Of a DNA stretch of 64,000 bases, positions 1 to 64,000 are shown piece after piece (the stretch's first letter is position 1; every line of letters starts with the position of its first letter). The notes beneath the pieces were generated by a model. That model searched no databases. It was given only the letters and a program-made list of their open reading frames with translations, and was not told where the DNA came from. The stretch comes from Candidatus Latescibacterota bacterium (lineage in GTDB: Bacteria; Latescibacterota; UBA2968; UBA8231): contig CBDFJF010000002.1 of the NCBI GenBank assembly GCA_965248265.1, positions 1,536,001-1,600,000 on the forward strand. Direction: 5' to 3'. The translations under genes and the position numbers were made by a program.

Positions 1-2
1 AA

Positions 3-119
3 GAGGCGCGTGACTTGGGCAACGAGTGCAGGTCGCTCTCGGACAACCTGAGGACTGTCGAAGTGGAGATCGAGAGACTCACGGACGAGGCAGATCATCC
101 GATCGACGACGGTCACTAG
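3..119 (+). CDS. 3' end of a gene entering from outside the window (coiled-coil-like C-terminus)
   Basis: Frame 3 is open from the window edge to TAG at 117-119 (EARDLGNECRSLSDNLRTVEVEIERLTDEADHPIDDGH*), 13 bp before the next ATG. Confidence 0.5.
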   Translation, partial: EARDLGNECRSLSDNLRTVEVEIERLTDEADHPIDDGH

Positions 120-132
120 TACGCAGGCCGCA

Positions 133-1017
133 ATGACAGCGAAAATCTACGCCGTCCTCTGGATCGCGATAGCCGCTGCGGGCGTGACCGGCATGTACAA
201 TGTCTACGCCCTCGTGATCTCGGTGAGGCACATGAATCTGACGCGCGAGGTCGAGTTGGAGATGCTCAGCTGTCGCCGCTACGAGATGGATTTCGTGGCT
301 ACCGAGGATACGAATCTGCTCGACAAACACGCAGCCGCATTCGAACGGGTCGCTGGCGGGGCGCGGCGTCTCGAGGTCGCTATACCGGATGTTTCGGTGC
401 TCCGTCACCTGGAGATCTACCGACTGGCCTTTCAGGATATGGTCAAAGCCATGACGGAAGTGGGGTTGAGCGAAGAGGACGGTCTGAGGGGCCGGCTACG
501 TGCGTCCATTCACGACGTCGAGGAAGCGCTGCAGGGCCGGGACGATCTCGTCAACCTGGTTCTGATGTGTCGGAGGCACGAAAAGGACTTCATCATCAGA
601 AACAAGGAAGTGAATGTGGAGAGGTTCGAGCGCAGTGCCGACGAGCTGTTGCGTGCCGTCCTGATGACTGATCTGGCCGCAGGTGGACAGTTTCTCATTC
701 CCGACATGATCGTGACCTACCGCGAGTCGTTCAGGAGCCTGGTAGATCGTATGGTGGAAGTCGGCCTTGACGAAGGCCAGGGCCTGAGAGGCAAGATGCG
801 TGATGCGGTCGACCAAACAAATGCGATTTTCGCGCAGCTGCACCGACTCGCAGAGGTAGAGCGTCAGCGTACCCTCAGGAGCTCTATTGGAGTCGCAGGG
901 GTCATGGTCGCGCTGATGGGCATCGCTGCCGGATTGCTGGTCAGTGCCAGGAGGAAGGTGGTCGCTCTGCATACTGAAGCCGCCCCGAGGCCGGAAGCGG
1001 TGGACGGTGGGAATTAA
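133..1017 (+). CDS. Membrane protein with a periplasmic HBM/4-helix-bundle chemoreceptor-type sensor domain and no cytoplasmic output domain
   Basis: Two TM segments flank a duplicated motif typical of MCP/HK HBM sensors (MLSCRRYEMDF...GLSEEDGLRGRLR and VLMCRRHEKDF...GLDEGQGLRGKMR). The tail after TM2 is only ~23 aa. Confidence 0.75.
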   Translation: MTAKIYAVLWIAIAAAGVTGMYNVYALVISVRHMNLTREVELEMLSCRRYEMDFVATEDTNLLDKHAAAFERVAGGARRLEVAIPDVSVLRHLEIYRLAFQDMVKAMTEVGLSEEDGLRGRLRASIHDVEEALQGRDDLVNLVLMCRRHEKDFIIRNKEVNVERFERSADELLRAVLMTDLAAGGQFLIPDMIVTYRESFRSLVDRMVEVGLDEGQGLRGKMRDAVDQTNAIFAQLHRLAEVERQRTLRSSIGVAGVMVALMGIAAGLLVSARRKVVALHTEAAPRPEAVDGGN

Positions 1018-1032
1018 CTCCTGGATCAACTG

Positions 1033-1234
1033 CATGTCAGTCAACTCCATTATTGACGCCAAGATCAGGGGCGCAACCAGTTCTTGGATCATCCGTTTCT
1101 ATCTACTAGCCCATGTATTGGCCGCGCCGCTAGTGGCCCAGACTCCTTCTCCCGTTCAGGTGAAGAGTGCCTACGTATACAACTTCCTCAAGTATGTGAC
1201 CTGGCAGGAAGAACGTTCCGGCTCCATCTCCTGA
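1033..1234 (+). pseudogene. N-terminal fragment of a YfiR/HmsC (DUF4154) family periplasmic regulator
   Basis: Signal-peptide-like stretch followed by VQVKSAYVYNFLKYVTW, matching the YfiR N-terminal VKAAxxYNFxKxVxW pattern. It stops about 9 aa later against the convergent kinase. Start codon uncertain. Confidence 0.6.
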
Positions 1235-1240
1235 GAAATT

Positions 1241-4200
1241 TCAGAGTTCTTTGGTATTCGCCGCAGAGTCTGGAGTGATCCGAAGTTGTGGAATCGCGTC
1301 GCAGGCAGCTTCCAGGGCAGTGCGAGCTGCTTCCAGATTCCACACCTCCATCGGACCCTTCACGTCCGTGAAGTAGTCTCCGAGCGAGGCCTCAAGGAGG
1401 CTCTCCGATTCCTGGAAGACGTCGAGCGCGGCGCTGTCACCTTCAGAGAGATTATCGTGTAGCGCCTGGATCGCATCGCTCGCAGCATCCCAATCTATCT
1501 CAACGGCCAACGGCACCTGTGTATCATCCTGCCGCTCCGGAATCGCATCGCGAATTCGGTTGACGACTACGTCGAGCTCACTCTCAAGCGTAGACAATCG
1601 GGCTTCGACGTCCTGGCCGTCGCGGATGGCTGCTTCGACCTGTGCGGCCTGTTCCTGAACGGCAGTCGCACCGATCGTGCCTGCGACACCCTTGAGGGAA
1701 TGGGCGGTGCGCTCGGCTCCTTCGCTGTCATCCTTCTCGAGCAGCGCCTTGATCGTTGCGACGCTGTGGAGCTCATCTCCTTCGACGAACTGGCGCAGCA
1801 GGTTTTCGTAGAGCGCCGTTTTACCGAGCACGCGACGCAGCCCGGCCTGCGTGTCGAGGCCGGGGATATCGAAGGACCCGTTTGAAGTCTCTGTCCGTGG
1901 TTGCTGTGACGCGGCCACTTCATCCTTTTGTGCGTCCTCGATCTGGTCGAGTTGAATGAAATTGAGCAGGGCGTTGAAAAGCACGGAGGGCTCAATCGGC
2001 TTGGCGATGTGGTCGTTCATACCAGCTGCACGCGTCCTCTCGCGGTCCTTTTCCATGGCGTTCGCCGTCATGGCCAGGATTGGCAAGTCGGCGAAGTCAG
2101 GATTCTTGCGGATCTCTCTGGTGGCGGTGACTCCGTCCATCACCGGCATCTGCATGTCCATGAGGACGACATCGTAGTCGGTCTCGCCGACCATGCGGAC
2201 GGCTTCCTCTCCATTCTCAGCGAGATCCACTTCGAGGCCAGCTTCTTTGAGCAGTTCCATCGCCACCTGCTGGTTGAGTTCGTTGTCTTCGACCAGCAGG
2301 ATCCGTGCCCCCGCGATCGAGCCGATGCGATCTTCCCAATCCTCGTGTTGTTGTTCCTGCTCGGTAGCGACGGCGCCGCCAAGGGCACGAATGGAAGCAT
2401 CGAATAGTTGTGATTGGGTAACCGGTTTCGTAAGGACGGTGCGGATGCCGGCTTGCTCCGCTTCGTTGACCACCTCGGACCGGCCATAGGCCGTCACCAT
2501 GACCCTTTGCGGTTCGTGTGCAGCACCCAGCGCTGCGATTCGCCGGCCGGCTTCTATGCCATCGATGCCGTCGAGTTTCCAGTCGAGGAAGACGATATCG
2601 TAGGGATCACTGCCGCTGTTTTGATCGCGGACAGCGTCGACTGCCTCCTCCCCAGAGCTGACGACGTCCGCTCTGAAGGACATGGAAGTCAACATCGTGG
2701 ACAGGATCTCACGAGCGCTGTCGTTGTCGTCCACCACCAGGACACGCCGATCTCTCAGGTCGGGGTCAGGTACCCGGTCACGCCGGGAGGTCGCTGCCTT
2801 GCCAATCCCAGCCGTGAACCAGAAGGTGCTGCCCACACCCTGCTGGGAAGCCACGCCGACTTCCCCGCCCATCGCTTCAGCCAATCGTTTCGAGATGACC
2901 AGACCGAGTCCGGTGCCACCGTACTTTCGGGTGGTGCTGGTATCGGCCTGAGCGAAGGACTCGAACAGCTTGCTTCGCTGCTTCTCGGTCATGCCAATTC
3001 CGGTGTCCTCGACCTCGAAGCGGACAAACAGATCGCGTTCCCGCTCTTCCAGGATCCGGGCGCGCACGACGATCTCACCCGCTTCGGTAAACTTGACCGC
3101 GTTGGTGGCGTAGTTAATCAGAATCTGGCCGATTCTCAGCGGGTCTCCAATCAGATTGCCGGTCAGATTCGGGTCGACGTCAAAGATCAGCTCCAGTCCC
3201 TTGGCAGACGATTTCTCCCCAATCAGGCTGGCTACATTATCAAGAACCTCTTCGATATTGAACTCGATCTCTTCGATTTCGAGCTTTCCAGACTCAACCT
3301 TCGAAAAATCGAGGATATCATTGATGATTCCCAGCAGATGCTGGCCAGAGCTGTGAATCTTGGCGACGTAGTCCTTCTGTTTGGCATCGAGGTTGGTTCT
3401 CAACGCCAGATGGGCCATGCCAATGATGGCGTTCATCGGAGTCCGAATCTCGTGTGACATGTTAGCGAGAAAATCGGCTTTCGTCTGTGCCGACGATTCT
3501 GCGGCCTCACGAGCCGCCTCGGTCGACACTGTCATGCGATTGAAGGTGCGGACGATGACGAACATCAGGACGAGACCGACCATGAGTGCAATGGTGCCGA
3601 TACCGGAGACGATGTAGGTGCTCAGCGTGTTGCGTTCCTGCAACTGCGGACCGATGGTGTCCTGCACTCCTTTGATGTCGAGCTTTACGTCCTCGACGTT
3701 CTTGGCAATTTCTGGCCCCAGGCGGTCCAGAGTTTCAGTGATGATGGAGTTGCGCTCGAAGATTATGTCGACCAGGTCTTCGAACGTCGTGCGGTATTCG
3801 TCGAACGCCACCAGGACCGAGAGGAGCATTTCCCGCCGGTGTTCGTTGTCGAGGTCGCCGTCGAGAGTGTCCAGGCGCTTGTCGACAGCCGTGAACTCTC
3901 TGCGCACACGGTCGACGGAGGCCTGATCGTTGTTGACGAGGAACTTGGTCACGTAGAGACGTGCCAGCAGGAGGTGTTTCATCGCCAACCCGGCGTGGAA
4001 AGCGGCCGCCATGTCGTGGCTCTCCTCCGCCGAGGTCATGATCGCCGTGAGGTTTACCTCCATGTACGGTCCGCGAACATCGAGGACCTTGAACACCGCG
4101 TCGTTGCGGCGCTCGCGCAGGGCGACAACCTGATCGAAGGCGTCGACATAATCCCTCAGGTTGAAGGCGACATTGTCAATCTGGGCCGCGCGTTCCTCCT

Positions 4201-4531
4201 TCGTTATCTCCTGCTGTGCCTCCTCCAGGAATCCGGCCATTCTGCGGTAGTAATCGGCGTACTGCTGCAGGTCCTTGTAGCTGCCAGTGATGATGAAGTC
4301 CTTCACGTTCATCCGGACCATCAGCATGTTGGCCTGCAGGCGGCCAGACAGGTTGGCGTCTCGAGCCATTTCGCGATAGCGGGTAAACCCGGATGAGGAA
4401 GTATCAATCACGTAATAGCTGATGCCTGATACCCCACTCAAGAGAACGAGGACTGCCGTAAAACCCCAGATCAGTCTGCGTCCCGCGGACGCAGACTGGG
4501 CTTGCCCTATCATCTGTCTGAGTTTCAGCAT
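1241..4531 (-). CDS. Hybrid sensor histidine kinase (periplasmic helical sensor, HisKA, HATPase, two REC domains, Hpt)
   Basis: H-box [17 protein letters not shown]-box [15 protein letters not shown]-boxes DTGIG and YGGTGLGL, two receivers (VLVVDDN..FLDW; LLVEDN..LMDMQMP), Hpt AHSLKG. Confidence 0.95.
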
Positions 4532-4554
4532 GATCCCTCGAAAGCGTGGTAACG

Positions 4555-4570
4555 TGTTGCCTTGGCAACA
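4555..4570. promoter_or_regulatory. Palindromic candidate operator between the divergent kinase genes
   Basis: TGTTGCC-TT-GGCAACA perfect 7-bp inverted repeat, 23 bp upstream of the minus-strand kinase ATG. Confidence 0.35.
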
Positions 4571-4780
4571 ACTTAGACGCGAAACTCGATATTATAGACA
4601 AAAGTGACCCCGATTGCCAAACCAAGACGCTCGGCATCTGCGCGTGCCCAGGACCGAGGAGTCGCCAGGCCCGGTGATGGCTCACACGCCAGCCTGCACG
4701 TAGCTTTTCGGTCGCGTGGTGAACCACTTCACTGGGTATCACAAAGAGGGTCTCAGCTCGGGGACCAGATCGAGGCACAT

Positions 4781-7459
4781 ATGACGCTCAGGCAAAAGCT
4801 CATCGGTACTCAGGCGCTGGCTGTGATCGCGGTATTGCTCGGGATGTCCTTCTATTACCAGTACAGCTCCCTGGCGGCGGAGCGCGAACTGGCAGACAAG
4901 CTAACAGCGACCGCCGATCTACTGGCCCAGAACACTGCAGCCGCAGTCGTGTTTCTCGACCCGGAGACGGCGAGCGAGATGCTGGCGTCGCTGCGGGTCG
5001 AGCAGCATGTGATGAACGCGTCCATCTACAACGAGGCCGGCGAGGTTTTCGCCAGCTACCAACGTGAGGACGTAACCGAGTTTTCCTTTCCTGCAGTGCA
5101 GACGTCCGGTACGACGCTCACCGAGGACCAGTTTGAGCTCTTCCATCCACTGACGTCTGGAGGCGTGTCGGTCGGCACCGTGTACCTGCGCTCGAACTTG
5201 ACGTGGCTCGAGACAAGGCGTCGAGAACTCCTCCAGCAAACCGTCATTCTACTTTGTCTCGGTGGAGGGATCTCCACCCTTTTGTTGTTGTTGTTGCAGC
5301 GATCGATCGCTGGACCCCTGCGCCGACTCTCGGAGGCCAGTGCGCGCGTTGCCGAGAGCAGTGAGCACACCCAGGTGGAAGGTGGTGGTACCGACGAATT
5401 GGAGGCTCTGGCCACGGCCTTCAACCAGATGGTGTCGCAGGTGCAGGCTCGAGACCGCTCATTGCGGGAAGCGCGCGACACACTTGAGCAGCGCGTGGAA
5501 GAGCGCACGACGGAGCTGCGGCAGGCCACGGAAGCGGTGCAGAAGGAGCTCGACGGCCGTCTCGCGGCCGAGGAACGCATCCAGGCGCTCGTTGACTCGG
5601 CGGCGGCGGGGATGCTGGTGGTCGATGGCCAGGGCCGGATGGCGCTCGTCAACGATTACTTCGTGTCCATGTTCGGCTACGAGCGCGACGAACTGATCGG
5701 GCAGCCTGCCGTGATGCTGGTTCCGGATGCGGCGCGCGAGATCCACGAGGGGGAACTGCACGATTTTCTGGATGACCCCGACGACCCTGGACAGGGACGG
5801 TTGAGGAGCCTGCACGGACGCCGAAAGGACGGCAGTGAGCTGCCTCTCGAGATCGGTATAGCGCCCATGGTCACGCAGGAGGGCACGTTCGTGTCGATGG
5901 TCGTCATCGATGTGACCGATCGCAAGCGGGCGATGGAGGAGCTGAATGCGGCGCGTGACCTGGCGGAGCGGACGAATGCGGCCAAGAGCGCCTTCATGGC
6001 CAACATATCGCACGAGCTTCGCACGCCGCTCAACGGCATCATCGGTGCCGGGGAGATCCTGCAACACGGTAGTTTCGGTCAGCTGTCGCCACAGCAACAC
6101 GAGTATGTCGGCACCGTGCTGGAGAGTGGACAGCAACTGCTCAAGTTGATCAACAACATCGTCGATGTGGCGAGGATGGAGTCCGGCGAACTGGCACTGG
6201 CACCGGGGGCGGTCGACCTAAAGAGGGTTCTCGGCGAACTGGAAGAATCCTTCGGCGTGCGCGCGGCCGAAAAGGGATTGGCGTTCAACATCGACCTCGA
6301 CGGAGAGGTGCCGCAGGCGATCGTCATCGATGGGCACAGGCTGCGTCAGGTGCTTGGCAGCCTCATCGACAACGGTATCAAGTTCACCAAAAGGGGTAGC
6401 GTCCTGCTGCAGGTGAAGAGCAGCACCGCTGCTGAGATAGGACAGTGCAACCTGACCTTCTGTGTGCGTGACACGGGCCCCGGCATCCCGGACGATCAGC
6501 AGCAGGGCATCTTCGAGGCCTTCGGGCAGCGCGAGGGCCAGAGTATCAACGAGTACGGTGGGGTCGGAGTCGGCCTGGCACTGACACGACGTATCGTCGA
6601 CAGCATGGGAGGCACAATCCATCTGCAAAGCGTCCTCGGCGTGGGCTCGACCTTTGAGGTCGTCCTGACCGAGGTCCCGACGGCGTCGTTGGAGGAGATC
6701 GCCGAGGAGGTCCCCCACGTCGACGCAGATCGCGTCACCTTCCACGCGGCAAAAGTGCTGGTGGCGGATGACGTGCACACCAACCGGCACCTGATCAGGG
6801 GGTTCCTGGAGACCTACGGTCTTGCGGTAGTGGAGGCGGATAACGGCGCCGAAGCGATCGACGCGGTGCGTCGCGAGTCGCCGGACCTGGTGCTGATGGA
6901 CGTCAAGATGCCGGTCCTCGACGGCTTCAAGGCGACGGAACGGCTGAAGGCGAACGAGGCGACGCGAGAGCTGCCCGTCATAGCCCTGACGGCGTCGGTG
7001 ATGCGTGAGTCGGAGACAGAGATCCGCGAGCTGTTCGACGGCTTCCTGCGCAAGCCGGTCGGCCGCGATCACCTCGTGGAGGAGTTGGCGCGCTTCCTCT
7101 CAAACGAAGACGCTGCCGCAGGGGAGGAGTTTGGCGCAGGCGCGGAGGGGCCGGTGTGGTCACCTGATACCCTGGACGATGCGATGCGGGCGCGGTTGCC
7201 GGAGCTGCAGGAGGTAGTGGACGGGGAACTGCAGACCGAATGGGAGGAGGCCAACCACACACAGATTCTCAACAATGTGGAGGCCCTCGGCGAGCGCGCT
7301 GGCGAGCTTGGCCGGGAGTACGGGTTCGAGCCGCTGCGCGACTGGGGCGAGCGCCTGCAGGTCCAGGCCAGCACCTTCCAGATGGACGCGATGCCGAAGA
7401 CGCTGGAAGAGTTCCCTGGAATGGTGTTGCAGTTGAGAGCAGCGGTGGAGGGGGCGTAG
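4781..7459 (+). CDS. Hybrid sensor histidine kinase (CHASE8-like sensor, HAMP, PAS, HisKA, HATPase, REC, C-terminal helical domain)
   Basis: Start re-assigned to ATG 4781 after GAGG. AQNTAAAVVFLDPETASEMLASL is CHASE8-like. Also HAMP DELEALATAFNQM, PAS GRRKDGSELPLEI, H-box ANISHELRTPLN and REC LVADD..LVLMD. Confidence 0.92.
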   Translation: MTLRQKLIGTQALAVIAVLLGMSFYYQYSSLAAERELADKLTATADLLAQNTAAAVVFLDPETASEMLASLRVEQHVMNASIYNEAGEVFASYQREDVTEFSFPAVQTSGTTLTEDQFELFHPLTSGGVSVGTVYLRSNLTWLETRRRELLQQTVILLCLGGGISTLLLLLLQRSIAGPLRRLSEASARVAESSEHTQVEGGGTDELEALATAFNQMVSQVQARDRSLREARDTLEQRVEERTTELRQATEAVQKELDGRLAAEERIQALVDSAAAGMLVVDGQGRMALVNDYFVSMFGYERDELIGQPAVMLVPDAAREIHEGELHDFLDDPDDPGQGRLRSLHGRRKDGSELPLEIGIAPMVTQEGTFVSMVVIDVTDRKRAMEELNAARDLAERTNAAKSAFMANISHELRTPLNGIIGAGEILQHGSFGQLSPQQHEYVGTVLESGQQLLKLINNIVDVARMESGELALAPGAVDLKRVLGELEESFGVRAAEKGLAFNIDLDGEVPQAIVIDGHRLRQVLGSLIDNGIKFTKRGSVLLQVKSSTAAEIGQCNLTFCVRDTGPGIPDDQQQGIFEAFGQREGQSINEYGGVGVGLALTRRIVDSMGGTIHLQSVLGVGSTFEVVLTEVPTASLEEIAEEVPHVDADRVTFHAAKVLVADDVHTNRHLIRGFLETYGLAVVEADNGAEAIDAVRRESPDLVLMDVKMPVLDGFKATERLKANEATRELPVIALTASVMRESETEIRELFDGFLRKPVGRDHLVEELARFLSNEDAAAGEEFGAGAEGPVWSPDTLDDAMRARLPELQEVVDGELQTEWEEANHTQILNNVEALGERAGELGREYGFEPLRDWGERLQVQASTFQMDAMPKTLEEFPGMVLQLRAAVEGA

Positions 7460-7503
7460 CCCATGGACCAGACGTGTCCTGCCGGGAGGATGGCCACCAG
7501 ACC

Positions 7504-9744
7504 ATGACCATTCGAGCGAAGTCCTTCCTGATCTTCATGCTCCTTGTTGCCGGCCTGCTGGTCGTGGTGTGGCAGACCTCGACGTCGATCTTGCTCGAAG
7601 ACTATGTCGCCCTCGAACAGGCCAAAGGTGAACAGAATCTGGAGCGTCTCAGGCGGTCGGTCGGGCAGGAGCTGTCGCAGATGGACCGGACAGCGAACGA
7701 TTGGGGCTCCTGGAACGAGACCTACGAGTTCGTCGCCGATTTGAATCCGGAATACATAGCGCAGAACATCACGCCAACGACCTACGATTCGTTGGGGATC
7801 ACTCTCAACCTGGCCCAATACCTCGACCTGGAGGGGCGTGTCGTCTTCGATCGTGGTTTCGACTTCCACCGTCACCAGTGGGTGGCAGCAGCGGATCTCA
7901 GCGACCACCACACTGAGGAGGGCCTCCTGCGCCCCCTCGCGCTGGACGAGGCCCTGTCGGGAATAGTCATGGTCGATGAGGGTCCCATGCTGACGATCGT
8001 GCGGTCGATCCTGACCAGCGCCGCGGAAGGTCCCAGCCGGGGCCGCATCGTCATGGGACGCTTGCTGGATGACAACGTGGTTCAGCATCTGGGCAGAACG
8101 ACGAGACTCGATGTCGTCGCCCACGAGTGGAATGCCGTCGACCTGCCGCCTGACGTCGAGTCGGCCCAGGACGAGCTGTCGAGCAAGACTCCGACGTCCG
8201 TCCAGTTCCCACGAGACGACTTAGCGCACGGCTATCTGCTGATCGACGACATCTACGGCGAGCCGGCGGTGATCCTAAAGGCGACGATGGATCGCGAGAT
8301 CTATCTCAGCGGCAAGTCGACGATCGAATTCCATATCGTGCTGCTCCTGGCGGGCGGGCTGGTCTGCGTCCTCATCTGTATGCTGTTCCTCGATCGGACC
8401 GTGCTGGTCCGACTGACTCGGCTGGTGAGCCAGGTCAACCAGATACGGGAGGACCGCAGCATTCGCATGGAGGCGCCTGGCAACGACGAGATCTCCGTCC
8501 TCGCCCGGCAGTTGAATGTTATGCTGACGGCCGTCGAGCAGGCGGAGGCGAACCTGCGCGAATCGAACCAGTCTCTGGAACGGCGAGTCGAGGAGCGCAC
8601 CGAGGAGCTGGCCGGCCTCAATAGACAGCTCGAGTCGGAGATGGTCGAGCGCAAGGCGGCCCAGCGCGAGGCGGAGGAGCAGGCCGAGGTGGCAGAGAAG
8701 GCCAATTACGCCAAGAGTGCCTTCCTGGCAAACATCAGTCACGAAGTCAGGACGCCGATGAATGCGATCCTCGGCTATTCTGACATCTTGCAGCGTGCCC
8801 TGACCGATCCACAGCAAAGGGGCTATTTGAGCTCCATCGACAGCAGCGGTCGGACCCTGATCAGCCTGCTGGAGAGCATCCTCGACTTCTCGAGGCTGCA
8901 GTCCGGCGATCTCGTCCTTGACACGTCCGCAATGCAAGTGCGAAGCCTGATCACCGATCTGGACCGATCGTTCGAGTCGGAAGCCGAAGCCAAGGGTTTG
9001 TCCTACTCCTCCAGCATCGCCGAAAACATCCCGGATGTTGTGCTGATGGACGAGAGTCGGGTCCGGCAGGTGTTGCTCAACCTGGTTGGAAACGCCATCA
9101 AGTTCACCGGATCCGGCACGGTGACCCTGCAGGTGACGGCTTCGGAGGATGCCTCAGGTGCGACGATCGTCTTCTCGATCCGTGATACGGGGATCGGGAT
9201 TGCGCCGGATCAGCAAGAGCGAATTTTCGGTGCCTTCGATCAGCAGGCCGGTCAGAGCATCAACGAATATGGTGGTACCGGCATGGGCCTCGCTCTGAGC
9301 AGGGGCCTCGCGACGTTAATGAATGGCGAAATTACCGTGGCGAGCGAACTTGGTGCGGGCAGTGAGTTCACCGTGACGATTCCCGGGGTGGAGGTGATCA
9401 CGCGTCCCACAGCTCCGCAGGAGATCGAAACTGATCAGGGACAGGTCAGCATCGATGTCGAGCTCTCAGATGACACCATCGCCGGGCTACCCGACCTGCT
9501 CGAGCGTCTGCAGTCGCAGACAGCGACGTTGGACTCGTTGACCGAGACGCTGACGATCAACGACCTGGAGTCGTTCGCGCGGAGCATGTCCAGCATGGGT
9601 CGAGAATTCGACTACCCACCCCTCGAGAACTGGGCGAACATCCTGGCGGAGCAGGTCCGTGGGTTCGACATGGACGCGATCCCGCACACGCTCCAGGCGT
9701 ATCTGGATGTGCAAGAGGCAATCAAAGCCCGTGTGGGTCGGTAG
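7504..9744 (+). CDS. Sensor histidine kinase (CHASE4, HAMP, HisKA, HATPase, C-terminal helical domain; no receiver)
   Basis: Start ATG 7504 (MTIRAKS). CHASE4 signature DWGSWNETYEFV, HAMP DEISVLARQLNVM, H-box ANISHEVRTPMN, N-box NLVGNAIKFT. Confidence 0.92.
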   Translation: MTIRAKSFLIFMLLVAGLLVVVWQTSTSILLEDYVALEQAKGEQNLERLRRSVGQELSQMDRTANDWGSWNETYEFVADLNPEYIAQNITPTTYDSLGITLNLAQYLDLEGRVVFDRGFDFHRHQWVAAADLSDHHTEEGLLRPLALDEALSGIVMVDEGPMLTIVRSILTSAAEGPSRGRIVMGRLLDDNVVQHLGRTTRLDVVAHEWNAVDLPPDVESAQDELSSKTPTSVQFPRDDLAHGYLLIDDIYGEPAVILKATMDREIYLSGKSTIEFHIVLLLAGGLVCVLICMLFLDRTVLVRLTRLVSQVNQIREDRSIRMEAPGNDEISVLARQLNVMLTAVEQAEANLRESNQSLERRVEERTEELAGLNRQLESEMVERKAAQREAEEQAEVAEKANYAKSAFLANISHEVRTPMNAILGYSDILQRALTDPQQRGYLSSIDSSGRTLISLLESILDFSRLQSGDLVLDTSAMQVRSLITDLDRSFESEAEAKGLSYSSSIAENIPDVVLMDESRVRQVLLNLVGNAIKFTGSGTVTLQVTASEDASGATIVFSIRDTGIGIAPDQQERIFGAFDQQAGQSINEYGGTGMGLALSRGLATLMNGEITVASELGAGSEFTVTIPGVEVITRPTAPQEIETDQGQVSIDVELSDDTIAGLPDLLERLQSQTATLDSLTETLTINDLESFARSMSSMGREFDYPPLENWANILAEQVRGFDMDAIPHTLQAYLDVQEAIKARVGR

Positions 9745-9972
9745 GCTGCAAGCTCGTCTCTGAGCTGGGCGCCGACGCCCTCGATGGCCTGCCGATCCCA
9801 AACGAACCGGGCAAGGGCTATTTCGATCTGGACGAGACGCTGAAGATCAAGAAGAAGATTGCCTGGCGAAGCGAAGCTACCGTTGGGCCGCGTCGGTTTC
9901 GCCAGTGACGTCTATCAATGGATGCGCAAGAACCACAGAATGGAGGTGGAGTCCCCGCTCTGTGTAATAATA

Positions 9973-10719
9973 CTATGCCGCGAATGGGTGGGGAGTCACT
10001 CCGAAGTTCTTGTAGGAGTCGACTCCGCGCAGGAGGATGGGCTTCTGGGGGTGCACGGTCTTTTCTTCGGTTGGACGGACTTCGGGTCTGATGAAACGGA
10101 CGGTGAGGCCGCAACGGCGCCGGTCGGAGATGTTGGGGTTGCTGCAGTGGTAGGTCTTGCCGTCGTGGATGGAAATCTGACCCGCTTCCAGTTCCAGGTG
10201 CCTGACCTTTGACTTGTCGATGAGCTCATCCGGGATTTCCTGGTTGATACTGAGCAAGTTGCCGTCGCGTTCTGATTTTCCGTGTGGGGCGATGGTGCCG
10301 TTGATGTGGGAACCGGCGACCATTTGCATACAGCCATTTTCGCGGTCTGCTTTGTCGACAGCAATCCAGGCCGTGTGTGCTTCGGGCGGTTCGAGGCCCC
10401 AGTAGGTCACATCCTGGTGCCAGGCGACGAATTTTTTGCCTTCCTCCGGGCCCGGATACTTGCAGAAGAAGTGAGTCGCCAGCAGCATGACGTCGTTGCC
10501 AATGAGAGCCGAGATGGCATCGACGATGCGTTCGTCTGAGGCCAGTAGCCAGATGAATTCGTGCTCGAAGTGCCTCGACACCATGCCGATGGAGGTAGTC
10601 TCCCTGCCAAGACGTTCCTCGAGCTCATCGAATTGCTGCCGGTAGCCTGAGATCTCTTCAGGCGAGAAGATGTCGATGCCGGTGAGAAATCCATCTCTTT
10701 CGTATGCCGCTACGTCCAT
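9973..10719 (-). CDS. Phytanoyl-CoA dioxygenase (PhyH) family Fe(II)/2OG dioxygenase
   Basis: YERDGF N-terminus, WHQD iron motif, GCMQMVAGSH, distal H..SNPN.S..RR. Confidence 0.92.
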   Translation of the reverse strand: MDVAAYERDGFLTGIDIFSPEEISGYRQQFDELEERLGRETTSIGMVSRHFEHEFIWLLASDERIVDAISALIGNDVMLLATHFFCKYPGPEEGKKFVAWHQDVTYWGLEPPEAHTAWIAVDKADRENGCMQMVAGSHINGTIAPHGKSERDGNLLSINQEIPDELIDKSKVRHLELEAGQISIHDGKTYHCSNPNISDRRRCGLTVRFIRPEVRPTEEKTVHPQKPILLRGVDSYKNFGVTPHPFAA

Positions 10720-10821
10720 GTGTGGGTGTTCCCGTGTTCATGGGGTTGAGAAGTAGGCAGTGCAAGTCTAAGAACTTAGGGAAAGGATCCAGATGTTCAA
10801 CGCGAGGTGTCCGTCCCCATG

Positions 10822-11505
10822 CTACCACTGATGGTCGATGTCCACATTGTCACCCTTGCCCCCTGCCATTTCCTTTTCAGCGATCCAACTTGTGACGTCG
10901 GATAGCGTTTTCAGATCGACGTCATCAAAGGGAGTCGTGCGCCTGCGCTCGACCCAATGTTTGAACGCTGTCAGAAGCTTCCGGGCATGTATGTGGTCGC
11001 CGGATGCCAGTTTGTCGTACGCCTGCTGCGCCTCCTGGACGCGGTTCAACTCAAGATAGGCCTCCCCACGGTACTCGATCGCCTCAGCGTAATCGGGAGC
11101 CAGCTTGAGGCATGACTCGTAGGCTTTCAATGCCTGCTCGTATTTTCCGAGCTTTCGATAGGCGTAGCCCAGACTGCTGAAGGCTTCATGAAAACGGGGG
11201 TTCTTGTCGACGGCGGCCAGCTGCTGCGCAACAGCCTTCCCGTACTCCTTGCTGGCTTTCTCGAGCCTCTTCTTCCGGTTCTTTTCCTTCTTCTCCGTGG
11301 CTGCCTTCGACTCGTGCTTCCAGGCCTTGTCGCGGTGTTTCAAACCCTTGTTGTAGTGCTCGATGGCCTGCTGTGCGGGACTTGGCTCCTCGGCCTTCTT
11401 CGGCGCTCCGCCGGCAGCCAGAGCTTGGTCTGTGAGGCCGCCTGACAATGAGATGAAGGCAAGGATGAAGACGAGGATGAACGGCAGGACGATCGCTTTG
11501 GTCAT
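10822..11505 (-). CDS. Exported tetratricopeptide repeat protein
   Basis: Signal peptide plus TPR repeats (AFSSLGYAYRKLGKYEQALKAYESCLKLAPDYAEA). Confidence 0.85.
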   Translation of the reverse strand: MTKAIVLPFILVFILAFISLSGGLTDQALAAGGAPKKAEEPSPAQQAIEHYNKGLKHRDKAWKHESKAATEKKEKNRKKRLEKASKEYGKAVAQQLAAVDKNPRFHEAFSSLGYAYRKLGKYEQALKAYESCLKLAPDYAEAIEYRGEAYLELNRVQEAQQAYDKLASGDHIHARKLLTAFKHWVERRRTTPFDDVDLKTLSDVTSWIAEKEMAGGKGDNVDIDHQW

Positions 11506-11522
11506 TGAATGCTCCTACGTAG

Positions 11523-12146
11523 CTAGGGTGTACGCCAGTTCTCCGGAAAACGAGCTGGAACCCACTCCCGTGGGTACTGCCAATCGAGCCAGCGGCCCAG
11601 ATGCGCCAACCGGTCACGCTCTATGCGCGCTACTGCCTCTGCCTTGGCGTTCTCGACCCCTTCGATGTAGGCGTCCGTGAAGACACCCGAGGCCAGGGCA
11701 TCTTCCCAGTCATCCTCGTCCTTCCAGTGCCAGTCGAATGTCGGCGGCACGATGATGTCGAGGTCGAGATCGAGAGTGTCGAAACCGGCGTGAGAGCGAG
11801 TGAACGGAACCTGGAAATTCACGTAGTAACTGATGAACTCGCCGGTAGCCGTGCTCCAGAACATGGCGAGTGCGTAATAGCGCTCGGGCTCCAGGAACCA
11901 GAGCACGCGGGTCCGCCCCCAGGGTCTCGATACCAGGTCCCAACTGCCACTCTTCACCGCTTCCCAACGGAGGGCGCCATCCTTCTTGTGTCCGGAGCTG
12001 GTTGCGAGTTGGCGCTCACACCCGGGAATGACTAGCAAGACTGATTGTTCGGGAGAGTCCTCGACGACGGTCGCGGCGGTTGCACTCCAGATGCCGCCGT
12101 CTATTACACCTCGTATGGCTACGTGCGTGCCCGGGGCGTGACTCAT
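11523..12146 (-). CDS. DUF402 (FomD-like) domain protein
   Basis: YYVNFQ...DTLDLDLDI...WKDEDD motif characteristic of DUF402. Confidence 0.8.
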   Translation of the reverse strand: MSHAPGTHVAIRGVIDGGIWSATAATVVEDSPEQSVLLVIPGCERQLATSSGHKKDGALRWEAVKSGSWDLVSRPWGRTRVLWFLEPERYYALAMFWSTATGEFISYYVNFQVPFTRSHAGFDTLDLDLDIIVPPTFDWHWKDEDDWEDALASGVFTDAYIEGVENAKAEAVARIERDRLAHLGRWLDWQYPREWVPARFPENWRTP

Positions 12147-12344
12147 GGAATCAGCAACACAGATGGATCGTCATGGACAATGTTTCAGATTGCTTAGGTA
12201 GAGATGGGTAGATCACCATCAGTCGGTACACGGTTGTTCTAAAATGTCCCGGCGCCGACTGATTGTCGAGGGCTCGACAACACAGACGCGTTAAGGCACT
12301 ATTGGATCCTTGGTGCTGCCAACGCGATCCCAGGATCTACTGTC

Positions 12345-12956
12345 ATGGCCATAACCTACAGCTTCGACTCTGAAGAGCCCGTCAAAGCGGTCAGAGTGTC
12401 AGATATCTCTGAGGGCGACGCCGATGTTCCGGAACGAGTATGGCAGGGAGAGTGGGCATCTGAATATCCGCTCAACACCTTCCATCTGAGCCAGGATGGT
12501 GGCGGCGCTAACGGCTCGCCGGGATATCTCGTGCTGCCGGTGTGTGATGCACCTGAGTTCTATGCGGAGTCAACACCCCAGTGGTGGGAGCAAACGACGA
12601 CCTTCGATCTGCGCGGAACCCGAGCCTCGTTCTATCTCAAACAGATTGCGCCCATCACGGTAAACGAGGGGTATGGACCGCGATTGTTCATCGCAGACTA
12701 CGAGCGCGGCCATGGGTACTGTGGATGGGACCTGCGAGCGCAAATCGTCGTCGGCATCGAGGATTGGGTCTTCAATGAGGTCGAACTCGTTAATGATGAG
12801 TCGGCCTGGGCGCGTTATTCGAACGAGCGTGACCTCGACCAGGTCCTTTCCCGGGTCGGCTTCATCGGCATTCGCTACGGGGTGGATCACGGGCGCAAGG
12901 GAGTCGGAGCCACGGGAGCGCTCGGCATCGACGAGTTCACTTACGATCTGAGGTAG
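12345..12956 (+). CDS. Hypothetical protein (predicted beta-rich)
   Basis: 203-aa ORF with coding-like composition, 2 bp upstream of the next gene. No family recognised. Confidence 0.7.
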   Translation: MAITYSFDSEEPVKAVRVSDISEGDADVPERVWQGEWASEYPLNTFHLSQDGGGANGSPGYLVLPVCDAPEFYAESTPQWWEQTTTFDLRGTRASFYLKQIAPITVNEGYGPRLFIADYERGHGYCGWDLRAQIVVGIEDWVFNEVELVNDESAWARYSNERDLDQVLSRVGFIGIRYGVDHGRKGVGATGALGIDEFTYDLR

Positions 12957-12958
12957 GG

Positions 12959-14341
12959 ATGGACTCGATCCTGAATATCGCGTCTCGCGTTGAACCCTTT
13001 GTAGACGACTGGCTTATCGATCGAATGCGGAACGTCGGTCTACGCCTCCACCATCCAGTGGCGCGCGAGGTGTCGTTCCAGTTCGACCAACCCTGGGAGG
13101 GGTCGTCGAGCATTTTTCTGCGCGTCATGAAGGACGGCGACACCTATCGCAACTGGTACCGGGCAGGGGCGGATGCCGATCAATTCCCGGCCTATGCCCA
13201 GAGCGCGGACGGGATCCACTGGACTCGTCCCGACCTAGGCCTCGTCGAATACGCCGGCTCGCGACACAACAATCTCCTGTTCGATCTTCCTGACGTTGCC
13301 AATTTGAGTGTGTTTCGCGACGACAATCCTGCGGCTGTCGATAGGGAATGCTACAAGGCGATCGCGATCGGTCCGAAGGTGGACGGCAGGCGGACGGTAC
13401 GTGGATTGATATCGCCAGATGGTCTTGAGTGGGCGATCCTCGACAAGGATCCCATACTGGTGGCACCGCCCGATCGCTGGCCGATGTTCGATTCACCAAA
13501 CGTCGCGTTCTGGGATGGGGTTCAGCACCAGTACGTCGCCTACTTGCGTGGATGGGTTCCAGGTCCACCTGACGTTGTGTCCGATCACGACGGTGGAGTG
13601 CGCACGATCCGGCGCAGCACCTCCGATGACTTTAGAACATGGTCTGAACCCGAGTTCATCGACATGGCGGACGCACCATTGGAACACCTGTACACCAACG
13701 CCTGCACGCCTTATTTCCGAGCACCCCACATCTATGTCATGTTCCCGCGCCGCTTCGTTCTGGGCCGCAAGGTTCACGATGAGTGGGAAGAAGACGGGCT
13801 GTCGGATGTCGTGTTTATGACCAGCCGTGACGGGGTCCGTTGGGATCGACGATTCATGGAGCCGTTCATTGCACCCGGCCTGGACGGGAACAACTGGAAC
13901 GACCGCAGCCTGACGGTCGGAGTCGGGCTGGTGCCCACGGGTGCGAACGAGATGTCGCTTTACTACAAGGAGCACAACCGGCTACCCACCTCCCGCATGC
14001 GGCGGGGAAGCCTGCGAACGGATGGGTTTGCCTCGATCAACGCTGGTTACACCGGTGGGGAGTTCGTGACAAAGGCGCTGATTTTCGATGGCCGGGAGCT
14101 GGCCATCAACTACAGTACATCAGCGGTGGGCAGCATTCAGGTAGAGATTCAGGATGAGCACGGAGCGCCTCTGCCTGGATTCGGCCTGAAAGACTGCACG
14201 CCGATCTTCGGCGACGAGATCGAGCGTGTCGTTCGCTGGAAGGAGGTGGGGGATCTTTCCGGTCTGGCTGGGCGGCCCGTACGCCTGCGCTTCGTCATGG
14301 ACAAGGTCGCGGATATCTACTCATTGCGATTCAACCCGTAG
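12959..14341 (+). CDS. Five-bladed beta-propeller glycoside hydrolase-like protein (GH32/GH43 clan-like) with C-terminal beta-sandwich
   Basis: FVDD..I, PWEG, YRNWY, YAQSADGIHWTRPDLG, SRDGVRW, LRTDGFAS and GRPVRLRF motifs. No signal peptide. Confidence 0.8.
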   Translation: MDSILNIASRVEPFVDDWLIDRMRNVGLRLHHPVAREVSFQFDQPWEGSSSIFLRVMKDGDTYRNWYRAGADADQFPAYAQSADGIHWTRPDLGLVEYAGSRHNNLLFDLPDVANLSVFRDDNPAAVDRECYKAIAIGPKVDGRRTVRGLISPDGLEWAILDKDPILVAPPDRWPMFDSPNVAFWDGVQHQYVAYLRGWVPGPPDVVSDHDGGVRTIRRSTSDDFRTWSEPEFIDMADAPLEHLYTNACTPYFRAPHIYVMFPRRFVLGRKVHDEWEEDGLSDVVFMTSRDGVRWDRRFMEPFIAPGLDGNNWNDRSLTVGVGLVPTGANEMSLYYKEHNRLPTSRMRRGSLRTDGFASINAGYTGGEFVTKALIFDGRELAINYSTSAVGSIQVEIQDEHGAPLPGFGLKDCTPIFGDEIERVVRWKEVGDLSGLAGRPVRLRFVMDKVADIYSLRFNP

Positions 14342-14398
14342 GTGCGCAGCGATAGCAACCATGCACGACGCGCGACGGGCGGTTCGCGCAGGGATCCG

Positions 14399-15982
14399 CT
14401 ATTGCGGCGTACCCCGGCAACCCGGACAAAGAGGGTTGGCCAGATTCCGTTCTGGTGTTCCGTCCGCAAACTGGAAGGCGTAGAGGGCAGTGTTGGTCAG
14501 GTGGAAACGCAATCGCACAGGCTGCACCAGGTCCGCGATCGCGGAACGGCCGAGCCAGGTAACCGTGTGGTTGAGCTCGTCTCCCGTAAACGTATCGCAG
14601 TCTTTCCGGGCGTACCCCGCCACCGGCCGGCCCTCGGCATCGAGCACTTCGACCTCCAGGGTCCCATAGGGAGTAGGAGAGTCGTGACTCCCGGAGAACC
14701 CATCTTCGGGCGTTCTGGCATTTACCGACAGACGGTTCCCGTCGAACAGCAACGGCCTCGTCGTCAGCGAGCCGCCTTTCTGGTCACCATCCATCGACGC
14801 AAACCCGTCCAAGCGCATCCTGGCCAGGCCGATGGCGTGCCCCATGCGTTGACCGTCTTGGACCGTATTGGCGATGTCGTGAAGCGGATGATCGGTACCG
14901 GTGGCGCCCATGGGCATGTTGCTGCCCGAATAGAACAGGAACAACTCGCTGTCTTTGACGATCGGCTTCGTCAATCCGATATGGTCACGATCCCAGGTAC
15001 CCCAGAGCCCAGGGCGCATGAACTCCCAATGAGGCTGTAGCCGATGCCAGCCGGTGCCGTCCCGGCTGAAAACCAGTTCGGTGCGATACTCCGCGAAGGA
15101 ATCGGAATAGACAGTCTCCCATAGATCAGGTGGGACGTCATTAGTGTCGTAAGCGGTAGTCGAGTCGACGAAGCCGACGTACAGATCATCCGTGTACAGC
15201 AAGCCGGCCAGGTCGATGCCGTGACTCGGGTTCCAGTTCGGAGGATCTGCCTCGGCACGGGTAAGAGCCTCAGCGGTATCACCCCACGTTTCGAAATCGG
15301 GACTGGATGTGCGCATGACGGCCTGGCGGGTTCGTGTGCTGCGTCCGTCGATATTGACGGTGATCCGGCCATCCTTGCGGTGATAGTGGACGAACTCCCG
15401 AAGTTTGGGGTCCCAGCCGAAGAGGATTCCGTTGGGAGCTATCGGTCGATCGAAGCGGGTCGGCTCACCGACATTCAGTTGCCAGTGGATGCCGTCGGCG
15501 GAGTATCCCTGGCACAGCGCCCAGCGTCCGTCGATGCTGTCCATGTAGAGCATCTTGTAGCGCCGGCCGGGGTCGGACTCCTCGTAGTCCAGGATCAGGT
15601 TGGGGCGCCGGATCTGCTTGTCGGTGCCGATGGCTGGCGGCAACAGGTTGTTGCGGGTCGAGCCCTCATGGTCGACGAGACCGAGCTCTGGCCGCTCCCA
15701 TGCGAGGCCGTCTTCCGAGATGGCATAACAGGCGCGGTAAAGGCCATCCGTCGAGGTGCGATACCACATCTTGAAGACGTGGTCCTCCTCGTCGTAGAGC
15801 ACTGTCCCTCCGTACAGATGGATGCCGCCACCAGACAGTTCCCACGGCTGCTCCGGCTCGAGAACCGGATTGTCTTCGAAGCGTCGCGGTCGGTGTAGCC
15901 GTCTTTCGACACCGTCAACACGCTCGATGACGCGATCATCGAGAAAGAGCTGGCGGGTGGTACCGACAGTGATGGATTCCAT
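14399..15982 (-). CDS. Five-bladed beta-propeller glycoside hydrolase-like protein (paralog)
   Basis: QLFLDD, NPVLEPEQPWE, CYAISEDGLAWERPELG, SRDG, IGLARMRLDGFAS, PVRLRF. Confidence 0.8.
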   Translation of the reverse strand: MESITVGTTRQLFLDDRVIERVDGVERRLHRPRRFEDNPVLEPEQPWELSGGGIHLYGGTVLYDEEDHVFKMWYRTSTDGLYRACYAISEDGLAWERPELGLVDHEGSTRNNLLPPAIGTDKQIRRPNLILDYEESDPGRRYKMLYMDSIDGRWALCQGYSADGIHWQLNVGEPTRFDRPIAPNGILFGWDPKLREFVHYHRKDGRITVNIDGRSTRTRQAVMRTSSPDFETWGDTAEALTRAEADPPNWNPSHGIDLAGLLYTDDLYVGFVDSTTAYDTNDVPPDLWETVYSDSFAEYRTELVFSRDGTGWHRLQPHWEFMRPGLWGTWDRDHIGLTKPIVKDSELFLFYSGSNMPMGATGTDHPLHDIANTVQDGQRMGHAIGLARMRLDGFASMDGDQKGGSLTTRPLLFDGNRLSVNARTPEDGFSGSHDSPTPYGTLEVEVLDAEGRPVAGYARKDCDTFTGDELNHTVTWLGRSAIADLVQPVRLRFHLTNTALYAFQFADGTPERNLANPLCPGCRGTPQ

Positions 15983-16042
15983 GCGGTTTCGTTTTGAGTA
16001 CGCTCGCGATTGCGGGAAAGATTATCGATAGTATAGTCCGGA

Positions 16043-18790
16043 ATGACACTCATGGACCAAAACCACTCCAACACCGAAACCAACGACGCCGCACTGCGGC
16101 GGGACATCCGCGAACTCGGGCAGCTCCTGGGTGACGTGCTTCGAGAGCAGTGGGGGGACGAGTTCTTTGACCTAGTGGAGAGTGTGCGGCAAGGATCTCG
16201 TTCCATCCGAGTCTCCGAGGACGAGATCGACCGGACGGCGCTGTTCGACCGACTCGACACGTCTTCCACCTGGGAGATCGTGCGGCTGGTCCGGGCATTC
16301 ACCATCTATTTCCATATTGCCAATACCGCAGAACAACACTACCGGGTGCCGCCCGGACTCACGCAATCTGGTTACCAGATCTCCCAAGTCATCGAGCGAG
16401 TGATCGCCGCCGGGGTAACCCCTCAGCGGATCGCTGATTTCGCGAAGCAAGCTCACATCCGTCCCGTTTTCACCGCTCACCCAACGGAGTCAGCTCGACG
16501 ATCCATTCTGAGCAAGCTCCAGGCCATGGACGGTCCACTCGCACGCCCGGCCGGCCCAGACGGCCGTGACGCCGCGTGGCGCCGGCGCATGGTCGAATTG
16601 ATCGAGGGGATCGTGCAGATCGACGAACTGCGACAGAGCAGACCGGGTCCGCTCGATGAAGCCAGAAACGTCCTCTACTACCTGGAGCAGCTGGCGCAGG
16701 GTACGGTCGCCGAAGTGGTGGAGCAGTTCTTCGAATCACTGCATGATCAAGGGGTCAACACCACCGATCTACCCAGTCCGTTGCGCTTCGGCACCTGGGT
16801 TGGTGGCGACCGTGACGGCAATCCGCAGGTGACGGCAGAGATGACGCGTCGCGCGCTGGCGTTGTACAACCAGCGCGCGCTGCGGACGCTCCGAGAAGCA
16901 ATCAGGGCGTTGGCGACCGATTTGGGCCAATCGACGCGGATCGTCGAAATCTCGGAGGAATTGCGCCAGTCGCTCGAGGGCGAACGGGTCGAAATGCCCG
17001 AGATTTACGAGGAGTATCACCGGCTCGACGAAGAAGAACCATACCGGCTCAAGTGCGCCTACATGTTTCAGCGCATACAGAATCAGCTCACCACCGCCAT
17101 CGACTGGGTGACGCCTGACGGTCCGGGCTACGGCGATACCAGTGAGATGCTCGATGATCTCTACATCATGCGCCGCTCTCTCGAGCAGAATCGCTCCGTT
17201 CACGTCGCGCGCGGACCGCTGCGGCGGGTCATCACGCTGGTCCAGACCTTCGGCTTTACCATGGCACAGATGGACGTGCGCGAGGACTCCAGCGAGACGA
17301 ATGCCGCCATGGACGAGTTGATGACGCAATCGGGTGCCACCGAAACACCGTTCGGTGAGTTGAGCTCGGATGAACGGTCGGTGGCTCTATCGGCGGAGCT
17401 TGCGAGTCGGAGACCGCTGCACAGTACGGCAGCCAAACTATCCGACCGCACGCGTGAGATCCTGGCCGTGATGGAGACCGTGCGCGACGCGCAGGACCGC
17501 TTCGGCGAAGATGCCATCGACACCTGGATCATTTCCATGACGAGAACCGCGGCGGACATGAAAGCGGTCCTCGTGCTGTCACGCGAAGCGGGCTTGACGC
17601 TGCCTTCCGAGGGCGTGGCGCGGCTCAGGGTAGTGCCCCTGTTTGAGACCATCGAAGACCTGCGCAATGCGGCTTCGATCATGGAGGAGTTCTGGTCGGA
17701 TTCCGAGGTCCGCAAGGTCATCGCGGTGCAGGGTGACGCCTGCGAAGTGATGCTGGGCTATTCGGATTCCAACAAGGACGGTGGCATAACGACCTCACAA
17801 TGGGAGCTCTACAAGGCACAACGGGAACTTCGTGATCATGCCGCCAGGCACGGAATCAGGTTGTTTCTGTTCCACGGCCGCGGGGGTTCCGTCGGCCGCG
17901 GTGGCGGACCCACGCGCGAGGCCATTCTGGCTCAACCGTCCGGCACCGTGAACGGCATGATCAAAATCACCGAGCAGGGCGAGGTGATCTCGGATCATTT
18001 CGGCAACCGTCGAATCGCGGAATCGCAACTCAACCTGATGATCTGTTCGGTCACCGAGGCCTCGCTGCTGCACACCGAGCCGCGTTACTCGAAAGAGGAA
18101 ATTGCCAAGTGGGCGGCCGCCATGGAGACCATCTCCGCTGATGCGCTGACGGCTTACCGGGGGTTGGTCGAGACCGAAGGCTTCGTCGAGTACTTCACCA
18201 CCAGCACACCGGTCGAGGAACTCGGCTCGATGAACATCGGGTCACGCCCGGCCCGGCGCGGCGGCAAGACCGACGGGCTCTCCAGTCTGCGAGCCATCCC
18301 ATGGGTCTTCGGATGGACCCAGTCACGCCAGATCATCCCCGGATGGTTCGGTCTCGGAACGGCCCTCGAGAGTGCGTCCGGAAACCGGGGCAACCTGGTT
18401 GACGAGATGTACGCCGAGTGGAGCTTCTTCCAGACCCTGGTGTCGAATGTCGAGATGGCACTGGTGAAGACCGACATGGAGATTGCCCAACGTTACGTGG
18501 AGGTGCTGGTCGATCCCTCGCTGCACCATATTTTCGAGGTGATCCGCAACGAATTCGAGCGTACCATTCAGGAAGTGCTGAGGGTCACGGGGCAGGCGCA
18601 GCTTCTTGATCGCATCCCGGTGCTTCAGCGCACATTGAACGTGCGCGCCCCCTACATCGATCCGCTCAACTACCTGCAGATTTCGCTGCTCGCCCGCAAC
18701 CGCGGTGACCAACCGGTGGATCCACTGCAGGAAAGGGCCCTGTTGTTGACAGTCAACGGCATCGCAGCAGGTCTCAAGAACACGGGCTAA
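16043..18790 (+). CDS. ppc: Phosphoenolpyruvate carboxylase
   Basis: VFTAHPTE, GTWVGGDRDGNP, VPLFETIEDL, VMLGYSDSNKDGG, FHGRGGSVGRGGGP, SLRAIPWVFGWTQSR and the C-terminal GIAAGLKNTG. Confidence 0.98.
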   Translation: MTLMDQNHSNTETNDAALRRDIRELGQLLGDVLREQWGDEFFDLVESVRQGSRSIRVSEDEIDRTALFDRLDTSSTWEIVRLVRAFTIYFHIANTAEQHYRVPPGLTQSGYQISQVIERVIAAGVTPQRIADFAKQAHIRPVFTAHPTESARRSILSKLQAMDGPLARPAGPDGRDAAWRRRMVELIEGIVQIDELRQSRPGPLDEARNVLYYLEQLAQGTVAEVVEQFFESLHDQGVNTTDLPSPLRFGTWVGGDRDGNPQVTAEMTRRALALYNQRALRTLREAIRALATDLGQSTRIVEISEELRQSLEGERVEMPEIYEEYHRLDEEEPYRLKCAYMFQRIQNQLTTAIDWVTPDGPGYGDTSEMLDDLYIMRRSLEQNRSVHVARGPLRRVITLVQTFGFTMAQMDVREDSSETNAAMDELMTQSGATETPFGELSSDERSVALSAELASRRPLHSTAAKLSDRTREILAVMETVRDAQDRFGEDAIDTWIISMTRTAADMKAVLVLSREAGLTLPSEGVARLRVVPLFETIEDLRNAASIMEEFWSDSEVRKVIAVQGDACEVMLGYSDSNKDGGITTSQWELYKAQRELRDHAARHGIRLFLFHGRGGSVGRGGGPTREAILAQPSGTVNGMIKITEQGEVISDHFGNRRIAESQLNLMICSVTEASLLHTEPRYSKEEIAKWAAAMETISADALTAYRGLVETEGFVEYFTTSTPVEELGSMNIGSRPARRGGKTDGLSSLRAIPWVFGWTQSRQIIPGWFGLGTALESASGNRGNLVDEMYAEWSFFQTLVSNVEMALVKTDMEIAQRYVEVLVDPSLHHIFEVIRNEFERTIQEVLRVTGQAQLLDRIPVLQRTLNVRAPYIDPLNYLQISLLARNRGDQPVDPLQERALLLTVNGIAAGLKNTG

Positions 18791-18808
18791 CGGTCGGAAG
18801 GTGGGTAC

Positions 18809-19978
18809 ATGAAAAAGTCCTACAAGACTGCGATCATCGGATGCGGAGGTATCGCCCACGCCCACGTCGAGGGATATCAGCAAATCGATCAGGTTGAGAT
18901 CGTCGCCGTAGTCGATCCGCACGCTCCCGCTTGTCAGATCTACATGGATACTTATGGAATTCCTGCAGGTTACGCTGCGGTCGAAGACATGCTGGAAAAA
19001 GAAAAACCCGACATCGTCAGTATCTGCACCTGGCACCTGCTGCATCCACAGGCCACGATCGCGGCGGCGCGGGCGGGTGTGGCCGGGATAATTTGCGAAA
19101 AGCCGATGGCCATCGGAGCTGCAGCCGCAGACAGCATGGTCGAAGCGTGTGAGGCGAGTGGGACCAAGTTGGTCATCGGCCATCAGCGCCGCTTCACGCC
19201 GGGTTGGCAAAAGGCACGAGATCTGGTCGCGGAGGGCGCAATCGGTCAGCCGATCCTCGCCAAGAACCGAGTCGCCGAGGGGTTGATGAACTGGGGCACA
19301 CATACGATTGACGGTACTCGTTTTGCTCTCGGAGATCCGGTTCCTGACTGGGTCTTTGGCGCGGTCGAACGCAAAAGCGATCGTCACGAGCGTGACGTCG
19401 CCATCGAAGACGCGTGTATGGGGCTGGTTCATTTCAACAATGGAGCGGAGCTTCTGGTCGAGTCGGATCTTGAACGCGAGGGAGCGGCGGCAGGATGGTT
19501 TCAGATCCAGGGATCGGAAGGGCTGATGGAGGCGAGTGAGCGGTGCCTTCGCCTGTTCAATGCTACTTCGAGTGGGTGGTCGGATATCGATCTTCGGCTC
19601 GAGGACGGGGACAAGGAGATCGGAGGGAACACGAACGCCAACCAGGTCAGAGAGCTGATCGCGTGGATCGAGGGAGGTCCGGAGCACCGTGGATCGGGAC
19701 ATGAGGCCCGTGTTACGGTCGAGATCATGATGGCGATCTACGAATCGGCGCGACGCCATAGCGTGGTACGGTTTCCGCTGAGCGAGCGAGAGTATCCACT
19801 CGATCTGATGATCGCCGAAGGGAAACTTCCACTCGAAGCGGAGGGAAGGCATGACATCCGGGGATTCCTGACGCGGGATGCCGTCGATGAGGCCGCGTAC
19901 AAAAAACTGTGGTCGCAGGGAGTGCCGCACCATGAGATCATGAGACAGCTGAACGAATGGGACGATGCTACGGGATGA
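18809..19978 (+). CDS. Gfo/Idh/MocA family oxidoreductase
   Basis: IIGCGGIA NAD-binding motif, CEKP, GHQRRF, GTH.ID. RBS-like GGAAGG. Confidence 0.93.
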   Translation: MKKSYKTAIIGCGGIAHAHVEGYQQIDQVEIVAVVDPHAPACQIYMDTYGIPAGYAAVEDMLEKEKPDIVSICTWHLLHPQATIAAARAGVAGIICEKPMAIGAAAADSMVEACEASGTKLVIGHQRRFTPGWQKARDLVAEGAIGQPILAKNRVAEGLMNWGTHTIDGTRFALGDPVPDWVFGAVERKSDRHERDVAIEDACMGLVHFNNGAELLVESDLEREGAAAGWFQIQGSEGLMEASERCLRLFNATSSGWSDIDLRLEDGDKEIGGNTNANQVRELIAWIEGGPEHRGSGHEARVTVEIMMAIYESARRHSVVRFPLSEREYPLDLMIAEGKLPLEAEGRHDIRGFLTRDAVDEAAYKKLWSQGVPHHEIMRQLNEWDDATG

Positions 19979-20019
19979 GGTTGCTCACCGTCACGAGCTG
20001 GGCGAGAGTGTGTGTGCGC

Positions 20020-20922
20020 TCAGTAATCCACGGGGGTAGTCCAACGCTCTTCCTCGTGCGCGTCCCAGTAACGCTGCCGCATCTGCAGCGTCACAGGACC
20101 CGGCTTTCCGGCGCCGACCGGTGCACCGTCCAGTGTGGTCGCCGGCATGACGCCGCCGGCGGTGCTGGTGATGAAAACTTCCTCGGCGTCCCGCAACACA
20201 CTGGCATCGAATTGTTCGACCTTGGTTGAAATACCGAGTTCGGCAGCTTGTTCCAGCACTGTACGCCGGGTGATGCCTTCGAGCATACCGGAGGCGGGTG
20301 TCAGCAGGGCATTGCCATCATAGGCGAAGACGTTGAAGCCGGGTCCTTCCATGATGTTGCCATCGGCGTCGGCCAAAACGATCGTCTGACCGCCTTTTTC
20401 ATAGGCTTCGAAGAGACCGCGTACCATGTCCCCCCAGTGGAAATTCTTCACCGTCGGGTCCACGGCCTGGTTCGGGATGCGAATGGTTTTCTCGCTGATT
20501 ACCATGTGCGTGCCGATTTCCTGATCCTCGGGCTTGAGGATCCATATATAGGCGGTGGCATAGGCGTAGAACCGGTTTTTCATCAATCTGGGATCGCGGA
20601 CGCCGGGAAGGGCCATGCCGCGCGACATGATCATGGAGACATAGGCATTGTCGAGGCCGGCACGGCTGACGCAGCCGTCGAGGATGGCTCTCATTTCCGG
20701 TGCGGACAGCGGCGGGGTCATGTGCAGCCGCTGCCAGCTTGCTTCGAAGCGCTCGAGGTGTTCGTTCAAGCGGAAGTACTTCCTGTTCCAGACGGCCACG
20801 ACATCGTAGGTTGCATCGCAGCGCAGAAATCCCATGTCCGTGAGGGGTATTCGAGCCTCGGTCAAAGGGACATAGTCGCCGTCGACCCAGGCACAGCCGC
20901 TTTCGTAGTTGTTTTTGCTCAT
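20020..20922 (-). CDS. Fold-type IV PLP aminotransferase, (R)-selective amine transaminase subtype
   Basis: Start re-assigned to ATG 20922. EARIPLTDMGFLRCDATYDVVAVW, DPTVKNFHWGD (catalytic Lys), EGPGFN, LEGITR, STAGG. Confidence 0.88.
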   Translation of the reverse strand: MSKNNYESGCAWVDGDYVPLTEARIPLTDMGFLRCDATYDVVAVWNRKYFRLNEHLERFEASWQRLHMTPPLSAPEMRAILDGCVSRAGLDNAYVSMIMSRGMALPGVRDPRLMKNRFYAYATAYIWILKPEDQEIGTHMVISEKTIRIPNQAVDPTVKNFHWGDMVRGLFEAYEKGGQTIVLADADGNIMEGPGFNVFAYDGNALLTPASGMLEGITRRTVLEQAAELGISTKVEQFDASVLRDAEEVFITSTAGGVMPATTLDGAPVGAGKPGPVTLQMRQRYWDAHEEERWTTPVDY

Positions 20923-20940
20923 CAGCACAACATAACCATT

Positions 20941-21810
20941 ATGGATCTCCACATCATCGCCGTTATTCTGTTGTCGGCAGCTCTGCATCCATTTCGCGAG
21001 TTCTGGATCAAGGGCAACTCCGGGCCGGAAAGCCTGACTCTTGCCGTGGTCAGCGTATTCACGGTGCTGGCCGCCATCCATGCGACCGCATTGGGCCTGG
21101 ATCTGACTTCAGCCGTTTCGGTGTGGCCACTGGTAGTCGTATCCGCGGCGAGTGTCGTCGGTTTTTACTGGTTCCTGTTGCGCACCTTCGCCCATGGGGA
21201 TCTGTCCGTCTACTACCCCATCACACGGTCTTCGCCTCTTTTCGTCGTCATCGCCGGATCCCTTTTCCTGGGCCACTCCTATTCCGCGCTCTTGCTGCTC
21301 GGCGTAGCCCTGGTGTTGATCGGTGCTTTCTTTCTGCAATACGAGCGCGGAGCCCGGTTGCTGAGCCAACCGGCGACTCTGGCCATGGCCGTCATGACCA
21401 TGTCGGTCCAGGGGGTTACCACCCTCGCCGACGCTCAGGCCATGAATACCGTCAAGCCCGCGGCCTTCCTGTTCGCCGCATGCCTGATTATCACTCCCTG
21501 CGTGGCCCTCCTCTTTGCAATAACCAGGCCGAATTCCAGGTCGCTGGGCAGCCACCTTTTCGGGGGTTGGCGACACCAACCGGTGAGATTCCTGGCCGCA
21601 GGCACTTCCTGCTACCTCTCATATTATCTGCTCCTCGTCGCATTTCAACTCGGGGCAGGAGTAGCTGCGGCCAGCGCGGTGCGACAGGTATCGATTCCGA
21701 TTTCAGTGATAATGGGTGGGATGCTGTTCGGGGAGGCCAGGATGATGGGCCGGCTCGGATGGTCATTCGTGCTCGCCGTCGGTGTCGTCGTCATCATTCT
21801 GAGTCATTGA
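20941..21810 (+). CDS. EamA/DMT family transporter
   Basis: Start at ATG 20941. About 10 TM helices; SAALH and GDLSVYYPITRSSP motifs. Confidence 0.88.
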   Translation: MDLHIIAVILLSAALHPFREFWIKGNSGPESLTLAVVSVFTVLAAIHATALGLDLTSAVSVWPLVVVSAASVVGFYWFLLRTFAHGDLSVYYPITRSSPLFVVIAGSLFLGHSYSALLLLGVALVLIGAFFLQYERGARLLSQPATLAMAVMTMSVQGVTTLADAQAMNTVKPAAFLFAACLIITPCVALLFAITRPNSRSLGSHLFGGWRHQPVRFLAAGTSCYLSYYLLLVAFQLGAGVAAASAVRQVSIPISVIMGGMLFGEARMMGRLGWSFVLAVGVVVIILSH

Positions 21811-21928
21811 CGACTCAGTGTCATTCCGGGTAGAATCGCACAGTTGAGCAGTTGGGCGGGGACATCTATATCGCAAGTGGTGGTGGCGTGGAGCCTACGG
21901 GACGATGAAGGCACCGACCACGTTTCAG

Positions 21929-21971
21929 TTGATGTCTTGATAGCACACTATATTGATGTTATGATTGCAGA
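21929..21971 (+). promoter_or_regulatory. Sigma70-type promoter of the TA operon with direct-repeat operator; probably leaderless
   Basis: TTGATA (21937-42), 17 bp spacer, TATGAT (21960-65), then ATG 6 nt later with no SD. Imperfect direct repeats TTGATGTCTTGATAGC and TTGATGTTATGATTGC overlap the -35 and -10. Confidence 0.6.
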
Positions 21972-22250
21972 ATGAGAAGAACGACAGTCACACTGGATGC
22001 CGATGTGGAGCAACGCCTCAGGGAAGCGATGCGGCGGCAGGGCAAGGGCTTCAAGGAAACCCTCAACGACGTCCTGCGCCGCGGCTTGACCCCGTGTTCG
22101 GATCAGGAAAGCGAGCCATTCGAGGTAGAGTCTCGCCCGTTGCGCCTGCGGACGGGACTCGATCCTGCGCGACTCCGGGATTTGGACGATGACCTCGAAA
22201 TCGAGGAATTCCTACGCAAAACGGCTCGTCTCGCCGAGCACGGGAAGTGA
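21972..22250 (+). CDS. vapB: VapB-type antitoxin (ribbon-helix-helix)
   Basis: MRRTTVTLDADV...FKETLNDVLRRGL with an acidic C-terminus. GTGA overlap with the PIN gene. Confidence 0.85.
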   Translation: MRRTTVTLDADVEQRLREAMRRQGKGFKETLNDVLRRGLTPCSDQESEPFEVESRPLRLRTGLDPARLRDLDDDLEIEEFLRKTARLAEHGK

Positions 22251-22675
22251 TCGTCCCCGACGCCAACCTGCTGCTCTACGCGTATGATGAAGCCAGTCCG
22301 TTCCACGCCCGAGCCAAGGCGTGGTGGAGCAACTGCCTCTCGGATCCCGAACCGGTGGGCCTCGTCGCCGTCGTCCTATTCGCCTTCGTACGCGTCGGCA
22401 CCAGTCCCAAGGTTTTCGAGAGCCCTCTGTCTATCACCGAGGCCACCCATCACGTCCGGGCTTGGATGCAGCTCCCCACGACGGAGCTGCTATCAGTGGT
22501 CAGCGCCGATGTCGATCAGGCTCTGGTCTGGTTGGCGGAGGCAGGCTCAGGCGCCCATCTGACAACGGACGCCCAGATCGCCGCCGTCGCCATGAGATGC
22601 CGCGCGCAAGTGCAGACCGCCGACACGGACTTCGCACGCTTCCCCGGTGTGAAATGGAAGAATCCCATCATTTGA
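22247..22675 (+). CDS. vapC: VapC PIN-domain ribonuclease toxin
   Basis: MIVPDANLLLYA, DAQIAA, TADTDFARFPGVKWKNP. Confidence 0.92.
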   Translation: MIVPDANLLLYAYDEASPFHARAKAWWSNCLSDPEPVGLVAVVLFAFVRVGTSPKVFESPLSITEATHHVRAWMQLPTTELLSVVSADVDQALVWLAEAGSGAHLTTDAQIAAVAMRCRAQVQTADTDFARFPGVKWKNPII

Positions 22676-22807
22676 AACAAGCATGGCTGGAACGCGTTCG
22701 TATCCGTGTACCACGCTGCAAGGTCAGTGACGGGAGGAGGTTGGTGGAAAGTGGTGGGTGAGTGGCCAAGAGCGCCGGTTAGGTTTGGCGCAGGGCGGGA
22801 TGATGAG

Positions 22808-23335
22808 CTATGGAAACAGGTAGCCCTGGTCGCCTGGCCCCTTCGAATCGATCTTCAGAATCTTGACTTTTTTGGGCAGCGGATCTACAGCAGCGGCGTC
22901 GACGAACCCGATCGCGCCCGCATGGTCGCCCACGTGGCCAACAATCTCCGCCCGGGACCTGGCAGCCTTGGGGAGTTCGGGCATTTCGCCCCGAAAGACC
23001 ATTCCGAACCACTGGGTGCGCAAGCGCATGGCTGACATACCTGTCGCATTCTTGTAGAACGCTTTGGCCCAATCGAATTTGCCCTTGCAATCGATCAACA
23101 TGACCCGCTCTTTGCTCTCGGAAGCAAAGTCCCAGCGCCCGATGTCTCCCTTGTAGAGCTGTTTGAGCTCACTGTGACTTACGGAATCCACCGTGTTGGC
23201 GGCGTTGATGATAACTGCGGTGGCTGCATGGACCGGTGCAGCAACGGCGATTAGCGCCAGCAGCAGGAAGGGCATTCCCAGCCAGTGTCTGCGATGTGGC
23301 CTGTGGTCCGTGAGTGACACTCCGTCCGTCCTCAT
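22808..23335 (-). CDS. Small periplasmic binding-protein-like (PstS/PBP2-like) exported protein
   Basis: Signal peptide; AVIINAAN...LKQLYKG...W...VGDHAGAIGFVD pattern. Overlaps the stop of the upstream porin gene. Confidence 0.75.
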   Translation of the reverse strand: MRTDGVSLTDHRPHRRHWLGMPFLLLALIAVAAPVHAATAVIINAANTVDSVSHSELKQLYKGDIGRWDFASESKERVMLIDCKGKFDWAKAFYKNATGMSAMRLRTQWFGMVFRGEMPELPKAARSRAEIVGHVGDHAGAIGFVDAAAVDPLPKKVKILKIDSKGPGDQGYLFP

Positions 23336-24348
23336 TAAAAGGCGATGGCGACTTGCGTCAACAAGTCGTTACTGCTGCTGCCTGCCGGGCTGTTGTGGCG
23401 GAGTTGCAATTTGGCCACCGCCAGGTCGGAGAAGTGATAACCGAAACCCAGCGAATAAACCTTTTTGTCAGATGCCTTAAAGAAAATGTCGTCCGCATCG
23501 ACCTTCAGGTAATCGAACTTGACGAACGGTGTCCACAAACCGCTGTCGTAGGCCGCAAGAGCTCCTACGGCCTTGGCCGAGGAGTCGTTGCCGCTGGTGT
23601 CGCCGTCGCTGTTGGCCAGGACGAGCTCAGCCTCGATCATGACGTCCCCTCGACGAGCAGCGATGCTGGGAGACAAGATGAGCAAGGTCAAGTCTTCGGT
23701 GGCTGCTCCAGCCTGCAGCGACATCTCCCCTCTCGCCGCGCCCTGAGATACGCTCTCGCGATATACCGACAGGCCCAGGTCGACGTCGTCGATCGCTCTG
23801 CTGCGCAAGTGGATATTTACAGATTTCCCATCATCGTTATCACTTTTAGGCGATCCACCGGTTCCGTTGCCAATCATCAAATCGTAAGAAATGCGCGCAC
23901 CAGAAGACTGCTTTCCTGAGAGCAGCAGGCCCGTCGTGTGGATTGGGAAAAGGCTTCTGCTCACTGGCTTGTCGATGGATGCGAACAGGAACGAGCCGTG
24001 GTGGTAGGTGCGGTTCCAGTAACCGACAGCCGAGTGGAATTTTCCGACAGATGCGTTCAGGAACTGGTTGAACTCGTAGCGCACCCAGAATCTTTCGAGC
24101 GCGAGTTCCCAGCCGTCCGCTCCTTCGTGCTCGACCGTGATCTCACTCAGGTACGACGTCCGTTCGTCCAGAGTGCCAGTGACGTAGGTGTCGTATTCGC
24201 CCAGTTTGAAGCGTGAGTCGCTCCCGGGCCCTTCGATCATATCAAAGTTGACATCCGCAAAGCCGTGCACGGACTTGATGATTTCCTGAGCCGAGCCGAG
24301 GGCCGGACAGAGTAACAGTGCCGAGGCGATATAAGAAATTGTGCGCAT
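23335..24348 (-). CDS. Outer-membrane porin-like beta-barrel protein
   Basis: Signal peptide, amphipathic beta strands, GKFHSAVGYWNRTYHHG motif, C-terminal QVAIAF. Confidence 0.75.
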   Translation of the reverse strand: MRTISYIASALLLCPALGSAQEIIKSVHGFADVNFDMIEGPGSDSRFKLGEYDTYVTGTLDERTSYLSEITVEHEGADGWELALERFWVRYEFNQFLNASVGKFHSAVGYWNRTYHHGSFLFASIDKPVSRSLFPIHTTGLLLSGKQSSGARISYDLMIGNGTGGSPKSDNDDGKSVNIHLRSRAIDDVDLGLSVYRESVSQGAARGEMSLQAGAATEDLTLLILSPSIAARRGDVMIEAELVLANSDGDTSGNDSSAKAVGALAAYDSGLWTPFVKFDYLKVDADDIFFKASDKKVYSLGFGYHFSDLAVAKLQLRHNSPAGSSSNDLLTQVAIAF

Positions 24349-24429
24349 GCCAGGCAAGATAAGGACAAAACTCGATTCACCAACAAAAAAATTCGGTTGG
24401 CCGGCCGGCTCGCCGCTGACAGCCAGCCA

Positions 24430-25527
24430 TCATTCCTGTCGCTGTCGCCACCTTTTTCTGCGCTCCTGTCGCCATCGATCGAACTCCTCCTGACCGAACT
24501 CGATGGCCGGGACTTGGCCTTGCCAGGCTTCGGCGATGATGCGCATGATGGGCGGTGTCGCCAGTTGGAAATCGCGGCCGATGGGGTGGGGGTGGGGGAA
24601 CCACTTCCACAAGAGGGCGCCGAGAATGCGGGGTTCATCGCCGATGGCATCGAGAGCGGTGAGCCAACACAACTCCTGGATGACTCGAGCCCCTTCATCG
24701 TCGATACGGTAGTTCCAGGGTTCGGCAGCCGTCGTGTAGGATTGATTGTAACCCAGCTCGGTGAACAGAATGTTGCGATTGTGCTTCTCGCCATAAGCGC
24801 GCAGCTCAGCGACGATTCTCTGCCATCCAGCCTTGATATCCACTGCCGTCGGGTTTTCTACCTCTGAAACGGGAAAGTACCCCTGGATGCCTATCACATC
24901 CAAAGCATCCCAAAAGGGCACGCGTCGGTAATCCGACCAGTTGGCCGCATAGGTGACGGGACCATCGTACACCTTTCGCACGTCTGCGATGAGCGTACGC
25001 CATTGGGCTTCGTGTTGCAGAGTCCGGTCGAGTTCCGTGCCGATGATGAAGGCGTCGGCCTTGCTGCAGGCCGCGGCCAGTTCGAGGATCCATGCGCTGT
25101 AGTCTTCCCAGAAACGTTCCCACTGTTCGTCGGTGTCGAAGGTGATGTCGCCGCGCCAGGAGAAGCCACTGCGCCAGTAAGCCAGATGGGGTTTGATGCA
25201 GACTTTGAGGCCCTGCGCGTGACCTTCGACGATAGGACGAGTCCAGTGCGCAGGCGGGGTGTCGCCATTCCCGCGTCGGCGCCTGACCACGCCATCGGCG
25301 GTGATACTGCCATAGGGATGCGTGGCAATCCAGTTGGCGCCAAGGGTTTTGACGTCCCGGACTGTCGGCACCATTGCGTCGTGGGCCCAGTCCTGGCCAC
25401 TGCCATGGGTAGAGATGGTGATGCCGCGAACGACGATATCGTCCTCCGCGGGAGTACTTGCCGTCGTCGGGCCGACCACAGCGCCCAGAAGTACCCCGAG
25501 GATCAACCGGAAAATCATCTCATACAT
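24430..25527 (-). CDS. Glycoside hydrolase family 113-like (beta-mannanase-type), exported
   Basis: IKPHL, WRG, IGTEL (acid/base), TYAANW, FWDALD.IG...YFP, FTELGY (nucleophile). Confidence 0.85.
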   Translation of the reverse strand: MYEMIFRLILGVLLGAVVGPTTASTPAEDDIVVRGITISTHGSGQDWAHDAMVPTVRDVKTLGANWIATHPYGSITADGVVRRRRGNGDTPPAHWTRPIVEGHAQGLKVCIKPHLAYWRSGFSWRGDITFDTDEQWERFWEDYSAWILELAAACSKADAFIIGTELDRTLQHEAQWRTLIADVRKVYDGPVTYAANWSDYRRVPFWDALDVIGIQGYFPVSEVENPTAVDIKAGWQRIVAELRAYGEKHNRNILFTELGYNQSYTTAAEPWNYRIDDEGARVIQELCWLTALDAIGDEPRILGALLWKWFPHPHPIGRDFQLATPPIMRIIAEAWQGQVPAIEFGQEEFDRWRQERRKRWRQRQE

Positions 25528-25582
25528 ATCTTATGTTGCTCTACTAGCCACGTATATGTATACGATCCAATACGGAGGGCTC

Positions 25583-25764
25583 ATGGTCAGCGAAGAGTGC
25601 ATATTGTTCAGCGGAGGAAGAGCTGGAGAAAGGCGACGTTCAGCCTCAGCTACGTGTCCAAATTGCTGAATCGAACCTACACCGAAACGTCGACTTTCCG
25701 CAAAATCTTGCAGAGCATCTGGTACCAGATCAACCCACCCCACATAGTCGGGATCGGAAATTAA
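25583..25764 (+). pseudogene. Collapsed remnant of a conserved hypothetical protein
   Basis: GGAGGG RBS then MVSEECILFSGG, followed by out-of-frame segments EEELEKGDV and SLSYVSKLLNRTYTETSTFRKILQSIWYQIN. I recall these as separated parts of one conserved bacterial protein. Confidence 0.55.
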
Positions 25765-25765
25765 C

Positions 25766-26896
25766 ATGACCAAACCAGCAGTGATGAAATTGGAGACAGG
25801 CGGTGGCGCGTACGAGCGAGGTGTTGAACATGGCTCCAAGGCAGGGGGCCTGGTGCGCAAGGGAGTGGACTTCTACGTCAACATGTGGGAGCAGAATACC
25901 GGTGGAAGCAGGGCGGAAGTGTTGGAGACGGCCGGCAAGTTCGCCGCGCCGATCGGCGACTTCGATGCGGAAATCTTGCGCGAAATCGAAGGTATTGCCG
26001 ACGGTGCCAATGTTCCCGTTGAAGAGGTCCTGTTGATCAATGCTCGTTACGAGTTGATGATCGCGACGGTATTCGACAATCCCTCACCGAATGGTGCGGC
26101 TCCAGGGGAGTGCACGTCGCTGGCTGCTTCCCCCGAGGCTACCGGCGGCCATACACTGATCGCCCAGAACTGGGACTGGACGGTCGAGGCGGGCCAGCGC
26201 TGTGTGCTACTGGAGATCCACCAGGATGGCCGTCCCGATCTGTTGACGCACGTGGAAGCAGGGATGATCGGGCATAAGGGATTGAACACAGAAGGTCTCG
26301 GGTTGTGCGCCAATGCGATGGCCTCGCAGCACGACCGCTTCGTTCCTGCGGTGCCGGTGTGGGTGCTGGCTCGATCGGCGTTGACCTGCGCGAGCCTCGA
26401 GCAGGTCGAAGAGAGGATGAACCAGGCTGAGCGCACGGCGTCGATCAATTTCACCGTGGCATCGAGCGATGGGGAAGTCGGTGCGGTCGAGGTGACACCG
26501 AAGGATGTCAAGGTCGTGGCGTCCAAGCGCGGCCGGGTGTCACACGGGAACGTATTTGCAGGCCTGTCCCCCGAGCGTGACGTCGAAGATCGCCTCGCCG
26601 TCCTCTACCCGCAGTTTTGCGACCGCGCCCGGCGCGCGGAGGAGCTGGTCCAGAAGGAAGGTGTGAGCGTGGAGCGTTTGATGGCGGTGCTGATCGACCA
26701 TGAGAATCGACCGGAGTCGATCTGCCGTCACTGGGAGGATGCTCCTGCCGAGACTTCCGAGGGCCTGCTGTTGGAGACCGTTGCCTCAGTAATCATGGAC
26801 CTGAATGATGGGAAGCTCTGGGTTACGGCAGGGCCACCTTGCCAGGGAGAATACGACGAGCACGTGCTGTCGCGAGAGGTTTCCGCGGTGAAATAG
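25766..26896 (+). CDS. C45 family autoproteolytic acyltransferase/hydrolase (Ntn fold)
   Basis: EIEGIADGA, INARYE, GECTS autocleavage site, AQNWDW, GLNTEGLG, GPPC. Confidence 0.9.
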   Translation: MTKPAVMKLETGGGAYERGVEHGSKAGGLVRKGVDFYVNMWEQNTGGSRAEVLETAGKFAAPIGDFDAEILREIEGIADGANVPVEEVLLINARYELMIATVFDNPSPNGAAPGECTSLAASPEATGGHTLIAQNWDWTVEAGQRCVLLEIHQDGRPDLLTHVEAGMIGHKGLNTEGLGLCANAMASQHDRFVPAVPVWVLARSALTCASLEQVEERMNQAERTASINFTVASSDGEVGAVEVTPKDVKVVASKRGRVSHGNVFAGLSPERDVEDRLAVLYPQFCDRARRAEELVQKEGVSVERLMAVLIDHENRPESICRHWEDAPAETSEGLLLETVASVIMDLNDGKLWVTAGPPCQGEYDEHVLSREVSAVK

Positions 26897-27058
26897 CGGC
26901 AGCTTGCGCCACCACCTCTCCCGCCCTGACGGGCATTCGCTGGATGACGCCGAGGAAACAAATGCGGCTTCATGTGAGCCTCCATACAGAAATTTGATAC
27001 AGCTCCCGCATCTTTAGCATCAGATGTTGCCACCGAACATGGGAAACGAGATTACGAC

Positions 27059-29194
27059 ATGAGCCAAGTCATTCACGCCGGTTTCACACTTTGTGCACTG
27101 ACGTGTGCACTATTTCTGACGACGGCCAGTGTGGCTCAAAATCTGCCGACCCCCACTGCCGGATCCGTTGTCATCGGCCTGCGGCCGCTGGTGCCTGCAC
27201 AAGGCGAGGTGACAACCCTGACCGTTACGGGTGAATTCCCGTTCGCCAATGGGATCGTGGCGCCGGATCAACTCGAGATCGTCCCCGAACTGGTAACGGT
27301 CGATCTTACGTCATCCTGGATTGAGGGTACGGATGGCCCTGACGGGGGAGAATCGACGAGTTGGGCGGTCCCGCTGGAATTGGGCGATCTGGAGCAGAAC
27401 GTCTACGACGTGATCGTGCGAATAAACGGCGAGCAAGTTCTCTTCACCTTCTTCATGGTTGAGGCTGCCAGGACGGAGCCAGAACCATTGCGCGATCCGG
27501 CACCTACAGTCGTTCCGCAACGCTCCCTGGGAATAAACCTGGCGCCGGCGAAAGATGCCTCGCATGTGCTCATCTTCGTCGATGCCTTCAAGGTCGCGCG
27601 GACGTGGATTCCCCACCGCCCTTCGGACGAAACCTGGGATACGGGCGAAGCGCTCGATCTTGATGAGCTCGGCTGGGTGCGATCAGTACAACCGGATCAG
27701 GAGGCCGGCACGCTGGCCATGCTGGAACTCGGCGACGCTTACCCGGGCGGTCGCTGGACGGCCCTCTACGATGGAGAGGGGGATCTTGATTTCGAGTGGG
27801 ATGCCCGTGTCATCGACCGTGAACCTGGCCGCATCACCCTTTGGGTGACGCCGGAAGAGGGAATCCACGTGGTGATCCGGGAGACCAACCCCGATAACTA
27901 CATCCGCAACATCCGTCTGATCATGCCGGGACATGAGGAGACCTATCTCGACCAGCCGTTTCACGTGAGCTATGTAGACTTCCTGCGTCAGTTTGGCGTG
28001 CTGCGGTTCATGGACTGGGCTGACATGAACGAGCCGGAGAACAACGTGCCCGAGGTGGGCGAATGGTCGCAGCGCATCACACCCGACCACGCTTCACAAG
28101 GCACTATTCGTGGTGTTTCGGTCGAATACATGATCCGTTTTGCCAACACCGTGGGTGCCGATCCCTGGATATGCGTGCCGATCGTGGCGACCGATGACTA
28201 CATCCAGCGCCTTGCAGTGACGGTTGAGGAAGAACTGGATCCCGAGCGCCGGGTGTACGTCGAGCTCTCCAACGAGGTGTGGAATCCGTCTTTTCCGCAG
28301 CACTTCGTTGCCGCAGAACAGGGGCGTGCGCGGGGGTACGATGACGCCGATGCGGCTGAGCTGTTCCGTTTCTTCGTACCCGACCACGAAACCTTTCTGG
28401 CGGCGCTGCGTTTTCACTCGGCGCGTTCGGTTGAAGTATTCGGGTTTTTCGAGGCCGTGTTCGGTACGTCGTCCAACCGGTTAGTCAAGGTCATGGCTGG
28501 ATTCTCGCCGGACGGCGCCGAATTCGCTAACAATGTCGCCACCGAGATCCTCGATTGGCAGGACGCCTATCTGCACACGGACAAGTACGCGATAGCTCCT
28601 TACTTCGGCGGCTTCCTGGCCACGGAGGAGTACGTAGACGACGTGGAGTCCACGAGCGTCGACGATCTGATCGAGATCGTCAGGGGCGACATGCGGTTCA
28701 TGATCGACGTCGGGCGCAACGTCAGCGAGACGGTGGCCTCGCGCGGCCTCGACCTCGTCACCTACGAAGCGGGGCAGCATATGGTGCAGGCTTCAGAGAC
28801 TCCCTATCTCAGCGAGGCCGTGCGCGATAAGCTCCACATGGTCCACGACGATTCCCGCATGTTCGATATTTACCAGGAGTACCTGGCCAGCTGGCATGAG
28901 TACAGCAGCCTGATGAACCTGTTCAACGACAGCCTGCCGCTGGGCAGATTCGGTCTGGTATCACGATGGGATCAGAGCGAGCCTTACCCGAAAACCCTGG
29001 CCGTCCTGGAGTTCCTGCAGACCGTCCCCTTCACCTTCGCAGGGGACGGCGACGGGGATCGGGACGTCGACTACGACGACTTCTTCCTATTCTCGGAGGC
29101 CTTCGGAACCGATGATCGGCGGTTCGACTTCGATGAGGACGGACGCGTCGATTTTACCGACTTTTTCGGATTCGTGGACGTGTTTGGCACGTAA
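27059..29194 (+). CDS. Secreted glycoside hydrolase-like protein (clan A-like TIM barrel) with C-terminal EF-hand/dockerin-like repeat
   Basis: Signal peptide; LRFMDW, VYVELSNEVWN, AIAPYFG, TYEAGQH; C-terminal DGDRDVDYDDFFLFSEAFG...DEDGRVDFTDFFGFVDVFG. Confidence 0.8.
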   Translation: MSQVIHAGFTLCALTCALFLTTASVAQNLPTPTAGSVVIGLRPLVPAQGEVTTLTVTGEFPFANGIVAPDQLEIVPELVTVDLTSSWIEGTDGPDGGESTSWAVPLELGDLEQNVYDVIVRINGEQVLFTFFMVEAARTEPEPLRDPAPTVVPQRSLGINLAPAKDASHVLIFVDAFKVARTWIPHRPSDETWDTGEALDLDELGWVRSVQPDQEAGTLAMLELGDAYPGGRWTALYDGEGDLDFEWDARVIDREPGRITLWVTPEEGIHVVIRETNPDNYIRNIRLIMPGHEETYLDQPFHVSYVDFLRQFGVLRFMDWADMNEPENNVPEVGEWSQRITPDHASQGTIRGVSVEYMIRFANTVGADPWICVPIVATDDYIQRLAVTVEEELDPERRVYVELSNEVWNPSFPQHFVAAEQGRARGYDDADAAELFRFFVPDHETFLAALRFHSARSVEVFGFFEAVFGTSSNRLVKVMAGFSPDGAEFANNVATEILDWQDAYLHTDKYAIAPYFGGFLATEEYVDDVESTSVDDLIEIVRGDMRFMIDVGRNVSETVASRGLDLVTYEAGQHMVQASETPYLSEAVRDKLHMVHDDSRMFDIYQEYLASWHEYSSLMNLFNDSLPLGRFGLVSRWDQSEPYPKTLAVLEFLQTVPFTFAGDGDGDRDVDYDDFFLFSEAFGTDDRRFDFDEDGRVDFTDFFGFVDVFGT

Positions 29195-29321
29195 GCTGAA
29201 CGTCCAAACAACACATTCCACCGGCGCGGTGAGTAGGATGATGGATGTGCTCTTGAAGGGAGCCGCCAGTCCGGGGGAAAGGCCGAGCCTACCTTCTACG
29301 TCGTCTACATAGCAGCTTCTT

Positions 29322-30578
29322 TCAGCCCGGCAAGATCCGTTCAACCGGCTCGTGCAATACGGTCTTCACGATAACTTCAGAATGCAGGGTGCGGTGCACC
29401 GGACAGCGCTCGGCGATTTCCAGCAGGCGTTGGCGTTGCACCTCGTCGAGATCGCCACGTAGCTCAATCCTGCGCTCGATGTGATCGATCCACCCATCGG
29501 TAGCCTCGCATTCGGCACAATCCCGCGCGTGAATCTTGCTGTGGCTGGATTCTACAGTCACCGACTCGAGTGGCCACTTCTTTCTGTCGGCGTACATGCG
29601 CAGGGTTATGGAGGTGCAGGCGTTCAGGGAAGCCAGCAACAGATCGTAGGGTGTCGGACCCTGATCTGTGCCGCCAGCGTCAAGGGGTTCATCGGCTACG
29701 AGCTGGTGGCCGCGGACTTCGATGTCGGTGGCGTACCCTGACGGTCCTGTGCGAGCCGTCACAGGGGAGTCCGCCGCTGCCGGGTCCGGCACAGCCTCTG
29801 CTGCCTCGCTGACATCACCCGACAGGTACTTGTGTGCCCACGCGGCGATGACGGAACCGATGTACTGCGAGTCGGCCCTGTTCGAAAGCAGATGATTGGC
29901 CGTGTCCAGCGAGACGAAGCTCTTGGGATGCTTGGCAGCAAGGAAGATGCGAGAGGCATTTTCGATGCTGACCGTTTCGTCGTCAGGGGCATGGAACACG
30001 AGCAGGGCCCGATCCAGGCCGGCGATTGCAGTCTGGGCATCGGCTGCCTCGACATCGTCGAGGAACTGCTTCTTGAAGGTGTAGGTGGTTCCCGCCACGT
30101 CGACCTCGGCCTGGCCCTGCGACACTATGGTTTCTCTTACGGAGTCCAGCACGTGGGTCAGATGGGCGGGCTCGTAGGGCGAGTTGATGGTGGCGACCGC
30201 GACGGAATTCGGTATGGACGATGCCGCCCACAGGGCAGCGGTTCCGCCCAGGGAATGGCCAACCAGAATACGGACCGGGCCGTAGTTGGATTCCACGAAA
30301 CGGGCGGCGGCCAACAGGTCGTCGACGTTGGTGGTGAAGTTGGTGTCGCTGAAGTCGCCTTCGCTGTCGCCGAGTCCGGTGAAGTCGAAGCGCAGGACGC
30401 CGATCCCCTCATTCACCAGGGAACGACTGATGTTCACCGGCGCCTTGAAATCCTTGTTGCAGGTGAAGCAGTGGGCGAAGAGGGCATAGGCTACAGGATG
30501 ATTCCCCTGTGGCTGCTCCAGCAGCGCGGCGAGTTTGTGACCGGACGCGGAATCAATAGTGACCTTCTTCGGGGCCAT
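29322..30578 (-). CDS. Bifunctional alpha/beta hydrolase / OsmC family protein
   Basis: Start ATG 30578. [23 protein letters not shown]; OsmC ADEP...GPTPYDLL...CT...CPVHRTL. Confidence 0.93.
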
Positions 30579-30589
30579 GGTTCTCTCGT

Positions 30590-31345
30590 TTAGCGAAAGT
30601 GCACGTCCGCGGCATGCATTGCTCCCGGTCCTTTGTCCATTCGGAGCAGCTGTCGTTGACGCGGCGTGAGTCCGTCGAACCATTCGGGTGGAAAGTCGTC
30701 GTGGGGATCAAGTTGGAACAGGAGCATGTGTTTGCGGTAATGGCCGAAAAGGGCATGACGGGTACGGTCGCTGGTGTTGGCACCTCCTCCGTGCCAGGTC
30801 TGGCCGTTGAAGACGATCACCGAGCCGGCCGCGGCCGTGGGTTGAAACACGTGCTTGACATCGAATTCCTCCGGAGGCTCGCCCAGTCCGCTCTTGTGCG
30901 AGCCCGGGACCACGCGGGTGCCACCGATTTCCCGACTGAAATCATCCAGCATCCACACCGTATTCATCATCACGGGTGAGGTCATGTTGAGCATGTAGGT
31001 AGGTATGTCGCTGTGCAGACTCTGGTAGCCGTCTCCGGGACGGACGATGCGTGAATTGAGACTGCCGAGGATGAGGGAAGGTTCGAGGAAATGCTCCAGC
31101 AGGGGCAAGACGCGCGGATGGTCGATACATTGGTGGAATACGCGATCGAGGACCGGCAAATTGGAGACGTGGCGGGCAGTGCCACGGTGTGCGTGTTCGG
31201 TGCCCGCTTCCTGCTCGCAGCGGATGAGCGCTTCGCGCATGCCGCTGACTTCATCCGGCGTCAGCACGCCTACGAGCAGGGTGAAGCCATACACCTCTAT
31301 TTCCTGAATGGCCTGTTCCTGTTCGTTCACAGAAGATCTCCTCAC
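30590..31345 (-). CDS. PhyH family dioxygenase
   Basis: LHSD, WMLDDF...GGTRVVPGSH, WHGGGAN.S...R. Confidence 0.9.
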   Translation of the reverse strand: MRRSSVNEQEQAIQEIEVYGFTLLVGVLTPDEVSGMREALIRCEQEAGTEHAHRGTARHVSNLPVLDRVFHQCIDHPRVLPLLEHFLEPSLILGSLNSRIVRPGDGYQSLHSDIPTYMLNMTSPVMMNTVWMLDDFSREIGGTRVVPGSHKSGLGEPPEEFDVKHVFQPTAAAGSVIVFNGQTWHGGGANTSDRTRHALFGHYRKHMLLFQLDPHDDFPPEWFDGLTPRQRQLLRMDKGPGAMHAADVHFR

Positions 31346-32055
31346 ATCAAAGCGTTGGCGATCAAGCGCAGGGCAAGGACGGTGACGAGTACCTTGAAGA
31401 TCTTGCGGAACAAGGCCTCAGAGAGTCGCCGGCGCAATCGGGTGCCGGCGTACGAGCCCACGGTCACGGCCACGATCATGCCGGCGATCAGTGGAAGGTA
31501 CGGGGCAAAGGCGAATCCGATCAGTCCGAAGACGAGTATCTTGAACAAGTGGGTGATCGCCATCAAGAGGCCGGAGGTGATGACGAGCCGATCCTTGGAA
31601 AGGCCCTGCCGCAGCAGGAAAGCATTCGTCAACGGTCCCGTCGCCCCGACGAAAAGGGACAATCCGGTCTGCAATGCTCCGAGGACGGCGAAATGCCCCG
31701 GGAAACGGAAATTCCTTTCGGGAACCGGCACCCAGACGGCCAGCAGGATGAACACCCCCAGGATCAGGGTCATGGTGTCCGGCTCAAGGTGCACGACGAT
31801 GCGGGAACCGAGTAGTGCGCCGACGACGGAGCCCCCCAGAAAGGGCCAAAGAATCGTCCACTGCATATGGCGCAGGCCGAGAGCCACGCGGCTGCAGTTG
31901 GAGGCCAGCTGTACCGCACCGTGCACGGGTATGATGGCGGCCGGGGCCACGAGGCCGGGCATGATGGAAATGAGCATGATGCCGCCGCCCATGCCGATGA
32001 CGCCGGTAAAGGTCGAGGTCAGGAAGGAAATGAAGATCAGGTAGAGGGTTTCCAT
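31342..32055 (-). CDS. Sulfite exporter TauE/SafE family protein
   Basis: GMGGG N-terminal motif, HGAVQLASN, GATGP, multiple TM helices. Confidence 0.88.
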   Translation of the reverse strand: METLYLIFISFLTSTFTGVIGMGGGIMLISIMPGLVAPAAIIPVHGAVQLASNCSRVALGLRHMQWTILWPFLGGSVVGALLGSRIVVHLEPDTMTLILGVFILLAVWVPVPERNFRFPGHFAVLGALQTGLSLFVGATGPLTNAFLLRQGLSKDRLVITSGLLMAITHLFKILVFGLIGFAFAPYLPLIAGMIVAVTVGSYAGTRLRRRLSEALFRKIFKVLVTVLALRLIANALM

Positions 32056-32060
32056 CTACC

Positions 32061-34046
32061 TTAGAGTCGGTCGATGGCCTCGCGCGCGGCAGCCGTCATT
32101 CTCGGGTCGCCGCGCCATTTCTCGATGAACGTCGCGTAGGCTTCCCTTGCAGCGCCCGGCCGGCGGGACTGCTCATGGAGGGTGCCCATAGCGTAATACG
32201 CTCTGATGAAGTTGGGATCGATCCGCAAGACTTCCTCATACGAGGTTCGGGCCTCGTCGAATTGCTTCAACTGCAGGTAGGCGCTGCCGAGATTGAAGCG
32301 CGCTTCTGTGTGGTCGGGAGCGGCTTCGACGGCTTTGCGGAAGTGCTCGACCGCCTGCTCAACCTCGCCGCCGACAAGAGCCAGGTTACCGAGATTGTGC
32401 CAGCCTTGAGCGTAGGAAGGATTGATCTCGACTGTTTTGGCGAACGCCTGCTGCGCTTCCTGCGGTCGCTGGGACAGCCGGTGAATGTTGCCGAGGGTAA
32501 GGTAGATCCCCGGTTCATGCGGATTGCGCTGAAGCAGGGTTTCAGCCAGCACTTTGGCTTCATCGAGTTGGCCGCTTTGTGCCAGCAATTGACACAGCTG
32601 CAAGCCGGAAGACAAGAGACCAGGATCGATGGACAGCAGTGCCCGGTACTGGATGATCGCATCCGTGGTCTTACCGAGCAGGCGGTAGGTCTGCGCCAAT
32701 CCCATGCGTGCCTCGGTGTTTTCCGGACTGCCATACAGTGTGGCCTTGTACCTGGCCACCTCATCGGATAGCTGATTCAGCCGTTGAGCCCTCTGCGTCA
32801 GGAGCTCAGCCTCGTTCGTGCCTTCCCGAAGTAGAGCAGCAAGATCGCGCGTGCCCTGCAGATGGGATGGGTCCGTTCGCAGAACCTGGCGCAGCGGCTC
32901 GACCGCCTCCTCCTTCCTGCCGGAGCTACGGTAGAGCACACTCAGCTCGTAGTGGGCGTCGATGTCACTGGGCGTGAGTTCGAGCGCGCGCTGCAGCGCG
33001 GCTTCGGCCGGTTCGTACCGTCCAAGCCCGGTGAGAAGACTGCCGATCATGAGATGGGTCGCGGCCTCATCGGTTCTCCCCAACAGGGCTTTCTTCAGCG
33101 TCGCCTCGGCTTCCTCGTTGCGGCCCTGCTCAATGTAGATCTCTGCAAGACTGCGCAGGGCCGGAGTCAGGCGCGGTTCAAACCGCACCGCTTTCTCGAT
33201 CAGAGCTATGGCCTCCACGGGCTTGCCCAGATCCCGCTTTACCGATCCCAGCCGATACAGGGCCAGCGCATAGGTCGAATCGATCTGCAGGGCTTCCTCG
33301 TACTGGTGCGCGGCCTCGTCAAGGCGTAGCATAGCTGTGTAAATTCCGCCCAACCCCACATGAATCGATGCGTCCGGTAGAAGCTTGATGGCCCTGCGGT
33401 AGGACTGAATGGCCTTGTCGAAACTTCCTTCCGTCGCGTAAAGGCTACCCAGGAGTCGATGGCAGGGGGCGAAGCTGCCGTCGAGCTCGACGCAGCGCTC
33501 CATGGCCTCGGCTCCTCGCTCCATGCTGTTCATCTGAATGAGAACCTGACCCAGGTTGTACTGAGACTTGGCCTCGTAAGGAGCGTGCCGCTCGGCCATT
33601 TCAAAGGCGTCGAGGGCCGCTTCGAGGTCACCTAGCTGGTGCGCGATGCGACCGAGATTGCTGCGTGATTCGGCGAGAGTCGAATCCAATCGGAGCGCGG
33701 ATTGAAAGAAGCGTCTGGAGCTTTCCAGGTCGCCACTGTATGCCGCCAGTTGTCCCAGGCCCTGGTAAGACAGGGCATAGGTAGAGTCGATCTGCAGGGC
33801 TCTCAAGTAGCTGGCCTCGGCTTCGTCGAATCTCTGGCTACGCACCAGGGCCACGGCGAGGTTGTGATGGGGCAGATGGTCGGTGGGGTTGGCCTCGATA
33901 TCGGCGGAGTAGCGCGCGACGAGGTCGGCATCGCTCTCCTGCTGCTGGGTATCCTGTGGCTCATCATCGTTGCCGCAGGAAAGCAGCGCGGCCGTGAGAA
34001 CTATCTTGAGAATAGGTGTAGATCGTAGTAGGTACCGAATCTTCAT
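32061..34046 (-). CDS. Large TPR-repeat lipoprotein
   Basis: Start ATG 34046, lipobox LLSC, many consecutive TPR repeats. Confidence 0.88.
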   Translation of the reverse strand: MKIRYLLRSTPILKIVLTAALLSCGNDDEPQDTQQQESDADLVARYSADIEANPTDHLPHHNLAVALVRSQRFDEAEASYLRALQIDSTYALSYQGLGQLAAYSGDLESSRRFFQSALRLDSTLAESRSNLGRIAHQLGDLEAALDAFEMAERHAPYEAKSQYNLGQVLIQMNSMERGAEAMERCVELDGSFAPCHRLLGSLYATEGSFDKAIQSYRRAIKLLPDASIHVGLGGIYTAMLRLDEAAHQYEEALQIDSTYALALYRLGSVKRDLGKPVEAIALIEKAVRFEPRLTPALRSLAEIYIEQGRNEEAEATLKKALLGRTDEAATHLMIGSLLTGLGRYEPAEAALQRALELTPSDIDAHYELSVLYRSSGRKEEAVEPLRQVLRTDPSHLQGTRDLAALLREGTNEAELLTQRAQRLNQLSDEVARYKATLYGSPENTEARMGLAQTYRLLGKTTDAIIQYRALLSIDPGLLSSGLQLCQLLAQSGQLDEAKVLAETLLQRNPHEPGIYLTLGNIHRLSQRPQEAQQAFAKTVEINPSYAQGWHNLGNLALVGGEVEQAVEHFRKAVEAAPDHTEARFNLGSAYLQLKQFDEARTSYEEVLRIDPNFIRAYYAMGTLHEQSRRPGAAREAYATFIEKWRGDPRMTAAAREAIDRL

Positions 34047-34178
34047 GGGGACTCTTGCAGAGAGAGTGATTGGCGATGAGGTTTGCGCAACAGAAAATAC
34101 CATGTTTCACCGTTGAGTCGAATCCCTACTGAGTTTGATCCTAAACTTGCTGTTGACCAGCAGAGACTGGAGGTCATT

Positions 34179-34541
34179 TTGCCTGACGATGAGTTCTACA
34201 CGCGGCCGATGTTCCACGTTCGAGAGGTCGGTACGAGCATCGCCTACTACTGTGAAAAACTTGGCTTCACCAAGAGCTGGGAATTCAACGTCATCGCACA
34301 GGTGGGTCGCAACGGACTTGACATCATTCTGGATGCGGGCAGCGATATTCCCAGAGCCGCCGTGCCGTCCGTCATCAGCATGTCCGTTGGCGATCTCGAT
34401 GGTTTACACCAGGACCTGGAGAAACGCGGCGCGAAGATAACGGCTCCTCCTTTCGACGTTGACTGGCAAGAAGGCATCCGCCAGTTCGACGTGGAGGATA
34501 TCGACGGAAACATTCTCGTTTTCTGGGGTGACGAAGCGTAG
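34179..34541 (+). CDS. Glyoxalase/bleomycin resistance (VOC) family protein
   Basis: GGAGG then TTG at 34179. SIAYYCEKLGF...W...GIRQFDVEDIDGNILVF. Confidence 0.85.
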   Translation: MPDDEFYTRPMFHVREVGTSIAYYCEKLGFTKSWEFNVIAQVGRNGLDIILDAGSDIPRAAVPSVISMSVGDLDGLHQDLEKRGAKITAPPFDVDWQEGIRQFDVEDIDGNILVFWGDEA

Positions 34542-34583
34542 TTCGGGCCTGACAGGTGGAAGCCAAAGTCGATCGGCTGAATC

Positions 34584-35051
34584 ATGGGCAGAGAAATCGA
34601 GAGAAAGTACCTGGTGCAGGACGATCGGGTTCTTCAAGGGTTGGACGGTGTGTATTTCAAGCAGGGGTACATTCAAGGGCGCGAGCGTGTCGCTGCGCGC
34701 ATCCGGATCAAGGACGGCAGGGGATTCATCACACTCAAGGGGGAGGCGAAGGGGATTTCACACAGCGAGTTCGAGTACGAAATTCCCCTGGACGACGCCG
34801 AGGCAATCTTGGAGCAGTTCTGTGAGAAACCGTTTATCGAGAAAACACGATACGAAATTGAGCACGCGGGACTGGTGTGGGAGGTTGATGTCTTTCACGG
34901 CGACAACGAAGGCTTGGTAGTGGCTGAAGTCGAGCTGGAGCGAGAGGATCAGAAGGTGGAGCTGCCGCCGTGGGTGGGGGAGGAAGTAAGCCAGGATGGG
35001 CGCTACTACAACGCCAGTCTGACTGTCAATCCGTACAAGAATTGGGGATAG
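34584..35051 (+). CDS. CYTH domain protein (triphosphate tunnel metalloenzyme)
   Basis: EIERKYLV, QGY, RIR, EFEYEIP, IEKTRY, WEVDVF.G.N.GL..AEVEL. Confidence 0.93.
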   Translation: MGREIERKYLVQDDRVLQGLDGVYFKQGYIQGRERVAARIRIKDGRGFITLKGEAKGISHSEFEYEIPLDDAEAILEQFCEKPFIEKTRYEIEHAGLVWEVDVFHGDNEGLVVAEVELEREDQKVELPPWVGEEVSQDGRYYNASLTVNPYKNWG

Positions 35052-35076
35052 CAGCTCACTACAACGGTTAGCCTAG

Positions 35077-37446
35077 TTACCGAGCCAACCGGTATCGCAG
35101 CACCAGAAACAGCTCGCGCCCAGGTTGTGGGTGATAAGCAGGGATGAAACCTGAGGGGTTTTGCACCGTGGGCTGCAATTCGTCGACGGGACGCACGCCC
35201 GAACCCGATTGGCGTCCGATTCCCGCGTAGTCTTCGCCGAGCAGGTTGCGGACGATGAGCTGTGGTTCCAGCACAGAATTGCTGCCGAGCAGATCGTGGC
35301 CGGTGAGGGCGAGGTCGACGAGGAAGTGGCCATCCATGAAGCCGTCCGGCGACGCTTCGGTCACGTAGTCGTATCCCATGGCGGCGAGGGTAGCGTCGGT
35401 CTTGGGTTGGAAGTAGAGGTTTGATGCCGGCGCCTTGATCTGTCCTCGCCATCTGGCCCGCAGGTTGGCATTGACATGAGGGTGCTGGTAGTTGAGTCCG
35501 GCGTTCGCCTTGTGGGCGGAGATGTTGTCCAGGTCGTCACCGTCTTCCCCGCGTGTCAGGCTGTAGTTGGCGAAAGCGAAGAGCCGCGGCCCGATCTGGA
35601 AATCACCGGTCAAGCTGAGGCCATGGACGCTGGTCGAGCCGATGTTCTGGTAGTAATCCAAATGCTGCCCGGACGGGCCAATCGGCACCTGCGTTGGATC
35701 CGGGTTGGGTGCTACAACGATGAGATCGGTCAAGCGGCTGTAGAAGAAGCCGCCACGGACCACCGCTCTCTCGCTGAAGTGGTAGGACAACTCGGTTTCT
35801 CCGGTGGCGATCTCTTCGGGCTTGAGCAGCTCGTTGCCACGCCATTCATCGAACTGCTCGAAAACGGTCGGAGCTTTGAAGGCCTCGCCGTAGAGCAGCT
35901 TGAACCCCAAGCCGTGACTCGGATTGCGCACGACGCCGAGTCGCGGGTTGAACACGTGGCCGTACTCGTCATCCCCATCGAAACGCAGTCCGGCCGTGAT
36001 GGTGTGCTCCGGATTCAGCCGATATTCGTACTGTCCGTACAGGGCAGCGTTCTGGGAGAAGAACACTGGTTGCACAGATCGTTGCTCATTCGTCCAGGTC
36101 GATCCGACGATCGTCGAGTTGGCATCCTGGTCTGGTCCCAGAGAGATGCCCCAATGCTCCTTGATCTCCTGCTCGAGCTGCAAACCTACGACGAGGCCAC
36201 TCCGCTCTGACAGGTCGAGGTTGAGCTGCTGCTCCAGGCCGACGACGAAACCCTCACCGTGGTACCCCTTTTTTTTATCCGCCACCTGGGGATCGCTGCC
36301 GTTGTCGACACTCTGGTATTGGTAGGTATAGGTGAAACCGGTTTCGGGCAGAACGCGATCGCTGCGAAAGTAGGTGCGCGAGTGGGACTGAAGATTGTCC
36401 GTCAGCGCGGACTCGTAGGCGGCATAGGCGGCGTAGCCGCGGTGGTGAGCCCGGTAATCGATTCCAGCCGTGTTGGCGAAATACTCGTAACCGACGACCT
36501 CGCTGCCCAGTGCTTCGTCCTGGTCCCAGAAGTTGAAGCCGATGGTGAATCCGTCCTTGGTGACGCGCCCCCGCAGGAAGATATCGTCGATGTCCGTGCC
36601 GAATCCATCGGCTACCTGCAGGCGGCTGCCATCGGTGTTGCGCTCATTGGCGATGTTGCCGAACTCCGTCGTCAGCACCGAGTCCGGCTGGGCATTACCG
36701 TGGAAATAGCGGCCCGGATCCTGCCGTTCATCGCCGCCGTCTCCATCGCTGCGATACCATCTGCCGGCAAGCTGCAGGCTGACGCCGTTATCGAAACGAT
36801 ATCTCGCCATGCCTTCCGGGGACACCGTCCCATGCTGCCCCCCTAAGCCCAGTGCCTCGACGGTGAGCCCGGGAGGGGCCTCTGTTGCACTGCGGGTAAT
36901 GACGTTCACCAGGCCGGCATAGGCATTGGCGCCGTAGAGGGCTGACCCGGGGCCGCCGATGATCTCGATCTTCTCGACATCATTGAGCATGAAGTCGTAA
37001 CCCACGTGCCGGGCCCAGCCGTTGGAGACGTCGTTGATGACGATACCGTCTTCCATGACCAGCATCTTCGTCTGTCCAACGTCACCGACACCGCGATAGA
37101 GAAAGTGCGTCGGGTATTCCCCCGCCGGCTGCCCGGTGGTAAAGTCGAAACCGGGCACATCCTTCAGGGCATCCTCCAGGTTCAGGTACCCGCGCCGCTG
37201 AATCATCTCGCGGGTTATTACGGTGACGCTTGCAGGAGCCTCGGCTACGGTCTGTCCCTTGCGCGCGGGCGTGACGACGGTCATGTCCATCAGCATGTCC
37301 AGGTCCGTACCGAGCAACTCATCCAGCTCGTCGGCCATGGTCTCGCCAACATGCAGCAGACTGGTCATGACCGTGGTGAGGACGGCGCATCCTCTGAGGT
37401 AGCGCCGCGAAACGGTTCTAACTCTAAGCGCTGAATCCTGACTCAC
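35077..37446 (-). CDS. TonB-dependent receptor
   Basis: Plug VTVITREMIQRRGY..L.DAL..VPG, IEIIGGPGSALYGANAYAGLVNVIT, barrel strands, C-terminal PGRELFLVLRYRL. Confidence 0.92.
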   Translation of the reverse strand: MSQDSALRVRTVSRRYLRGCAVLTTVMTSLLHVGETMADELDELLGTDLDMLMDMTVVTPARKGQTVAEAPASVTVITREMIQRRGYLNLEDALKDVPGFDFTTGQPAGEYPTHFLYRGVGDVGQTKMLVMEDGIVINDVSNGWARHVGYDFMLNDVEKIEIIGGPGSALYGANAYAGLVNVITRSATEAPPGLTVEALGLGGQHGTVSPEGMARYRFDNGVSLQLAGRWYRSDGDGGDERQDPGRYFHGNAQPDSVLTTEFGNIANERNTDGSRLQVADGFGTDIDDIFLRGRVTKDGFTIGFNFWDQDEALGSEVVGYEYFANTAGIDYRAHHRGYAAYAAYESALTDNLQSHSRTYFRSDRVLPETGFTYTYQYQSVDNGSDPQVADKKKGYHGEGFVVGLEQQLNLDLSERSGLVVGLQLEQEIKEHWGISLGPDQDANSTIVGSTWTNEQRSVQPVFFSQNAALYGQYEYRLNPEHTITAGLRFDGDDEYGHVFNPRLGVVRNPSHGLGFKLLYGEAFKAPTVFEQFDEWRGNELLKPEEIATGETELSYHFSERAVVRGGFFYSRLTDLIVVAPNPDPTQVPIGPSGQHLDYYQNIGSTSVHGLSLTGDFQIGPRLFAFANYSLTRGEDGDDLDNISAHKANAGLNYQHPHVNANLRARWRGQIKAPASNLYFQPKTDATLAAMGYDYVTEASPDGFMDGHFLVDLALTGHDLLGSNSVLEPQLIVRNLLGEDYAGIGRQSGSGVRPVDELQPTVQNPSGFIPAYHPQPGRELFLVLRYRLAR

Positions 37447-37476
37447 CTGTAACTCCTTCCGATACCGGAAAATCGA

Positions 37477-37746
37477 ATGAAGATCGGCATCATCGGCTGT
37501 GGCAGTATGGCGGCCGGGCTGGCTGGTCTGGCAGACTCGATCGAAGATAAAGCAAAATCACTGGCAACTGAATTGAAAGCACAAGCATACTGCGGAAGCG
37601 GATGTGGTGGATCTTGTTGCGCAGGGGGCCGCCAGCGCGGCCTTCATGTCCGGCTTCCACCAATCGGGGACAAGGTGGGTCCCGATGTGACCTGTTCCGC
37701 CTATTACCAAAACGCGCATATGGGTCTCCTGTCACTCTTTCAATGA
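37477..37746 (+). pseudogene. Degenerate Gfo/Idh/MocA oxidoreductase remnant
   Basis: MKIGIIGCGSMA...ADSIEDKAKSLA N-terminus with the intervening helix missing. The frame then loses similarity; only 89 aa. Confidence 0.55.
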
Positions 37747-38634
37747 GTCGGGTCGGGAGTCCAACGAGTCCGACTCCGGCATGGGCAAGCGCCAGGAGTA
37801 GCGACTCATGAGCTCGTGATCCGAATCCCCGGATTTCCGGCGAGCATAGGCGGTGAGGGGCAGGTAGTAATGGACCTCCGAATTCATCCTGATGAATCCT
37901 TCCCCGTAGGCAACCGTGCCGCCGCCGAGGCTGCCGTCGCTGGTCTCGGTGCGCTTGCGGTTGTAGGCGCCCGCGTAGCCCTGGCTGACCAGACACTCCA
38001 TGGCCGCGAATTTCTTGTCGATGACATCGGTGGTGTCGATGAAAACATCGTTGGTGTACCCTCCACGGGAGTCCCATAGGCCGTCGCGCACCCTAGCCGC
38101 TCCCCCTCCGAAGAAGAACACCTGCGCAGTGCGATGGGGCGGATGGCGGTCACCCGGGTCCACGCTGCCGGCATGCTGTAGGGCATGCAACACAATCTGG
38201 CCGGCCACGGCATGCGCGCGCACGTGCCCGTCCCCCTCGAAGGGGTAATGGGTCAGCACGATATCGGGACGCAACTGGCGTAGCAGGCGGGCCAGTCGGC
38301 TGATGATGTCCCGCTCCACCAGCAGGATGCCATCATCCACACCCATGAAGTGAACATCCTCCACGCCCAGGATCTTGCACGCGGTCACGATCTCCTGAGC
38401 TTTCACGTCGGAACGGTCACCCATCAACTGTTCCAGCTCTTCGGCGTCCGGGATCTCCTCGCGGTGGTACATCGCGTCGCTGATGACGGCGTCGTGGACA
38501 CGTGCCCCGTGGGTGAGCGAGATGCAGGCAACATAATCGCCGCGAGCCGTGTGGTGTGCCATGGTACCCCCGCTCTGATCGAACACGTCGGCCGGATGGG
38601 CGCCAATGGAGACGATGCGCAAAGGTTCGGACAT
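37732..38634 (-). CDS. PIG-L/LmbE family zinc protein, GalB (4-oxalomesaconate hydratase)-like subtype
   Basis: GAHPAD (not HPDD), GGT, LTHG, RPDIVLTH..., FIDTTDVIDKKFAAMECLVSQ. GGAG RBS. Confidence 0.8.
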   Translation of the reverse strand: MSEPLRIVSIGAHPADVFDQSGGTMAHHTARGDYVACISLTHGARVHDAVISDAMYHREEIPDAEELEQLMGDRSDVKAQEIVTACKILGVEDVHFMGVDDGILLVERDIISRLARLLRQLRPDIVLTHYPFEGDGHVRAHAVAGQIVLHALQHAGSVDPGDRHPPHRTAQVFFFGGGAARVRDGLWDSRGGYTNDVFIDTTDVIDKKFAAMECLVSQGYAGAYNRKRTETSDGSLGGGTVAYGEGFIRMNSEVHYYLPLTAYARRKSGDSDHELMSRYSWRLPMPESDSLDSRPDSLKE

Positions 38635-38690
38635 GAGTATTCTCCTCTCTTGGGAACGAAAAGGGCCCGTTTCGATATTCTGTCAAGGCG

Positions 38691-38800
38691 CTAAGGTCGA
38701 TCTACGGCCAGTGTTTCCATGGCAGGGCGGTCGGTCACGAACAGCTGGTTCTGTCGCTGGACATCGGCGAGGTGGTCGAAGGTCTTGTAGGTGAAACTCG

Positions 38801-38804
<4 letters not shown>
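38691..38804 (-). pseudogene. 37-aa ORF translationally coupled to uup; small protein or collapsed remnant
   Basis: ATGA overlap with the uup stop; MTSFTYKTFDHLADVQRQNQLFVTDRPAMETLAVDRP*. Confidence 0.4.
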
Positions 38805-40594
<1,790 letters not shown>

Positions 40595-40692
40595 GGTGGA
40601 ATTCGGCTTGGTGATGCGGTGGAGGGTTCCGACTATGGCGGCGCTAACAGTATAAGGTGTATGGAAGGACAGGTCATTGAAGCGATCACTCC

Positions 40693-40914
40693 TCATGGTC
40701 CCGGGATTCTGTAGATCTTGCCGTGCAGGGTTGGGCGAAAATCCGAGCCCCGGATCATTCAAAACGCGGCGATGTACAGGGTGCCGTCGGGGCCAAAGGC
40801 CACATCCAGAGGATGTTCGTGAACACAGGGTTTGTGACCGATGCCGAACGGCGTGGTCTCTGGTCCGACGCACGGGAATTCGATGAAGTAAGCGAATTTC
40901 CCATGGTGGTGAGC
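40693..40914 (-). pseudogene. C-terminal remnant of a PQQ-dependent sugar dehydrogenase-like beta-propeller
   Basis: Minus frame reads HPLDVAFGPDGTLYIAAF*MIRGSDFRPTLHGKIYRIPGP*, with an internal TGA at 40759-61 and an upstream TAA. No start or N-terminal part. Confidence 0.55.
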
Positions 40915-41020
40915 TTACGGAAATCCGACCAACACGTCAGGTGATCGGCCGGTTGCGGCACAGGTGGCAATACACCATCATTGCAGCTGTCGTGAAGAAC
41001 GTATCGGCTCAGGCGAAAGA

Positions 41021-42295
41021 ATGGATCAGGCGATGAACAAAGCGCAATGGAAAAAGACGGCGTTACGGGAAATCGAAGAAAGAATCGGTGAGTTTGAAAA
41101 ATTTCTGGGTGATGTAATCCGCATTCCCACAGACAATCCTCCCGGTGACACGACCGAATGTGTCAGGTTTCTCGCCGATCATTTAAAATCCTGCGGCCTG
41201 CCAACCGATATTTACGAACCAAAAGAAGGAAGACCGAACCTGGTATCGTATCTAGCCGGGGGATCGGGGAAACCCAACCTCGTTCTCAATGGTCACATCG
41301 ATCAATTTCCCGTGAATGACAAAGAGCTGTGGTCTTTCGATCCCTATTCAGGTGAATGCAGAGATGGCAAGATTCTCGGCCGTGGATCGGGGGACATGAA
41401 AGCGGGTTCCGTGGCTTCACTGTTATGCCTCCAGCTCTTCCGTGAGTTGAACATACCCCTTGAAGGGCAGCTTACTCTGACACTGGTGTCCGATGAAGAA
41501 TCGGGAAGCAGATGGGGCAGCCGCTGGCTAATAGAAAATGTTCCAATGACCAGGGGTGACAGCTGCCTGAACAGTGAGCCTACGCGCATGACAGAGGTAC
41601 TGATCGGTCACAAGGGGATGTTCTGGCTTCGGGTCACAATCAACGGACCGGGAGGACATGCAGCCCTCCCATCGGAGGAAAACGCTGTCGCCATGGCAAT
41701 GAAGATCGCTCAAGCCGTCACGGCGATACAAGGCTGGAAACTTCCCCCTCCCGCTGAATTGGCTGAGACGATAAAGCTTTCCAAATCATTGACAGAAACT
41801 GGACCTCAGACAACGGGACAAGGCTGGGTGGTAGATTCCACGACTGTAAGCATAGGATCGATCAAAGGGGGTGTACAAGCCAACACGATACCGCCGTACT
41901 GCGAAATGGAAATTGATCTGCGACCTCCCATAGGTATCACGGGAGCGGAATTGAAGGCCAAGGTGGAAGAGGTTATTGAGAGTACGGATCTCAACACGGA
42001 CCTCATAACAACAGAATGGTATTTGGATTTCGAGCCGGCCTACTCTTCACCCGAAGATAGGATCGTCACACTTACCCGGGATAACGCTGAGATAATCACT
42101 AAAGAAAAGGTCGATATCACCACGAGTTATGGTTCGACCGACACTCGTTTCTGGTGGGCAGAGGGAATCCCGGCGGCTGTTTACGGAACGGATCTTTTCA
42201 ATATCGGAGAGGCAGACGAATGCATTCTCCAGAAGGATTTCGAAAACTGCATCAAGGTGCATATGGCTACTGCGATCGACTACCTTTGCTCCTGA
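41021..42295 (+). CDS. M20 family metallopeptidase/deacylase (ArgE/DapE-like)
   Basis: LNGHID, GRGSGDMKAG, SDEE, EPT, GGH, GG...N.IP, GSTD. Confidence 0.9.
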   Translation: MDQAMNKAQWKKTALREIEERIGEFEKFLGDVIRIPTDNPPGDTTECVRFLADHLKSCGLPTDIYEPKEGRPNLVSYLAGGSGKPNLVLNGHIDQFPVNDKELWSFDPYSGECRDGKILGRGSGDMKAGSVASLLCLQLFRELNIPLEGQLTLTLVSDEESGSRWGSRWLIENVPMTRGDSCLNSEPTRMTEVLIGHKGMFWLRVTINGPGGHAALPSEENAVAMAMKIAQAVTAIQGWKLPPPAELAETIKLSKSLTETGPQTTGQGWVVDSTTVSIGSIKGGVQANTIPPYCEMEIDLRPPIGITGAELKAKVEEVIESTDLNTDLITTEWYLDFEPAYSSPEDRIVTLTRDNAEIITKEKVDITTSYGSTDTRFWWAEGIPAAVYGTDLFNIGEADECILQKDFENCIKVHMATAIDYLCS

Positions 42296-42317
42296 TAGCA
42301 ACACTCGGAGGCTACCC

Positions 42318-43241
42318 ATGGAAATGCGCTATCCGCAGGCCTTGTTGGTGAGTTGCGAGTGTCCCTGGGACGACAACGAGGAACTGCTGGAGGACGTGTT
42401 CCGGACTGAGGTTCGCGCTACTCTGGCCAAAGGTTTCAATCACCTGTATGTCTTCGGCACGGCAGGGGAGGGGTACGCCGTTACCCTGTCACAGTTCAAA
42501 CAGATCGTCGAGGTGTTCTGGGAGGAAGTCGACAAGCCCGACACCTTTCCGATGGTCGGCATCATCGGCATGTCGACAGGACAGTTCGTCGAGCGCATCA
42601 CCTTCGCCCGCGATCGGGGATTCCGCACCTTCCAGGTCGCCCTGCCGCCGTGGGGCATTCTGGATGACGACGAGTACATGACCTTTTTCAAGGATGTGTG
42701 CGGCAGTTTTCCCGATTGCCGTTTCATTCACTACAACCTGCCCCGAGCTCGCCGCCTGCTCAGGGGCGAGGACTATCGGCGACTGGCTGACGCTATCCCC
42801 AATATCGCCGGTACGAAGAACTGTCGCACGGACATCGACGACGTGGTGAACATCGCCACCTGCGCGCCGGAGCTGCAGCATTTCTACGGCGAAACCGGAT
42901 TTCCCATCGGGTGCCTCTACGGCGAGTGTTCCCTGCTGAGCTCCTACGGCGCTCTCTTTCCGAGCAAGACCAAAGAGTTCTTTCAGTACGGTGTCGACAA
43001 GAACTGGGACAAGCTGTTTCCGATGATGGCCAAGTACAACGAGGTGATGATTGCCTTCGACGAACCGACTCTGGCACGGGAGGGCATCGATGGTTGCTAC
43101 GACAAAATGATCGTGCGCGGCAGCGGCGTCGACATGCCACTACGCATGCTCTCACCCTACCAATGCTTCGACATGGAGGTGTACGAAGCTGTTATGCGAA
43201 ACATGCGTGAGCGCTATCCAGATTGGCTCGACGCGCAATAA
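42318..43241 (+). CDS. DapA/NAL superfamily aldolase/dehydratase-like protein (divergent)
   Basis: GGAGG RBS, ATG 42318. GTAGEG, HYN, and Schiff-base Lys in AGTKN. Confidence 0.85.
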   Translation: MEMRYPQALLVSCECPWDDNEELLEDVFRTEVRATLAKGFNHLYVFGTAGEGYAVTLSQFKQIVEVFWEEVDKPDTFPMVGIIGMSTGQFVERITFARDRGFRTFQVALPPWGILDDDEYMTFFKDVCGSFPDCRFIHYNLPRARRLLRGEDYRRLADAIPNIAGTKNCRTDIDDVVNIATCAPELQHFYGETGFPIGCLYGECSLLSSYGALFPSKTKEFFQYGVDKNWDKLFPMMAKYNEVMIAFDEPTLAREGIDGCYDKMIVRGSGVDMPLRMLSPYQCFDMEVYEAVMRNMRERYPDWLDAQ

Positions 43242-43309
43242 CAGGCCGCTGCGTCATGCCGTCCTGGATGGCCAGGTTGGCACGCCTACCTGGACAAAGC
43301 GATTGCAGA

Positions 43310-44056
43310 ATGATAGAGCTGGACGCCAACCTGTCTGAGGATGAATGGAGGGAGTTGCACAGCTCGTATGCTGAGCTGAGAAGTCAAGTCATCACCATCA
43401 AGCACCCTGGGTTTCCACACGGGTTGTGGTTCCTGCGCCTTCCTGAACAGATAGCGACTGACCAAGATCCGAAGACCGGTCCTTATCAGGTCGGCATGAC
43501 CTGGGTGAGAGTCGAAAAAGGTTGGAGATTCGCGCCCGGTCCCATAGACGGGTTGGACGGCACTGTAGAGGCGACTATATCATCCTCAGCGGCCGGCGCG
43601 ATTGACTTTGTTTTAGCTGTTCGCAATCAATCCCAAATGCCCTGGAGAAGGGCATTGGCCTGGCTGTGCTTCAATCATTCACATGCGATGGAGTACTACC
43701 GTTATCGCAATTTCGTCTGTTGTGATAGGGGAATCGTAATGACCCCGCCAAAGACCGAGGAACACTACTGTCTTCCCGGCCATGATCGCGAATGGTGGAG
43801 CAAGGGGAAGGTTTATCCAGAGGTCCCCTTTATCGGAACCAGTTGTACTATGGACGGCGGAGAACCCTTTTGCGTCGCCATCGCTGCAGAAGAAGCCATC
43901 ATGGTTGGGCAGAGCCCCGGATGGCCCTGTACGGACATTGCCCTGCTTTTCGGTGATGTCATGCCGGGGAACACCTCGGCGGTTCGTGGAAAGATATACT
44001 TCAGCAAAGGGACGCCCGAAGAAGCGTTGGAGCTCTACAGGCAAGACTTTGGATAA
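43310..44056 (+). CDS. Hypothetical protein
   Basis: Open frame with protein-like composition; start taken at MIELDA. No family recognised. Confidence 0.65.
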   Translation: MIELDANLSEDEWRELHSSYAELRSQVITIKHPGFPHGLWFLRLPEQIATDQDPKTGPYQVGMTWVRVEKGWRFAPGPIDGLDGTVEATISSSAAGAIDFVLAVRNQSQMPWRRALAWLCFNHSHAMEYYRYRNFVCCDRGIVMTPPKTEEHYCLPGHDREWWSKGKVYPEVPFIGTSCTMDGGEPFCVAIAAEEAIMVGQSPGWPCTDIALLFGDVMPGNTSAVRGKIYFSKGTPEEALELYRQDFG

Positions 44057-44090
44057 TCATTCGGAGGAAGCAGTTTGAGATGAACGCCGT

Positions 44091-44543
44091 ATGAAGATTC
44101 TCGTGGATGCCGATGCCTGCCCGCGTGCAGCGAAAGAGATCCTCTTCCGTGCCGCCGAACGAACCAAGGTCCCGATGACACTGATCGCCAACCAGTACAT
44201 CCGCGTACCCAAGTCCGCATATATCGACAGTATCGCCGTTGCCGCTGGCACGGATGAAGCCGATGATCGTATCGTCGAACTTGCCGAAGCTGACGACCTG
44301 GTGATCACGGCCGACATTCCGCTGGCCGATCGTGTTGTCAGCAAAGGGGCCACGGCTCTCGATCCCCGGGGTAAGCTACTCACCCAAGCCAACATCAAGG
44401 AGCGCCTCGCCACCCGCGACCTGCTCGAGGAGTTGCGCAATGCCGCTCTCGTCGACGGGGGCCCCGCCTCCTATGGACAGCGAGACAGCCAGGCCTTTGC
44501 CAATGAGCTGAACAAGATCCTGCAGTCACGCCCCTCAACCTGA
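44091..44543 (+). CDS. yaiI: YaiI/YqxD (UPF0178) family protein
   Basis: MKILVDADACP, ADD.I, DLVITADIPLA, PRG. Confidence 0.93.
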   Translation: MKILVDADACPRAAKEILFRAAERTKVPMTLIANQYIRVPKSAYIDSIAVAAGTDEADDRIVELAEADDLVITADIPLADRVVSKGATALDPRGKLLTQANIKERLATRDLLEELRNAALVDGGPASYGQRDSQAFANELNKILQSRPST

Positions 44544-44594
44544 CATGCTACCACGGTTATTCTGGCACCAGCGCTCACTCCAAGCCGAATGGTG

Positions 44595-45374
44595 TCAGCC
44601 GAAAATGACCGGGTTCAAGTCGTAATCATCCAGGTTCGAAATGACTGCGGTCTCCTGATCCTTCCTGGGCCAGGAGTTTTCCGTTCTCATATGGATCGCG
44701 AAACTGCGACGCGGTCGACCGGAGGTATTGGGGTGACTGCCGTGGAAGGTCAGCTTGTGATGAAAGGCAACCTGCCCGGCTTTCAGAAGCACCGGCACCG
44801 CTTCGCACTGGCTGCCCTCCGGCGCATTGATCGCATCCTGAAAGGAATCATGCGTGGTGTCAAAGAAATTCCCCTGATCGAGAAAACCCCATTTGTGTGA
44901 GCCCCGTACATAGAGCATCGGTCCGCAATCATCACTGACATCGGTCAGGGCTACCCATGCCGTGAAGAGCTCACTCTCCTCTTCCCAGAATCCCCAGTGG
45001 TCGCGGTCCTGATGCCATCCCACTTTGGTTTCGTGTGCACCCAGGCCGGGCTTGATCAGCAGCTGCACGGCCCAGACCTGCACCCATCGTGCACCCGTAA
45101 TCGCAGCGGCCCATTCTCCGAGAGCTGGATTCGAAACAAATTGTCGTATGGTGAGATCGGCGCGGTGGGAAGAGTCGATCTTGATCATCTTGCCCGGCGG
45201 TCCGACCGAAGGGTCGAAGGGACTCCGAGGGGCGATGCCGGTTTCGTACTGCCCGGATGCTACCAGATCCTGATGTGATATGGCCTTGGCAACAGACTCT
45301 TCATCAAAAAGAACGGGAGAAAAACAAAACCCCTGTTCCTCGAATTGCAATTTCGCTTGTTCGTACTTTGTCAT
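44595..45374 (-). CDS. PhyH family dioxygenase
   Basis: GWHQD, FTAWVAL.DV...GPM..V.GSHKWG, TFHGS.PN.S..PRRS. Confidence 0.92.
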   Translation of the reverse strand: MTKYEQAKLQFEEQGFCFSPVLFDEESVAKAISHQDLVASGQYETGIAPRSPFDPSVGPPGKMIKIDSSHRADLTIRQFVSNPALGEWAAAITGARWVQVWAVQLLIKPGLGAHETKVGWHQDRDHWGFWEEESELFTAWVALTDVSDDCGPMLYVRGSHKWGFLDQGNFFDTTHDSFQDAINAPEGSQCEAVPVLLKAGQVAFHHKLTFHGSHPNTSGRPRRSFAIHMRTENSWPRKDQETAVISNLDDYDLNPVIFG

Positions 45375-45415
45375 TTTCCTATGGCACGCCTATCGTGGTA
45401 TGATGCGTGCGTCCG

Positions 45416-46810
45416 TTACTCGAACCACAGCGAGAAGATCTCCGCGTCGCGCAGACTCAGCCGCACACTCCAACCCCCATCGTACGGTTTTTCTGAAGCG
45501 GAGTTCTGCCACTGGATGACGTGGTCGAGCGAGTCGCCGTCGAACGGCTGGCAGGTGTCGGCCTCAAACCCGGGTACTGCCTTCCCGTTTTCGTCCAGTA
45601 GTTCGGCTGTGATCTGGCCCCGTGACGCGTCGGCGTTGAGGTGCAGTTCACGACCCGCCGGTACAGGCACCGTGATCAGTTCGCCACCCCCGTCGACAGC
45701 TCGAAGCCCCACCAACCTGTCCCTCTGCCATCGCGCCAGGCCGATGGCCCGCTTCATGTCCCCTTTTCTGTGCGTGCCATGGGGCCGGTCCATGGCGAAG
45801 TAGTAGAGCCGCAGCTCGTCGCCGTTCTCGACAAACGACTTGGCCGAACGGATGAAGCCGCCGTCCCATTCACCGCGCCTGCCCATCTCCAGGATGCGCT
45901 TGCGGTCTCCGACCCGCTCCCATTTGCGGCCGTCGCGGCTACTGATGAGCTGAACGTCCATGACGCCTTGCGTGTTGAGGCCGATGTTGCCCGTCATGGT
46001 GTCGGTCGAGCGCAGGATGTCCATGAAGCCCAGCAGCAACGGTCCGTAGCGGAATATTGGGATGCCGTAGATCTGCGAGGCTTTGTCCGGATCACCGCCC
46101 GCCCACTCATCGTCGATCTGGTCGGGGATCACGGCAGGCAGAGGCAGCGTCCAGTCCAGCGCGTCCTCACTCACCGTCCAGTTCTGGATACGGCGTCTCC
46201 TTCCCCGGATCTGCAGGTGACACTTGACCATCCCACGAAAGAGGTTTTCGCGTTCATCGTACATGTAGAATCCGACATCGTGAAAGCGTGGAATCACCGG
46301 TTCCGACGACCAATCCGTCCACCTCAGTCCGTCCTCGGAAAAACGGACGTAATGACTGAGCCCACTGAGCGCGAGCAGGGTGTAGCGCCGGCCCGGTCCC
46401 AGCTGCGGCGTGTGCAAGACGTTCGAGTACTGATGGGGGCGGCTCTGCGGGTTGAGGAAGATATTGCTTTCCATCGATCCTTCGGGGTCGGCGAACTGAC
46501 CCAGTGCAGGCCGGCGCCACTCGATGCCGTCGTCGCTCTCGGCGTACATCGACCAATTGACCGCCTTCGTTTCGCCTCGGCCCCCGATGCCCGATCCGTA
46601 CCACATTCGGTAGAGACCCTCTTCCTTGAGGACTGTCCCGAGCATGGGCTGGCCACACTCCCACGGCCGGTCGCCACGCAGAACAGGATTGCCCTCGTAC
46701 TTATCGCCCGGATGGATACGGCGCTGAAGGCCATCCATCGACTGGATCTGCGCGTCGTCGATAAACAAGACCCGGTCCTCGGAGCTGGGAGAACTCGTAA
46801 CGGGCGTCAT
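45416..46810 (-). CDS. Five-bladed beta-propeller glycoside hydrolase-like protein (paralog)
   Basis: Start ATG 46810 with an ATGA overlap. LFIDD, GNPVL...PWE, YRMWY, YAESDDGIEW.RP.LG, SRDG..W, IGLA.W..DRLV. Confidence 0.8.
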   Translation of the reverse strand: MTPVTSSPSSEDRVLFIDDAQIQSMDGLQRRIHPGDKYEGNPVLRGDRPWECGQPMLGTVLKEEGLYRMWYGSGIGGRGETKAVNWSMYAESDDGIEWRRPALGQFADPEGSMESNIFLNPQSRPHQYSNVLHTPQLGPGRRYTLLALSGLSHYVRFSEDGLRWTDWSSEPVIPRFHDVGFYMYDERENLFRGMVKCHLQIRGRRRRIQNWTVSEDALDWTLPLPAVIPDQIDDEWAGGDPDKASQIYGIPIFRYGPLLLGFMDILRSTDTMTGNIGLNTQGVMDVQLISSRDGRKWERVGDRKRILEMGRRGEWDGGFIRSAKSFVENGDELRLYYFAMDRPHGTHRKGDMKRAIGLARWQRDRLVGLRAVDGGGELITVPVPAGRELHLNADASRGQITAELLDENGKAVPGFEADTCQPFDGDSLDHVIQWQNSASEKPYDGGWSVRLSLRDAEIFSLWFE

Positions 46811-48216
46811 GGCTCCCACCACAGTGAAAAGAGTTCGGCATTTCGCAGCTCCAGATGGATGCGCACTGTGCGACCGGCCAACGAAGAGAGGTCGCCGTTT
46901 TTCCATTCGAGTAGATGGTCGAGAGCGTCGCCGTTCATGGGCTCACATTCCGCGACCGAGAAACCATCGATTGGTGTTCCGTCCTCCTCCGCTAGCGAAG
47001 CGCGTAAACTCCCGCTGGAAGCGTCGGCATTCACGCGCAGGCGGCCGGCGGCCACGGTCGCCGTGGTCTCGACGACGCCGTCCTCTCCGGTCGCCAGTCC
47101 GACGAGCCGATCTCGCGGCCAGGACGCCATACCGATGCTCTTCGTCCACTGGCTCCGCAGAAGCGCACCCGGAGTCTTCCGGCACCCGGTGTAGTAGGCG
47201 ACAACCCTGTTTCCGTCCTCAATCAGCGAGTTGCCCATCCACACGTATCCACTATCCCAAAACGAGTCGGTAGACTCGTCAGAGTCGTCAGACTCGTCGG
47301 AGTCGTCCGACGCCCCGCCGCGCTCCAGGATCGGGCGTCGGTCTCCCACGCGATGCCAGATCTTGCCGTCCCTGCTGGACACCAGCTGGACATCCATCTC
47401 GCCGTCGAGTCCGCCGCCAATCACCCGGCCTCGCAGCACCTGGAGGAAGCCCAACAGCATCGGACCATAGCGCGTGATCGGCATCGCCGGGAAGAAGGTA
47501 CTGTTACTGCGGTCGCCGCCGGCCCATTCGGTGTCCGCTTCGTCGCGATTGATGACAGGGCGGGGGAGGGACCACTCCAACCCATCCGTGCTCTGCGTCG
47601 CGTACAGCTGTGCTTCCCAGCGTGCATAGGAAATCAATCCCCGAAATTTCTCGTCGACCTCGTCGTACATGAACCACCCGATCTCGAAACCGGGGATGAC
47701 AGGCGTCTCCGGCCCGTCGCTCCAACGTACCCCGTCGTCGGAGTAAGCGGCAAAATGACCGTTGTAGGGCAGATCGTAGCCGCTGCCATAGGAGAGCATG
47801 GTGTAAGCGTGGCCTGCCGGCGCGTGGGGTCTGCAAAGGACGGACGGGTGGATGTCCCGGTCGAATTTCGTCCTGACCAAGGTGATGTTGTTGGCGTAGG
47901 AACCCATCGCATCTTCGGTCACGCCGAGCTCGGGCTTCGACCACGCTAGACCGTCATTGCTCTCCGCGTACAGGTGGAGTGAACGGATGAAGGAGTCGAT
48001 CCCGATAGGATCTGGAGCCATCGCGTAAGATTGGTACCACATCCGGTACCGACCGCCCTCTTTGCGAACGGTCCCCAGCGTCGTCTCCGCTCCCTCCCAT
48101 TCGCGGTCTGATGAGACGACCGGGTTTCCGTGCTTGCGGGCGGGGTGGATCCGGCGTTCCACGCCCTGCATCGAGGTGATCTGGGCGTCGTCGATGAAGA
48201 GGATCCTGTCCGTCAT
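46807..48216 (-). CDS. Five-bladed beta-propeller glycoside hydrolase-like protein (tandem paralog)
   Basis: LFIDDAQI, YRMWY, YAESNDGLAWSKPELG, MDVQLVSSRDG, DRLVGL, GRTVRIH. ATGA overlap with uxuA. Confidence 0.8.
   Translation of the reverse strand: MTDRILFIDDAQITSMQGVERRIHPARKHGNPVVSSDREWEGAETTLGTVRKEGGRYRMWYQSYAMAPDPIGIDSFIRSLHLYAESNDGLAWSKPELGVTEDAMGSYANNITLVRTKFDRDIHPSVLCRPHAPAGHAYTMLSYGSGYDLPYNGHFAAYSDDGVRWSDGPETPVIPGFEIGWFMYDEVDEKFRGLISYARWEAQLYATQSTDGLEWSLPRPVINRDEADTEWAGGDRSNSTFFPAMPITRYGPMLLGFLQVLRGRVIGGGLDGEMDVQLVSSRDGKIWHRVGDRRPILERGGASDDSDESDDSDESTDSFWDSGYVWMGNSLIEDGNRVVAYYTGCRKTPGALLRSQWTKSIGMASWPRDRLVGLATGEDGVVETTATVAAGRLRVNADASSGSLRASLAEEDGTPIDGFSVAECEPMNGDALDHLLEWKNGDLSSLAGRTVRIHLELRNAELFSLWWEP
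47264..47310 (-). repeat. In-frame 9/18-bp tandem repeat encoding SDDSDESDDSDESTDS
   Basis: AGACTCGTCAGAGTCGTC then AGACTCGTCGGAGTCGTC at 47272-47307. Absent at the equivalent position of the neighbouring paralog (ILEMGRRGEWDGG). Confidence 0.8.
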
Positions 48217-49199
48217 GGCGATTGTAGCGCCGCCTGCTTGGTAACGGCTTCGATCATCGCCTGTATGTAACCATTGGCGAATGCTCGTCCGCGATGGTCC
48301 CAGGGTGTGTCGCCGTGTGTGTGGGGTACGTGATCGTCGATGAAAAAGCCGTGGTAGCCGGCCTCGTAATAGGTCTTCATCGCCCGGTACATATCAACGT
48401 GGCCGGTGTTGATGAACTCCTCGTGAAAGCGCTCCGGGTTTGGGCCGGACACGTTCCTCCAGTGCACGTAGAGCACCCGGTCGCGCTCGACCATCTCCTT
48501 GATGAACCCGTAGATGTTGTCGCCGGTCGAGTCGGCCATCTCGGCGAAGGTACCCTGGCAGAATTCGATGGCGTTACACGGGGAGTCGACGATGTCGAGG
48601 CAGCGACGGTAATCGTCGTAGGAGCTGAACAGCTGCGGGATGCCGGCGAGGGACTCGACGGGAGGATCACACGGGTGGATGCCGAGCCGGATTCCTTCCT
48701 CCTCAGCCACGGGAGTGATGGTCCTTATCCAGAGCTCGAGGCTCTCCCACATCTCCGCTCTGGTGTAGACGCGTCCATGAGTCAACGGCAACTCCCGCAC
48801 GGCCTCATAGTCAAATGCCGTGGCCATCGCTCCGCCGCGGACGGCGACCTGAGGTGTTCGCCACACGAAGGATGGCATCCAGTGGTAGCCGAATATGGGG
48901 ATACCGGCACGGGCCATGTTGCGCACGTTCGTGATCATCCTGTCGATCTGTTCATCGCGCCTGGGGCCGTTGAGGATGATGTGGTCATAAAACGAGATCG
49001 GCACGTTTTCTATCGCAGTGAGCTTCATGCCGTACTCTTCGACGGTAACACGCAGTTTGATCAGATCATGCAGCGCCCACGTCCCATCGTACTCAGGCAG
49101 ATGTTGAGTGCTGGGGATGATGTCGGTGGCGCCGAACTGCTGGGCGTACCGCAGGGATTCGGCTGTAGGAGCGATGTTGCTTCCGAATCCTACTCTCAT
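48213..49199 (-). CDS. uxuA: Mannonate dehydratase family protein
   Basis: AIEN.P, GPRRDEQI, YHWMP, HPCDPP, FCQG, HWRNV, F.EEF...G.VDM, DHVP. Confidence 0.88.
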   Translation of the reverse strand: MRVGFGSNIAPTAESLRYAQQFGATDIIPSTQHLPEYDGTWALHDLIKLRVTVEEYGMKLTAIENVPISFYDHIILNGPRRDEQIDRMITNVRNMARAGIPIFGYHWMPSFVWRTPQVAVRGGAMATAFDYEAVRELPLTHGRVYTRAEMWESLELWIRTITPVAEEEGIRLGIHPCDPPVESLAGIPQLFSSYDDYRRCLDIVDSPCNAIEFCQGTFAEMADSTGDNIYGFIKEMVERDRVLYVHWRNVSGPNPERFHEEFINTGHVDMYRAMKTYYEAGYHGFFIDDHVPHTHGDTPWDHRGRAFANGYIQAMIEAVTKQAALQSP

Positions 49200-49200
49200 T

Positions 49201-50301
49201 TCAGCTTTTTTCTACCAAACGGCAGCAGCGCACGTAGGTGACTTGCTCTTCGGTGACGTAGAAGGCGACGATGATGGTTCCGTCTGATAGCTGCGTGATC
49301 GATGGGGTCCCGAACGTGAAGTGATGGTACGAGTCGAAAGCGTCCTCGACGAGGTCACGCTTCCTCGACAGCACGGGTGCGCTCCTGACGCGGGCGGGCT
49401 CGATGCCCCACAGCTCGAGATGATGCTCCTCATCGAAACTCGCACCGCCGTCATCAGATAGCACCGCGCGCACGCCCATCGGTTCGCGGCGGTGGTTGGT
49501 CACGGCGATCACGCGGCCACTCTGCAGACACAGCACGTCGGTTACCTGGCCCCAGAATCTGGCGTTCTGCGGATCGCTCCAGGTTTCACCGGCGTCTCTC
49601 GAAAACGCGGTGTGGACGTTCAGCCCCGAGTCACTTTTCATGTCATGGGTCCAGAATGCAGCCAGCAGACTGTCGTCGGCAAGCTGCGTCAGGCGAAGGT
49701 CGAAATAATACCTGTTGTCAACCGGCCCCTGAACCCGCCGCCACGGTTCCCACGAGCGAGCGCCGTCGTGGGATCGAGTGATGGTGGCCGCCCAATCCGG
49801 TGGCTCGTCGTCGGTTCGATCCTCACCCCACTCACCGGCGGCTATGATGGTGCCATCTGCCATCGTCAACAGGTTGCCACCAGGTCCCATGCGATCGAAT
49901 GGGGCACTGTCTATGGGAGCGAGCGCCGACCAGGTATCTCCGCGGTCCTGAGAGGTGGCGACAAGCTGTCCATCCCCTGTACCGCTGCGGGGGTAGCGCA
50001 CGCAGGCGACGGTCTGTCCGTCTGCAGTTACGCCGAAGCCGCCGGGAAGCCGCCAGCCTTCAACTGCATCTGGGGGTTCGGGCAGTTGGCCGGCGCGATC
50101 CCAGGTCACTCCTCCATCTGTTGAACGGTGGATGACGACAACGCCGTCGTCGCTCTCTCGGGCGGTAGCATGCCGGCACATGCACAGCAGCGTGTCGTCA
50201 GGCAACGCCTGAATCGACGGGAAGGCGACGTACTCGTTTTTCAGGTTGGGATGGGGATTGCGATAGATCTCGCAGTGCCCGGATACCTCGAGATGGGCCA
50301 T
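49201..50301 (-). CDS. Sialidase-like Asp-box (BNR) beta-propeller protein
   Basis: Five Asp boxes: STDGGVTW, SQDRGDTW, SHDGARSW, SRDAGETW, SDDGGASF. No signal peptide. Confidence 0.85.
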   Translation of the reverse strand: MAHLEVSGHCEIYRNPHPNLKNEYVAFPSIQALPDDTLLCMCRHATARESDDGVVVIHRSTDGGVTWDRAGQLPEPPDAVEGWRLPGGFGVTADGQTVACVRYPRSGTGDGQLVATSQDRGDTWSALAPIDSAPFDRMGPGGNLLTMADGTIIAAGEWGEDRTDDEPPDWAATITRSHDGARSWEPWRRVQGPVDNRYYFDLRLTQLADDSLLAAFWTHDMKSDSGLNVHTAFSRDAGETWSDPQNARFWGQVTDVLCLQSGRVIAVTNHRREPMGVRAVLSDDGGASFDEEHHLELWGIEPARVRSAPVLSRKRDLVEDAFDSYHHFTFGTPSITQLSDGTIIVAFYVTEEQVTYVRCCRLVEKS

Positions 50302-50530
50302 GGTCTCACATGCCGTCGTTGGGGGTCAGCGAATTTCCAGCGAACGTAGCAATACTCATCCCTGTTTGCCATGATGTCAGGGTGCAGGACCCTGTCCGGC
50401 AGGGGGAAAGAAGGCAGGGTGAATTCTTCACAATGGGGGACTGGGTTTTCGTATATATTCCATACTATAGTGTTACGAAGTGTTTACTCGAACTTGTAGC
50501 TCGTAATTCCTCCGCCTCGGAAGCGGTGCC

Positions 50531-51232
50531 ATGAAACCTGCGACGAAAGCCGCTCTATTCGGGCTCTGGGCCCTCGTGCTCTCAAGCGGTTGCGGTTACG
50601 GTGACGATGTGGCTTACAGCCCGTCGGCTCCTGCCTACGATGCGGAAAGGGATCTGGGCCGGCCAACCACCGCCACGATTCAAGACCGCACCGGCAAGAT
50701 CTGGGACGTGGCTCACGCGCAGGAATACGGCATGGTGTCATCCGGCTTCGAATTCGGTCTGGGACCTTATGCCATCAAACCCATAATGAACCCGCAGATG
50801 CTCTCCGCGGGCGATTTTAACTACCCTTCGAACCACGACAATTTTCGCGTCATGGGGGTTAGGCTGAACGGTTTCATCCGCGCCTATCCCCTGGGCATCT
50901 TGACAGGGCACGAAGTTGCCAACGAGCAGTTCGGAGACGCGCACGTTGCCGTGGCCTACTGACCACTGGTCGATCTGGCTGCCGTGTACAGCCGAGAGAT
51001 TGACGGCGAAATTCTGACCCTGAGCGCCAGTGGATGGACCTATCGCAGAACCTTCGTGCTGTTCGACTACGAGACCGAAAGCATGTGGTACCACCTGCAA
51101 GGTGACGACGGATTGACCTGCATCAGCGGTTTCTACGCCGACCGCAAGCTGCCTGAACTCGAATCCAGCCTTACGCGCTGGAACCTTTGGAAAGCGGAAT
51201 TTCCGGATTCAGAGTTCCTCAAGTACCCCTAG
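50531..51232 (+). CDS. DUF3179 domain selenoprotein (lipoprotein), UGA at 50960-50962 read as Sec144
   Basis: ORFs 50531-50962 and 50984-51232 share one frame and are separated by a single TGA. The joined protein reads RAYPL.IL..HEVANE...VAVAY-U-PLVDLAAVYSR...SG..Y....VLFD.ETESMW...W..WK..FPDS, the DUF3179 pattern with U at the conserved Cys. Lipobox-like LSSGC. Confidence 0.85.
50963..51004 (+). promoter_or_regulatory. Candidate bacterial SECIS hairpin
   Basis: GTCGATCT (50969-76) pairs with AGATTGAC (50997-51004), with one G-U. GGCTG (50977-81) pairs with CAGCC (50989-93). The G-containing loop CCGTGTA begins about 20 nt after the UGA. Confidence 0.65.
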
Positions 51233-51348
51233 GATTGCCGGCCCTTCTCGTTAGGAACCAGCCCCACTTTTGAACCCAAGTTCGCCAAGCATGCTATAAG
51301 GCGGTTAGACAAAGGCGTCGGAGGAGAGAGTCCATGAGGGTCGGTCTA

Positions 51349-52254
51349 CTACACTGGCTTGCGATCCTTCAGGTTCTGTCCCACATACCGGTACCCAGGC
51401 ACATTGCCGGCGCAATGCGTTCCGCGAAACAGCGTCTTCCGCATCGCGGGCATCCGTTCCACCAATGCCTCAGGCGGCTGCCATGGGCTCCACCGGGACC
51501 CGACGCTGTTGTAGAGATTAAAGATCGCCACCCGCTCGTCGTCTGCATTGGTCCAGGGGCACGTGCTGTGCGCCAAGGCCTCGGTAAAAAACAACACCGA
51601 CCCTGCCGGGCATTCATAGGTGTCCCACACCGCCGAATGCGGGTCTTGTATTGACTCGGGCGCGGCATAGGCCGCCTTGTGGCTGCCCGTGGCCAGGAGT
51701 GTCCCGCCCTGTCCCATCTTCACAGGGGCCAATTCCCACACCACCCGTGTCAGGCCACTGAACGACTTGCCGGGGATGCTTTGATAGTGGTGTGAGTCGT
51801 AGGCGAAGCGGAATAAGCCGCTGCCATTGTGCGGACCGAAAACCCCTTCTCGTTCGGGTGTGGCCGCCGGGTTGCGCAAGCCGCTACTCTCCATGCGAAA
51901 GCCATAGCACTCCGGGCTCGACAGATGTGGAAAAGCCAGGAATTCGTTCAAAAAACCCACCACGACTGGATGGTCCGTCAACTTCTGCAGTGGGCCGGCG
52001 ACATGGCTGCGCTCGTGCTCTGGCAGTGACTTCGGATTTCGCACCACCCTCAACGCGTATTCACGCATCGCCTCGATCTCGTCATCGGCCAACACGCCCG
52101 GCACCAACAGCCATCCCCGCGTATCAAAGAGGTACTTCTGCTCCTGCGTCAACGCTATCACCGGTTCGCCATCGGCGTTCCTGGTGGGTAGGTCGCCTTC
52201 GGTAATCTCCAACTTATGTCCCAGATTCTTGTCTACTACGTATGCTTCGCTCAT
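51349..52254 (-). CDS. PhyH-like Fe(II)/2OG enzyme with HxG motif
   Basis: QKYLFDTRGWLLVPGVL, PHNG, VVWEL...GGT....GSHK, AGSVLFFTEALAH. Confidence 0.85.
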   Translation of the reverse strand: MSEAYVVDKNLGHKLEITEGDLPTRNADGEPVIALTQEQKYLFDTRGWLLVPGVLADDEIEAMREYALRVVRNPKSLPEHERSHVAGPLQKLTDHPVVVGFLNEFLAFPHLSSPECYGFRMESSGLRNPAATPEREGVFGPHNGSGLFRFAYDSHHYQSIPGKSFSGLTRVVWELAPVKMGQGGTLLATGSHKAAYAAPESIQDPHSAVWDTYECPAGSVLFFTEALAHSTCPWTNADDERVAIFNLYNSVGSRWSPWQPPEALVERMPAMRKTLFRGTHCAGNVPGYRYVGQNLKDRKPV

Positions 52255-52415
52255 CTATCCGTTGCTCCTTGGACTGTCTTCGCTGGCCAGTTTCTTGTCC
52301 GCCAACACCAAGACCGCCAGGGCGACCAGTTCCACGACGGTAGGCGGTACCGACGCAGGGTCAAAAACAGGGGTATTGACAGCAGTCCTATGAAAATCTT
52401 TAGGCCCTTGTTCAT
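52255..52415 (-). pseudogene. Internally deleted small membrane protein (DUF4345-like) remnant
   Basis: GGAGG RBS then MNKGLKIFIGLLSIPLFL. A second frame gives FDPASVPPTVVELVALAVLVLADKKLASEDSPRSNG*, whose TAG abuts the ATG of the next gene. Confidence 0.55.
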
Positions 52416-52510
52416 AAAATCCTCCCGCGTATAGTTGATAGGTACAAAAATAAACCAGAGGCAGCCATGCCGCACAATCCGGACGCGGCTGAGTAAAGAA
52501 AGACGATCAG

Positions 52511-53428
52511 ATGACACCATTCCAGGAGAGACTTCGAGGCAGCATCCCCGCGATGATGACGGCGTTGAACGAAGACCTCACCGTCGATCGAGAGGCCATG
52601 AGCAAGACGGCACGCCGTCTGCTCGACAACGGTTCACGGGGGGTGGTCGTGCTCGGTACGACTGGTGAGTTCGCCGGGATCGATGACGACCAGCGTGAAT
52701 TCGCGATCCGCAGTGTCGTCGACGAAGTCGGCGGACAGGCCCCGGTGATTGTCGGCTGCGGCCAGCCAAACGTCCGCCGAACCCATGAGCAGGCCAGGGC
52801 CGCCGCTGACCTTGGCGCCGACGGCATTCTCGTCAACCCTCCCTTCTACTTTCCCATGACCCAGGATCAGGTCGTCTCCTTCTTCGGCGATCTGGTCGGT
52901 GCTTCACCCCTTCCCGTCATGCTCTACAACATCCCCTCGATGACGATGGTGTCAGTGGAGCCGTCCACCATACCGAAACTGCGGGACGTTGGTGTACAGG
53001 GTACCAAAGACAGTTCCGGAATCCCCGCCAACACCCTCGCCTACCTTGCTGCGCTCAGCTCCGGGTCGGACTTTCGCGTCGTTGTCGGCGGTGAGACCTT
53101 TTTTCTGCACCTGCTCGATGCTGGTGTCTGTGCCACCACCGGCCTGGTGCCCAACGTCGCGCCGCAATTGGCCGCACGCGTCCACGCAGCCTGGCACGAG
53201 GGAGACTACAAGGCCGGTTTCGCCGCCCAGCACCGAGCCAATGCTTTCGCTTCCGCTCTTCGCGGACTGCACGAATTCGTGCCGGCCGCCGGCAAGGCTG
53301 TGCTCAACCGGCTCGGTCTGATGGAGAAGTGGGTTGCGCCCCCCAAGACGCCCATGACCGATGAAGAAGCAGACCGCGCTTTCGAGACCGTGAAGTCATT
53401 CCTGCCTGAGTTCGATACAGAGTCATGA
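52511..53428 (+). CDS. DapA/NAL superfamily aldolase-like protein
   Basis: GTTGE, PPFYF, LYNIP, KDSSG. Confidence 0.92.
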   Translation: MTPFQERLRGSIPAMMTALNEDLTVDREAMSKTARRLLDNGSRGVVVLGTTGEFAGIDDDQREFAIRSVVDEVGGQAPVIVGCGQPNVRRTHEQARAAADLGADGILVNPPFYFPMTQDQVVSFFGDLVGASPLPVMLYNIPSMTMVSVEPSTIPKLRDVGVQGTKDSSGIPANTLAYLAALSSGSDFRVVVGGETFFLHLLDAGVCATTGLVPNVAPQLAARVHAAWHEGDYKAGFAAQHRANAFASALRGLHEFVPAAGKAVLNRLGLMEKWVAPPKTPMTDEEADRAFETVKSFLPEFDTES

Positions 53429-53449
53429 GGCGGAGTCCATCGAGCACTG

Positions 53450-54256
53450 TCAGCTATCGCCCTTGGCCTGCGTCGCTTCACGTTTCTTGGCCGCGTAGGT
53501 GTCGGTCTCGAGTTGCCAGTAAAAATCCCGGGCCTTCTCCAATGGTGGCTGACTCACCTTGAAGCCGAGTACGAAGGCGCGCCGGGGCTCCTCGGAGGTG
53601 TTGGGCGGCGTGTAGTGGCAGGTCCTGCTGTAGTGGAAGGTTGCTCCTCCAGCGGGCAGTGGGCAGGCAACGGCCGTCGATATATCGAAATGGCCATCGT
53701 CCATCTCCAGGCCGTGGATTTTGGGATTGTTGTCGATGTGGTGATGTGGCGCCACCTCGGCGCGGTGGGTTTGGGGGATGAAATGCATGCACCCGTTTTC
53801 AAGCGTGGCCGGTTGAAGGGGCATCCACACGCTCAGGGCCAGGTCGTTGCTGGCTGGGTCCCAGTAGGCGATATCCTGGTGCCACGGCGTGGCGACGCCG
53901 ATGCGGGCCGGCTTGAGGATGGCGTGAGCTCCCACGACTTCGCATCCCGGCCCCAGCAGCTGCGTGCTGATCGCTAAGGCATTGGCCTCGTACAGACTGT
54001 CCCTCAGGTCGTCGGCGTATTTTCGGGGTTCCAGGATTTGCGGCAGAGCGGGCTCGGTGCCCTCCTCGTCTGGACCGGCAAGGTCATACTCATGGCCCTC
54101 CTCGCGTCCGGCCCGGCGCGCGAAGATCTCGTCGTAAGCCAGGCGCATCCGCTCCACCTCTTCATCGGTGGTGATTCGTTCGACGGCCAGGTATCCCTGG
54201 TCGCGGAAGAGGTCGACTTGCTCCCTAGTAACGGTGATCATCGACTGCTGTCTCAT
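53450..54256 (-). CDS. PhyH family dioxygenase
   Basis: FRDQGYL, TPWHQD, ENGCMHFIP.TH, GGATFH...T.HY..PN.S..PRRA. Confidence 0.92.
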   Translation of the reverse strand: MRQQSMITVTREQVDLFRDQGYLAVERITTDEEVERMRLAYDEIFARRAGREEGHEYDLAGPDEEGTEPALPQILEPRKYADDLRDSLYEANALAISTQLLGPGCEVVGAHAILKPARIGVATPWHQDIAYWDPASNDLALSVWMPLQPATLENGCMHFIPQTHRAEVAPHHHIDNNPKIHGLEMDDGHFDISTAVACPLPAGGATFHYSRTCHYTPPNTSEEPRRAFVLGFKVSQPPLEKARDFYWQLETDTYAAKKREATQAKGDS

Positions 54257-54283
54257 AGTAGCTGACCTTTCAGAGAGGATACC

Positions 54284-55684
54284 TTATAGACGATAGGCGA
54301 ACACCTTCGCCTGAAACATCTTCACGCGAATAGCCACCATCTCGCCGGCGCTAGAGATATCGCTGTTCCCATCCCAGGTGACCACCTGGTCTTCTTCATC
54401 TCCCACCAGGCGATCGCACACGTCAAACGTGAAACCTGCTATGGGGTCTACATCCGGGCAGTTCTTTGATGGTATGGCCCGCATCAATTCCACGCTAATC
54501 CAGCCACCGGGTGCGCAGCGGTAGTTGAGGCGTAGTTCCTTTTCCCTGCGAAACACCGTGGCGATGGTGAATCTTCCTTCGCTCTCGGTTTCCATGCCGC
54601 ACAGCCGATGCGCTCGCCAGCGCGCCCACCTCTTCTCGTCCGGCACCATCTCCGGAAAAAGAGCCGGCTTGTAGGCTTCGTCGGACGTGTGGGTGGTCGA
54701 ACGAGCCAGATATTGCAAGGCCCAATAGCCTTCTGGAAGCACCACCGGAGGGGCGCACGGGTAGAGCTGGCCCTCGTCCCCGCTTCCGCGCTTGCCCAGG
54801 TTGAGGACGGCGCGACGCTCCGGGCGGGTCCACACCAGACCGTCGCGACTGAAGGCGAGCTGCAAGTCCACGTGATCGGTTACCATGTGGAAAACTGGGA
54901 GGATTATTACGTGAAGATCCTGCCGGCCCGGATAGGGGAAGTAGCAGGTCCCGTAGAACGATATGTCCAGGGGGTCCTGTGCATCGGGATGGAGCAGGAG
55001 CTTGGCCGCGGGCCAGTGGCGGAAGTCCTTGGTCCGTGCCAGCCCCACCGCGCGGCGCACCACCTCGGTCTCGGGTAGGCCGGTGCCCAGACCTTGAGGT
55101 TCTATGGGGGCGCATCCCTGGGGCTGCAGGAAGGCGAAGTAGGTCTTGCTGTGCGCGTCGAAACCTGGTGAAATGCCGCCGTTGACGGAGTAGTTAGCGA
55201 GGGGTTCCTCGATCTTGGTCCAGTTGATGCGGTCCGGAGAAGTCCGGCCCAGCATCTGACCCTTGAGAACCACCTTGCGACCGCTGTAGTCTGGTCCTTC
55301 GTACTGTTCAGCGCGCCAGCATTTGTCCGCTTCATCGTGGGGCACTTCCTCGCCTGTTTCGCGGTCGAGCCAGAATCCCTTGGCGTCCATGGCCTTGTAG
55401 CGTTCGGCGGGCGGTGCCGACGGATCTTCGAAGCCCTCGGGCTTCCATTCCTCTTCGGGTATCGAAATCGGCTCGCATCTCTGGGCCTCTTCCACCCGCA
55501 GATTCACCCCGATCGGCGCGTCAAACAGCTCGTACCTTCCGTCGCGGGTGACGCTGCGGTGGCCCGGGAAGATCTCCTGTACGTCCACAAGAGCCATCCA
55601 GGTGCCGGGATTGAACCGGGGGCGCACCCAGTCGCCGGGGAAGTAACTACCGCGTGCCAGAATATCCTCCATCTCACCAGCCAT
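54284..55684 (-). CDS. Beta-propeller glycoside hydrolase-like protein (divergent paralog, apparently lacking one blade segment)
   Basis: DPSAPPAERYK, DLQLAFSRDG..W.RP, LRLNY, GDE....VTW, MFQAKVFAY. Confidence 0.7.
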   Translation of the reverse strand: MAGEMEDILARGSYFPGDWVRPRFNPGTWMALVDVQEIFPGHRSVTRDGRYELFDAPIGVNLRVEEAQRCEPISIPEEEWKPEGFEDPSAPPAERYKAMDAKGFWLDRETGEEVPHDEADKCWRAEQYEGPDYSGRKVVLKGQMLGRTSPDRINWTKIEEPLANYSVNGGISPGFDAHSKTYFAFLQPQGCAPIEPQGLGTGLPETEVVRRAVGLARTKDFRHWPAAKLLLHPDAQDPLDISFYGTCYFPYPGRQDLHVIILPVFHMVTDHVDLQLAFSRDGLVWTRPERRAVLNLGKRGSGDEGQLYPCAPPVVLPEGYWALQYLARSTTHTSDEAYKPALFPEMVPDEKRWARWRAHRLCGMETESEGRFTIATVFRREKELRLNYRCAPGGWISVELMRAIPSKNCPDVDPIAGFTFDVCDRLVGDEEDQVVTWDGNSDISSAGEMVAIRVKMFQAKVFAYRL

Positions 55685-55697
55685 CTTTTGACTCCTT

Positions 55698-56546
55698 TCA
55701 CCACGCGGGTTTCGGGTTCAGCTCTCGTGTCCACTGGTCTATCACGTCGCCTTCTGCCGACACCGCTTCTCCGCGAATAGTCGAGTCTTCGAGCGCGAAG
55801 CGCACGTAGGTCTGCCTGTCGTCGAAGGCCTGGGTGTACTCACTCGGCTTCTCACCCATATCGTCGAAGAAGATGTCAGAGGCGCTGGTCATGATCTGCA
55901 ATATCGTCTTGTAGCGGACCCGCTCGTAGGCGTGAAGATGACCACATAGGTACAGATCGACGCCCTCGTCGAGCAGCATGGGAAGCAAGAGCCCGCTGGT
56001 ACCCCGCTCCTCGTCGCGCAGTATGGAGTGGTCCACCAACCAGGGCGCCACAATAATGGGATAGTGCCCGACAACTATTGTACACCGAGCCTGCCTTTTG
56101 GCCCGCAGATCGCGCTTCAGCCAGTGCGCCTGCGCGCCGTCCTTAAAACCACCGCGATGCCTGCCAGTAAGGACATCCAGATTGGCGATATGCACGCCGC
56201 GGATGGTCTTTGCGTGGTAGGTTGTCTTGCCCTGGCGGCCCACCTGTTTCAGATAGTTCCCAGAGGAAGGCGGTGATCCGGTCTGGTCGTGGTTGCCGAT
56301 GGTCGATATCACCGGGCACTGCCCCTGCAAAGGAGCCATGACGCGATGGTAGGCCGCCCACATGAGCTCGACCCTGTGGACTTCCTCGGGATCGTCGTTG
56401 ACTGCGCCGGCGACGTGGTCACCACCATGGATGACAAAATGTGGCTTTTCAGCCGCGACCCGCTCGATCAGCAGTCGTCGCCGTTCCTCGTGTTCGTCGA
56501 GATCTGGTTTCAACTGCAAATCACTGACGAAAATCCAACGGGTCAT
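55698..56546 (-). CDS. Calcineurin-like metallophosphoesterase
   Basis: SDLQ, GGD, GNHD, GHYP, GHLH.YER. Confidence 0.9.
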   Translation of the reverse strand: MTRWIFVSDLQLKPDLDEHEERRRLLIERVAAEKPHFVIHGGDHVAGAVNDDPEEVHRVELMWAAYHRVMAPLQGQCPVISTIGNHDQTGSPPSSGNYLKQVGRQGKTTYHAKTIRGVHIANLDVLTGRHRGGFKDGAQAHWLKRDLRAKRQARCTIVVGHYPIIVAPWLVDHSILRDEERGTSGLLLPMLLDEGVDLYLCGHLHAYERVRYKTILQIMTSASDIFFDDMGEKPSEYTQAFDDRQTYVRFALEDSTIRGEAVSAEGDVIDQWTRELNPKPAW

Positions 56547-58021
56547 TGGCCAGTCCGTGTGGGGTATGGACCGAAGTGTACGATTACCTCTACATCGACA
56601 ACGCTGATGTCACCGTAGAGATCCTCCGGTCTGCTGTGAAGGGTGACTTCGAGGGTGTTGCGTCCCCTTTGAGGCCGGATCTTCTCCAGCTCGATCTCTA
56701 TCCATTGCGACTCGTAGGGCGCGACCAGGCCACCATACGATCGGACCGCTGTCTCTCCTGCCAGCGAATTCCCGTTGAGCGCCATCGCCACATCATCCCC
56801 CGTCACCGTGTTGAAAAGGTTCACGCGTAGCAAAACGTGCCGTACCTGTTCCTCGTCAGCGGCGAGGTCATCAGATAGATAAAACGGGATCGTCGCCGAA
56901 CCGCCGACAGATATGTGCTGTGGAAGTGCCCTGTCGTAGCCAACGGCGGCGTTGGACTCGTCTCGCCACGGGAGGAAGTAGTGCTTGGACTTTCCGCTCG
57001 CAAGGTCCGGGTCGCCCAACTCGCTGAGCAGGGCGCGTTCCGCGTCGCCGAACGGCCACTTGAAGAACCAGGCGTACAGCCCGTCCACCCCCTTATCCAG
57101 GTGGTTGGAGGCGGCCGCACGCACCATTTCCGGCCGGGCATGCACGATGTGGTTGAAACGCCGGTCATCTTCGATGTGGTAGTACGGGTGCAGGAATCCA
57201 TAGACCGAGGTATCGGCTGCATGCGCCGCCTCGATCAACCACTCCATCGGCATGTCCCCGTCCAGGTAGCAGGGTTGATAGACCAGGGGCACGACGTAGT
57301 CGAGGAGGCCGTCCTCGAGCCAACGCCTCACGTCGAGGCCGGCATTCAGACACATCTCTTCGGTGGGAAGAACCCGCGCGCCGACAATTCCAGGTTTCCC
57401 CGATCGGCTCCGGACCATGTCCGTGACCCTGCCGATGAGCTCTGTCATGATCGCAAGACTCTGGCGGCCCTTGTCGACCTCGAAGTAAAAGTCCGAGAAG
57501 CAGAAGTCCAGCTCGACGCCGTCGGTGGGATAGTCGGTCACCAGCTCCTTGAGAACCGAGAAGTGGTGGTCACGAACTTCCTGGTGTGCGTGATCGGCTC
57601 CACCGCGCATCCGTACGCTCACCGACTGTTCCGGGACTGGAATCCGGTGTCTGTCCTCCAGGCCGGCGTATCCCGTTAACCTGAGGCTTGCTATGAAGTC
57701 GATGCCCTTGTCATGAGCCCGGTCGATGAGGACCCGGAGCGGATCGTGGCCCTGGTCGATGAGCGTCCTCAGATTTTTCCACGTGCGCCATTCAATGACT
57801 GACTCCATCCTTTCCCTGTCGTCTCCAAACATGATCCCGTGTTTTGACGGATAGAACAGGCCGTCGGTCCGCTCCACACCGTACACGAAGGTGTCGACCC
57901 CGGTGCCGGCGACCTCGTCAATAGCCCGCCACGCCTCCTGAAGTGTCATGGGCGGTTCGATGACAAACAGGTAGTAATGACGAGCGTCGTTGAAGTAGAG
58001 GGTACGCTTGGTTCGGGCCAT
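56543..58021 (-). CDS. GHL10/DUF187-like TIM-barrel glycoside hydrolase-like protein
   Basis: YFND, DPLRVLIDRAHDKGIDFIASLR, EVRD, YPTDGVELDF, GLDVRRWLEDGLLD. Confidence 0.75.
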   Translation of the reverse strand: MARTKRTLYFNDARHYYLFVIEPPMTLQEAWRAIDEVAGTGVDTFVYGVERTDGLFYPSKHGIMFGDDRERMESVIEWRTWKNLRTLIDQGHDPLRVLIDRAHDKGIDFIASLRLTGYAGLEDRHRIPVPEQSVSVRMRGGADHAHQEVRDHHFSVLKELVTDYPTDGVELDFCFSDFYFEVDKGRQSLAIMTELIGRVTDMVRSRSGKPGIVGARVLPTEEMCLNAGLDVRRWLEDGLLDYVVPLVYQPCYLDGDMPMEWLIEAAHAADTSVYGFLHPYYHIEDDRRFNHIVHARPEMVRAAASNHLDKGVDGLYAWFFKWPFGDAERALLSELGDPDLASGKSKHYFLPWRDESNAAVGYDRALPQHISVGGSATIPFYLSDDLAADEEQVRHVLLRVNLFNTVTGDDVAMALNGNSLAGETAVRSYGGLVAPYESQWIEIELEKIRPQRGRNTLEVTLHSRPEDLYGDISVVDVEVIVHFGPYPTRTGQ

Positions 58022-58184
58022 TCAGAACACTCCAGAACAGGGCTGTGGAGACACTGTACATCCGGGATGGTTAGCGCACAAGGCGAGCGGCTTCTGTCGA
58101 TATTGCAGGGTCAACCACACATAGGTACATTGGCGGTCCTCACTAACGGTTCAGATTGACGGACCAGATTACTACAGGCCGGAA

Positions 58185-59009
58185 ATGACCACTGCGTCGC
58201 AGCCCGACATCGATCAACTCGTCAACGAACTCCACATCAACGGCTTCGTGGTGTTCGAGGATCTCATACCCGTAGAAACCATTGACCGGATCTACGCCCG
58301 GTGCAAGCCGATGATGGATCGGATCGAGGCCTGGAATTCGACCGTGCTGAAGGGCGAGCGCTCGACAGGCCAGGGCCGTGTGACTCAGAAACAGCGGTTC
58401 AAGATCTACCCGCCCTTCGAAACGCCGTTCAGTGATCCTGTCATCACCGAGAACCCGCTGGTCCTGGAGCTACTCGAACGGGTCTGGGGCACCGAGGACA
58501 TCGAGCTCCATTCATACGCCTCAAACTGTCCGGCTCCGGGTACCGAATACCAGAACTGGCACCGCGATGGAATGTTGATCGCGCCCAACCTGGCCCTTCC
58601 TGTCTATCCATCCCTTGGGCTGAACTTCTCCCTCGTCGATACGAACGAAGACAACGCCAGTACCGAGATCATCCCCTGTACGCATCACTGCTCCATCGAA
58701 AGCCTGCACCACATCCCCGGCTCCGAAACGGCTCAGTCATTGAACGAGGTTATCGAGGCGGGGCGCTATCCGTCCAAGATGCGCCTGAACCTCAAGCGCG
58801 GCAGCGCCTGGATCGTCGACCCGCGAATCATTCACCGCGGCATGCCAAATCGCTCCGACCACACACGTATCATGCTGGGTGTCGGTTACACCCAGTCGTG
58901 GTTCGGAGGACGTGGCGACGACACGGTGCCGGAGCTGACGCAGGACCAGTTCGATCAACTGTCCGAGCGTGGCAAGCGCCTGCTGCGAAACTGCACGATC
59001 GTCGATTGA
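58185..59009 (+). CDS. PhyH family dioxygenase
   Basis: NGFVVFEDLI, QNWHRD, LVD...N.STEIIP.TH, D.R..HRG.PN.S...R. Confidence 0.9.
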   Translation: MTTASQPDIDQLVNELHINGFVVFEDLIPVETIDRIYARCKPMMDRIEAWNSTVLKGERSTGQGRVTQKQRFKIYPPFETPFSDPVITENPLVLELLERVWGTEDIELHSYASNCPAPGTEYQNWHRDGMLIAPNLALPVYPSLGLNFSLVDTNEDNASTEIIPCTHHCSIESLHHIPGSETAQSLNEVIEAGRYPSKMRLNLKRGSAWIVDPRIIHRGMPNRSDHTRIMLGVGYTQSWFGGRGDDTVPELTQDQFDQLSERGKRLLRNCTIVD

Positions 59010-59032
59010 GTCGGGTCGGGGAGAGTCTCTCC

Positions 59033-59770
59033 ATGAACAGCCATCAAGCGATCGCCCACCTCGACGAGCACGGATACGTCATACTCGAGGGTGCGCTGAC
59101 CCCGGATCAGGCCAATCAGCTGCGTGATCGCTCAGCCGAGCTCATCACGCAAGAGCGGGCAGCCAGTGGCGAGTACATCTATCTGGACGGCAAATCACAG
59201 CGGGTCTGGAATCTGGTCAACAAGGGGCGTATCTACGAGGAGATGATCCAGCATCCGAGGGTGCTGGAGTTACAGGAGTACCTGCTGGGTGACGATTGCA
59301 TACTGAGCAGTTTTACGGTCAATCTCATCGGGCCGGGGTCGGCGGGCGGGCGGTGGCATAGCGACTCGCCGCCGATTTGCACTTTTCCCGATCCGCTGCC
59401 GCCGAATGCTTTCTGCGCCAATACCATCTACGTGCTCGACGACTTTTCCCCCCAGAACGGAGCGACGTGGATGGTGCCTGGCAGCCACAGGCGCGACCAC
59501 AGGCCCGAGCCGCAGGGGGAGTACGACGACGGGATCCAACTTGCAGCGCACAAGGGTGACATCGTCGTCTTCAACGGCGGGACCTGGCACGCCAGCGGCG
59601 CCAATCACACCTCAAGCGAGCGGATGATCCTGCTCGGCTTCTTCTGCCGCTCGTTCGCGAAGCCGCAACAAGACCTGTTCAGGCTGGCGCAGCCGGAACT
59701 CGTCGAACGGGCGACGCCGACGCTCAAGCGGTTGCTGGGGTTCGAGTCGCAGTCCGGACTAAGGACTTAG
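59033..59770 (+). CDS. PhyH family dioxygenase
   Basis: Start ATG 59033. RVWNL, WHSD, DDF..NGAT..VPGSH, WHASGAN. Confidence 0.92.
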   Translation: MNSHQAIAHLDEHGYVILEGALTPDQANQLRDRSAELITQERAASGEYIYLDGKSQRVWNLVNKGRIYEEMIQHPRVLELQEYLLGDDCILSSFTVNLIGPGSAGGRWHSDSPPICTFPDPLPPNAFCANTIYVLDDFSPQNGATWMVPGSHRRDHRPEPQGEYDDGIQLAAHKGDIVVFNGGTWHASGANHTSSERMILLGFFCRSFAKPQQDLFRLAQPELVERATPTLKRLLGFESQSGLRT

Positions 59771-59786
59771 GAAACGGATCCTGAGT

Positions 59787-60578
59787 TCACGCCCACTCTT
59801 CGCAACCCCGAAACGACATGTGCTCGCCGGCGACGTATCGCGGCTGCTCCTTGTAGTCATTCACACCCGGCACCGGCTCTCCTCGAAACAGGTAGGCACA
59901 GGGCCAATCGGTCGTGATGCGGGTGGTCGGCGGCATATAGATGATGGAGCCGCCGCGCCGCCACTGATCACTCGTGTTCTGGTTGGAGCTGTGCAGGGTT
60001 AGTGGATGATGAACGGAGATGTCTCCCGGGTTCAGCTCGATGTCGCAAGCCCGACTGTCATCGATGACTTCGGGCGCGGCTTCCGAACCGAGCAGGTTGC
60101 GCTTGTCCGGAGACGCCTGATGGGACAATGAGCCTTGCCGGTGCGACCCTGGAATGACCCGGACACATCCGTTTTCGCGCGTCGTCTTCGTGACCGCGAA
60201 CCAGACCACGATCACCTCCATCGGTTCGAGCGGCCAGTAGTGTGCGTCCTGATGCCAGCGAACCTCGAGACCCTTGCGCGGCGGCTTTGCAATGTAGTCG
60301 GCGGCGAAAAAGGCGACGTTGGGGCCCACGAAGGCCTCGGCCACATTCAATAGCCGCTCATCTGACAGAAAGCGAAGCCAGAAAGGGTCGGATGGAATCA
60401 ACCGATGGCCCAGACTTTCCGGCCGCAACTCAGGGTGCCGTTCGATCAACCAGTCGACGTGCCGGTCCAGTTCCTGAACGAAATCCGCATCCAGGACGTT
60501 GCGGACTACGACGGCTCCGTCGCGCTGATGCGCCTCCTGAATCCCACTCAAGTCTTCAAGACTGAACTCACTGATCAT
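59787..60578 (-). CDS. PhyH family dioxygenase
   Basis: Start ATG 60578. WHQD..YWPLEP, ENGCVRVIPGSH, HH...H.S..N.S...R. Confidence 0.92.
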   Translation of the reverse strand: MISEFSLEDLSGIQEAHQRDGAVVVRNVLDADFVQELDRHVDWLIERHPELRPESLGHRLIPSDPFWLRFLSDERLLNVAEAFVGPNVAFFAADYIAKPPRKGLEVRWHQDAHYWPLEPMEVIVVWFAVTKTTRENGCVRVIPGSHRQGSLSHQASPDKRNLLGSEAAPEVIDDSRACDIELNPGDISVHHPLTLHSSNQNTSDQWRRGGSIIYMPPTTRITTDWPCAYLFRGEPVPGVNDYKEQPRYVAGEHMSFRGCEEWA

Positions 60579-60773
60579 GGCTGCAGCTCCCTGCTTTTTT
60601 CGGACGGAACGCGTCTTCGAAATGGATACTACGTTGCAAGATTCCGGCGTGTCAAACTTCACGCTGTGGGCTCGCTGGCTCACGAATGACACTACGTCCT
60701 ATACTATTCGTTGACACGTATGACTCGACATGGATAGCGGTCGTTTCCCGCCGCTGAAGGAGGGCCAAAAAAA

Positions 60774-61601
60774 ATGAGATCTTCGGAATCTTCGCTTCAA
60801 GCCGATTTCCAGAAGGACGGTTTTTACATTTCGAAAGAGCCCGCTCTCGACACAGATCTGGTCAATCGAGCTCGTGCCGGCATGGACCTGCTGCGTGAGG
60901 GGGTGTACGACACTGGAACGCCGCATGCGGGAGGAAAATGGAAACCGGGGGATGATCCCAACAGCTTGTGCAAAATGGAAATCCCCCAGCTGGGCAACCT
61001 GGCTATAAGGGAGTTGATAACCTCTGCGGAAATCGGACGCCTGGCAGCGGCGGCCACCGGAGCGGCGATGATCCAGGTCTGGTGGGTGCAGCTGTTGTAC
61101 AAGCCACCCACACCCGACGACGAGCAGGCTCCGAACCGGGTGGGCTGGCACCAGGATTGGAACTACTGGAAGCCGAGTTGGGAAGATGGGAGCGAACTGT
61201 TTACCGCATGGGTAGCGCTGTCCGATGTCGAGGTGGATTCAGGCCCCATGCGTTTCGTACGCAGCAGCCACAAGTGGGGACATGTCGACGGCAGCGACTT
61301 CTACAGTCAGGAGACAGGCCAGGGGGGAATCGAGCCACCGCAAGGAAGCGAGTGGGAGGAAGTACCAGCGCCGATGCCGGGGGGTGCCCTGAGTTTACAT
61401 GACAAGCTGACGTTTCATGGCAGCGACATCAACAGGTCCTCCCAACCGCGGCGCAGCCTCGCTGTGCATCTGCGCACCGAAAACAGCCACCCGCAAGGCA
61501 ACCCGAAAGAAGGGACATGCAGGTTCATGGACCAGGAGGAGATCTGCCCCGTGATCTACGGTGATCCGTCTCTGAGCGCTTTTTCCCCAGCGGACGCCTA
61601 G
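60774..61601 (+). CDS. PhyH family dioxygenase (close paralog of 44595-45374)
   Basis: GGAGG RBS. VGWHQD, SELFTAWVALSDV, SHKWG, HDKLTFHGS..N.S..PRRSLAVHLRTENS. Confidence 0.92.
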   Translation: MRSSESSLQADFQKDGFYISKEPALDTDLVNRARAGMDLLREGVYDTGTPHAGGKWKPGDDPNSLCKMEIPQLGNLAIRELITSAEIGRLAAAATGAAMIQVWWVQLLYKPPTPDDEQAPNRVGWHQDWNYWKPSWEDGSELFTAWVALSDVEVDSGPMRFVRSSHKWGHVDGSDFYSQETGQGGIEPPQGSEWEEVPAPMPGGALSLHDKLTFHGSDINRSSQPRRSLAVHLRTENSHPQGNPKEGTCRFMDQEEICPVIYGDPSLSAFSPADA

Positions 61602-61602
61602 T

Positions 61603-62429
61603 ATGAGCGCCAACGACATCACCGTTTTCACGAAACCGTGGGACGGGGAAGTGGGTCTGGAAGAGCTGGGCAAGAAGATGAAGGAGATCGGTGTCCAGGG
61701 TGTGGAACTGCCGGTGCGACCGGGGTACCAGGTCGAGCCTGAGAACATCGCCAAGGACCTGCCGAAGGCTGTCAGGATCCTTGGTGACCAGGGCATCAAG
61801 ATCGGCTCCGTCGCGGGTTCGGTCGACGAGCCTACGATCAACGCCATGGGGGAGTGCGACGTTAAGATCCTTCGTATCTGCGTGGGCATCGACATGAGCA
61901 TCGGCTACATGGCGACGGAGGAAAAGCTGCGGAAGGAGTGGGAATACTGATTCCGCAGCTCGACAAGGCGGGTGTGAACATCGGTGTCCAGAATCACTGC
62001 AACAACATGGTGGGAAGTGCCATCGGCATCATGCATCTAATTGAGAAATACGATCCGAAACACGTGAGCGCTGTCTATGATCCCGCACACTGCGGTCTCG
62101 ACGGCGAACCCGAACTGATGGGCCTTGACATTTGCTGGTCACACCTGAGCCTGGTCAATCTCAAGAGCGCTTACCGCCAACGCACCAACGGCTACGACGA
62201 ACCGGAGGCTGCTCACCTCGACATCTGGTCAACCTGCCGTCACGGGCTGTTCTCATGGCGCAACGTGGTGACAGAGATGAAGAAGCGCGGATACGATGCC
62301 GATATCTGTTTGCCGGCCGAATACACCGCCTTTGAGGACGGGAACCCGACCGGGATGCAGATGGGAGACACCTGCCTGGACTCTCTGAAAGTGGATATCT
62401 CGTACCTAAAGCAACTGATGGCCGAGTAA
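61603..62429 (+). pseudogene. Sugar phosphate isomerase/epimerase (xylose-isomerase-like TIM barrel), frameshifted near 61945
   Basis: N-half (VFTKPW, GVELPVRPGYQV) and C-half (VQNH, YDPAH, VNLK, AEY) are in different frames. One extra base in TGGGAATACTG would join them (e.g. WEILIPQ). Confidence 0.8.
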
Positions 62430-62510
62430 AGTCGAGCGCCCAATTCCAGGACTGAAACGAAGCAGTAGCCGCCGCTTCAGCAGACCTTCGCTCCACTTGG
62501 CAACGAATCA

Positions 62511-63373
62511 ATGATAGAAGGATGCCCATTGCGAGCCCGTTCTCACCACCGACGGCTTTACCCAGCGCGAGCTCTCCTGACGATAGTCTTCGCATTCACG
62601 TTACCTATTTCTGCTGCGGCTCAACGGAATGTGAGCACAGCGCGAGGCCTGACCGCTGATCCAAACGCTCCGAACTTCGCATTTGAGCAGCGTGGCAGTG
62701 TTCGTGCAAGGTTCGCGATTCTAATTCCCGTAGTTGCCCACGACACATCGGGCCCGTTCATATCCCTGTTCCCACTCGTAGAACTGCACGATGGTCGAAA
62801 CTCGGATGTCCTCCCGGTGAAGTCGCTCCCGAACGAGTTCTGGCGGGGACGGTTCGGTGTTGAGGTAGGATGGCAGGTTCGCTTGCCAACAGCCCGTTCC
62901 CCGACGTTGCGAGTTGCAGTCGGGGCCGAGCACGAAAGCGATCACAAGAGCTACGATGTCGAATACTACGAGCGCAATCTCAATGATTACTTCTTGCGTG
63001 CTGACCTGTTTTGGCCATTGCAGCGAGGCTTTGTCTCGGGGGCGCTTATCGAACGTTTCCACTCGAATACGCACACTCGGGTGTGTGCTGGCGATCGGCA
63101 CAGTTTTGAACAAGCAGTAGAGTTCACGGCGAGTCTCCAACCCTGGACGTCAGACCGCTTTGCCCTGTTCGCCAGCGTTTTTGCTTCCCGGCTATTCGAA
63201 GCTGATTGCATTGCCAATGAGGCTAGTCTGGTGACGAAGGCAGGGTTCAGCAATGTCTCGCGACACGGCGTGTGGCAGCTGTACTTGTCGATACAAAAGG
63301 GGATGTTGGCCAGAACCCGGGCTGGACTGCAACAAGGGGGGGGCTGGGGTTGGCGTGGAGTCCTATGCTCTAA
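62511..63373 (+). CDS. Hypothetical exported, probably beta-barrel protein; 3' end uncertain
   Basis: Signal peptide ending ISAAA and alternating beta strands (HESDH motif). The listed ORF runs into the next gene, whereas the -1 frame after AAAAGGGG ends in a barrel-like GGLGLAWSPML* at 63373. Confidence 0.45.
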
Positions 63374-63420
63374 CACTTATTTCGCTGGCGGTGATCGGCA
63401 AGGCACACGGAAGGAAAGCC

Positions 63421-64000
63421 ATGGATGTTCTCGAACGATACGTAGCAATCGACAACAAATGCGCCTGGCCGAATCTCACCCTCATGCCGGACGGCAGCAT
63501 CATTGCCGCCGTCTTTGGCGAGCCCTGTCACCTGTTGTGGGAAGGTGCGGCGGAATGCTGGCGCAGCCAGGATGGTGGCAGAAGTTGGTCGTTCTTGAGT
63601 GTGCCGGTTCCCAACGAGAAGGGAACTAACAGAGGCAACCTGGCTGTGGGTCTGACACACTCAGGTGCGTTGGTCGCCGTGTGCAGCGGTCGAGACAACG
63701 TCAGCCCGAAGGGAGTGCGGCCTGATCCCGACGACGACGAGGGCAGTCTCGTACTGGCGCCCATCGTATCAAGGTCGGAAGACGGCGGCACCACCTGGGC
63801 CCCCGAAAACCAGTTGTTTGCCCCTGTAACCGGTGAGGTAAAACCGTATGGCGACATTGTCAGGCTGCCGGAAGGTCGGCTGGCTGTTTCATGCTATTCG
63901 TCGACGGACGAATTCGCGGTCGACGAAAGCGGTGATAGCGCCTGGATCTATTTCAGCGATGATGACGGGCGAACCTGGGGTGATGCCCGGCTCATCGGCG
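63421..64000 (+). CDS. Sialidase-like Asp-box (BNR) protein, truncated by the window edge
   Basis: AAGGA RBS, ATG 63421 (MDVLERYVAIDNKCAWPNLTLMPDG). Asp boxes SQDGGRSW, SEDGGTTW, SDDDGRTW. Missing from the ORF track because there is no stop in the window. Confidence 0.85.
   Translation, partial: MDVLERYVAIDNKCAWPNLTLMPDGSIIAAVFGEPCHLLWEGAAECWRSQDGGRSWSFLSVPVPNEKGTNRGNLAVGLTHSGALVAVCSGRDNVSPKGVRPDPDDDEGSLVLAPIVSRSEDGGTTWAPENQLFAPVTGEVKPYGDIVRLPEGRLAVSCYSSTDEFAVDESGDSAWIYFSDDDGRTWGDARLIG

Follow-up and report, generated by a model that had tools for sequence, protein, structure and literature searches.

A predicted single-repeat DUF3179 selenoprotein with a lipoprotein signal peptide and a conserved SECIS-like hairpin in a Latescibacterota bacterium

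The stretch of Latescibacterota DNA analysed here (64 kb, referred to as the window) carries on its plus strand a reading frame that extends from ATG 50531 to TAG 51230-51232 and is interrupted only once, by TGA 50960-50962. Does this TGA end a gene, or is it a selenocysteine (Sec, U) codon inside one? Translation with table 11 yields two ORFs in the same frame, of 143 aa (50531-50962) and 82 aa (50984-51232); reading through the TGA yields a product of 233 residues (...HVAVAY-U144-PLVDLAAVYSRE...). The two ORFs parted only by the TGA and the joint protein of 233 aa had been pointed out in a sequence-only reading of the window, with which both the frame and the codon count agree. The gene is present as a single copy within the window and stands alone on the plus strand, the two flanking genes both lying on the minus strand. 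The protein-coding features and the neighbouring genes are as follows.

50531..51232, plus strand: complete predicted selenoprotein gene, 233 codons including the UGA-Sec codon 144, followed by a TAG stop (frame, single DUF3179 match)
50531..50593, plus strand: signal peptide ending in lipobox Cys21 (LSSGC), the predicted lipid attachment site (by eye)
50780..51223, plus strand: DUF3179 domain, single repeat, residues 84-231 (Pfam match; conserved fold from about residue 50)
50960..50962, plus strand: in-frame UGA, predicted to be read as selenocysteine U144 (TGA in 90 of 91 copies, counting the window and the best 80 of 281 loci; Cys in homologues)
51119..51121, plus strand: distal Cys197 (LTCISG), common in the subfamily, not a required partner of Sec
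49201-50301, minus strand: BNR/sialidase-like gene, neighbour
51349-52254, minus strand: PhyH-like gene (weak match), neighbour

The read-through protein, with U read as C, was compared with the Pfam profile DUF3179 (PF11376) and scored 113.4 bits (cut-off 27, E = 1.8e-32), which bears out its earlier assignment to this family; no NCBIfam family model matches it. The Pfam match forms one stretch, residues 84-231, that runs across the TGA, and in the homologue alignment the protein is conserved equally strongly on both sides of this codon. Because of this single match and the equal conservation on either side, positions 50531-51232 very probably constitute one functional gene. It would encode a 233-residue lipoprotein precursor, and its UGA codon 144 is very probably decoded as selenocysteine.

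The N-terminus, MKPATKAALFGLWALVLSSGC, was judged by eye to consist of a basic n-region with K2 and K6, a hydrophobic core (AALFGLWALVL) and, after SSG, the lipobox Cys21 at 50591-50593; the lipobox was called by comparison with the lipobox pattern. Most homologues have similar N-termini, with a Cys following a hydrophobic stretch, and residues 1-45 are of low confidence in the AlphaFold2 model. The signal peptide would export the protein and Cys21 would be lipidated, tethering the protein to the membrane so that it faces the periplasm or the cell surface. These features are in line with the envelope-anchored lipoprotein that had been proposed.

Only positions 6-148 of the 292 positions of the Pfam profile are covered, since the window protein is a single repeat. 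A profile was built from 87 full-length sequences and compared with 1.84 billion cluster representatives; 7,997 proteins matched at E <= 0.001, of which 4,502 remained at E <= 1e-10 and 179 at E <= 1e-30. This single-domain profile is matched in two stretches by canonical DUF3179 proteins (300-450 aa), in four by a 1,004-aa protein and in six by a 1,587-aa protein. The two-repeat architecture extending over the 292-position Pfam profile is not found in the window protein. Since canonical members match the single-domain profile twice, the Pfam domain is a tandem duplication, and the window protein its one-repeat form.

The best 150 representatives of this search were inspected at the column equivalent to U144. 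In the first repeats, Cys occupies this column in 106 of 115 cases and the CxxC motif is present in 92 of 115, whereas in the second repeats Asp is the commonest residue (47/104). U144 falls on the first Cys of the CPLC motif, as had been expected of a conserved DUF3179 cysteine; in the window protein Pro-Leu is kept and the second Cys is replaced by Val. Twelve of the 150 representatives comprise only the N-terminal part and break off just ahead of the Sec column, and 25 are single-domain proteins. Among the latter, 14 have Cys at the column, of which one has CxxC, and the other 11 have D, E, Q, R, S, W or G. The occurrence of D, E, Q, S or R in single-domain relatives would fit a role in binding no less than one in catalysis.

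A word-indexed search found 39 database homologues. Exactly at the residue preceding the column (...VAVAY) 27 of them end, including the window's own 143-aa entry and entries sourced from NCBI, and two more end one residue earlier. Public annotation thus cuts this gene short nearly everywhere, just as it had been predicted that standard gene callers would split it. Nine homologues are of full length: six have Cys at the column and three (P0006, P0007 and P0011) have Trp. One more (P0002) has Thr within a diverged pentapeptide. The Trp entries lie on contigs of 776-1348 bp and, judging from these short contigs, are probably table-4 gene calls.

Species-representative genomes were scanned with peptide patterns downstream of the TGA, and the best 80 loci of 281 relatives were kept. 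These 80 loci belong to Calditrichota (33), to no named phylum (21), to Latescibacterota (9), Bacteroidota (5), Deferribacterota (5), Gemmatimonadota (3), Krumholzibacteriota (2), Handelsmaniibacteriota (1) and Acidobacteriota (1), and ten of them carry two tandem gene copies. In the resulting 90 copies the column codon is TGA in 89 and TGT in one. Counting the window, TGA is kept in 90 of 91 copies from at least eight named phyla, a 90:1 ratio that overstates the prevalence of Sec in the wider family, the 80 loci having been kept as the best of 281 matches to a query of the Sec type. The sole TGT copy (L014:11326) adjoins a TGA copy. At another locus, L013, a TGA copy is also interrupted by an in-frame TAG, 17 codons before the TGA, and may be defective or decaying.

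A quick maximum-likelihood tree was calculated from 104 rows, namely the 87 rows of alignment A3 and 17 chosen from the 25 single-domain representatives. In this tree Sec and Cys forms occur as sisters on short branches (L070/P0016, support 100; L051/P0012, support 99), and the starred branches require no fewer than 3-4 switches. The alternation of TGA and Cys that had been proposed as a check is therefore visible even between sister sequences. The window protein belongs to a clade (support 97) that also contains P0002 and copies from two Latescibacterota MAGs, and it is 69-74% identical to its nearest relatives. Among the ORFs of the window that have Pfam support, 18 of 31 terminate in TGA, as do many homologues of the gene; because TGA serves there as an ordinary stop, the genetic code does not appear to be altered.

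The RNA downstream of the UGA is predicted to fold into a SECIS-like hairpin with the following parts.

50969..51004, plus strand: SECIS-like hairpin (predicted fold and covariation)
50969-50976 with 50997-51004, plus strand: lower stem, 8 bp (fold; 69.4% paired across homologues)
50977-50981 with 50989-50993, plus strand: upper stem, 5 bp (fold; 98.1% paired across homologues)
50982..50988, plus strand: apical loop CCGUGUA, 7 nt, the presumed SelB contact (G25 and U26 invariant)
50994-50996, plus strand: bulge, 3 nt, on the 3' side (fold)

Six unpaired nucleotides separate the UGA from the lower stem and the predicted energy is -17.3 kcal/mol, so that the two-stem hairpin described before, starting 6 nt after the UGA, was reproduced. 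Taken by itself the hairpin is within chance (z = -1.33; 18 of 200 shuffles were at least as stable), and since its own folding energy does not exceed chance, its significance derives entirely from the comparison of homologues. For this comparison, 51 nt from the TGA were aligned without gaps in 86 copies, with columns numbered from the TGA. For the upper stem (columns 18-22 with 30-34), pairing amounts to 98.1% of cells. Its pair 19:33 is GC in 57 cases, AU in 16 (a compensatory change), GU in 10 and unpaired in 2, which is the covariation looked for in the homologues; pair 20:32 shows one switch from CG to GC, and U17-G35 is retained in 83 of 85 distinct rows. When the 3' partner was slid by 1-3 nt as a control, pairing of the 13-pair structure fell from 80.5% to 24-43%, and that of the 7-pair helix from 91.4% to 27-57%. 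The lower stem is perfect in the window but paired in only 69.4% of cells across the homologues. G25 and U26 of the loop are invariant in the 86 sequences, and the SECIS core of the window copy (upper stem and loop) is identical to the consensus.

According to the portion of PMC13188914 available to us, the bSECIS model has a UGA-loop spacing of 16-37 nt, a loop of 3-9 nt and an upper stem of 4-16 bp. The corresponding values of the window hairpin, 19 nt, 7 nt and 5 bp (6 bp with U17-G35), all lie within these limits. G25 is the third nucleotide of the 7-nt loop and would become the second only if C23:G27 closed a CGU triloop; C23:G27 varies uninformatively. No SECIS family of Rfam was found in the whole window at the gathering threshold. 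At E <= 10 the region 50900-51080 gave two matches to eukaryotic RNAs, a plant microRNA precursor and a lncRNA region, which were dismissed as chance. The absence of an Rfam match says little. According to PMC13188914, bSECIS elements of different families have little mutual resemblance.

As a control for coding constraint, selection on the RNA was assessed from the entropy of synonymous codon choice at well-conserved residues of 81 TGA copies free of indels. The codons around the UGA gave the following values.

Tyr -1 (the codon preceding the UGA): TAC in 69 of 73, 0.31 bits (Tyr elsewhere in the gene 0.99-1.0)
Ala +7: GCC in 72 of 73, 0.10 bits (Ala elsewhere in the gene 1.4-1.8)
Val +8: GTG in 80 of 81, 0.10 bits (Val elsewhere in the gene 1.75-1.84)
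Tyr +9: TAC in 75 of 76, 0.10 bits (Tyr elsewhere in the gene 0.99-1.0)

Because codons +7 to +9 have an entropy of only 0.10 bits, compared with 0.99-1.84 bits at equally conserved residues elsewhere in the gene, the RNA itself is under selection, and this is the strongest single test among those applied. The predicted SECIS is exceptionally well supported by these comparisons. The retention of TGA (90/91), the Cys in homologues, the covariation of the hairpin and the frozen synonymous sites together indicate that TGA 50960-62 is a selenocysteine codon and not a mutation.

Decoding would proceed by the established bacterial mechanism. With the ribosome at the UGA, the hairpin 6 nt downstream would present its apical loop 19 nt after the UGA; SelB-GTP with Sec-tRNA(Sec) would bind this loop and insert Sec in competition with release factor 2. 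Within the 64-kb window none of selA, selB, selC and selD was found when 47 ORFs were scanned against Pfam, and the window contains no tRNA and no Rfam match at the gathering threshold. There are 181 mechanical TGA read-through candidates in the window, of which five, in gaps between assigned genes, were checked; none of the five is a convincing second selenoprotein gene. In the PIN and DUF188 candidates the domain did not reach across the TGA, and the other candidates picked belonged to no family.

The Sec reading competes with other accounts of the TGA. Were it a nonsense mutation, a sequencing error or the mark of a pseudogene, the locus would make a 143-residue fragment or nothing; the two ORFs of table 11, the lack of Sec machinery within the 64-kb window and the possible decay of homologue L013 with its additional TAG would suit this account. 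It is almost certainly wrong, however, given that TGA stands in 90 of 91 copies from at least eight named phyla at 45-74% protein identity and with the part after the TGA fully conserved, that the downstream RNA is selected at synonymous sites, and that the window copy has the consensus upper stem and loop. An intact, ancestrally Sec-encoding gene might also have its UGA read without SelB and tRNA-Sec, by reassignment to Trp or Gly or by near-cognate read-through inserting Trp or Cys. The three entries with W at the column (P0006, P0007 and P0011) speak for this; their contigs of 776-1348 bp, however, suggest a table-4 artefact, TGA ends 18 of 31 Pfam-supported ORFs and many of the homologues, and the conserved hairpin with its invariant GU loop is what SelB-dependent decoding predicts. 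Read-through of this kind is extremely improbable. If instead the organism had lost Sec decoding, a once proper Sec gene would now be a recently stranded relic yielding a truncated product, which would agree with the finding of no second selenoprotein gene among five of the 181 window candidates. The gene shows no decay, though, with a frame open on both sides of the TGA and a SECIS core equal to the consensus, and it is 69-74% identical to its nearest relatives, although these include P0002 with Thr and not Sec; we consider such a relic very unlikely.

With selenocysteine as the preferred reading of codon 144, the chemistry of the site can be considered. In 79 Sec forms the residue at +3 from Sec is V (61), I (11), E (2), Q (2) or A, M or K (one each), and never C, T or S. 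The Val that had been noticed in place of the second Cys of CxxC is the residue of 61 of the 79, and the lack of a second Cys is the rule of the single-domain subfamily and not a peculiarity of the window gene. The distal LTCISG position holds C in 65 of the 79 Sec forms, G in 10, S in 3 and A in 1, and 13 of the 79 have no domain Cys besides Sec. Single-domain members without Cys or Sec at column 144 retain the distal Cys. Since the subfamily lacks the +3 Cys and can do without the distal one, the active group would be a lone selenol. Between the two options offered before, a lone selenol or use of the distal Cys, the former is favoured; as an obligatory partner the LTCISG Cys is excluded, because it is absent from 14 of 79 Sec forms and kept in members that have neither Cys nor Sec at the column.

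A structural model was generated with AlphaFold2 from the U144C sequence and an 87-row alignment. Mean pLDDT is 88, reaching about 97-99 over the part from residue 50 onwards, and the fold consists mainly of beta strands, with three short helices. Foldseek against the PDB gave no match at E <= 0.001 (best E 0.28; TM-score <=0.30 among the matches listed), and a search of PDB chains by sequence profile gave one chance match (E = 0.73). A thioredoxin fold, considered in view of the U/CxxC motif, was rejected with the model mostly beta and no PDB match at E <= 0.001. A sortase-like or L,D-transpeptidase-like arrangement of His, Cys and Arg (order H127...U144...R155) was likewise set aside, no such fold being found by Foldseek. 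Conserved residues are R117, Y119, H127, E128, R155, D179, T182, S184 and W186.

The genomic surroundings were compared in the best 80 of the 281 loci. The commonest neighbour encodes a signal-peptide protein of about 300 aa, at 20 of the 80 loci and on either strand; this uncharacterised, beta-barrel-like protein has no Pfam family, only weak porin-like matches (E ~0.1). It was not used as functional evidence, being present at only 20 of 80 loci and absent from the window. No recurrent partner gene for thiol redox or metal handling was found across these loci.

By inference from the above, the protein may be a one-selenol redox catalyst of the cell envelope, an assignment that we favour only tentatively. 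Its mature domain is a single, mostly beta repeat of about 150 residues with Sec at the first Cys of the repeat-1 CPLC. Sec would attack an oxidised substrate, whether disulfide, sulfenate, sulfoxide or peroxide, and an external thiol would then resolve the resulting selenenylsulfide or selenenic acid, Cys197 taking part where present. A somewhat unlikely alternative is that Sec144 binds a soft metal or a metalloid, such as Cu(I), Hg, Zn or a species of As or Se, as a ligand in a site between the subunits of a dimer that mimics the two-repeat form. The CxxC of the first repeats (92/115) with the Asp of the second (47/104) resembles a composite ligand set, single-domain members occur with D, E or Q at the column, and DUF3179 is found as one, two, four or six repeats. 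Against a metal site, the second Cys of CxxC is lost in single-domain Cys and Sec forms (one CxxC among 14 Cys forms), so that a ligand would be lost, and no metal-handling genes recur beside the gene. A broader proposal, which we regard as doubtful, is that the single-repeat U-P-L-V/I lipoproteins of Calditrichota, Latescibacterota, KSB1 and neighbouring lineages are an enzyme family of their own, which depends on Sec almost obligately and has a fold without solved relatives. They would be the ancestral half of DUF3179, with a lone selenol that needs no resolving Cys, and would form homodimers joining two selenols, or a selenol and a substrate site. If this proposal were true, the identity of the SECIS core across phyla would point to an unusually strict requirement for SelB recognition or for translational pausing tied to export.

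Whatever its function, the window protein belongs to a large family, with the 7,997 cluster representatives given above, and Sec would mark the functional residue. The one-repeat Sec form offers a confidently modelled minimal construct (about 185 residues) with which the function of DUF3179 could be studied, and its near-invariant SECIS could be made into a model for finding Sec genes in these uncultured lineages. Knowledge of Sec decoding itself is unchanged by the finding. As far as the table rows of PMC9312934 and PMC13188914 go, DUF3179 is listed as a prokaryotic selenoprotein family with the motif UxxC/T and one Sec, in agreement with the earlier statement that some members are selenoproteins. 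A further paper has a DUF3179 protein only as an entry in a table. For selenoprotein families, the portions of these reviews available to us cite the metagenome study of Olavius symbionts (Zhang and Gladyshev, 2007; PMC1976440), which, in its accessible part, uses its own names for new selenoprotein families. The accessible portions of the DUF3179 selenoprotein literature make no mention of a one-repeat UxxV/I lipoprotein, nor of Calditrichota, Latescibacterota or KSB1; BSepDB may hold such a form. Because DUF3179 is already listed as a selenoprotein family, the novelty is modest and lies in a single-repeat, lone-selenol, lipoprotein variant.

The window protein can finally be compared with known systems. 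With the listed DUF3179 selenoproteins (PF11376), as far as their table rows allow, it shares the Pfam family, Sec at the first CxxC position and a hairpin directly 3' of the UGA. It differs in that the listed motif is UxxC/T, whereas the window protein and the 79 Sec relatives have V, I, E, Q, A, M or K at +3, and in being a single repeat with a predicted lipoprotein signal. To the canonical two-repeat Cys proteins (300-450 aa, W/Y-C-P-L-C) its repeat is homologous over the whole length, with the motifs RAYP, HE, C/U-P-L, SG and YDxxTxSxW in common. The canonical proteins are a tandem duplication with CxxC in repeat 1 (92/115) and usually Asp in repeat 2 (47/104), whereas the window protein consists of one repeat in which Sec replaces Cys, lacks the second Cys and has an additional Cys197 that is specific to the subfamily. 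It may work like the thioredoxin-fold thiol:disulfide oxidoreductases but, judging from the model, is not a member of them. Like the bSECISearch model and E. coli fdhF, in the parts of the sources available, the window element is a hairpin inside the coding region just after the UGA, with an invariant GU in the loop; unlike the bSECIS model it has G third in the loop, unless C23:G27 pairs, and it has no Rfam match. Whereas bSECIS elements of different families show little resemblance in the portion of PMC13188914 available to us, the predicted SECIS core of this subfamily is near-identical across phyla.

The codon immediately upstream of the UGA was examined by synonymous-codon entropy in the 81 indel-free copies of the DUF3179 gene that carry the TGA. 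At this position (codon -1, window 50957-50959), tyrosine was encoded by TAC in 69 of 73 cases, and the entropy was 0.31 bits vs. approximately 1.0 bits for other tyrosine codons. This suggested that the sequence just 5' of the Sec codon is also constrained.

The Sec site itself varies among the relatives of the window protein. P0002 (230 aa), its closest full-length relative with 69% identity, reads T-S-E-A-G where the window protein has U-P-L-V-D, and the Sec/Cys site is therefore lost while the remaining domain is kept. P0002 is encoded on the same 111-kb contig as P0019, a Sec-truncated paralogue, and P0002 may be a non-catalytic paralogue alongside a Sec paralogue. In the multi-repeat proteins P0041 (1587 aa, six DUF3179 repeats) and P0046 (1004 aa, four repeats), Cys-type and Asp/His/Asn-type repeats alternate at the Sec column, which indicates that a two-repeat unit has itself been reiterated. 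The Handelsmaniibacteriota copy (locus L013) carries an in-frame TAG (10388-10390) 17 codons upstream of the TGA, in place of the conserved His in the "HE" motif; this copy is either a pseudogene or the product of an assembly error.

Comparison of the gene surroundings in the best 80 of 281 homologous loci revealed a conserved protein of approximately 300 aa with a signal peptide, adjoining the DUF3179 gene in 20 of them (the three loci listed below and 17 others). It lies 10 nt downstream on the same strand in some loci and is convergent in others. This protein could not be assigned to a Pfam family, its matches to DUF5777 and OmpG-porin being weak (E ~0.1), and it was not found in the window.

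Loci with the ~300-aa neighbour protein
L004, 10703-11635
L011, 10619-11545
L053, 11526-12422

A radical-SAM protein with a C-terminal DUF3641 domain was located near the DUF3179 gene in 4 of the 80 loci (12365-13426 in L007, and three further loci), and a protein with a DsbD_N domain in L005. Both neighbours are too rare and were therefore given no weight as evidence.

The window contains seven to eight PhyH-type (phytanoyl-CoA dioxygenase family) paralogues within 64 kb, and three adjacent large sensor histidine kinases. Among the PhyH genes lie BNR/sialidase-like, GH113, GHL10, DHDPS-family, mannonate dehydratase and TonB-receptor genes; the whole looks like a large glycan-degradation region. 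The PhyH ORFs at 58185-59009 and 58898-59770 share 112 nt, which they read in different frames; the second ORF probably begins further downstream than called, the alternative being a frameshift.

PhyH-type and sensor kinase genes of the window
1241-4531 (-), hybrid kinase carrying Hpt and two receiver domains
4604-7459 (+), CHASE8-HAMP-PAS hybrid kinase
7240-9744 (+), CHASE4-HAMP kinase
9973-10719, PhyH-type
30590-31345, PhyH-type
44595-45374, PhyH-type
51349-52254, PhyH-type, weak, possible eighth member
53450-54256, PhyH-type
58185-59009 (+), PhyH-type
58898-59770 (+), PhyH-type
59787-60692, PhyH-type

Other ORFs of the window were also weighed as selenoprotein candidates. The screen for TGA read-through gave 181 mechanical candidates, and the five selected from gaps between assigned genes included the two ORFs below, in each of which the domain lies entirely downstream of the TGA; both were therefore rejected as read-through genes and are regarded as ordinary genes.

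Candidates from the read-through screen
22247-22675 (+), PIN-domain (VapC-like) ORF
44091-44543 (+), DUF188/YaiI ORF

At 29322-30683 (-), a C-terminal OsmC-like domain is fused to an alpha/beta-hydrolase in an uninterrupted frame. OsmC-like proteins are, besides DUF3179, also listed as a selenoprotein family.
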